Of a stretch of DNA of 64,000 nt, positions 1 through 64,000 are shown one piece after another. The stretch's first letter is position 1, and each line of letters starts with the position of its first letter. Under the pieces are notes generated by a model. That model was not told the DNA's origin, did no database searches, and saw nothing but the letters and a program-made list of their open reading frames with translations. A program made the position numbers and the translations under genes. Origin of the DNA: Schmidtea nova (Eukaryota); NCBI GenBank assembly GCA_044892505.1, contig CM097884.1, positions 63,302,001 through 63,366,000 of the forward strand, written 5' to 3'.

Positions 1-352
1 ATACATAACGAATGAATTAGTGCAATGCAACTTTCCTTTCCATAACTTTGCTGAATGGAATGAAATAATCATGCCAATGATGAGCGGAAAATATGTATGG
101 TTCTTCTAAAATTGTCATCAAGTGCTCATGAATCTATGAGAAAACATAACAAAAGCAATTTTGGGAATAGAATCAATTGTTGCTAATATTACAATATCCG
201 AAATGTGACAAGTCAATGGATAGTGCACTATATTGTTGCCATTTTATAAAATTGCTTAATCAGAGTGCTGCTCTATCAATTCGCGATACTTTAATAGAAA
301 TTTTAATAGATAATATTATAAATAACTATCATAATTATCTTTTTGTTTCACC

Positions 353-550
353 TTTGATCTTTTTTATTATTAATATCAATAATTCCCATAATGACTATAG
401 ATAAAAATTTCTTTAAATAAGTACACAATATTTCGGCATAGCCTTTATTAAGTATGTAATACACACTTGATAAAGGCTGTGCCGAAATATTGTGTACTTG
501 TTTAAATACATTTTGATCTATATTCTTACCATTATGGGAATATTAGAAAT
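353..550. repeat. Palindromic (foldback) repeat with a hammerhead-like core on both strands, inserted in the RLE element
   Basis: Arms such as tatagataaaaatt...gtacacaatatttcggcatagcctttattaag pair with cttgataaaggctgtgccgaaatattgtgtac...ttttgatctata; core TTGATAAAGGCTGTGCCGAAA at 467-487 and an inverted variant at 431-452. Confidence 0.75.
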
Positions 551-1722
551 ATTAGAAGATTGTCAACAGATATAAAGAAATATGATCCCTATATTGGATA
601 ACATAATCAATCAAACGGATGCTATTGACAATCAAACATGTTTAACAGAGATCATGAAAATCAATATGAATATACACAAAATAGCACAAAGTCAATTCGA
701 GCTAACATGCATTATTAGAGCCAAATTTAATAAAAAACCAAAAGAAGAACTAGAAAAACCATGGGAAAAAGAAAATAATGAACATAGAGAATATTTCCAA
801 TACTACACTCCCATAAAGTATTAATCAATAAAATATTTCACTTACCAATCACATGGATAATTACTAATTCAGAACCTGATCTCAAGGAAATCAGAGAAAC
901 CGTATCCAGTCTTGACAATACAGCACCAGGAATGGACAAGATAACACTCTCAGAATGGAAAAGCATATCACGGAAATATGAATTTTTACTATCATTAAGC
1001 TGATTACTCCTTAGGAAAAGAAAATACCCTGAAGGATGGAAGAAATTTAGAACAAGAATGATCATGAAACCAGGAAAAAATAACATGCGACACGACACAG
1101 GAGCCTGGAGACCTCTTGCAATCATGGACATATCTTACAGAATTTTCATTACAAAGCTAAATAATAGATTGTTAAACTGGATCAAGGCCGGTGACCTCAC
1201 ATGTAGTAATCAAAAAGCCATAGGAGCACCAGATGGTTGTTCTGAGAATAATCTTACCATTCACTTACGCAAAGAAAATATTCATATCGTTTGGTTGGAT
1301 ATATCCTAGGCTTTTTGTTCAATACCTCAAGAAATAATCTGGACAACTCTTACCAAAATGGGTCTTGATTAAAATACGATATCATTGATAAGAGACATGT
1401 TTACAAGTGTCGAGACTTATTTTGAATGTGATGATGAAAAATCAACATTAGTACCTATAATAAAGGGAGTGAAGCAAGGATGTCCCTTATCCATGACAAT
1501 TTTCTGTCTATCAATAGACTTTATCTTAAAAGACATCCTTTCAATCTACATGGATACAACATAAGCATACTTGCATATGCTGATAATATAGTATTATTAT
1601 ACAATTTCTTTGAACAAATACAAGAAATGTTATTAAAAACTCAAAAACTGGCAGAAATCAGTAACCTAATATTCAAACCAAGCAAAGGTGGTTATTACAG
1701 TAATCAGAGCAGAATCACATGA

Positions 1723-2215
1723 CTTAATCTGAATAACGTTCAACTTTCGTTGATCAATGACGAGAGAGATCAGGTGACTTCAGTGGCCATTCAATTGACC
1801 CTCGTCGACCTATCCATCTATGAGGCAATTCTTCGTCAAGAAATTGACGCACTGCTGTTACATAGTGAGGAGGAGCTCCATCCTGCTGAAAATAGAATTC
1901 TTCATTATCAAACTTCTGCCGTATTTGTGGGATAACAGTATCTCTCAAGAGATTTAGATACAGGCGATGTGTCACAGTTGTATGGAAAAAGAAAGGTCCA
2001 ATAAAACTTTTGCATGAAATGCTTGCCCAAACTGTAACCCAGGTTGATTTAACTGTTCTTCATTTGTGATATGCGGATTTTCCGTGGTATAATAGACACA
2101 GTTATGCCTATTAACAACGCCTGAAAGCTTAAAATTTAATATTACTTTAATATTACTGTATACTGTAATATTACTGTAATATTAATTACTGTATACCTAC
2201 TTTTGAACCACCCTG
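1723..2215 (-). mobile_element. Truncated Tc1/mariner-superfamily transposon of maT (DD37D) type
   Basis: VNRHNCVYY...QPGVTVWASIS...IGPFFF and FQQDGAPPHY...WIGRRGSIEWPLKSPDL; one terminus CAGGGTGGTTCAAAA (minus) at 2201-2215 next to TA. Confidence 0.85.
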
Positions 2216-3619
2216 TATATAGATACATTGTGTCAACTTCGACATTCAAAAAACAGAGGACATTGATCATCATCATGGAGAGAGCACTAAGGAATACGGA
2301 AGAATTATTAAAATCAGATCTTCATCCAGTCCAAAAAATAAATGCTTATAAAATATTTATACATTCTAGATTCATCTTTTTATTAAGAAACTACAAAGGG
2401 AACCATAAACTATATAGTGATAGAAATAGAAGCGTACAACAGAGATCAAAATAGCTTGGTTATGATAAGAAGATAGAACGAATTATAAAAGATATGTGTT
2501 GGATTATTTTAAATTGTAACATTTTTAAGAAGAAAAAAGTTTGTTTTAATAAATAAAAAATATAAGAAAAGATAATTTTAAATTTAAAATAAATCTTGCT
2601 TTTTATTTTTGATATTTTTAATAATATTTTAAGAATGATAAATGATTCTTACAATATGCTATATAACAAATTTCAACAGATAAACAACAATTATATCTAA
2701 ACTGATTGCTTACAAGGAGGACTTGGAATACGCTCTACTGTAGATGCATACTGGAGACATGCATCGTACAATTCACGAGGAATGCTGCGGAAACATCTTC
2801 AAAAATCCACAATATTATATGGATGGTGTTTGGTGAACTGTGGACAGAAATGAAATGTCAAGGACATATAGCTAAAACAATTGGAAAATGCGAATATGCG
2901 CGATATCTCATACAAAGCAACAAACTTAATGATGCTCAGTATAGGTTTCTAGTCAATGCTCGTAACTTCTTGCTGCAACTGAAATACACAGCATACAGAT
3001 TAAAAACTGTCATGGATATATTCTGTAGACATTGTCATAAAGCTGTTGAATGTCAAGCTCACATTTTAATCACTGAAGTAAAAATGATTGCAAGAAGAAA
3101 TAAGCATACTCATGTGCTTAAAACTGTGTCTGACTTCCTCACTGAAAAAGGATTCCAGGTGGACATTGAAATATCACCAAGAGGAATTAACACCAGATTA
3201 AAGCCCGACCTTATCATAAAATCGACCAGAGACAACGATCATATACATACTTTAGACATCACAGTGCCAAATGAAAGCAAGGACAATTTTGATAATGCAA
3301 GAAAATTAAACTTTTAAAAATATAAAGATCTGGAGTTAGAAATTGGTCACCTATATAAACCAAAAACAACAATTTCAGCACTTGGATGAAGGGACAGAAA
3401 GAATAACTCAATCGTGAAGAAAAGGCCTATCAAAAACTGAGATAAAAAGTCTCGCAATGAAATGTGCTACAAGTGCCGTAAATTCCGCGTATCACATTTA
3501 CCGTGATCATTTATCCGGTAGTATAATCTATATGTTTAAAGGATTTAGCATGCTCTCCTTACTGCCTTAATTGGATCTTTTGGCGTAAAAACAAACTGTT
3601 TTTAAATAAAACTTCTTTT

Positions 3620-4470
3620 TACATCGCGCTAAAGCCGTTTACCGTTTCTTTGAACGCTGTTTATTCATTGGCATTGGGTTTGAGTTTTTGCTTGTTTTTT
3701 CTTGGGATATTGTTTTGGATTTAGAATTAAATTATTTTTCTTTATTTTCTATTGGTTTAATATTTTTAGATAATTGTGAATGATCTAAAGTTTTAAATTT
3801 TTTATCGAATGGCTTTTTAAATATAAAATTTTCTTGGTTTTCTGTTGTTTTCGATGTAGTTTTTAAAATTAAATTTTCATCTGATTGAATTTCTAAATTT
3901 TTTAATAAAATTTCTTTGAAATTTTGATTTTTATTAAATATATTTTATTGGTTGTCGATGTTTTTAATGGGATTTTTTAAATTTAATTACGATTTTAAAT
4001 TTAAATCATTTTCTTCTTGGTTTTTTATTAAATTTTTATCAAATTTATTTAACTTTTTAAAATATTTTTCTTAGTTATCGATGTTTTGAGTAGGCTTTTT
4101 AAAATTCAATTGGGAAATAAAATCTTTGTTTTTCTGATTTTTAATATTATTTTGTTGATTTTCATTGAATTTATTTAGTTCTTTTAAAATATTGTCATTT
4201 TTTGAATTAATTGGATATTCGGGGGGGGGGGGGGGTTTGTCATTTCGAAATCTTTTTGGATTTGACCTGTTTTTGTACGAGCAGTTTCATTGCTTTCTGG
4301 GAGACAGAGTCGTTTGAGTAGAATCATTAAGGCTTCTCAAATAAAATATTTTTCATTGTTTGAAACGTTAATCATTTTGGTTAATTTGGAATTAATTGAC
4401 CTGATTTTTTCTTTTATCATCTGGATGTCGTCGGACGAACTGGCTTGTTGGCGGCCGGCGTTCATAGCGA
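3620..4470 (-). mobile_element. Probable 5' fragment of a second NeSL/R5-type element, tail-to-tail with the first
   Basis: Decayed K/N-rich reading frame on minus (MIKEKIRSINSKLTKMINVS...), compositionally like the N-terminal region at 60540-60968, starting with the same antisense 28S-like sequence as the element ending at 61149. No catalytic domains present. Confidence 0.5.
4438..4470 (+). other. Short diverged 28S rRNA helix-89-like sequence (not an rRNA gene)
   Basis: aactggcttgttggcggccggcgttcatagcga versus the conserved eukaryotic LSU sequence AACTGGCTTGTGGCGGCCAAGCGTTCATAGCGA (recalled). Confidence 0.75.
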
Positions 4471-4960
4471 GACTTTTTGTAGGCTGTTTATACATTGGCA
4501 AACTTAGAAGTTTGTCTGGTAAGCAAAGAACATTTGGAAACTAAAATAGCTGCCGACGTCGTGCTTTCATATATTTTGCACCTTTTCTCAACCTCGCAGT
4601 AAAAATTGGGATCTTCTAAATTGGAATCCTCGTCACATGTGGATTCATTAGATCCAACACGAGTAACTGCTTCAATTGTTTCATCTTGAGATGTCTTACG
4701 GCGTTTTGATGGGTGAATAGACGACATAGGTGCAGGTTTTTCTGTTGTATATCCAACATAAGAATCAATCTACATTTTAAACAATTATTTTTCTTCGGAA
4801 CACAACCATTCGCCATCTGAATTTGTAATGTCGAAGACATGTATCAAATCCTTCTTAAACTTTTCGCTTTTTCTCTTCCAATATTTTTCATATGCATGAA
4901 TCAATGCACTTATCTTTCTATTCACCTGTTGTTTTGACACCATAGGAAAACTTCAACTTC
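4471..4960 (-). mobile_element. Decayed ORF, probably from a DNA transposon; family unassigned
   Basis: Minus-strand frame FPMVSKQQVNRKI...VFDITNSDGEWLCSEEK*...GYTTEKPAPMSSIHPSKRRK...STTSAAILVSKCSL with stops; resembles invertebrate transposon-associated proteins as recalled, not searched. Confidence 0.4.
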
Positions 4961-5806
4961 AACTTCACAATACTTTTTATTCTAATTTTTGTTTCTTTCA
5001 CTGTCTGATGGAGTCCTAAATATAGTCCAACAATATTTTTCTTGAGAGGAATTTTGCACAGCTCATTCAGTTTTACCATATACAAGGGTATTTCTGAATG
5101 TCTGGTGACTTTATCTTTTAAATTTCCTCACCATTGACTTGAGCAGTTGTTGACAGCATTTGCCGATAATTTAGATGCTATGATCTAAAAGTTAAAAACA
5201 TTAATTGAATTATTCATGCAAATTTACTAGGCATTTCTGTAGTTTTAATAATTGCTAATGAAAATCAGAAAACACTAAACTTCGGATAATTAAAAAAATT
5301 TTAAATTCTCCAAAAATGCTCGTTTGTACCTAATGGACTCTCAAATATGCCTTCAGTTAACTTTACTTAAAAAATTAATAATTCAATTCTTTAAAATTTT
5401 GAATGAATAAACTTACCATTATCCACACCACAATTTTAAAAACCAAAAGTAACACACAAAGAATAATCAATTTCGTTCTATTAATTGTTGTATATTCTTA
5501 ATGACTTTGATACGAATTAATAAATTCATTCTTCTGCTGAATTTGTCGATGTCTATTTCACTACTTTGCCAATTTTAGATCTATCATTTTCATACCTTTG
5601 TTTAATTTTCAATCATGCTTTCCCTAACTTTCCAAATATTTTATTCTTATTTATCAAACTGATTGTAGATTAGTGCATAAATCTCATGACATTGGTCTTA
5701 AGAATTTCTATGCTCGCCAGGTTTTTTAAGTTTATTAAAAATACAAAAACTCATCAAAAGAAACACCAGGAGTTACAAAATTAAATACGAGGATTTTAGT
5801 CATAAC

Positions 5807-5810
<4 letters not shown>

Positions 5811-5895
<85 letters not shown>
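5811..5895. repeat. (TA)n microsatellite
   Basis: Direct inspection. Confidence 0.95.
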
Positions 5896-5900
<5 letters not shown>

Positions 5901-7329
5901 ATGTTACTAATGAGAGACAATTATTGTTAGTATTTTGTTAGTTTGTTGAGATTGGATGCAGCCAAAGTGTATTGTAGGAGACTGAAGAGTTCAACAGAGT
6001 CACCAGTAAAACTTGTGTCGGGACTGTTGGGGTGCGTGTTGTTTAAATGAGTGTGTGTATGCGATTTAATGTATGTAACAACTAATAAACAATGAATAAA
6101 AATTTTTATAAAATTTATTATGTCTAAAACAAAACCAAACAGTAAATGTCAACCTGTACTCACGTAATCACTAATAGTCTAAAAATTGCAAAAAGTTTTT
6201 TTCCACCGATGTATCCTCTGTTTCTTAATTTTCATCAATTTTCAACTTTCTTATTTTTCATAAATTCACAATTTCATTTATCATTTCATAATTTCATTTC
6301 CGTTAACCATCAATATTCTATTTTTAATTTCTATCGTAATTTTTCTTAGTGGCTTTTAATTATTCTTATAAGCTTTTCAATTTTTTTAATCATTATCACC
6401 AATTTGTCATATTCCTATAGTAATTTTCATTACTATTAGAAATTGATTTTTTATTAATTTTTTAAGTTTCAAATATTTTTTAATTATTTTAATTATTCTT
6501 CTTTTTTTGTTTATTTGAATTGGCATTCAAACAAAAATAATAAAGGGGGGTTATCCGATGTCCGCACGGACGCCCCCATTGATAATATCGGCGGTCACAA
6601 TAATAATAACAACAATAAAAAATAATAATAGTAAAAATATACATCATTAACATAACTTCCCCATTTAAAACCGGAGGTTACACTATTTACAAAAATTCAA
6701 ACGTATGGTATATACATATTTCAACTTATATGTTGTGTCGTATGTTTTCTGTACTGTGGATTAACAACTCTTAACAAAAATATAAAAATATACAGCATTA
6801 ACATATATACATGTGTGTGTGTGTGTGAACATAAGTGTGAATATTACAGCAGTATAAAATGCGACGTCATTCGAGTTATCTCGAGTGTGCTCAATTTGAC
6901 CGGTTTAGTGCGCTCGAATTAATTCCAGTGTGCGCATTAAGGGGTTAATATCATTACATTTAATACTCTTATCATTTACGTTGAATTATTTAATTCCTCT
7001 TATCATTTTTATGTATTTCATATTAATTTTAGTACTATAACTAAAGTATTATTTTATTTAATTATTTATTTACATAAAATATTATTTATTTATTTTATTT
7101 TTTAATACAGAGTATCAAACTTTTATGTTATTTGCATAATTACTTAACTGTTTTTTATTATTAAAGCTACTTTATTTATTTTGATTTTGATTTTCTTTCT
7201 TATATTCATCAATGAAAGACACAAATAGCAATGAATAAAAACTAATTATCAATGTTTTCATTGCTGAAGTCATTAATTCAATTACTTGCACATCTTTTGG
7301 TGGTTTTTGTATTTCAATTTTATTGAAAA

Positions 7330-7700
7330 AACTTTATCCGACAATAATAGATGATTCACTGGATAATTTAAAGTATCTATCGACCATCTTCTGTCATCTA
7401 ACCATAAGTTATAACACCCTTAGGAAATTCACCTTGGGTCAAAGTGAAATTGGGCAAAGTCTTTCTCTTGGATATCACAAAAGATGGAAGTTTACCACCA
7501 TCAGCAATTACATAAAGAACAACTGTAAAATTACATTTCACGGAACCAGTCGTATATAATTTTATGTTCTCACTGCCTTCTTTATCCACAGTAAAATTTG
7601 ATGGCATATTGAAGATATGAGAACTTCATCCTTTTTTAATTAAATCAGTATCTCGAATAATATTGTCCCTGTATGTTTCTGATGCAAAGCGTAAGTCCAA
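7330..7700 (-). mobile_element. pogo/Tigger-family transposase fragment
   Basis: MPSNFTVDKEGSENIKLYTTGSVKCNFTVVLYVIADGGKLPSFVISKRKTLP matches the pogo DDE-1 pattern FDMP...TTG.EK..FTVVL...ADG.KLPP.VIFK. Confidence 0.75.
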
Positions 7701-7749
7701 AGAATGAAAGCTTCCTGGATAAACGAGTTTGAGAAAGATGTCATCTAGA

Positions 7750-8312
7750 ATATGTCATCGAAAATCATTGATGTTTACAATTTTTGGGGATAAAAGTGGC
7801 ATAACCTGTACGTATTTCGCTAACAAAGGTCTCTGAATTAATTCCACTTACTATAGCAACTTTGTGGACTCATACAGGCGTAATCGCCAAAAAGCCACGT
7901 GTTCTCCCTCTATGGATCCTCAAAGACAATGTCCCAATCCCCGAAAATGCATAAAATGCTGTGTTTGAGAAAATGGATTTGTTCTCTCAGATCACCCTCC
8001 CTACAGTCTCGATCTTGTGCCCATCTTGTTACATATCTATTCAGGCATACGAAAAAGCATTTTCGAAGCAAAATCTACCAAAATACTGCAGATTCGCAAC
8101 ATGATGTGAAAGTTTTCTTAAAAGATCAAAATCCAATTTTCTTCAAAAATGTCTTTTTGGAACTTTTGCATCGCTGTAGGAAGTGTGTGAACCACAACGG
8201 GTTTTATATTAAAAATAAAGCCTACATACTCCTGTTGTTCTTATGTTCAAATATATAGTTCATGTTGGTTTTCTTTAGCACTTAGTCCGGGTACTTATTG
8301 AACTCCTCACTT
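7750..8312 (+). mobile_element. Mariner transposase 3' remnant
   Basis: Decayed MLTIFWDKSGI...INSTYYSNF...KDNVPI...DHPPYSLDLVP; end tacttattgaactcctcac resembles the TIR of the mariner at 54807-61317. Confidence 0.7.
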
Positions 8313-8479
8313 AAGCTTAAAATAATTTTGCTGTGCATCTAATTAATGTTATCTTAAATCAAATTGAAATCGGGATTAATAAAAATATGATCTTTAACAA
8401 ATTATGAAAAACGAATTGTAAGTTTATCTTTATTCTTTTCAAATTAAATATCAATAAAAAAATATTTTCTTCTATACAA

Positions 8480-9569
8480 TACCTAAAATACAAAATAATA
8501 TATAAATAATAAAATTAAATGGGGGAAAATTTATTGGACGAATAATGTGATTTTTTGAAGTCCGGAAAAGAAAAAGACACCGCCAAAAAATTGGAAAATG
8601 AGAATTTGGGAACAAACAAAAGAGATAAACAAGCAACCAAAAACAAAGGTCATTCCTAATTAATAAGTACAAAACGCGAAAGGAATTTTCAAAACGAAAA
8701 TAAAAACAAGTAGGAAAATAAAATCTTGACAGCTTGTCAGATAACAGGAGTGCGGATAAAAGTCGGCTTAAAAAGGAAAAAGGATATCTGAAATAATCTA
8801 GACAGCTATCATAGATAAAACGAGAATTGGGAGAAAAACACAAGATGACCGTGAATCAAAATGCAAAAAACAAAATTATCTCTAGTACCACAAAATTTGA
8901 CGAGTTATTAAATGGAAGGACACACAAGCTTCAGACAGAATTTGTGGGAGACAAGAATTATTAGAGAATCAGGAATTGGGACAGAAATCGTGAGAGGAAA
9001 TAATTGAATTAGAAGTTGTTAAAAGAATTTGTTAGAGAATTTGAAATTGATAAAGAGAAAAATTAAAGCTCGAACAGAAGTGAAATTGAACGATTGAAGT
9101 GGAAAATTCGAAACGAATTTGAAATACGAAAAGAGAAATTTGATATACGAAAAGAAATTCGTTAATTGAATCAGTTGCAGAAATATAATTTGTGTTGTAA
9201 AGGCAAAGAAAGCTAAGCAGATGAGAATTTTAAAGACTAAAGAATATTGATTGAAGAATAAAGTCAAAGCGCGTAAACAATCGAAATACATTACCAATAT
9301 TTAATTTAAATCAGTGTTTAGTAGATGTTGTTTTCTGGACTTTGTACAATAGAGCTATTCTTCACAAAGTGTCGTAATAAGCTCGTATATTTGTCTAAAG
9401 AGGTATTGAATTGATTGTGATATTTCGAATCGTGTAACTCATTGTAATAATCAATAAATGTTTGTGTCATTGAAAATTGTTATACTGTGGGTCATTAGAA
9501 GGCACGCTTTGGAGTCAGCTATTTGATTGGTAACTTTTACCATTTCACAAACAACCCAAAAACCCAACA
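8480..9569 (+). mobile_element. LTR-like repeat, 5' end eroded; homologous to the solo LTR at 46947-47951
   Basis: Shared blocks (gacagcttgtcaga; gtgggtca...cacgctttgga.tcag.tatttgattg.taact...accatttcac.aacaacc...aacccaaca). Confidence 0.6.
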
Positions 9570-9725
9570 AATAGAAAGTTATGGCAGTCCATTTCAATTG
9601 TTATTTAAATAAATAACCCTTGAAAAAGGCAGTGCCGAAATTTTACGTTAAAATAAAGATTTCTTTTGGTTTTTATTTGGATAAAGGAAAATAAAATGAA
9701 CTTGAAAGAAGATCAAAGGAAATTG
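9570..9725. repeat. Member of the palindromic hammerhead-like repeat family (right half)
   Basis: TTGAAAAAGGCAGTGCCGAAA at 9620-9640; family terminus gatcaaagg near 9712-9720. Confidence 0.6.
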
Positions 9726-10374
9726 AAGATGTAAGATTTATTTGATATTATTGTAAATATTTCATATTCATCAAAGAGATGGTATCTAACAAAAGATGAC
9801 GATGTATCATGGTAAAGAAACAAAGTGGTTGTTCTGCAAAAGGGTAAAAATATGATCTCGAGAATTATGAGTCTGCTAGAATTTGAGTTTAAGTAGCATT
9901 GACCTTTATGGTTAAAGTTTAGGGAAAACTCGTTTGTTGAAACAAAAGATATAACACATTTCACAGGAGAAAAATTCAATATAGCGAAGAGTTTTGGATA
10001 GAAGCAAGTGCTGCAGTCTTCGGTAAGCCAGTTGTTAGCCTCTCGTGCGAATTTATTTCAATCATATAAGTTGTTTTTAATAAAATTGCAAAAATCCAGG
10101 AGAAAAATGAATCTTATTGAAGTTAAAAATTCCCGTTTCGCTTTGAATTATCTGTTGTTATATTTTTACTACTTACATACGTTTTCTTTTATGATGCCCC
10201 CATTGCAACGGCCTTTATTATTCAATTACTTTCAAAATGTAGCATTAGAACCAGTCAAATATTTTGTTATATTTTAAACGCAAAAATCAGAAATTTTTCG
10301 AAAATTTTTATAAATTCCAATTAATAGTTAAGTAAAATATTTTTATTTATTTAATTCTTTATATTCCTCTTTAG

Positions 10375-10618
10375 ACAAAACAATAATATGTACAATTCAT
10401 CAGCCGAATTCAGAAGTATATACAATGTTTGATGATATTTTGTTAATGGGAGAAGGCAGCACTGTTTATATGGGATCACCAAAGGGTGCAGTGAAATTTT
10501 TCAAATCATGTGGCTTGCCTTGCCCAATAAATTATAATCCTGCTGATCATTACGTACACTGTATAGGCACGAAAGATGACGCAGTTGTAAATTGCTCAGT
10601 TCAAGAATTGGCAACCAA
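10375..10618 (+). CDS. ABCG half-transporter (white/scarlet-like), internal exon encoding the end of the NBD
   Basis: KTIICTIHQPNSEVYTMFDDILLMGEGSTVYMG...CPINYNPADHY (H-loop and white-family NPAD motif); acceptor tttag at 10374, donor gttagt at 10619; phase 2 joins in frame to 14293. Confidence 0.9.
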
Positions 10619-10806
10619 GTTAGTCACAATTAAATTGTTATTAGAGTTGATTAAAATNNNNNNNNNNNNNNNNNNNNNNNNNNNNNNNNNNNNNNNNNNN
10701 NNNNNNNNNNNNNNNNNNNNNNNNNNNNNNNNNNNNNNNNNNNNNNNNNNNNNNNNNNNNNNNNNNNNNNNNNNNNNNNNNNNNNNNNNNNNNNNNNNNN
10801 NNNNNA

Positions 10807-11813
10807 TAGATCAAAATTTTTTTTTATGAACAATAACACATTATTGTGTTATTGTTTATAAAAAAAAATTTTGATCTATAGTCATTATGAGAATTATTGA
10901 TAATAATAATAAAAAAAGATCAAAGGNNNNNNNNNNNNNNNNNNNNNNNNNNNNNNNNNNNNNNNNNNNNNNNNNNNNNNNNNNNNNNNNNNNNNNNNNN
11001 NNNNNNNNNNNNNNNNNNNNNNNNNNNNNNNNNNNNNNNNNNNNNNNNNNNNNNNNNNNNNNNNNNNTATAATTATTTTACAATTTTATATAATAATTAC
11101 CTAACATTATCTGTTTATTTATTTATTTATTTATCTGTGATTCCGGAACGCACAAAGTTAACTACGATTACTTTTTTTTATTCAATGTTTTCCACATTTT
11201 ATCTTTTTGGGGATTTTTTGAAGAGAGTTTATGACCATATTGATCTTGGATATACAGGAACTAATTATAAATTCCACACATTCGATTAAATTATATTTGT
11301 GTGACAAGCTTATGCTTTTCTTGGTTAAGGAGATCATAGTGATCATCATTATTTCTTAATTAATGTGAAAAATCTTTTCAACAAACAAAAACAAGCTTAA
11401 ATCATAAATCTACGAATAAATCGAAAAGTAAGTAGCTAATTATTATATTCCATATCNNNNNNNNNNNNNNNNNNNNNNNNNNNNNNNNNNNNNNNNNNNN
11501 NNNNNNNNNNNNNNNNNNNNNNNNNNNNNNNNNNNNNNNNNNNNNNNNNNNNNNNNNNNNNNNNNNNNNNNNNNNNNNNNNNNNNNNNNNNNNNNNNNNN
11601 NNNNNNNNNNNNNNNNNNNNNNNNNNNNNNNNNNNNNNNNNNNNNNNNNNNNNNNNNNNNNNNNNNNNNNATGATGACTATAGATCAAAATTTCTTTAAA
11701 AAATAACACAACTTGATAAAGGCTGTGCCGAAATATTGTGTTATTGTTTAATGAAATTTTGATCTATAGTCATTATTATGGGAATTATTGATATTAATAA
11801 TAAAAAAAGATCA
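10807..11813. repeat. Cluster of palindromic hammerhead-like repeats interleaved with N gaps in the ABCG intron
   Basis: 10807-10926 is a hairpin lacking the core; 11671-11813 has arms atgactatagatcaaaatttc...aataacaca / tgtgttatt...aaattttgatctatagtcatt enclosing TTGATAAAGGCTGTGCCGAAA (11713-11733). Confidence 0.75.
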
Positions 11814-12295
11814 ANNNNNNNNNNNNNNNNNNNNNNNNNNNNNNNNNNNNNNNNNNNNNNNNNNNNNNNNNNNNNNNNNNNNNNNNNNNNNNNNNNNNNN
11901 NNNNNNNNNNNNNNNNNNNNNNNNNNNNNNNNNNNNNNNNNNNNNNTATATTAATATATAATTATAAATAAATAAAAAATGGCTTAGTTTTATCCATTAT
12001 TAACGTAAATGTTTATTGCCGACAAGAAAAGTTAATTTAATTGTTTCCTATCTATCAATATCAAAGTATTGTATTCGCGATTCCGTTTCCACGATGACAA
12101 TTAGAAATAACGATTGAATAAGAAGAGAAATAGCCAATCTATCCAGAGAGAAAATAGTCAAATTCTCATTGGCTAATTACATATATGAGATAATCTAACC
12201 ACTTATTTTCCCGAAAAAAATTTCCAAATTTTCTGATCATTTCTTAATTTTTATCTCTATTTGTTACATTTATTTGATAATAATTAGCACACAAA

Positions 12296-12780
12296 TTAAT
12301 CACGCTTTTCAATTTTCTCATACTCAATGCCATTTGACTCAAGTTTTTTTATCGATACCAATATTTTAAATGATTCTTCCGCACTAGCTTCTAGTAATTT
12401 TTCAAGTCTTTTCATCATCAATGTAGCTTTTTTGCTTTCCAGATTATCAGTTGTACTCACGGTTTCGTCTCCGTTTCTGCCGTCTTGCTGCGATCCATAC
12501 ATCATGTGATTATCCAATTCATCATCGGATTCGAACTTTGACATTAGACGATCCAAACTTCGACCCATTTCTTTCACTTGATTTTCATTCTCTTCATTGA
12601 AATCATCTGATTGAACAAAAGTCACATTGCCTTCTGTATTTTATCATTTTGGAATCTAATTGATTTTTTCAATATAGATTTCTGAAATTTGTCGACATTT
12701 CTCGCGCATGATCTAGCCATGTGACCATAGCCTCTACATGATGTTGAAGTTGATGAAGACCTCGATCATGTTTAATAATA
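12296..12780 (-). mobile_element. Gag-like remnant with a partial CCHC knuckle
   Basis: SCRGYGHMARSC followed, after a frameshift, by an acidic coiled-coil-like ORF (12296-12625). Confidence 0.4.
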
Positions 12781-12804
12781 ATATAGAAAATATATATTTT
12801 CAAG

Positions 12805-13252
12805 ATTCACTATCATTTCGTCCAAAAGTCATTTCGTCCAAATATTTTTCATACAAAAATTCATTTCAACTTTCACGATCAACTTTCACGATCAACCTAA
12901 AATAATAACTTCTATAATTGTAGAAGTATAGGTGAACAGACACCTCTCTCACGTGCACAATGACCATCATCCACAAACATCCACTGCATTGATTTTGCCT
13001 CACTGTATAAGTTCCATTTTGAAAGTGATAATCTACCATTAATCCAAGTACCGTCATATTGCCTACTAATCCATGTTGATTCAAAATATTCGATCAATTG
13101 GTTAAATACACTATCGGTATAATATTCACTTTCTTTAAGTGATAGGTAATAGTCAAGCATACACCACTCTGCAACAAAGCCTAAAGCAACTAAAGATCTT
13201 TGGACGAAATGACTTTTAGACTAAACATTTTGGACGAAATTAACGCGTACCT
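12805..13252 (-). mobile_element. Mutator (MULE)-like deletion derivative
   Basis: Inverted termini built on catttcgtccaaaagtcatttcgtccaaa / tttggacgaaatgacttttag...ttttggacgaaat; internal FNQLIEYFESTWISRQYDGTWINGRLSLSKWNLY resembles the MULE F.DYFE.TWI...WN motif. Confidence 0.65.
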
Positions 13253-13628
13253 ATTTTCAATGATATCGGTTATTCTCACTTTGATCGTTTTGTTTTTATT
13301 TCAGAAATTTTCATTTTTTTTATAAAGTCTATGTATCAACACATATTTTTAAAAGGTACTCGAATTTTCATCACGGCGTTAATACACGCTAAAAAAGGCT
13401 GTACCGAATATTAGTGTAACTTTTAGAAACATTTTTTCTCTATAAAAAATGAAAATATACAATTCCCTATATTTCAAAAGTAGCTAAAAAAGGCTAAGAT
13501 CAAAACTTGGCTATTTTGAGTTTATGCTTATTTGCAAACAAATTCAGCAAAATTTGTATTTAAAAGTCAGGTCGGTATTATAATCTCTGTTAATGGACAA
13601 TTTTTCTATAAGTTCTTTGATTTATGAG

Positions 13629-14192
13629 TGTAAAGGTTATATCTACATTGTTGTTACTTTTATTATTTCATTATCATTATTATTATTGTTAACGCTTTTA
13701 TTAACAAGGGCGTCCCTGCGGATACAGGATGCCCCTTTCTTTTTATTATATGGTAACGTTGTTGGATTTTCTTTATTCGTCTCAGAATCGTTTTTCTTTC
13801 GTTCTCAACTGGGGTATTTTTTCCTGGATTTATCGTGACTATTTTTGTTGGATTTCTTTATTCGTCTCTGAATCGTTTTTATATTTTGTATCAAATTCTG
13901 TATATGCTGTATATGTATATATAACTCTCCAGTTATCAATTTCAATTGTTAATTTTTTATTCAATTTCTGATTGTCATGGATAATTGATATTTTATTTTC
14001 CATATTCAAATATTTATTTTTTATTTTCAGGCATATAATAAGAGACATCCAACAACGTTACCATATAATAAAAAGAAAGGGGCATCCTGTATCCGCGGGG
14101 ACGCCCTTGTTAATAAAAGCGTTATCAATAATGATAATGATAATGACAATAAAAATAATAAAAATAACAACAATGTTGATATAACCTTTACA
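13629..14192. mobile_element. Foldback MITE with TGT...ACA termini, roughly 140-bp TIRs and a 5-bp TSD (Ginger-like)
   Basis: TGTAAAGGTTATATC... / ...GATATAACCTTTACA; ATGAG at both 13624-13628 and 14193-14197; GC hairpin gggcgtccctgcggatacaggatgccc in each arm. Confidence 0.8.
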
Positions 14193-14292
14193 ATGAGGTA
14201 AGTCATAATTATTATTGTAAAAACAATAGTGATTTTATTTTTATTTAATATTTTCCACTCTAAAATTAAAAGTTCTCTATTTTCAATGTTAG

Positions 14293-15286
14293 ATACTTAA
14301 AGACAGAGGAATATGCAAAAGTCCAAAAGTCAATAACAGAAGCCAATTGTACATTGGATAATTCTCTTTTAGAACAAACGTACGAAATTCTTTCAAATTC
14401 GAAATATAAAGTCAGATGGTGCAATCAACTACGAGGATTATTGTGGAGACATTGGGTAAACATTGTGAGAGATAAAAATCTTTTTCTAGTTCGGTTAGGC
14501 CAAACGGTTTTCCTTTCAATAATGATTTCTTTGATATTTTTCCAACAAAATTACAACGATCCGAGGAGTCAGCTTAATCTGAATGGAGTTCATTTTCTCC
14601 AAACCACTCTAATGACTTACAATATATTTTATACCGTACTTAACGCTTTTCCTTCAGATTTGCCAATATTTTTTCGGGAGCACAGTGCCGGCATGTATAG
14701 AGTTGATGCGTATTTTATTAGCAGGAATATAACGGATTTGTTGATTTTTGTTTTATTGCCAGTAATTCTTTCATGCTTTGTCTTTGGCTTGGTAGTCACA
14801 GACCATTCTATTGAAAAGTTTATAATTCTTATGCTTACGGATATCGCTGTCTGTAAATGTTCAGTTTCTTTGGCATATCTATTATCGACATCAACTGTAG
14901 ACATAGATTTTTCATTGGCCATTACTCCGCCTATTCTATATTTGTTTATGCTGTGTTCGGGTTATTTAATAAATTTGGAAAGTATACTTGTGCCATTCAA
15001 ATATATTCAGTACATCTCATGGTTGCGATATGGATTCGAAAATCTAATAATAAATCAATGGATAGACGTTCACAATGTCACATGTATTTACAATATCTCA
15101 GCGACAAAATCGCCATGTTTCAGTGAAGGTAGCGACATGATAAAGTTTCTCGAGTTTGAACCATCGAAAACAAGATATTACTACAATTTTATTATGTTTC
15201 TCGTAATTATCGTTGTCTTTCGAGTTGGTGCGTTTTTGTGTTTGGTTATTCGATGCAGAGAAACAAAAAGAAAGCCAAAGAAATAA
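14293..15286 (+). CDS. ABCG half-transporter (white/scarlet-like), terminal exon encoding the ABC2 membrane domain
   Basis: YKVRWCNQLRGLLWR...RLGQT...LNLNGVHF...FPSDLPIFFREHSAGMYRVDAYF...YISWLRYGFENLIINQW; acceptor ttag at 14292; in frame with the upstream exon (QELATK/YLKTEEY). Confidence 0.95.
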
Positions 15287-15635
15287 TATGTTGAATTTTT
15301 TTTATTTCTGATAATTGGATTAAATAGAACATTTGTAAAATTTATCATTTCATTTATTTATTATTTAAAATTATTATTTTTTATTATATAAATGATTATT
15401 GTTTGCATTTTTACACATTTGTGTATTGTTGTAGAATTAAGTATTGTTCTAGAATGTTTTATCATTCGACATTCTTTATTTGGACGAACAAAATGTTTTT
15501 TATTGTATTATAATGAGAGCTACAGGATTTCTAACATTCAATTTTTAAGGTAAACAGTTCTCGGTGGTATTTAAAAAGTTATTATTTTGTTGAGGTTCGT
15601 CTAAAGTGGTGTAACATGAAACGAGAATGCGCGGG

Positions 15636-16408
15636 GATTGGGGATAAATCAGTAAAACGGCTGAAAGTGTCATATTCACAATTGATAAATATGTACAAAA
15701 GTTAATTAAAAATTAAGAAAAATTTTAAATTCACATATCACAGGGGAAATTGGTATGTATGGGCGGCAAATGGAGAGACGAGTACGAATATGATAATAAC
15801 ATAAAAAGATATTCAATAAATAGAAATTAATAATTGAATAATTTATTAGTTATGTAAGAAACCCGAGTCAATGGGAAACCCGACCTAATAAAAAACTCGA
15901 ACAAAAAAAAACCCGACATAAAATTAAATTACCGGAGTAGTAGGCGGAAATGATTGTATTACAAAGAACAGTAATCATCTCAGTTTTGCGAAAATTTAAT
16001 TATAAAAGAAATAATTATATTATGTCCTCATTCTGGTAATCTAATTGATATCTTGACAAAAAAATTTCCATAAAAGGAATAGCAAAACAACAGTAGATTG
16101 TGGTCAAAATAAAATTATTCATTGGCAGCACCAAACATTTGGAAAGTGGGAAGAGAGTGATTGTCAGAAACCCAACATTAGCAAATAAAAACTACCAAAA
16201 AGGGAAATCTACCCTTGGTAAACCTACCTCTATCGCTCGAATAACGGAGAGTGCTGAATGTTTTTACAGAAAATATATATTGTATTGATTTATCGTTTGT
16301 AAATTGGTGGAATTCAATAAAATTCATTGTGTTGGGTTTTAGTGATTTTTAATTATAGGAGCACGAGAATTCAGATAATTAAGCGATTTAAAACAAATAA
16401 CCTAACAA
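15636..16408 (+). mobile_element. Eroded LTR of the TGTTGGG...CCCAACA family
   Basis: gaaacccgag..aatgggaaacccg repeats, internal aataaaattcattgtgttggg and end aataacctaaca match the reverse complement of 32314-33127. Confidence 0.55.
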
Positions 16409-16771
16409 TTTTAGAATGTTAATATTTTGAAGATTGGTCATTAGTTTAATAGCAATTCCCGAGTAGTCATTAAGAATGTTTGACAAATAGACTGACCGAA
16501 AATTTTGAATTAACGAAATGATTATGTTATTATAAAGAGGAAGAAATTATAATATAACATCATCGTTTTTGAAATATTGTTTAATAGAGTCATGGCTGAA
16601 AGAATATTCCTTTAATGAAAATGACGCTAATCTAAAATTTATTTTGTGGTCTTATTAATTTATCAGTTTATGAAATGTTTTGTGTTTAATAAAATGTATT
16701 TGTGGAGATTAATTAAGTGTAAGAGCCTAGTAAAAACAAATGATTACGGACAACGCCAAATGAAAAGCAAA

Positions 16772-17628
16772 CGTTGGGTTATTAATAATGTCGGTATGAC
16801 AACTCTGACTCTACGTGTTATCTTTAATATGAATTTGATAACATCAAATTCAAAATAAATTTTAATTGAATCACTCTTTCAATTATTATCTACATTTTTA
16901 ATTGTGTCATGGTAGGCCTTCTAAAGGGATATCGCCTTTTCTGGTACGGAGTTTAATTTTATTGACTACTACTTACATCCTATGATATTTTGATCCAACT
17001 AACTTTGTCTTTTCTTATTTTGATAACTTCTTGAATCGCCAAAAGTATTTTGACTTCGACCAGCTGGTGTTTGTTACGAATTCGCTTGCGTTTTATAGTG
17101 ACTCCTATCACTAGAATTAATTAAAATTTTCAAGTAGAGTTTTTCTTTTTCTTTTTGAGTTTCTGCTATTAATTTAAATGTTTCATAATTTCTGTTTTCG
17201 TTCCTACCGGGTTTTTAATTTACCCTAAACAAATTTAATTATTTTATTTCTAATCAGGATATCCAACACTACTTGGATTTTTCCTTGGCTCCAAAATTCG
17301 CCTAAAATAATTTAATTATTTTGCTGATGACTTGGGTTTTCCATACAGCCGAGTTTCCCATTGGCTCGGGCTTGCTATTAGATAATTATTTTTTTTAATT
17401 AATTTCTATTTTCTTAATATTTATTTCTGGAGATCCCGCATTGATTTTTTATTATTATATTTGGATTTGTCTCATTATTTGGCATCTATCCATATGAATT
17501 TTAATATATTTTAAAATTTTAATTAGTACTGCACTTTATTTGTAACTTTTAATTTCATTATTTTATCTATTTAAACTCATTTTTCTGTGTTTTTTAATTT
17601 TATTTGTGCCTCCAGACAAAACCCAACA
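16772..17628 (-). mobile_element. Solo LTR of the same family, inverted relative to 15636-16408
   Basis: Termini cgttgggttattaat / aaaacccaaca; flanks caaa and caag (imperfect 4-bp TSD); gtttcccattggctcggg repeat. Confidence 0.65.
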
Positions 17629-18825
17629 CAAGTATGCTGTGACAAATCGTCTTCATTTTATTATCCGTATTATAATTAACAACAGCGGCTTAATTTCACT
17701 TTTAATATTCAATAAATGTATAATTAAATAAAGTGTTTTTTGATTTAAGAACAAGCTACTTTACCAATTTTGGAACAGTATACTTCCATTTGCAGCTATG
17801 AACCCTGAGTACTATGTTGTGACATTTCTTAGAGAATCATAACATTTGTTCAAGTTTTAACTCTGATACACTATACCAAAGTCACGGGTCACGATTGTTG
17901 TGGTTGCATAAATTGTATAAATAAAATTTAAATGTGCAAAGATTCTAATGTAAAGCATTTAAAATCCAAAATTTTATATAAATTTAGAAAAAATAAATTA
18001 AATTGGAAATCAAAATTCATATTGTTTACCAAACTCGAATTTTCCTTAATTAACGACTTTACATTTTGTACACATTCTAATGATTTTCACCTATTTTTAA
18101 AGTTTTCTGACAAATCCAGAATCACCATGTTCTTCACCATTACATGATCTATATCTGATCCGTTTTCAAATTTTAATTCGATAAATTAATTATTTATTTA
18201 TTTTCTGTAAATTCCCACATATTGAATTATACATTTTCTTTAACTCTCTATTATTTTCAACTATATTCTTTATTACAGTTTATATTAGAGATTTAATTAA
18301 TTTCTATTCCATTTTTATTAAAAATTATTTGTACAATTCTCGATTTGTTGTCATTTTGATATAACAAAAAAACGCCGTTATTTGCTTGGTTATGAATTTT
18401 GATTAACGGGACGCGCGAAGTCGGATTAAAGTCAAATCGTGCCAACATTAATTAATAAGCCTAATTCGAGTGTACTGAGGATAAATCAAAATTTACGGGT
18501 AGCTTGCATAGTAACTCAAAGCTCTATCAATCTCAAAATAAAATTAAAATTAAAATTAATTTTTTATTTTTCGCTTCCTATTCCTGCTATTTTTATGTAT
18601 TTTCTCGAGATACTTTTTGTGACATTTTTAGTTATCAAGTTTAAAATCATTTTTTATTTTGCTTTTTTTTAAATTTGACTTGGTTTACATGAGTGTTTAT
18701 TTTATCACTTTATTTAAACAAATCTTCAATGTATTGTATTTTAGAAATTTGAAATAAAGTTAGATATATAAAATAAAATATAACATTTTAAACAGAATTA
18801 TCTTTTGGTTTTACCTTTGATCTAT

Positions 18826-19000
18826 TTTTAATTAAATCAATAATTTTCATAAAGATCAATTTTTTGTTGCTGTTAGGTACACGATATTGTTGCAGACTTT
18901 ATCAATTACCCACTTGATAAAGGCTGTGCCGAATATCGTGTACCTAACGACTAAAGAAAATAGTATTAATTATTAATATGAAAATTATTAATTTAAATTT
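18826..19000. repeat. Palindromic hammerhead-like repeat
   Basis: cctttgatc start; arms ttaggtacacgatatt / aatatcgtgtacctaa; core TTGATAAAGGCTGTGCCGAA at 18914-18933. Confidence 0.7.
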
Positions 19001-19486
19001 TAAACAGAATTAAAATAAATAATTATAATTCAAATATGAAAAACTTTCGTTAACCACTTAACCCGCGGTTTTTCTCGATAATTTAATCTATATCTGAATA
19101 CAAAAAAACAGATTTTGGTTGGAAAATACCAAAACACGTGTAAGTTTACGGTTCAACCCGAGTGGCAGTCGGGCTTGCGCCGTTACGTAGTTAATAGCAG
19201 TCTTGACCAATTTATTTACAATAGTTTAAAATTGTAAATATTTAATTACTTTTCAGATTGGCTTAAAATTAAAATATCTGGGTCAAATGCTGATGGTGTA
19301 TCAAATTTAATTGCTCAAAAGAACCTGAAAAAATGAAAACAGAACGCTGGTTAAATCGATTGTATTTTATTATCACATCATGCACAAAATATTGAAAGTA
19401 TAATTGGTTATCACTCGATTGTGTAGTTAGGGGTCAATTAATCTAAATCTATATTTTAAAAAGGCTTCTATGACAGTGAATAAAAT

Positions 19487-19561
19487 CTAAGACATATGCA
19501 AATTGTCAATCACGTGGGTGACCTTTCCGAATATCTCATCAATCGTGCCAGATGCGTCAAT
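19487..19561 (-). CDS. AK1: Adenylate kinase 1, last coding exon
   Basis: IDASGTIDEIFGKVTHVIDNLHMS*; acceptor tttcag; 75 nt, phase 0. Confidence 0.85.
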   Translation of the reverse strand: MDASGTIDEIFGKVTHVIDNLHMS

Positions 19562-22002
19562 CTGAAATAGAATAATTATAATCAAATTTATAAGCTGGAA
19601 AACATTTATTTACTTTAACAATATTAGTATGTAAAATGAAATAAGTTGCAAAAATAAAATACGAAAGCCAAATAAAAATATTTCTATTCAAAAATTCATA
19701 ATTTATACAAAAAATCGACATAATTTTCAATTTTATTTATCTTCACTTCAAACACTTGAGAAAAAAACTGTTAGAAAGTAAAATTAAATATACAACTTAG
19801 TCTGTTCCGCACCGAGAATTCAAGTCAAACATGCGGTGCAAGTAAAATATGTTTTATATTTGATTCCGTGGTTGGTTCAGTAGGGGCCTCAACTCATTAT
19901 TCGTTCTTCCTACTAAATCATATTAATAAGTTTAAAATTTCATTTTTAGTTTGGTGTTTTTTGGCTGGACGGCATTTTTAAGAAACCGGCAAATAAAAAC
20001 TTTATAGCAGAAGGTACCTTAATGTATATCGCAACTATCTCAGTTTGTGTGTAAAAAGCAATAAATAAAAAGTGCTTATAGAAAATTAAACATTATAAGT
20101 TTCGTTTATTATTTAACTTTTATTTGATTTATTTAAAATTGTGCAATGACACTCATGATATCTAAACAATTGGTAGATTGATATAGTTTATCAATTTCAC
20201 GGTTCATGCCTCATGTAGTGCCATTTTTAAAAGGTTTTTTAGCCAAGTGGAACTGAATACAAGTAAATATAATTAAATACGTAAATCATTTATTTCTTAC
20301 TAATTTAAATTAAAATTATTAAAAATAATGACTTATTAATTTTTAACCTTTCCGTCTTTAAAAATTAAAGCGCATAGAAATTTACTTCAAAATATATAGC
20401 AATGAGGCAACTTTGATACAATTCTAAAACGATAGAGTTAAAGATTTCTAAAAAATCAACTAGTTGTCGATAAAAAAAATAAATAGAGAAAATATTATTA
20501 AATAAAATTAAGACGTGTGAATTTGTCTTTCCAGAAAATTTCCTCGATCTTGCTATATGCGTCCGTCCGTCAGTCCCACTCATCTAACTTTATGTAATTT
20601 TAGTTAAAATTATTCTACTATTAAAAATAAATAGTATAATTATAATAATAATAAATTTTTAAATAGCTAAAGATCATTTAAAATATTTTTATTATCACAC
20701 ACACACATATATATATATAAGCTTTATTACTCGGCTTCACCGGGAAAAAATCAAACTCATTCTTTATTCATTATAATTAATTTTACATACCACGCTTTTA
20801 TAAATAAAATGTTTGTGTTCCATAAATAGAATAGGTAGATTTACTGCCTGACTTCGTACTGGCTGAATTGAACTTTCAAATGCAAATACCGGAAGACACT
20901 GGGTCATTAAGACGTTATTTTTGTGCTAGCTAATGTTGAAAGTTGAAAATATCACCGTGGACCTTACCTCGTGTGGCACTCACAAAATATTATCCATCAA
21001 TAAATCAGTTAATAATTATATTAAAAGTTGGAAGTTGAATAAAAATATATCCGTGAACCGTACCTCATGTAACACCTACAAAATATATCCAATCAATTAA
21101 TAATGATGTTAAAAGTTTAAAAATAGCTTAGCATGCTTAAATGTCATGTCGCTATTGTTTACCGCTTGGAAGGAGTTCTTGTATTTTCTGTTTTATAGTA
21201 TATAATGCCACTATTTCCGTCAGTCGTTTCCTAAATCTGCTGCTTATATTAATTAATAAATAAATTCTGATAAATTATAAATAAAAGCAAATGTCATGAA
21301 ATGACTGTATTTATTGTTGTAAAGGAATAATATTTAAGGAAAAACTTTTCATGTATCTAATACTTTGTAAATTCAAAAAAACGGCCGTCATTTGGCGGGC
21401 TTGAATTACAACTGGTTTATTATCAGCAGTTAATGTAATATTTAATTGATTTATCGTTTATTTGTGGGGTTTTTTGCATCGTGTATATGGAGATCCCAGA
21501 AATATTTCCAATAATATTTATTTTTCAATTTCTAAAAAGAATACAAGAGTTGAAATTTTTAACTTTTGACGGTTTGCAAAAAATCAAAAAGGTATAATTC
21601 CTTTTTTTTCGTGCATCCGGGTGGATAAGCGTTGTGAGTAAATGAATTAGAAACGCGTCTATCAATCAATAAATTGCTTAAGTGAATAACTTTATAGCTT
21701 TGAGAACTATCAATTATTGACAGGCCTTGATCCAATAAGTGCGGAGTCCGATTGGATTTTTGCGGGCCCTCTATATATTAAATATTTAAATATATAGTAA
21801 TTTGAATAATTTATAATTTGAATAATTTATAATTTATCCTTTATCGTCAAAAGCAATTTGCTTTAAATTTCGAAAAATAACTTTTTTGTTAATTTTGGTG
21901 GTGATATGGAGCCCGATTTGGCCCAATCGCTTCAATGCCTTAAATCCGGGCCTGAAAATGTTTACATTCATCATCACTAAATTGTTCAATAATGTTTTAC
22001 TA

Positions 22003-22209
<207 letters not shown>

Positions 22210-22255
22210 CTAAAAAAATTTATCGATTATTTTCAAATTCAAGATGCCAAATAAC

Positions 22256-22372
22256 TTCATTTTCGAATCGCTTTCCTTGTTCTAGTTCTCTTGGATAACC
22301 ATCAATTAGAAATCCGTGACTGTGGTCAATTTTTTTTACCATGGCATCTCGAATCAGGTCGAGAACAATGTC
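22256..22372 (-). CDS. AK1: Adenylate kinase 1, exon with GFLIDGYPR motif
   Basis: [39 protein letters not shown]; 117 nt, phase 0, AG/GT boundaries. Confidence 0.95.
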
Positions 22373-23210
22373 CTACAAATATAACTGAATTAATGTAATA
22401 AAATAACCAATAAAAATACATTAAAGATTAAATTTTTAAATGACCATTTCCCACTTATATAATTTTCAATTTATCAATTTAATACAAGAGTGGGCAACCC
22501 GCGGCACTCTTCTATTTATAACCATACAAATTTATTTTGTTGTTCGTTCATTATATGTTTTCTTTTTATATCTAGTTTTTCCCCTCAAATTTATCATTAA
22601 ACTAGTAAATCAAAAAAAAAATTCTTTTTTCAAATCCATGCTTTATGCGAGCAGAACTCCACTTGGCTGAGAAATTTTTTTTTGCAATTTATATTACATT
22701 TACACGCAAAATTTCTCTGAAGACACCAACACATTTACCTCTCGTCCATTGTTAAATGTATGGGGAAATTCAAATTGTTATTTAGTTAACTTAATTAACT
22801 TTTTTTGGTCAAATTTATCAATTTCCATGTATTGTCACCGGAAGTGAGCAAGTGTGCAAAATTTGAAGTGAATCGGTTGAGAGAAAAGCACTAAAAAATT
22901 GATTTGTAATTTTGTGGCACACACATATATATAGAAAGCAACCTTATATAAAGCATGGAAAAATTGATAAGTACAACATTATTTGTAAAGCAAAAAAAAT
23001 GATAAGAACAAAATTTTCTAATTATTCTTATTTATATGCGGCCCTTGATCCAATTTGGTTTGGTCAGTCCTGTTCTAATATACAAAGTTTTATTGACCTA
23101 ACATTTGGAATTTTTCGAGTTTTAATATATCTTACATTAGGGTTGTCAACGCCTTGGAAGTCAAATCGGGATAATGATCCACTAAACAAAGGAAATGGGA
23201 GGGTGTTTAA

Positions 23211-23241
23211 CCCTTTGGACGCGTAAGTCGACTAATGTCAC

Positions 23242-23311
<70 letters not shown>

Positions 23312-23333
23312 TAATTGTAACGCGTACAGAGGG
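23211..23333. mobile_element. piggyBac-type micro-MITE (123 bp) containing a (TA)n tract
   Basis: TTAA-CCCTTTGGACGCGT ... ACGCGTACAGAGGG-TTAA; 14-bp TIR with 2 mismatches and TTAA on both sides. Confidence 0.7.
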
Positions 23334-24067
23334 TTAAATATATAAATATTAAATTATTTATTCATTTATGTAAATAAAGAACAAAAAAAATCGTGAAAAA
23401 ATTTTGTAACTGAATATCAAAATTAGTTAAACAAAATGTAACTTTAAGTCATACTTTTATGTTTGTAGTACATATTTTACATATCAAATAGTTCCTTTGC
23501 TGGTTTCCAGTAATTACAGTAAACATATGATTCTTTTACAAATCGAGAGATCTATGGCGTAAGTGGGAAAAAATGACAAACAACTTTTTCAATATATAGT
23601 GCCTTTTGCGACAGAACAATACGCATTTTTTATAATTTTTATGGTCCACATATATGCAGCTAGTTTGAAAGCGTCAAACAATTAAATGAATAAAAATTCG
23701 ATGAACTGGGAATAAGATGATCCTTAAAAGTCTATTTGTAACTCAGACGATCAATATCTAAATGCGGGAGAATTTCGGTTAATATGGAATACTGAAAATT
23801 CTATTTTACGTTGCTCATATATTTCATAGTGTTGAACTGAAACTCGTGCCGAAAAATTCAAAAAAAACTTTATAATGAAATTCTGAAAAGCGAAATTTAA
23901 AATTAAAAGTTAAAATTAAAAATAAAAATATTAAATTATTGAATTGTACAAAGGAATGCAGAAACAAAATTCTAATAAAATTGAATGTAAAATTAGCATG
24001 AAATTGAAGAGTAAAAATTAATTATCAAAATTTTTGGGAGGAAAAGGTAGGATCATATGGTAAATGA

Positions 24068-24124
<57 letters not shown>

Positions 24125-24619
24125 CCACACATAAGACGCATAAGTACATTAATTATTTAGAAATACACGTGCTAGTATAGTTCTTTATTAATAATATTGT
24201 ATATTGGGACCATTCATTTCTAATTAAAATTAAAATTAATACTTTTATTAATTTTTCTTACATAATGCCTGAATTTTTCAGAGTCAAATAAAATTTATTT
24301 TTCAAACAAAATTTATTAGACACAACCTTTATTATTATTTTATTGAAAAATTTGATCTAGCCTTTATATAAAAAATAAATAAAAATTTTCGAAATAGATG
24401 AAAATAAAAGATGTTAATGACAGTACAATCTTTATTATTACTTACAAATTTAATATATTATATTTCTTTCGCTCACATTAGAGTACAAGAAGGTAAAAAT
24501 GCAATGTGATAGAATCAAACAAATTGATTTACCGAAAATATAATTCCAAATAAAAAAGCTATTACCTAAGAACACTAGTAAACACAATATTAATTTTACG
24601 AGGAAAATTATTAAATAAA

Positions 24620-24835
24620 AAATTTTAATTCAATAATTTTCATATTAATTTTTGTAAGACTGAATAAAAAAATTCTGTTGTTATTTGGTACACGTTATCA
24701 CACTTTAACATACTTGATAAAGGCTGTGCCTTAACATCGTGCCGAAAACATACAACCAATCAAATTTTTTTGATCTAAAGTCTTAAAAAAATTAATATGA
24801 AAATTATTGAATTAAAGTGATCAAAAGTGAAACTA
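24620..24835. repeat. Palindromic hammerhead-like repeat with a rearranged core, in an AK1 intron
   Basis: cttgataaaggctgtgccttaacatcgtgccgaaa at 24713; arms aataattttcatattaattttt / aaaaattaatatgaaaattatt; terminus gatcaaaag. Confidence 0.65.
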
Positions 24836-24966
24836 AAACATAATTTTAGATAAATAAAAAATTGTCAAATATTAGAAATTATATAAATAAAATAATTAAT
24901 ATTACCCATAATATAGCATAATTATTAACATTAATAAAATAAGTTTTGATGAATTAAATGTCTTAC

Positions 24967-25130
24967 TAGTGACACGAGTTCTCCTTTTTCCATTATTTCT
25001 TTAAGTTTATTTCCTCTTTCTGAACCCGATTCGACCTCCTCTCGTAATAAATCTCCGCTCGATAAATGATTGAAACCATATTTATGAACTATTTTTTCAC
25101 ATTGGGTTCCTTTTCCACTTCCTGGACCAC
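24967..25130 (-). CDS. AK1: Adenylate kinase 1, P-loop exon
   Basis: [55 protein letters not shown]; 164 nt, AG/GT boundaries. Confidence 0.95.
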
Positions 25131-25384
25131 CTAAAATTTGATTATAATTAACAAGTATTTAAATTAAAAAATCAATTAATAGATCGTGTATGTATTAGCC
25201 TAGCTCTTCACATACAGCATATTCAAATGCGCATTCACACATACACACGTAGTGTGTGTAAATGTCAACTTCAAAAATTTCAGGTGAAATTTTTCAGAAA
25301 AATTTTTCAACAGTTTAAATTTCAAATAATTTATAATAATTAAAAATTGATTTATTTAAATTATTTTCAATTGTAAAAACTAAC

Positions 25385-25438
25385 CCAGAACAAAAATAAC
25401 TTTTGCTGACTTTAGTTTGGATTTGGCATCATCTATTT
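25385..25438 (-). CDS. AK1: Adenylate kinase 1, exon preceding the P-loop
   Basis: IDDAKSKLKSAKVIFVLG, phase 1 at both ends; an alternative acceptor at 25432 is possible; start-codon exon not resolved. Confidence 0.85.
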
Positions 25439-27570
25439 CTAAATTAAATAAATACTTAAAAAATATCACCGAATAAAAATAATATTAATTTTACTCTTGT
25501 GGGGCATGATTTAGAATTCAACTTGTAAATGAACTAATATTTCGATTCAGTACAAATGTTTATATAGTGCTTATTTGCTACAAAATAATTTCTAAATTTG
25601 TATGTATAATTTTATTGGATGATGAATTTAATATTAGTTTTTCTATCCCGATTGACTGCTTTCAATATTTACAATCCAGTTGTAGAATTATGTAATTTAA
25701 ATAATCGATAATTTATTGACTATTTAATTTCAATGAGAATTTTATTATGTAATTTTAATATGTTTAATATTTTCAAATTATAAAATTAATATCTACAAGC
25801 TGCTATGAAAAAAATTTAATTTTTAATGACATAAATAAATCCTACATTTCATTAACAAGAAGTAATATGAAAGTTACTGTTGATAAAATTTTAATAGATG
25901 TTCGAATGTCAAAATATTTATGTAATTTTTATATCATATTATTTCAAGTAATTATATTTATACTATAAATTTTATACTAGTTATACTATAAAATTAAGTA
26001 ATTACTTGTTTTTTTATACATTGCGCTTTGGAAAATGGAAACTATGGTAAAAGGTAATTAAAAGAATGAGTCTATCTGAACAAGCAATATTATTGAATAT
26101 AAATCTACGGTTTTAATTAGTATGGTTAATTTGTTTGACGATTAATAAATATTTTTTTAAATAATAAAAATATTAAAATTAATATTTGTTTAGAAATTTT
26201 GGTATTTTAAAAATTAAACTTTATTAACTTGATTACATTGATACAATATATTGATTACAATTCAATAAAAATTTTGATATAGAAAATTGAAACCCTATTG
26301 CAATAAATTAGTAGAAATTAAAACTTTTCTGTCCAAAACAATCGTCATAGTTAATAATTACGTTAAATATTGATTTGTTACAACTATTTCGGCGTTGGGC
26401 GTATATTTCAAAATATTTATGAATCCATTGAATTGATCAATGAAAACAAAATATATTTGATCATTTATTGAAAAAATATAAAAAACAATAAATGCAATTG
26501 TTTTGGTTTCTGGAGTAATGAAAAATGTCTGTTTAAGTTTATTATAGTGGTATGTAGCTTGTTTATAATTATTGCTCCTAAAGGTAATAACCCATACACC
26601 TTCATGAAAGTGCTAATTTACCTTACTTATGTACTAATAATTGCTCTTTGGTAAATATTTTGGTAATATTCACGATTGTGTGAGAATTAATGCGCAGGTG
26701 AGCTCTGTTACAACAACTACTCATTGCATTCTCTTTCTGGTTCATTACTGTCAATTAAACGTGTTATTCACACAATTACTTTAACTTTCTATAATAGTCC
26801 TCCTTAGCTTATCTAATCATAACTTTATGAAATATTACTTTAAGTTATATAACATTTACACTCATTCGTTTTACTTTAATGCACACGTGATTGCATCTTA
26901 CACCCAGCGATCTTTCAAAATTCGGCAGCATCCTGTCTTTTTTCCAGATTTCTATTAAAAAATTTTTATGGTAACTGCTTAATTAAACATTTTGTAGAAA
27001 GACCTGTCTGTATTTATTGAATACATTCTTGATACAAACTGAAGTGGTTGCTTGCCAGAAAAAAACTTCAAACTCGGACCCTTTTGAATCTAATGAGTTC
27101 CTTTTCACGCCTGCATTTATTATCATTTCCAAAATTACCTTATTTATCAAGTATAATTACACAAATTAGTCCCCTGAATCACTGAACTTAATTCTCAAGA
27201 ATTTACTGAAATGATCTTGCAATAATCACTCAAGACTGTATAAAAATTACAAGAATAAATTTTGTAAAACCTAAAAATAGCTTCAAAGATTTATTCAAAT
27301 TATGTAAACTTCAGATATTATTACTTAAGCACATAACTTTCAAATTATCATTACACAATTAAAAAATACACTTACCATTTCCCGTAATAGTGACAAAGAT
27401 TTTTGATAGCGTTCCACGAAACTGACAAATAATGAGAAATTCTGACAGAGTTAAAAGTTATTTGACTGTCAAATATGGAGTTTTTTCATTCTTATCTCTG
27501 TGATTTTAATATTTTAATGGTGATTTCTACTATATTTTTTTAATAAATTATTTTATTTATTTTTATATTA

Positions 27571-30153
27571 CAGGCGAACCCGCTTAATATCATGCTTACG
27601 GTTCCAAAAAAAATCATGATATTAAGCGGGTCGTGATAATAACCGAAACTCGCTTAATATCCACATACGTGACATTAACCGAAAACTCGGTTATTATCAT
27701 TATTCATGACAATAACCGAAATTTTATTTCAATAGAGAATTTATTTATGCATTTATTTATGAAAAAAAGACATTATATTGACTACTTAGTAATAATTTAT
27801 TTATTTATTTATACATATACATATATTCGCTTGCAAATTTATTTGAACCATTTTTCTAATGTTAATTGACGTGTTTTGGTTGCATTTTTTCATATAGTGT
27901 GCTGAACTATATTATCCAACTGATTTAAACAGCCCCAAGCTGCAACATTGTTATTTGTTAAAAACATTTGTATATTTTTAAAAGATTCTAAAGCAATATT
28001 GTTGGTTATAGTTGTTGCAGTTGATTCTGTTTCATCGTCGCTATCATCACTTGCCACATTATTATTTTCATTTTGCTTTTTTTGTTCCTCGATGGATTCC
28101 ACAATCATTTGATCATTCAAAGGTTCTGAACATTCTTCAATGATATCCATTTCCAAATATTCATTAAAATCTAAATCCAGTTCATTTATATTCAAAGCAA
28201 GTTATTCACTTTCAATTAAATCTGGAGCTTTATTACAAAATTTTGCCTTTTTGAAATAATTTTGAACAGTTATGCTGGTAACCTTGTTCCATGCTTCTTT
28301 TATTAAAAGTACCGCATCCAATAGATTAAGTTTTTTTACTATTTGCCCAGCTTGTATTTGATTAGTGGAAGATTCAATTGCTGCTAGTAATTTCAATACA
28401 AGTAATCGACGATAATGGAACTTAAAATTGCGGATAATGCCTTGATCACACGGTTGAACTAGTGATGTTACATTGGGTGGGTGGAAAATTTATTCGATGT
28501 TATTAAATTTTAACTTTGGATGCGCAGAGCAATTGTCTAAGACTAAAGCAATCTTCTGACTTTGAGAATACAGTTCTTTATCCCATTGATGTAGCCATTC
28601 TTCGAATATAGAGGACGTCATCCAGGCATTTAAATTATTTTTATAGTTTACAGGTAACTGTCTAACACCTCGAAAGCAACGCGGTGTTTTAGATTTGCCA
28701 ATTACTAAAACTAGTTGCTTCTCACCATCCATACTGGCACAAAGTAAAATAGTAACTTTCTTTTGATACTTTACTCCCAGAACGTTCAGTTGCCTTAAAG
28801 ACATGTGAACCATTCGGCATTGCACGCTACAAAAGGCCAGTTTCGTCGGCGTTGAAAATATCTTTTGGTTGATAGCGGCGGAATACATCGACCAAGGTTG
28901 TAGATAACCATTTTTCTGCTGCAGGAACATCTGCATCAACTTTTTCCCCGTGTGCTTTTTTATATACGATTCCAAATCTTTTCTTCTACTTATCTAACCA
29001 TCCATTAGTGGCCACAAAATTTATGACGGATAGATCTCTAGCAAATGCTTCAGCTTTGACACGCAGTATTTCACCGATGATGCTAATGTTGGTGGCTAAA
29101 GCACCCACAAACCATTTATACAATGCTTTATCTACATCTTCAGCTCTGCTATGCCGTTTTCTTTTCTATTGCTGTTTAAGTTTACAACATCAGATAATGC
29201 ACTTTTGTTTTTATAAATTTTGCTCACTGTTGATGAATCAATGTTGAATTTCTTAGCAACAGCTGCATACGTTTGTTTTGGTGGTCCATCACAAGCTGCT
29301 ATAATATCCAATTTTTGTTTTGCAGTTAATTCTGTTCGTTTACGTTCTGTCATTTTTGATTTAGCCCTTGTAAGAAATTATAAATTACATACATGTGTAT
29401 TAAAACAACAATCACTTTAATCTCAAAAAAATTAAGAAATCTTATTAAAATTTACCTCTGTTTATATCAAAACCCTGTAGATTTTACTTGCTTCCAATAA
29501 ATATATGTATTTTAAATTAAAATTATCAAGTTTCTGATTAGATATGTATTTCAAAACCATTTACAAACTTTATTAGATAAAATAATTATTGACAGAACTG
29601 CATCTAATGTTATTAACCAACTGCGTATTATCATCAACTGTAGGTGTGTTTACTTTTTAAATGCTCACCTGTTACATTTTGGATGAGTACATTCAATATA
29701 TGTATTTATGTGTAAATAAATGCGTTTTTTAAAAGATTTGAAAAACGAAATAGGAAAATTGTTTAAATATGATTTTCACGGTTTTCTATCACCATCTTGC
29801 GTTTTTATTGTGCAATAAGTTTGTTTTTATAAGAAATATAAGAAAACAGTTACAAAATATAGGAAATGTAAATTATATTTGAAGTTTCAGTTTTAAATTT
29901 TTTAAACTTCTTTTGTGTGAACTTTGATAAAAAAGATTATAAAAAAATTCATAAAAAATGATATTAAGCAAATTTGAAATATCAAAATCAAAAAATATTC
30001 TTGATAATAAGCGGGAAATGGATATTATGCAAGATGATATTAACCGAGTAAAAATGTATTGATTTAATAGTGTTTGGCAAGTGGATTTTGGGTTTTAGTG
30101 ATATTTAAACGGGTCGTGATAATAACCGAGGTGATATTAAACGGGTTCACCTG
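27571..30153 (-). mobile_element. Complete but inactivated Tigger/pogo DNA transposon
   Basis: TIRs CAGGCGAACCCGCTTAATATCA / TGATATTAAACGGGTTCACCTG with TA flanks; CENP-B HTH (RTELTAKQKLDII...FNIDSSTVSKI), FNADETGL, LVIGKSKTPRCFRGV, NAWMTSSIFEEW, LVLDNCSAHP, QPCDQGII; several frameshifts. Confidence 0.9.
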
Positions 30154-30290
30154 TATTGATCATGTTTTTTTCATATTTGATCAACAACCAATAATCTTGC
30201 ACATTCAATTCTCTTCAAAGTTCTTCGCGTGTAAATTTGACCTTCAATCAAATTGTGTGCTCTATTTTTAAATGCCTTTTTCTGTCATTT

Positions 30291-30888
30291 TGTTGGGTTA
30301 TTAATGATTAGTCGGTGGTTTTTGACTCCTGTGTTCCCTTTTTATAAGGACAATAAATTAGACCCAACACAATAATTTTTATTTTTTGTTTCAATAACAA
30401 CACTCTTAATCACAGAAAGTTATAATTGTTCTGCACTATACAATAAGGTAAAAGACCCAATGGGATACGCAGGAAATTGATAGATCGATAATTTATAACT
30501 TTTAATTACCGTTTTAGCTTACTTTACACGTTCAGATTTCTGCTCAACTTTTTGAGTTTTTCTTCGACCAACTGGCAATATCGGCAAATTTCCCTAAGTT
30601 TATATACTGCCTTTTTCCTTTCATCCTGTCACCTTAATTGGATCTATCAAAATAAAATAATCAAATTGCTTCTGCTGCTGCTTAATTGAATTTTTCTGAC
30701 AATGTGTTTGCAGCTTTTCCGAGGCATCTTTTGCTCATCCAATTTATTTGGATAATTAAATGATTTTGTTAATGCCCCGGGTTTCCCACATCCCTCACGT
30801 TTCCCATTAGCTCGGGTTTCAAATTAGCTCGGGTTTCCCATTAGCTCGGATTTCCCATTAAGCAACCCCAACATATCTCACCCTTTTA
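30291..30888 (-). mobile_element. 3' LTR (30291-30873) of a Ty3/gypsy element with adjacent polypurine tract
   Basis: Minus strand reads ttcgaggacgaaatttatttaaaagggtgagata then TGTTGGGG...ACCCAACA; three 17-bp repeats ttcccattagctcgggt. Confidence 0.7.
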
Positions 30889-31929
30889 AATAAATTTCGT
30901 CCTCGAAATTCTTTTAATCGATTTACACTACCTAATTAGCATTTGCCTTTGTGCTGTTGAATCCACAGAGTTATTTTCAAAGATTTTGAATCACATTTTG
31001 CTCGCTACTCCTATTGAAACTACTAAAAAATATAAATTGTCATTTCAAAACATACATAAATGTTATTTCTTTTTGAATTTCAAGATTTGAAACGTTTACA
31101 GAATGAAATGTTTAAATATATACTAAATTTACACTATAATCACTAAAGAAATATATAATACATTGAAACCCCTTTAATTTCTCGTAATTTTGTCTCAAAT
31201 AATTGAAATTTGTGAAAATCTGAAAGTTTTGACCCTTAGTAACTTTTTATTTTAAACTTTGATGATACTAGTTCTTTAGTCAACTTTGTTCGTCTCATTT
31301 CTCTCTACAGCATATCAAAAAATAAAGTTTTTGGCCAAGGTTTTGACCCTTTGTATCTTCGAAACTTGGCAAGATACGACCCTAATTCTATGGACAATTT
31401 TGTTCAGCTTAACATTCTCTACAAAATATCAAAAGTTTTCTTTACCCCGTGTCTTCAAAAACCTTCAAAATCGCTACCATTGGAAACCCTTGAATTTAAA
31501 AAATAATTTGACAGTTTTTTCGCAATCTGCTTTCTAAGTACATTTGGAGTATTGTATTAAAATTTGCTTCGGATAAATTTTTATTTTGACCCTTCAAATG
31601 ATTAAAACCTTTGTACCTTTGAAAAGTGCGGAGCACCAAAATTTTTGATCACATAAAATTTATTCAGCTTTGCACTACCAACAATAAATTAATTATTTCC
31701 CCCATTTAACTTTTTTCTAATAACCATAAATAGTGAAAAACGTTTAATATTTAAATTTTAAAATTATTAAAACCTTCATGAAAGGATTAACTGTAAGTAC
31801 TTTGAATAATTGATGCCTTATATTCAACAATGTCTTAAGCTTTTATCTTTTGTTATTAAATATATATATATATATATATATACTGCATCTTTAAAATTAA
31901 TTTTCGGATCTGGCAAACGTTTCTGTACA

Positions 31930-33478
31930 CGATCAATTTTTTTCAAGAATACAATGCCAGAAATGAAATAAAACGAGAAAATTGAAATTCAATACGTTTT
32001 GCATTAAATTGTTTGCTTCACTTCTTGTATCGGATGTTTGGTTACTATCCTCAGATGGTTCTTCAAATATTTCGACAAATTTATCAATAGCAACGAAAAT
32101 TGCTTTCACAACTTCCGCTTGAGCACTCCATCGTGTGGTTGATTCACGCTTCACAATTATAATTATAACATCAATCATTTTTTGCCAACGATTAGTTGAA
32201 CTTGAAAATAATAAATAAATATGTTCAATTTCACCGAAAAAGCTTAACATTATTGGATCAATTTGAGTGAATGCTGGTTGTCACAATTTATAATAAACTT
32301 ATAATAAACACTTTGTTGGGTTATTAATGAGAAGTCGTTTGGTATCTGACTCCGATGTTCTTTCGTTCACAAAACAAGTTAGACCCAACACAGTAATCTT
32401 TATTTTCAACAATATTACAACAATATAAATCACAGAAAGTTCCAATATTGTCTGCACTCTTCTGCGCGAGGGTAGAACACCCAATGGGATATCTCTCTTT
32501 CTGGTACGCAGGAAATTGATTACTTTATAACTTATTACCGTTGCAGCTTCCTTTTCCACTTGCAAATTCTTCGTTTAACTCTTTTAGATTTTTCTTCAAC
32601 CAACTGGCGCATGCTGAAATTTTGACTTGCCTTTTATAGTGATTTTTTCGATTGTTTCTGTCACACCTTAATGGATCTGTCAATTACAAAATTAATTGGG
32701 AGTTGCCGCTAAGTGGGTTTGCATCTTCTTTCCCCGGGGCACCCTTCAATTATTTCATTTATTTTAATCAATTGTTTTGTTGATGCTCCGGGTTTCCCAC
32801 ATCGCTTGGGCTTCCTACTAGCTCGGGTTTCCTACTAGCTTGGTTTTCCCATTAGCTCGGGTTTCCCATTGAGTAATTAATTATTTTAATTAATTTGTAT
32901 TTTCTAAATATTTCTTTCTGGGGACCCCTTTTTATTTTTATATGCCAATATTCGAATTCGTCTCATCATTTGGCATCTTCCCATATCAGTTTTCCCCTCT
33001 CAAACTTTATTTTATATAAATTTTTAATTAATGTTTTCACATTAATTATTATTTTTCCAATTTTTGTATTTTTTATTGATTTGTGCAATTTAATATTTAT
33101 TTTCTGTAAATTTTAACAACCCCAACAACTTTGTCAATTTTCGCAGCACTTAAAAAGCACAAAATGAATTTTTTGAGATAATGACAAATAAATGAATTTT
33201 TAAATTTAACCCCGTTTTAAAGAAAACTTTATATTTTTGCAAATTTACATCCTTTCGAAAAATAAAAATTTGAAAATTCTTTGTTTTAATATTAACTCAA
33301 ATTTTTAATAGAATATGTTTGATATTAAAAGAAATCCCACGTATGAAATAAATTAAAAAATAATCAAAAGGTTGTTTTAGGAATTAAATTAAAAATTTAT
33401 CAAAGACAAATTGGCGCCCCTATAATAGTGGCGCCCGGAGCAAATGCCCCGTTTGCCTTGCCCTAGATACGCTTCTGA
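31930..33478 (-). mobile_element. hAT transposon remnant split by a solo LTR
   Basis: CDNQHSL...FFGEIEHIYLLFSSSTNRW...KRESTTRWSAQ hAT transposase motif; GC-rich terminus cagaagcgtatctagggc...gggcgcc (minus) ending near 33478. Confidence 0.65.
32314..33127 (-). mobile_element. Solo LTR (814 bp) with 4-bp TSD ACTT
   Basis: TGTTGGG at 32314 and CCCCAACA at 33127; ACTT at 32310-32313 and 33128-33131; homologous to 30291-30873. Confidence 0.8.
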
Positions 33479-33534
33479 TATATACATACACACTCACATT
33501 TAACGATTAATTCTCCATCACATCTAATGTGGTT

Positions 33535-34975
33535 TCAACAATTCAAATATACAATGGCGATGTAGCAGGTCATCGGAAGAAAAATATAATCTTTGATACA
33601 TGTGATTCTTTCCTCTATATCTTTATTTTCATAAATGCTTAATCGTGCCCATATCAAATTTAGCATAACATAAATAATATGTTGATTTTTAAATATGGTA
33701 TCGTTTTGAACAGAAAGTCTTCTGGACACTTTATATTCATATTCATCTTGGATCTTTGTAACTAAATCTTCAATGTTATATGTAATTTTATTGCTTTTGG
33801 TCATTGGCAACACATCAATTTTAGGATTTAGTAAACTCAAGCTAACAACACATTCTGCAATAGTAATTAACTCACAGGATATAACTTCGTTGACAACTAT
33901 GAATGAATGACCATTAAATGTTTTAAGATTAGGTATTTTTGAAATAAATTGATTAAGATCGTCATCTAAACTTTCATCTTTCTTCACTCAAAAGAGTTGG
34001 CTAGTAACACAACAATTACTAAAATAAAAATCTTCATTCATCTCATTATAACATATTTTATTCTCAACATTATTTTCAATTTCTGAAATACCTTGAACAA
34101 CACATGACAAAGAACTATCAACACCTTTAAATTCAACAACTGAATCCTCTAACCAAGACTAATTTTCAATACTTTCATAATTTAAATTACAATTATTAAT
34201 CATTGATTTACTTTCTTGACCATAACGAAACTCATTACCTAAACAAGCATTTATTTCAATATATAAAAGGTTTTAAAGAACTTGAATTATAAAGCATTTT
34301 TATTACTGTTACACATTTTCATATTTGTACCATTACGTTTAGATCTAAAATTACAATTTTTTATTTTTTATTTAAAACATAGATTATTATTATTTATGGA
34401 TGTTTTATAATCAGCCATTTTTAATTCAACCGTAAAGGTTTTATGCATTAAGTCATATATGTCATCATAATCAATTACACAAGATGCTATTTTTAAATAA
34501 TCATTAATACTCTCCAAAAACTGATCAATTATAAGATTTTGAACATTTACATCATAAACTGAAGTAGATCTAAATGCCTTTTTAGCTAAAGAAATTAAAT
34601 CATACCCAAAGTCAATAACTGATTCATCATAACTTTGTTTTCTTTTATAAAAGTTACTCCTCATAATACTGTTAACTACTTTACATACCAACTTGTGTTC
34701 CGTAGCATTATTTAATTTCTTCCAATCATTACCAATTCTCATTATATCAATCTGTTGCCATGCTCTTCTGGCAGCTCCTTCTAAATACAGTGGCTGCCTT
34801 TGTACCATTATCGCTTGGCTCTATCCATAGGCTGTGGCGTATATAGAATAGTCATATTTTCAATCATATTTTTTCATATTTGATTTACAAGCAATAATCT
34901 TGCGCATTCAATTCTCATGATGTTCTTCGCGTGTAAATTTGACCTTCAATCAAATTGTGTGCTCTCTTTTTAATG
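33535..34975 (-). mobile_element. Ty3/gypsy gag remnant and downstream decayed ORF
   Basis: YATAYG*...QPLYLEGAARRAW...FYKRKQSYDESVIDFGYDLISLAKKAF is a retrotransposon gag motif. Confidence 0.6.
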
Positions 34976-36649
34976 GTTGTCCTATGTGAAAATAAATCAG
35001 GCGTTGTCTATGTTATGGGTATGGCATACCCACACATGTAATAATTCTATTTAATTTGTTTGATACGTACTTTATTTATCACAGAAGTGATTTAGTAAGG
35101 CAAAAATACTTCTACGATGAATAATTTAGTGTAGATTCCATATTTTAACATAAAGTTGTTTTAATAAAAACAATTATTGCTGCGGTTTTGAAGTGTTTCG
35201 ATACATTTTAGGTAAGTGTTTGTTAACAACAGTCCTTGAAATACACTTTTTAACTCTATATAACGTTTGTCAAAAGTCAATTTCTTGTTTTATCAAAGCG
35301 TGCATTTATTTCGACAAGGAAACATTACTAAAAAATTGATAATAAGGTACGAGAAGTAACATTTTTAGTATTGAGTGGTCTAAAAACATTTTCAGTTCTT
35401 GTATAAAAGACAAATGTTACCCACTTAGGTGAAGTTGTCGCCAGGCACTAAGCATTTTTCAGGGCTTTGTTATTTCAATCAGTTCTAAATTTTGTCTTAT
35501 TTACAATTAGCGTATCATGAACTTTGTTTTCATTACTACATTCCTATATAATTGGTATTTGCTTTATTTCAGAAATGAGCTCTCGTCCACATAGAGTCTG
35601 CAAACATGCTGCAAATGTCTCTTTTTATCGTTTCCATTCCATCTCGACTGACTTATGAGATGCGGTTCGTATGACTAGTATTGTACTTTACTGTGTTTAT
35701 TTTTCCTTGCGTTATTTTACTGCTTAACGTCTTGTCGTGAGTTTTGAATTTGTTTCTCTTTGTATGTATTTAATTTTTAATGAATTTTAATTAAATCTAT
35801 TTTCGATTCCGCCAGTCCAACATTTTTAAAATGTTTTTGGTAAATGTTTTTTGTAAATGTGAAAATGTTTATACAGAAAACACTTACTTTTTTAAGAAAA
35901 TCATAAATAATTTTGAAATAATTCTATGTTTAAAAGTACATATATATAGTCTATTTATAGTAACATGAGTCATGTGTCTTTGTCTAGGGGGTTTAAGAAA
36001 AAAATTAAATATTTTTTGAAAAAAATTCTGTTTAAAAGTGCATATATCGTCTATAAAAAGTAACATGAGTCATGTGTGTTTGTCTAAAAATGGGTTAAAA
36101 AATTGTCTAAAAAAAACCCTTGCCAAAAAATATCTAAACAATAACTAATAAATTGTGCCAAAAAATATTTAAACAATAATTCAAAAATTGCGCTAAAACA
36201 TTAATATTTAAACAAAATTGCATTAGAACATAAATTATTCAAACAAAATTTGAAATCGACGCCAAAAATTTATGTATAGTAATATATTAGTTAGCGCGCA
36301 GGTGGGGGCTTCAAAAACATTTTGAAAAAAATTCTTTTTAAAAGTACATATGAGTCATATGTTTTTGTCTAAGTGGGTTTAGTAAAAAAAAGTTCTTTGT
36401 TTCAAAATTTTTTATGGATGTATCATGTAGATGTCCGAGATTTCATGTACTTTTGGGGTGTAAAATTTGAAAATCCCGCTGAAATTCCTTTTTTTTGGAT
36501 CCTGGCCGGCTTTTCGACCAATCAGATCACAGGAAAATCGAAATGTCATTGCGGGTGCACAATATTTATTGAGTGGATGTTCTCATCTGCAAAGATGATT
36601 CATCGAGGGCTCACGGCTAACTACTCGAGTGTGTGGGAAGCCTGGACGT

Positions 36650-37170
36650 GATAATTATCCCCGAGAAAATTGAGATTCAAAGGGAACCCGAGAGATACAA
36701 TTAATAAAGGGATAAGTGATATTTTATTTTTAATTAAATTAATTAAGAAAGGTCAATTGGGAGATACCGTCAGACAGATTGGTAGAGAAAACTCATTAAA
36801 AAGAATAATATTTAAAGGAGATGAAAATTCCAGAATTTGCCAGAGTGGTCGAACAAAAGAAGTGAGCAAAAAATCATTAAATGGAAAAGATAAGCAAGTT
36901 AAAACTGGAAAGTTAAAGTTAAATTTATTCTTCACAGCGTACCAGGAGAGATCTTCCATTGGGAGACTTATCCCCACGCTCAATTGGAAAAGCAGTTCAA
37001 AGTTATTGTGAAATTTTACAGAGACTTGCCGTAGTCAGAAATTTTATCAAAGATTTGTGTTAATAATAATTTCAAATAAAATTTTCTGTATTGTGTTATT
37101 TTTCTGAATTAATCATTAGAACACCAAGAAGTCAGATAAATTGTACCGAGTAAATTGAATAAATACCCAA
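36650..37170 (+). mobile_element. Eroded LTR-like sequence
   Basis: gggaacccgag motif, internal AATAAA and end aaatacccaaaa resemble the TGTTGGG LTR family. Confidence 0.35.
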
Positions 37171-39099
37171 AATTTTTAATTATATTTTTTTGTTTACAAG
37201 TATCTTCGCAACGACTTCATAAAAAGGGAAATATATTTTCAATAACTCAGAATATATATGCGAGGGACTAGTTTTATTTATGAAATCTTAAAGTTTTGGG
37301 AATGCTTTTGAAGAGAGACTCTGAAGCGACTATTAAAAGTTTTTGGATTTAATCCAAGAAATAATGTATTATACTGCTTAAAATGAAAAATGAATGTCGA
37401 ATAAATGAGCATGTTTGGCCGAATAAAATGATTTAATTTAGTTTAATGAAAGATTGATGACTTTAGAAGCTGATTATCACACAATTTTTTATTTATTTGA
37501 TGCGGATCGTCTAAATCAGTCTCGAATCAAATCATTGACTAGAAGAATTAGAAAGATTGCAGAAAAACGAAAGTCAGTAACTGAAAGGAATCCAATAGAC
37601 CAAAGTTTTCCATAATAATGTTTTTTATAAATTTGTTAGTTTTATGTATTTGATTGATATATATGAGACTGGTACTTGAATAAAGTAATTGTTTACGTCC
37701 TTTCTGTGATTTATGGTGATCGTGTGTTTGATGTATTAAGGGTTTTGTGATTATAGTTTTGTATATTAAATATAAAATAAATTATCAAGTACTTATTTAT
37801 TTAGTTATTGATTACTAACGGATTCATAATTTTTTTATTTTTAAATTTCAAGGGAATTTCAACGAATAGCTATAAAAGATAGATTAAGTGAGGAACTAAA
37901 ATTGTCAAAGTACTTTCTGTTGGTACCATAGCAGGATATCATTTTATGATAACTAAATAATTGTTGATTTTACCAATAGTTACCCATTGCATGCAACGTT
38001 GGTACTGTAACTAATGGTTGAAAATACTCGCAAAAAGTGAGCGCTGCTACCAGAACTATATTTACTCGAGTACTTTCTCTGGGTTCACGAGCTATCGATA
38101 GAAGATTTATTCTCGATTTTGATGTATGATCCCTTTTCCATTCCTAATATGTTTCAACCCTTACTATATTTTATTGTATTACAAACGGTTTTATTATTAC
38201 CTTTATCTGAGAAAAATAAAAATATGTACAATTATTGTAATGCCGATTTAATCATTTTTATTATAATGATTTCACAAACTGTTCTTTCTAATATTTGTGT
38301 TTTACTGATGTCAATTGTGAAATCCTTTAAGGTGGAACGCTTTCAGATCCTGAGATAATTTTAGGATGGAAGACAATAAAGAATCGAACTACCTGGAATT
38401 TTTAGGGTTATTGAAAATTGCTCTTATGGTTCAACATGTAATTTTATTTCAAGAAAAGAAAAGAAAAGAAGCAATTTTATGTAGATTCAATCAACTGACA
38501 ATACTTATTGATCGATTCACGGTCTACTCAAAATTCAGATGATCTTAGATATTTAAGAGTCACTAAACTGGTAAGACTAATTTTGATATATTTATTGATT
38601 TTTATTTTGTTACTTTTTCTAGAGAAATTCGTTGCCTACGACACAGAACTGAATATTTTCATACTCCTTGGAACATTTATAAGGACTATCTGTGCTATGA
38701 GTAATTTTATTTTAATGACAATAAAGATTTGTGTTGAAGATTTCGTCTTGTTTTTTGCAACATAAATTTCATGTAGTATTCATATTTTTGTGTAAAAATA
38801 TGTATTTATCATTTTATCGTTTTACCTCTAAAACTAGTTCATCCATCTACATAAGTGGTTTATAAGAATTCGTAGATGTAAATAATATATCTATAACCGT
38901 TTTTATCCCTAGTGGCTTATTAATATTCGAAAACGCTTTGTTGTTAATTGTCCTTCACTTCTATGTAATATGTTTGACATTACTAAAGTCTTGTTGTATC
39001 GTGCAGTTCTTTCATTATTTAAAAAAGATTTTTATTTAAAACAATCTTGCAAAACAAAAAATAAGATGTTATTTAAGAATGTTAGAATATATGTGTGTA

Positions 39100-39150
<51 letters not shown>

Positions 39151-39362
39151 ATTGTAGTAACACTAGAAATAATTACTATCAATGAAAAAAATTTATTTAA
39201 ATAAAAATGTTTCTGCATTGCGATTTGAATGTGCTGAATTGATTCGATCTTCATATTAGTTAAAACTGCCACTTTTTGAATTTGCTCCTTACTTTTTTGT
39301 GAATTAAAACACGTACTAATTGTTTTATAAATAATGCATATTTAATTATATATATATATATA

Positions 39363-42300
39363 TGACGAAGGTACTACAATAGCCCCCGCCGAAGTACGCG
39401 GAGCGTATGGAAAGGGAGATACGTGATTCAAAAGTCGGAGTGAAATTCGACAAGGTAGTCTGCTAGATACTGTGGAGGATGGCGTATGCATTTTTGTGAA
39501 TGAAGAGTGTGGAACGTTTAGCATGCTGAATGGGTAGAGGGGAGGGGTTTCGGAGCTCGGGTCATATCAAGGGTGTTCGATTAAATCTTCGTCGGATGGG
39601 AGATGAAAGGGAAGCTGATTGTCCTGCTCGCCTAGCACGAAAGCAGGCTTTAGGCGGTTCAGACTTATGATGTGTGGTGTACCATCGATGTCCAGTTGGG
39701 ACGTGTTTTGTATAGTTTTATGACGGGGAAGGATCCTTTATACCGGGGCTTCATGTTAGATGATTCAACCCATTTTAACAAGGCGTGTGAAGCTGAGGTA
39801 AGTGTGTTTCGCATGTATGGTTTGTAAGAGGTTGAGTATGTGAAGGATGGGTTGGAGTCTAAGGCGAGGAAGTGACTGTGGGCCTGGTTTTTCTGTTGTA
39901 ATGACGATTCAAAGTCTGTCTCTATAAGCTTTAATAGCATGCGTGTGTTAAAACCGAACAGTAATTGCGCTGGAGATGCTCCGCTTGAGCGATTGGGTAT
40001 GTTGTGCCATCCTAATAGTACAAATGGCAGCGATTTGGTCCATTCAGAGGAAACTGCGAGGATGCGGAGTGAGGTCTTGATAGTGCGGTGAGCGCGTTCG
40101 ACGAGGCCATTGGTCTGTGGATGGTAAGCAGAAGTTCGTAGATGCTTAATGTTGAGGGCGTATTTTAACAGTTCTGATTCAATAATGGTTGTAGGAATGC
40201 CGTAACGGGAGAACCAGGTAGATGCTAGGTAGTTTGTGACTGTAGGTGCTGTAATATTGGGTATATGTACTGCCTCTAACCAACGCGTCTTACGATATAT
40301 CATGGTGAGAATGAAGGGAAACCCGTCATCAGCTGGGAGAGGTCCTACTAGGTTGATGTGCAGAATGTCGAAGCGAGAGCCGGTGGGAAAAGAGGTGAGC
40401 GGTGGTTTGACGTGCTTGTTTACTTTATGTTGTTGGCAGCCTTGGCACTCGTTTATTCATTGTTTACCATCTTTGAATAGAGCGTACCAGGTGACTTACT
40501 GGCGGAGTAGTACGCATGTGGATTTGATGCCGGGATGGTGCAGGTTATGGACAGAGAAGAACGCTTCTTTGCGGAGTGATTAGTGCAGTATGGTGTGCAG
40601 TTTTTTATAAGATGTGTCGTAATGTACGCGTCGATGAATTTGTGAGAGTCTTTGAATCTGGAGATGTCGGTCTCGGATGGGGTTGTGGAACAGAGGATCT
40701 CCGATGAAAAGAGGGGGGGAAAGGATATTGAATTTACGACTGCACGCGAAAAGCAGTCTGTGTTGACGTTATCTCCTCCTGCCATGTGCTTGATCTCGAA
40801 ATCGAACTAAGATAAAAATGCTAGTTGACGGAACACTTTATTTGACGGATCCTTCATAGTAAGGCAGTGTAGAAGTGGTTTCTGGTCGGTGAAAACGGTG
40901 AAGTGTCTGCCTTCAAGGAAATGCCTGAAATGTTTAATGGAAAGCACCATTGCTAGAAGCTCTCTGTCGAAGGCGCTGTATTTCGTTTCTGTTTGCGAGA
41001 ATTTGCGGGAGTAAAAATTCAACCAGGCGATGAATGCCATCTTTGATTTGGTGAAGAACGGAAAATGCTGCTATGTCTGAGGTGTCGGTGGTGAGGGTAA
41101 ATGGAAGGTCAGTGTGTGGGTAATATAGCGTTGCAATGTTGATCAGGGCCCTTTTAACGGTAGTGAATGCCAAGTCTGTCTTGTCGCACCGGAAATGGTT
41201 CACATACGTCGGCTGTTAGTATATGGCCTAGAAAGTGGACGCGTGGTTTGAAAAACTGGCACTTATTGGGGTTGATCTGTAGGTTGTTCTTGTTCAGGAT
41301 ATCGAATATTTGTAGTAGGTCCTCTGCATGTGAAGACTTATCGGGAGAGGCGACAATTATGTCATCTAGATAGGCTAACGTGTGACTCAGCTGCCGGAAG
41401 GTGGAGTGTCTGTGCGACGTTCCTGAGACAAAACGGCATGAAGAGGTATTCGAAGTTCCGAAGGGGGTCGTGACTACTGTTTTTGGGATATCGTCTGGGT
41501 TAACGGGAAACTGGTGGAATGCTTTGGCTAGGTCGATTGTGGAAAAAACCGTGTTATTGAAAAAGCCTGAAATTAGGTACTCGATAAAGGGCATCGGGTA
41601 AGCATCGTGTACGGAAACGCTTTTCAGTGCGCGGAAATCGCCAAACGGACTGTATGAGCCGTCTTTCTTTGTTACCACGTGGATTGGAGATGACCAATGG
41701 GAGGAGATATGTCGAATAATGCTCTTCTCTTCGAGTTCAGATAATTCGAGTTCCACGGCCTGACGTCTGTTGATTACAAGTGGCCGAGCGAGACCGTGTT
41801 GTGGTGTACAAGGAACGGTGGTGATGAAATGAACTGATTTTTTGATATGGGGGGTGTGTGGTAGACTTGGTCAGGAGATTCGGGAAATGTGCGTCAATGA
41901 CTGGCTCTACATTATCTGCTGTAAATAAATTGTAGTTCGTTGCGCTACTATCGTGGAGACTGGTTCAGGGAGCTGATATATTCGTCTGTTCTTACAGTCA
42001 ATGTTCACTTCTTCGTTCGTTAGGAAATCGAGGCCTAGTATAGGAAATGTGGTATAAGCGATATAGAAGGAGTGCGAGAAATGTTTGGGAAAACCTGGAA
42101 GGCGAAACTCAATTATTCTTGTACCGGAGAGCAGTATGTGAGTGCCGTTCGCCGCTACAGCTGAGGATGAGCAGGGTGTGTCTGCGATGAAGATGGTAAG
42201 TAGTATTGAATATGACGAACCTGTGTCTCTGAGGAACTTTAAGGTGCGTTGCTTGGGCTGACTGTATTCTTCAAACATTTAGGCGTTGATCGTGAAGTTT

Positions 42301-43086
42301 CCGGAAGTTCTGGGTAAGACTAGTGTGGTTAGGTTGTTGGTAAGAGGGGTGACGGGGTGTAGTTTGTGGCGTCTGTGGTAGAATGTGTGTGTAGTCTGTG
42401 TGGGTTTCGTCGTCGGAAAAGGTGAGCAGTGCTTGTGGTATTGTTAGTGGTGTTTTTGATGGTATTGCAAATGCTGCTGCTGGTGTGGATGCTGGTGGTG
42501 CCGTGTGTGGTGTGCTAGGTGATGTCATTTGTTGGTGTTGTTGCTAGTGTTGTGCAAGGTGTGCTGGTTGGTTCTTGTTTTATTCTTGGTGCTTGTATTG
42601 GTATTGGTGGTGGTGTTGTGTGAGAAAATAGTAATGTAGAGCGGCCAGCGGTTGTTTTTGAGATGGTTCTTGCTAGCGCAGTTGATCTAATTTGCGTTGG
42701 ACGTGGTTGGCTGTGAGAAAGAGAATTCACTGGCGGGGAGTCATCGGAGCGTCCAAAAATATCCGATGACTACATTAGTTTTTTGGGGGAATGTAGTCGC
42801 TTGTGTGCCATGTGCATCCGTCAAGGCACGATCTAGCATCGTTCTTGAAAGGGTGAAGATGGATACAAACTGGAAAGGTTGGACTTTGATGTGAGCAACA
42901 TGCTGACATTCAACCAATGCAGCATTTATGTGCATGCTGTCTAAATAAAAGTGTTGAGGTTCCAAGAATCTCAACTTGATGAACTTATATAAATAAATAA
43001 GTCAAAGACTGGTTCTTTTCAAAACTTTATTTAAATTATAATAATTTACAAATTTGATAAAAATTAAACAATTACCTCGCAGATAA

Positions 43087-43090
<4 letters not shown>
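39363..43090 (-). mobile_element. Degenerate Ty3/gypsy LTR retrotransposon (CsRn1-like), flanked by (TA)n tracts
   Basis: P/T-rich gag; protease FLRDTGSS; RT WSSPIHVVTKKDGS...YLDDIIVAS; RNase H YSAFDRELLA...FRHFLEGRHFTVFTDQKPL; integrase TSAYHPQTNGLVERAHRTIK; PPT ggcgggggctat followed by TGTAGT. Confidence 0.9.
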
Positions 43091-43128
<38 letters not shown>

Positions 43129-43974
43129 TTATCAATTTCAACTTATTTTATATATGTATAGATGCGTGTGTGTGTGAATATTTGCAGCTTCCTGAGCTCG
43201 GATGTGTAAATAGGTATGCTCAAATTATGTTGTAATATAAATTTATTGAATTTACAACTCTTCTTTAAGGCTTTTGATTTTTGGGGTGATTTGACTGAGA
43301 AATCAGTCCGTATATATAATAAGATCTTTAATCTCTCTGTCAACACATTTTATTTGCCCATTGTGTTGTTTACTCAGCGAAATTTCCCTTATTTTAAAGT
43401 ACAATACGTAATTCCTATTTTTAGTATCATCCCTTTTCCCAGCATCCCTGAGGTTAATAATTTGGTTTTCTATACTTATTTGATACCTATATCTCGCCAG
43501 TTACCTTAATTTTCATATATATATATTACTTTTAATTATCTTTTATCAGTATTATAATATTTTTTGTTTAAATTGTCATATTTTAATTTTACTTGTTTAT
43601 CATTATATACTTTATAATTCAATCTGTATTATTTTATTATTTATTTATATAAATGAAAGATATGAAATTTATCATATTTTACGAACAATATAATTTTTTG
43701 TCATACGTGGAATATTAAAAATTCAAACCTTCAAAAAACCAGAAGATTTTCATTAGGATTCAGGGACAGGCGGCGGAGTTATTTATGTAGATAAGTTCAA
43801 TTATTATTATAATGCTTTTCTCTATTAGAATTTCAAATAAATATTTTCTTTTTTTTTAAATTTAAATTAAAAAATTCCCAAAATATATTTTGATCGATTG
43901 AACTATTTCTAATAGACAGGAAACGAAATTTTTTCAATTCTTTGCACATAAAATAAACAACGATAATGGATTAT

Positions 43975-44258
43975 AGAATTTCAAAAAGAAATCTCATATT
44001 AAAAATAATATAATTTCGCAAAATAATAATAATGATGACAATGATAATAAAAATAATAATAACAATTATAATAATAATAATAATAATAATAAAAATAAAA
44101 ATAAAAATAATAACAATAATAATATTAATAATAATAACAACATCAATAACAACACCAATAATAATAATAAAAATTAATAATAATAATAATAATAGCAATA
44201 ATAATAATAACAAAAATATAATAATCATAATCATAACAACAACAATAACAATAATAAC

Positions 44259-44295
<37 letters not shown>
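43975..44295. repeat. Degenerate (AAT)n simple repeat
   Basis: Direct inspection; source of the poly-I/L/N ORFs. Confidence 0.9.
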
Positions 44296-44298
<3 letters not shown>

Positions 44299-45239
44299 GT
44301 AATTATATTAACAAAAAAATTTAATTTATTCTATTTGCAAATATTTTATTAAAATTAATGTAATTAATAAAATTAGTTTATTTAATCAGATTGATTGAAT
44401 TTATATTTATCTATTTAGTGATGAATGCTTTTGTAATATTATTTGTTATTTCCCTTGTCTATCTATTTAAAAAAATAACTCAACAAATAAAATCAATTAA
44501 TCATATAACAATATCATCAATTATCAACACCAATAAAGCAAAAGAAAATGTTATCACAATCAAATGTAGTTCATCAAGTCAAATTATTATCATTGTTGGC
44601 CTGGGTTCTGATTGTTGTTATCCACATACACATTTAGTCTGTACTTATTTGCCCCTATTGTATAATTTTCATCTATCTCAAATTTTTCGACTATCTTTCC
44701 TGTATCTAACAAAAGCAAATTAGTGTGGCGCTGTTATTGGATTGCATGTTTTGTGCGCGCGTTGTTAGTAGGTGATTGGGATGTGCCACGGCAACTGGGT
44801 TAATGATATGGGCTGAAGTGTTATTGCTGCCAAGGGTAAATGGAGCCAATAATAATTGCAAATGATTCTGATTGTCCGATGAAATGACAGTAAATTGTGG
44901 TTGAATAGTATGATGTTGAGGCAAGGACACTCCGGGATTGTGAATAATTCTGCTGTAAACGACTTGTTGCGGCTGTGGATGAATCTGATTGATCACATTA
45001 TGTTCGTGAGCTACTGAACTGAGAATTGGATCTTGAATATATTGAACATTCGTTAGGCTATGTTGTGTTATTAACTGTTGCTGGGATATAGGATATGAAA
45101 CGGATCAAAGAGGCAACGAAACTGTGAATTTTGCAATTGTTAAGGGTCAGCATCATTTTATAAATTCTTACATTTTATACATTCTTATATATAGGCCAAA
45201 AAAATTAATTTTCCTTCCTCCGAATACGACTAGCAAAAC

Positions 45240-46062
45240 GCAGCCAATGGATCAAGGTGTTATTTAAAACTTGAAAATGCACTACCGCTCTCGATTACTC
45301 TCTCTTCTTCTCGCAGATCTTGAAGATGGCAAAGAATTTCGAGTGAGCTTTTTGGAAGCTTTGCACACAACGAGATATGCTTAGAATTCTGTAAAGCAGA
45401 TTAACATTGCAAATTGCTTTAGGCACTGCGGATTCAAAATTTCAGATGACTTGTCCTCAATCACTGAAAAGAATATTGAAGAACCGCTCAGGAATAGCAG
45501 TACCAGGTAGGCTGAATAAATAATAGAAATTCTTTATTCCTAATGAGTACAGGAACATATGGAACCGACTTCAACAACTGGGGCTCGTCAAAACCAATGA
45601 CACATTGGCCAGTTACATCGCAGTCGATAATGATGTAGCCACCTATGGCATATTAACGGAAGGATAAATAGCAGCCAAGGTCGTACACAAGAAGAAAGGA
45701 GCTAATGTCGTCGATAAGAGGGATTGTTAAGACGTTGATGATAAACTGTCTATCCCATCATCCAAAGCAGCGCGTGAAGCTTGTATGACCCTCTGTACTT
45801 TTTTGCTCTCTTGTTCTGATGCTCACGCCTCTCTAGAAGAATTAGCCAATATTGAGAATTTTGTAATGAATATGCAAGTGGATCGACAGCGTTTAAGTAA
45901 TGTTTAAGATACCAGAAATGTTTAAGTAATAAATTTTATATAAGAGAGCCTTTGAATATCACTGCTAATATGAATATTAAATTGTAATCGGATAATTCGA
46001 AACTTGGATAATTCGAAGTAAAGTTTTGGCCCCCGGCATTTCAAACTAACGAGGTTTTACTG
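45240..46062 (+). mobile_element. Tigger-family 3' remnant
   Basis: QINIANCFRHCGF C-terminal Tigger motif; terminus ttcaaactaacgaggttttactg followed by TA. Confidence 0.6.
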
Positions 46063-46083
46063 TATATATATTACAATAAATTA

Positions 46084-46122
<39 letters not shown>

Positions 46123-46127
<5 letters not shown>

Positions 46128-46378
46128 AAGGCACTACATGTATATATGTATATAAAGGTTCCTGATATTTACTTTTAATTAGAACAACAAAAATAAAATG
46201 TTATTTAAAGAGAATAAAATTAATACATAAAAGCCTTACGGATCTTCCTCCACCCATTCTCTCTCATCTGCGCAGAGTGAGGCCGGACTTTGGAGTCACT
46301 TTGACAGCATAGGTTCGGACAGTTCAGGAGAATTCGCTCAGAACACGTATGCCCACACTGACTACCTTCTCTGTAACA
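46123..46378 (-). mobile_element. Short LTR-like sequence abutting (TA)n
   Basis: Minus strand TGTTACAG...TGTAGTGCCTTCATCA; the last 16 nt match 39363-39378 at 14 of 16 positions. Confidence 0.4.
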
Positions 46379-46946
46379 ATCTAAGAATATCACAGGATGT
46401 AACAGCTCGAAAGTTCAAGAAACAAAAGATTTAAAAATAAGAAAAATGTTCATTTTAATTTATCCAGTTCGAATGTTTTATAAATCGATAATTCATTGAT
46501 TGAATTTATTTCTACCATAATTAAATAATACATGGACATCCCGGGCATAATCAATGTCAGAATAAAAATGATTTTAGGTCAAGCAAAGCGTCTAGATGAA
46601 CATACTGCAGGATGTCCAAACTAGAGCCGTCTCTTCCAACTAAAATTAAGAGAAAACTTTGGCAGCAAGGTGCCTCATCTTTTCCAATTTTTATCTTCTA
46701 AGTTACTTGTTCAAAAGTGTTTTGAAGATTTGTGTTTTGAAAAACTGTGTTTTTGAAAAACAGTCTTTTTGAACTGACGATGGCAGCTCTATATATGTCA
46801 TTTTCAGGCCATTAAATTAAATTGATGCACTAAAACAAATCGTTCTATAATTTTTCTTTTCGTTTATTTAATTTATTTAAAAGTTAAATACTTTATTTTT
46901 AATAAAATAAAATTTATTTTCATGAATAAAATTTTATCTATTATTT

Positions 46947-47951
46947 TGTTGAGGATAACTAAATAACAAATTTATGAATAAATAAATAAAATTACCTGAG
47001 GGGAAAATCGTCATGACGAAGGAGACGGTTAATGGGAACACGGAAATGAAAACGGAAATGAAAAGAAATGAGAAAGCGGAATCAGCCAAGAAAACAAAAA
47101 CAAAGGTCAGCACTAATTAATTAGAACAAAAGAAAAGGAATTTCAAAATCGGGAAAAACAGAAACAACAACAATGTGCTTATCTCGACAGCTTGTCAGAG
47201 ATAACGAAAACGAAAAGAAAACAGGCCGGAGCGGCAAAAAGAAAAAAAATAGAGAATATATTGATAGCTGTCAAAGATAACTCCGTTGCAGAAAAAGTCG
47301 GGGAATTATGTGGAGGAAAATTGGAAAAGACAGATAAGCTTAAGTGCCACAAATTTGACGAGGCATAAAAAGAGAAAGCACAGCAGAAGCAGTCAGAAGA
47401 TTGTTAGAGAGAACTTTGGAGAGGAGAACATTGTTGTTAAAAATACTTGGAACAGAAGATCGAAGTCAGACGAAACAAAAGACAATACGAAGATATTTAT
47501 TTGGAGAAATTGAAGAGAATCAGGATGAAAATTCAAAACAGAAAACTTAAGGGGAAATTTAAAAAAGAGTTTAAAGGAGAATCAGAAACAAAAGAATAAA
47601 TAGCATGAACCTATTCAGTTAATAACCGAGTAAAGTTCGGCGTAAATCCAAGTACAAACCAAAAAAGATACCCATTAAATTACCAATTGTTATACCCTTC
47701 AGTGGTGAGTGATTGTTTGAACCAAGATTATACGCGAGTGCTATTCCTCACCATCGTGTTGTAGTAAGCACTGCATAATCTGTTGTTAAATTGTTGAATT
47801 TTGGTCACCTCAGTGTAAATTGAAAATATTTGTGATATTCAATAAAGTTTCCAGTGTTAATTGTTATTTGTGGGTCAATTAAAAACACGCTTTGGAATCA
47901 GATATTTGATTGATAACTATTACCATTTCACCAACAACCAATAACCCAACA
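46947..47951 (+). mobile_element. Solo LTR (1005 bp) with 4-bp TSD ATTT
   Basis: TGTTGAGG ... AATAACCCAACA; ATTT at 46943-46946 and 47952-47955; homologous to 8480-9569. Confidence 0.8.
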
Positions 47952-49380
47952 ATTTTAATAAATTTTATTTTCATCAAAATTTGTCCATTTAACATAAATT
48001 TTAAGTATTTTGATTTTAATTTTTACAATTAATTTTTGCATTTATATTTTTAAAATAAAGAAAATTATTTATAAAACTTTTAGAATTTTTATATTTGCTT
48101 AATTCTTTTGCCAGTTTTTTGTTGAATTGTTCTGTTTGTGTTTTTCTCGTGCTTACTTCTCGCGATTTGTTCAATTTAATTTTTTTAATTAATTTTAACT
48201 TATATGTTGCTTATTTTTTTGTTTACTTAATGTTTTTCTCAATTATTTGAGTACACTTCGTACATAGTAGCTGCATGTATTCGCATCTCCTGGTAATGTT
48301 GGAAATCAGCTTTTGACCAAAATTTCTATCGGTCGCCCTTGGATCCACTCGTGACATTCAGTCAATTATAGTTCCGAATCAGTCGGCACTCACTTTTTGC
48401 GAATGTTCGCTCATTTGTTGAAATATCAACGTTACTCTGTAGCGGACAACAAACGTAGTTATTCAATGTTTATATGCCAGGTTATTGGAAGAGAGCTACA
48501 ATCATTAGTTTTCGCACATAACCAATAACTAACCTGTAAGTTAATATTATTTTTATAAAACTAAAAACCTCCGAGGCTTTCTACCACCTTTTTCTGTCTT
48601 TTGATAGATGACCATATTTTTTATATTTTTAAATTATATTTCTGATCGAATTTTTAGTATTTCAAGTGAACTTCCCAAATGAAAGTAGTCACGATTATTT
48701 TCAATGGCATTTATTATCCTGTTTCGTCAATATCTAAAATCATAACCACAATCCAATAAATTTATATATATATATATATTTTTTTTTTCAACTTTCAAAC
48801 ATTTTTTAGGGTATCAAATGATTTACAATCGGTAAATGTACATGGAATACCTGTAAGGTTAATATCATCATAAATATTTTTATAATTAAAAATAATTCAT
48901 CCCATATTAAATCTTCCTCTTTGCAAAACGTAAAAGTTTTAAGTGAAGAATTTTCGGAGATTCTTAGAAAATATAAATTTATAACTTAAAAAATAGAACT
49001 TAGAATGTTATTTCATGATTTTCTCAAACATAAAAAATTATCATCCTCCATCCTAAAATTTTAATAAAATATAGATAAAAATTTTATATGGTGCTTTTGC
49101 CCAATGAAACGGTTAAGGCATCTGAAAGTCTGCATCTGTTTTGTGAGTCCTTATATAGAACAGAAATGAATAACGTACAGGTAGGTGTGCATTTGTACGT
49201 TCGGTGCACTACTCATTTGCAATGGGATTCCGGAAATTATGTTGAATAAAAATAGTAATTTACAAACTAATAATAAAAGTGATCAGAATAAAATATGAAA
49301 TAGAAAATAATGAATGGAAATAAAATAAATTTAAACGATAAAAAGAAAGAAATCGTGGTCAGAAAAAAGCTAATAATTCA

Positions 49381-49887
49381 TTAAAAAATTCGCAATCCGA
49401 ATAAATTTCCGAATGAAATGAGCCAAAGTTTCAAACTGTTTTTCTTGTCAGATTGCAACTGAAACGCGCGAGAAAGTTCGGCAATCGAAGCATTCGTCCG
49501 ACATGGATGCATCGAGAAATATGGCAAACCAAGAAATGGGTGCTCAATTTGTACGAGGTGTTGGAAATATTCCACGTCAAATTTCAGTTGAATCAACAAC
49601 GATCGAAACTGATCTGTTGCGAGTCCGTTTCCGTTTTCAGCTTCAGCTCGAATGTAGAGAACTGGTGCACTAAACGCAATGGAATATCCTATACGATATT
49701 CTATTTTGAATATTTCTGATTCCTCCTTGTTACAACAATTATCCGGTCGTATTAAACAAGTTTTGGTGTAAATTTCGAAAGAAGATTTGCATTTGCTGTG
49801 TTGAATTGAGTACCAGACTTTGGATTTGTCCATTTTTAGGCCTTCATAAAGCTCAGATAGTTCTTTAAAATACAAATCGATATCCAT
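49381..49887 (-). CDS. ATG10: Autophagy E2-like conjugating enzyme Atg10, single exon
   Basis: EYRIGYSIAFSAPVLYIRA and QIEHPFLGLPYFSMHPCRT (catalytic HPC), then LWLISFG.LFGL; first ATG at 49887, open to the stop at 49381. Confidence 0.9.
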   Translation of the reverse strand: MDIDLYFKELSELYEGLKMDKSKVWYSIQHSKCKSSFEIYTKTCLIRPDNCCNKEESEIFKIEYRIGYSIAFSAPVLYIRAEAENGNGLATDQFRSLLIQLKFDVEYFQHLVQIEHPFLGLPYFSMHPCRTNASIAELSRAFQLQSDKKNSLKLWLISFGNLFGLRIF

Positions 49888-51380
49888 TATCAACTAGTTT
49901 AACAATAAAAAATAATTCAATAAAACTATATTTGCATTAAAATAAAAAGCCTAGTAAAGTGATAAATAATGTTATTTTAAAAAATGTAACTTTGATTTTA
50001 GAATATTTAAACAGTTTTTTTGCAATATTTTTTAAATGTATTTTATTAAAATAAATCTTTTATTCTATTAATAATTGCATAAGAATCACTTATTAAAGTA
50101 TTTTATTTAATAATAAAGGCTGCCACTACGCTTGTCGCTGAGTTCTCATGCCGAATATTTTATTCTTAAAAATAATGAACCAAATAAATTGCAAAATATC
50201 TTTAAAACAAATAATAGATACTTATATATTATTTGAGGAATTTTATATTGTTCCGCTATTATGATTATATTTAATATTGGTATTATTATATAATTGGTAA
50301 GACTTCCGAGTTATTTTAAAAATAAAACTTGATTTTAAATTCTATATTTATGTTGGATTGGTAGAATCGAGAATAAATTTTGTTTAAATGCATCAAAAAT
50401 TTAAGGTACAAATAAATAAAAGAATTCAAAGCGCAAGATAATAAATAAAAGCATTAAGGACAAAAATAGCACTGGTGGGTTGTTGACCGTCAATATGACC
50501 TTGACGTTGTTATGGCTCACATCAACAAATCAATATACAAAACATTAGTTAAACCATCTTGTTGCCCGTAAAAATGTAACGTTGGAAATGCAACAAATTG
50601 ATGGATATTCGCAATCAATGAGCGTCGAAAATTCGAAACTATAATTGACCGAACATTTGGGTTCAAGGGATACCAATAGAAGGTTTAATGTCCATTTAGT
50701 CCATTATTCAACGATTTATCTATAAGCATTCAATAAGATTTTAATTGGAAATTCAAAATAAACAATCTACATCAATATAAATTTATTATTACATCAAAAT
50801 GAATCATTTCGAGCATAAAAACACTAACAAATTTACGTAAGGATCCATTTAAAATACACATAACAAATCAATAAACCAGCAAAATTTTAAAAATCATATG
50901 TCACTGCCGTATCATAGTATTCAGGTTATGCAAAATGTGTCCGTGGTTTTACTTCACTAGCCCCTCCGTCAGATCGAGTATCAGATCAATCGATTTGTGA
51001 CGTCTACAGTGAATATTACTTTATTTGTAGCTATTAAAACATTTATTTCAAGCAAGCAAAAGTTATTGATCTCAGAATTGCAAAATTCTTTTTGTATATT
51101 TATTCATACAACATCATTTATCTTCCCATTTGATGACTTTACAACATTTTTTTAGAAAAATACACGATATTCTCATCTAGCTTGCTATTGGATAGTGCCC
51201 ACTATGCAGCCGCGCATGGCATAGACCTTTCGTTTTGTCAGACCATTTACAGTATAATCGATATCGATAGTGTTACCTCGAGACCACATCCGCTTTCCAT
51301 CTCGATCACTGTATATTTTTAAACCTAGGGCTTTGGCACCTTTGAATGGTTTTGGTTCTCAGACCATATTGCTTTAAATG

Positions 51381-53228
51381 CTAAACCACGGTATCTACGT
51401 CGACACGAGAAAGATCCACTACAGTATCATCAATATAGTGTGATGATGCTGTAGCAATCCTTTCATCTTTAGCCAGAACACATCTCAAAATTTTCGACAT
51501 GATTTTGGGAGCGTTACGCAGACCAAACTCCAAACTTGTTACAAAGAATTTTTTACTTTTATATTTAACTGTCTGATATTTCCAGAGATCTTTTCTCCCT
51601 TTAAATTGAAGATATGCTTTTTCAGATCGAGTAACACAATATTTCGACCCATGCGTCTCCATTTCATTTATGTAGATCGACAATCATCGCAATCACCAGT
51701 ATGGCTAACGATATAAAAATTCAGTTCTCGAAGATCCATGACTGGACGAACTTTATTCTTATTTTTTTACACTACAGCCATCAAAGGGGTTATATCAATT
51801 GAAACATTGGTTGTTGATAACAGCCACCCCTTTCAAATCCACTCGTTCAATTCTGATTCATATTTGGCTTTGATTTCTGGTTTCATCTTGTATTCACTGA
51901 TTTTATTTTTAAGAGTATACGAGGTATCTTGTCACTTCCAAGCTACAGTCCACTCAACGCCATTAAAGTTAGCAGTGGAATCAGAATTATCTACTTCCAA
52001 ACTGTCAGTTGCTGAATGATCAACCACCACTGCTGCTACATTCAATTGAATTCCAAAACGAATCCCATTATCAGATATCATCACTCCTTTCAGTGCCATT
52101 ATTGCGTCAAGTCCTAAAATCATATCCACGCCAAGCAATAAAGAATCCATAACTAAACAATTTACCACTATCTCGAATCCTTGGAAATTCACAACAACTC
52201 TTGGTATATTGACACAATTAACTATCCTATCATCAACTGACGTGACTTTGGTCTTCTTCGAAGACTTTCACTTATCCGACATCGGCACAATCGATTGTGA
52301 ATAGCCAGAGTCCACCAGCGCCAATCCCCTCACCCCATCCACAACTACATTAATTAATACATGCGCCATACTAGAATTAAATGAGAAGCTGCTGGCGCAC
52401 CAACTTACCTTTTGTCGTTTTCAACATCATTGTTAGGACAATCATTGTTAGACTTGTGACCGATCTTCCCACAGCTGTAGCACCGAACTTTCTGACGAAC
52501 ACCTGCAATGACCACATTTCTTGACATTAACGCCACGGAATTATGTTCAATTTGCATCATCGACCTTACCTGATGCACAACCTCGTCCATTGTCATTGGT
52601 GTAATTTTGAAACTGGTCCTGAGAAATTCGGCCACCTCTGATGGAAGACCAGTAATAAATGAACATCACAGCGCATCATCCCCATTGATGTTTGTCAACG
52701 AGAGTAATCGACGTAAATCTGCCAGGAAATCGTCTACCGGTTCGTTGCCCTACCGTCTGTTTCGAAACAATTGGAAGGCAGTAAAGCAATCCATTGAATT
52801 TGCACTAATTAGTGCCTTTTCAATACCTCCAAAATCCTTCTTCTGACCTTCGGATAAGTTTTTATATACTGTGAATGCTGCACCATCGAGAAACAAAGGA
52901 ATTATATCAGCGATCTCGTTCCCCTTCTGTAGTCTAGAAACTAACTTCGCCTTCGACAGACATTGAATGACATCTCCATCTCCAGAGAATATCGGAATTG
53001 ATTTTAATTTATCCATTTGGCCTGGATAGCTTGTAGTGAAGTCAAATCTAAATTGATGGACTAACGTTTATTAATCATCAAAATCGCTATTTATAAGTAA
53101 ATACATCTTACGCAATAGTTAAAAGTTGCATAGAAACTACCACCAAGCGATGCATAACTTACATCGCATCCTGTGACTAGTAACGTAATCATTCGGCACT
53201 ACAAGTAATACTCGTGACTACAGTAACA
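51381..53228 (-). mobile_element. Degenerate Ty3/gypsy-like element: 5' LTR (53032-53228), gag, protease, partial RT
   Basis: LTR TGTTACTG...CACTACA; gag IPIFSGDGDV...IIPLFLDGAAF; knuckle CYSCGKIGHKSNNDC; protease ALVDSG; RT FGLRNAPKIM...HYIDD. Confidence 0.8.
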
Positions 53229-53265
53229 ATAAGAATTTAATAATAACCACAACAACAACAACAAC

Positions 53266-53307
<42 letters not shown>

Positions 53308-53319
53308 CATATAATATAA

Positions 53320-53548
53320 TTTGCTATGTAACAATGTCTGTCTGTCCGGATGTAACGTTTTTAAAGGGCGCTGATTGGCCGATTTTTCAATAGGAAAACT
53401 TGCAAATTCTTACACGTGCGTTTGACTATGATTGTCTTGATGACTCAATAGTATTCATCCAAAATTTTATTGAGAACTTTTGAATTTAATTTTTGGTTTA
53501 TAAAATATTTTGAAAACTTTCGTCATTTTTTGATGGCATATCGCTAGT
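53320..53548 (+). mobile_element. Possible non-autonomous Helitron-like repeat
   Basis: tctgtctgtcc microsatellite near the 5' end and a CTAGT end; no clear 3' hairpin. Confidence 0.3.

Positions 53549-64000: not shown

What the first reader, a model, noticed from the sequence alone, without database searches (positions are those of the whole stretch)
353..550. Dispersed palindromic repeat family with a U3-A8 variant minimal hammerhead-like core
Seen: TTGA(T/A)AA-A-GGC-nnn-GCC-GAAA recurs at 467, 9620, 11713, 18914 and 24714, degenerately near 13390 and 50115, and inverted at 431-452. Loops vary (TGT, AGT, TAT) while the GGC/GCC stem is kept. Known: the hammerhead core is CUGANGA-stemII-GAAA with a C3-G8 pair; U3-A8 is a compatible covariant; Penelope-like elements carry minimal hammerheads with tiny stem III that cleave as dimers. 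Inference: these 200-250 bp CCTTTGATC...GATCAAAGG foldbacks may be non-autonomous ribozyme-bearing retroelements (PLE/retrozyme-like) rather than ordinary MITEs. This copy has the core on both strands.
Basis: partly seen in the sequence, partly recalled or inferred. Interest (0 to 1): 0.7.

Follow-up and report, generated by a model that had tools for sequence, protein, structure and literature searches.

The report
Back-to-back Penelope retrotransposon end stubs
This mirror-image repeat is two short end-pieces of a very abundant Penelope-type jumping gene joined back to back, each with a small, predicted self-cutting RNA motif of a known type, and it is likely rebuilt at every insertion, sometimes probably from two different RNA copies, rather than being a mobile element of its own.

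Summary
The motif is real (6 window hits, 0 expected; 46,297 genome-wide) and matches the published U3-A8 minimal hammerhead of Penelope-like element (PLE) ends. The autonomous parent is in the same genome: 2,767-bp tandem units, 865-aa RT plus C-terminal GIY-YIG ORF, motif just upstream of the ATG. Window 328-541 is two 5'-truncated ends of it joined head to head; the supposed terminus GATCAAAGG is ORF coding sequence, present at one end only. Insertions have one long and one short end (50 of 55), unique junctions (40 of 47) and AT-microsatellite targets, so they are neither DNA MITEs nor a self-propagating retrozyme. In this copy the minus-strand core has G5A, and a full-length transcript cannot fold either ribozyme. 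Dispersed copies show no selection on G5. The architecture is published, and this scan noted it before, once in this genome. Leads: arms carry different alleles in 12 of 46 older insertions, suggesting two RNA templates; a minor junction class sits at the predicted cut site, but two other families do not show it. Cleavage is untested.

The parts
328..458 (-). Long arm: 5'-truncated PLE end (pLTR 3' part plus tail), reading outward to ORF codon 20
   Evidence: blastn to parent unit, 86.8% over 136 nt, reaches the last base of the tail; parent sequence
328..365 (-).
   Evidence: the exact inner border is blurred by AAT repeats
431..451 (-). Hammerhead core of the long arm, with G5 changed to A and loop UAU; predicted inactive
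   Evidence: G5 essential is established knowledge
452..462 (.). Head-to-head junction; both arms begin 7-9 nt upstream of U3, inside the family-wide start cluster
458..541 (+). Short arm: 5'-truncated PLE end without tail; carries a different indel allele from the long arm
   Evidence: blastn 83% over 88 nt; allele difference visible
463..495 (+). Intact type I minimal hammerhead: stem I 463-466/492-495, UUGAUAA 467-473, extra A 474, stem II 475-483, GAAA 484-487, self-complementary AUAU 487-490, predicted cut between 491 and 492
   Evidence: sequence; folds; family table; definition in PMC4209133
9611..9720 (+). Older-subfamily arm with A7 and AGU loop, tail motif at 9711
10806..10926 (.). 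Young palindromic copy lacking the core; arms begin at about the predicted cut site; both ends run into N
   Evidence: 98.8% to parent
11671..11814 (.). Palindromic copy: plus arm with intact core at 11713, minus arm starting near the cut site; ends run into N
13279..13505 (.). Old decayed palindromic relative
   Evidence: weak
18793..19004 (.). Old palindromic copy, long arm on the left, broken GAAA box
24624..24816 (.). Old palindromic copy with a small insertion in the GAAA box

Best explanation
The palindrome is two 5'-truncated ends of an endonuclease-bearing Penelope-like retrotransposon joined head to head, likely made afresh at each site when the element's protein cuts both strands of an AT-rich repeat and copies RNA onto both ends. 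Shown: the arms match the parent's end, point outward, stop at two fixed places about 36 nt apart (one each), start in a narrow zone at the 5' edge of the hammerhead, and have site-specific junctions. Inferred: reverse transcription starts at two internal RNA sites (as shown in vitro for a lizard PLE), runs to the 5' end of a linear transcript that begins about 10 nt before U3, and the two cDNAs are joined by microhomology repair. The hammerhead is predicted to work as a dimer in the parent's RNA; in the stubs it is a passenger that decays neutrally. In a minority of insertions the two arms probably come from two different RNA molecules.
For: Parent element with the motif once per 2,767-bp unit and an open 865-aa RT/GIY-YIG frame; 981 exact end-to-ORF junctions, arrays up to 5 units. 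Of 55 non-redundant head-to-head pairs, 50 have one long and one short end, and the 2 long-long pairs are tandem arrays whose outer ends are long and short. 89 of 110 arms start at -13..+4 (U3 = +1); 46 pairs have both arms short, 9 both long, none mixed. 40 distinct junctions among 47, made of arm-derived pieces. Both flanks could be called in 31 of 55 pairs and all 31 carry the same AAT, ATT or AT repeat on the same strand. Variants at G5 (871) are not rarer than at the loop G (585). Stems I and II and the self-complementary segment change together across families. Architecture and internal priming as in PMC8557442, PMC3846280, PMC11167929.
Against: The transcript 5' end is inferred from DNA only. 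Only 2 of 30 ORF-spanning copies start in the same zone, so long copies need another template (multi-unit or circular RNA). Two other hammerhead-bearing families show no such start cluster (spacings). A6 variants (243) are rarer than N7 variants (522), though the N7 pattern allowed other loops and includes older subfamilies. The dimer fold is not favoured by nearest-neighbour energy for this family (-7.6 against -13.0 kcal/mol for two monomers). No empty site or target duplication could be established for the window copy.
Confidence: 0.88

Rival explanations
1. The foldback is a non-autonomous, retrozyme-like retroelement that is transcribed, self-cleaves and is mobilised as a unit.
For: Uniform 200-260 bp size in 46 of 55 pairs; stubs far outnumber ORF junctions (46,297 motifs against 981); a few direct tandem runs of single ends exist (L080-L082); animal retrozymes derive from PLE ends (bioRxiv 10.64898/2026.07.22.740005).
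Against: 40 of 47 junctions differ; arms are inverted, not tandem; hammerhead pairing probability is 0 in a full-palindrome transcript; G5 decays freely; some junctions cut into or remove the core.
Confidence: 0.05
2. The second arm is made by fold-back self-priming on one template (Arkhipova 2013 proposed this on an antisense RNA), not by priming on both DNA ends.
For: Most pairs share alleles: 50 of 51 classifiable pairs in the first sample and 33 of 46 in the older-subfamily sample, more than random pairing gives; some junctions are perfect hairpins.
Against: 12 of 46 older insertions and the window copy have arms of different recurrent alleles; the two ends stop at two different fixed sites, as in vitro priming predicts.
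Confidence: 0.12
3. It is a DNA MITE with long terminal inverted repeats.
For: Short, AT-rich, palindromic, very high copy number.
Against: Ends are asymmetric; the 'TIR' is the ORF start of an RT gene; variable centre; continuum to RT-bearing copies.
Confidence: 0.01
4. The hairpin is a mir-31-like microRNA precursor.
For: Rfam mir-31 match at 412-507, 46.2 bits, E 3.5e-07.
Against: Below the gathering score of 51; also matches on the other strand; the 5' part of the mature consensus is mismatched in the alignment; thousands of repeat copies.
Confidence: 0.01

Closest known systems
Inverted 5'-truncated pLTR insertions of EN+ Penelope-like elements (Arkhipova 2013, PMC3846280; Craig 2021, PMC8557442)
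   Same: Head-to-head inverted end, 30-40 bp tail on one side only, pLTR reaching into the first codons of the ORF, partial tandems, microsatellite targets.
   Different: Here the pLTR-only stub is the dominant product (46 of 55 pairs) with a sharp start zone at the hammerhead's 5' edge, so the family mimics a MITE; some insertions have arms of two alleles.
Minimal hammerheads of metazoan PLEs (Cervera and de la Pena 2014, PMC4209133)
   Same: Type I, U3-A8 core, unpaired base between 9 and 10.1, G10.1-C11.1, 4-bp helix I, no helix III with palindromic 15.2-16.2, dual motifs on opposite strands.
   Different: Stem II has only 3 pairs (7-8 in the schistosome families); about 46,000 exact copies, against the roughly 1,300-9,000 per genome quoted in the parts read.
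Poseidon of Anolis, PAc (Frangieh 2024, PMC11167929)
   Same: Two internal end points that define the tail; ATT-rich targets; uncleaved RNA as main template.
   Different: Different clade; here the ORF starts 66 nt after U3, not inside stem II; nothing was assayed here.
Nematis and Hydra clades of C-terminal EN+ PLEs (PMC8557442)
   Same: Cys-rich linker before GIY-YIG; DKT and CxCX5C as described for Hydra; AT-repeat targeting; under 3 kb.
   Different: The CCHH motif, absent in Hydra, is present; no curated clade references were in the tree.
Animal non-LTR retrozymes (bioRxiv 10.64898/2026.07.22.740005)
   Same: Non-coding, type I hammerhead, PLE-derived.
   Different: Retrozymes are direct tandem repeats with a ribozyme per unit; these are inverted one-off pairs.

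Membership tests
EN+ Penelope-like element insertion | Single ORF with RT and GIY-YIG endonuclease | tested here: met
   865-aa ORF, RVT_1 E 1.3e-07; VY..C..C...YIG, R, EH, E, N aligned with relatives; Pfam GIY-YIG model itself did not hit at E 0.001 but PF01541 is listed on close relatives (accession name recalled)
EN+ Penelope-like element insertion | Tandem or partial tandem units forming pLTRs | tested here: met
   2,767-bp spacing, arrays up to 5 units
EN+ Penelope-like element insertion | Inverted 5'-truncated copy at the 5' end | tested here: met
   59 head-to-head pairs among 147 arms
EN+ Penelope-like element insertion | 30-40 bp tail at one end only | tested here: met
   50 of 55 pairs long plus short, ends at +126 and about +90
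EN+ Penelope-like element insertion | Target-site duplication | tested here: inconclusive
   targets are microsatellites; no empty site for the window copy
EN+ Penelope-like element insertion | Spliceosomal intron retained in some families | not testable with these tools
   needs RNA; an AG lies at -11/-10 but no leader or exon sequence appears in 47 junctions
PLE minimal hammerhead | Core boxes with C3-G8 or U3-A8, extra base after A9, G10.1-C11.1 | tested here: met
   against PMC4209133
PLE minimal hammerhead | Helix I closing the motif, UH at the cut site, palindromic 15.1-16.1 | tested here: met
   ACAC/GUGU, UU or UC, AUAU; AAUU in 9 of 13 older-type loci; AUAUAU in two other families
PLE minimal hammerhead | Self-cleavage as a dimer | not testable with these tools
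   needs an assay; junction class at the cut site is suggestive but has a rival
Non-LTR retrozyme | Direct tandem repeats each with an intact hammerhead | tested here: not met
   arms are inverted; one core here has G5A
DNA MITE | Symmetric terminal inverted repeats and a fixed internal sequence | tested here: not met
   asymmetric ends, variable centre, RT parent
Hydra clade PLE | DKT and CxCX5C linker | tested here: met
   against PMC8557442 section 11
Hydra clade PLE | CCHH motif absent from the endonuclease | tested here: not met
   CxxC and two His are present
Nematis clade PLE | CCHH plus Cys linker and placement with Nematis RTs | tested here: inconclusive
   motifs present; midpoint tree of 40 unnamed proteins sets it apart from linker-less proteins and nearer nematode ones, with weak deep support and no curated references

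The most novel reading that the evidence does not exclude
Each insertion is built by a paired complex of two element RNAs, held by the self-complementary hammerhead segment and a protein dimer, one RNA priming on each cut strand; mixed-allele palindromes record RNA heterodimers, and the junction class at +26 records hammerhead cleavage in the living animal. This genome's tens of thousands of stubs would then be a natural read-out of PLE RNA pairing, start site and cleavage.
Probability: 0.25. Interest if true: 0.62.

Novelty: new member of a known kind. Interest (0 to 1): 0.3.

Why it matters
As a feature it is ordinary: a known footprint of a known class, useful mainly as a warning that PLE stubs can pass for MITEs or microRNA hairpins. 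Its value is as a statistical record. How PLEs make inverted ends, and what their weak hammerheads do in vivo, are stated as open in PMC8557442 and PMC4209133. Mixed-allele arms make the one-RNA versus two-RNA question directly testable, and the intact, recently active parent offers an assay system.

Tried and rejected
Rfam scan: no hammerhead family among 16 matches at E up to 5; mir-31 below threshold. tblastn of the parent ORF found nothing in the window; the RT fragments next to the copy belong to an unrelated decayed non-LTR element. Empty-site search: the one long homologue aligns only from window 556 on. Sequencing runs: no RNA holder listed; contigs of runs of unknown kind gave loose ends at -10..-7 but cannot show starts or cleavage. 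Splice or leader origin of the -10 boundary: no foreign sequence in 47 junctions. Polymerase pause at -10: rejected because 23 of 25 ORF-spanning copies that reach the zone pass it. Cut-site junctions in two other families: 0 and 3 matches, so no general support. The downstream control was swamped by a satellite, 35 of 50 listed loci. A search for other U3-A8 families gave mostly mutants and unrelated repeats, plus one candidate family seen at 2 of 30 loci. No covariance model was built; pattern counts and natural copies were used instead. Lunse 2017 (PMC5785218) is not held; seen only as a citation.

Full report
Observation. The motif is in the window where stated: exact at 467, 9620 and 11713, one mismatch at 18914 and on the minus strand at 431-451, two at 24714; 6 matches against 0 in 100 shuffles. 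The region is one long hairpin. The minus-strand core has A in place of G5, so only the plus-strand core is intact. 50115 could not be confirmed. A relaxed pattern occurs 46,297 times in the 1.25-Gb genome, with 0 for the reversed control.

The motif is a complete minimal type I hammerhead. Around the core the window shows stem I (ACAC 463-466 with GTGT 492-495), an extra A after A9, a 3-pair stem II, GAAA, the self-complementary AUAU and a UU site with the predicted cut at 491/492. The parent's end folds into this shape as its lowest-energy structure, with a second stem I segment starting at -9 (U3 = +1). Cervera and de la Pena (PMC4209133; parts 1-2 of 4 read) describe the U3-A8 core, the extra base, the palindromic 15.2-16.2 and dual motifs on opposite strands in PLEs, with no monomer and low dimer activity. 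Two further families in this genome have the C3-G8 core with the same extra A (11,490 matches, control 114); their stems I and II are different sequences that still pair, and their segment after GAAA is AUAUAU. In 9 of 13 older-type loci of our family among the 30 it is AAUU. This cross-family pattern is the evidence that the motif is selected in source elements. Against easy dimer formation, the double-hammerhead fold of this family scores -7.6 against -13.0 kcal/mol for two monomers.

The parent element. [quoted passage not shown] The ATG is at +67. The long end of the stubs is ORF base 60, so the GATCAAAGG read as a terminus is coding sequence. The end-to-ORF junction occurs 981 times, in arrays of up to 5 units. 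The protein has DKT and CxCX5C, as described for the Hydra clade, but keeps CCHH, which Hydra lacks (PMC8557442 passages, sections 11 and 12 and a four-term supplement search). A tree of 40 unnamed proteins leaves it Nematis-like without firm placement. No part of this ORF is in the window.

Architecture. I fetched DNA around the first 100 motif matches on contig C1; this is one chromosome end, not a random sample. It held 147 arms, 118 of them in 59 head-to-head pairs, 55 after dropping 4 duplicated loci. Fifty pairs have one long (+126) and one short (about +90) end; 2 long-long pairs are arrays with long and short outer ends, 1 is short-short and 2 were unclassified. Both flanks could be called in 31 pairs, and all 31 show the same AT-rich repeat on the same strand; 12 had one callable flank and 12 none. 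Junctions were 40 distinct among 47 and built from arm sequence. This is the published PLE layout (PMC3846280 and PMC8557442 passages), and the two ends match the two internal priming sites shown in vitro for a lizard PLE (PMC11167929, parts 1-2 of 4). The window copy fits: long arm 328-458, short arm 458-541.

The stubs are passengers. In a transcript of the whole window palindrome the probability of stem I or II is 0; in the right arm alone stem II is 0.86 and stem I 0.15. Single changes at essential G5 number 871, against 585 at the loop G; the G5 count is inflated by junctions that cut into the core (9 such pairs among the 100 listed) and by local clusters, so the reading is only 'no depletion'. 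A6 changes (243) are fewer than N7 changes (522; looser pattern, includes older subfamilies), a weak result the other way.

Where the arms start. 89 of 110 paired arms begin at -13..+4; 46 pairs are short on both sides, 9 long on both, none mixed. Of 30 ORF-spanning copies only 2 begin in that zone, 5 begin downstream, 12 upstream and 11 run off the fetched DNA (some share an array). The zone is therefore not a general pause. I infer the 5' end of a linear transcript, with long copies made from multi-unit or circular RNA. Drosophila Penelope has an internal promoter and an intron ending at helix I (PMC2377424 passages), so a splice site is possible, but no foreign leader appears in junctions.

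One RNA or two. In the first sample 50 of 51 classifiable pairs agreed at a diagnostic indel, but 37 were of one young allele. In an older-subfamily sample of 74 loci, 51 had a partner within about 200 nt and 46 could be typed; the script called 13 discordant, of which one is a 1-nt decay of the same allele, leaving 12; random pairing gives 24.3 +/- 3.2 (four loci overlap the first sample). The window copy is discordant too. Pure fold-back predicts near zero. Two templates in part of the events is the simplest reading; later gene conversion or an RNA with two different ends is not excluded. Paper searches for this point listed no paper whose title or abstract start reports it; the library lacks most subscription journals.

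A cut-site class. 278 loci (control 13) have both arms starting within a few bases of +27; of the 50 listed, 33 have a gap of 0-4 nt, i.e. starts at about +25..+27, 14 have 7-10 nt around the AATATT microhomology, and 1 has more than 10 (hand count). Fourteen distinct loci viewed are regular stubs without the core. In the downstream control, 9 of 15 non-satellite loci have an arm starting at about +26/+27. This fits RNA cut at 17/1.1, roughly 1% of insertions. But +26 is also the inner edge of the stem I hairpin in cDNA, and the same test gave 0 and 3 loci in the two other families. I put the cleavage reading at about 35%.

Verdict. A new, very abundant member of a known kind. The scan has noted the same architecture in several other genomes and in this one. 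Earlier notes call the host a planarian; I did not test that. The retrozyme preprint was read in part 1 of 5 and the review PMC6765202 in passages; other papers were seen as search listings only. Interest 0.3.

Noticed in passing
window 10806-10926: Young palindromic stub with no hammerhead core; arms begin at about the predicted cut site. One of a class of about 278 loci.
   Followed up: yes
L098-L127; e.g. G000:C1:7690872 and 7691834: Two more hammerhead families with C3-G8 core; one shows direct pairs about 963 bp apart, the other lies next to a linker-less Penelope-type RT/GIY-YIG ORF (L118, L119).
   Followed up: partly
L240, L252: Possible fourth family: U3-A8 core with a 6-pair stem II; seen at 2 of 30 loci.
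   Followed up: no
L080-L082 (G000:C1:30026544-30027522): Direct tandem run of single element ends separated by ATT repeats, retrozyme-like in layout.
   Followed up: no
L065: Two element ends 3,209 bp apart separated by kilobases of AAT repeat; very long microsatellites often flank insertions, cause unknown.
   Followed up: no
window 556-3317 and 56038-61028 (minus): Decayed non-LTR retrotransposon beside the finding, and a related less decayed one with an 820-aa RT frame.
   Followed up: partly
window 14270-15286 (+); 49381-49893 (-): Single long frames for an ABC-2 type transporter membrane domain and an autophagy E2-like domain.
   Followed up: no
window 13629-14192: A separate inverted repeat with 119-nt arms at 91%, unrelated to the PLE stubs by blast.
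   Followed up: no
window 39665-42278, 55132-55911, 28490-28993: Fragments of an LTR retrotransposon pol, a mariner-type transposase and a DDE_1 transposase.
   Followed up: no
runs X1-X4: The parent ORF is held at 0.82-0.91 of words by runs under two organism codes in one study.
   Followed up: no
G000:C1:3074735-3152458: A satellite array carrying a short palindrome that matches the control pattern.
   Followed up: no
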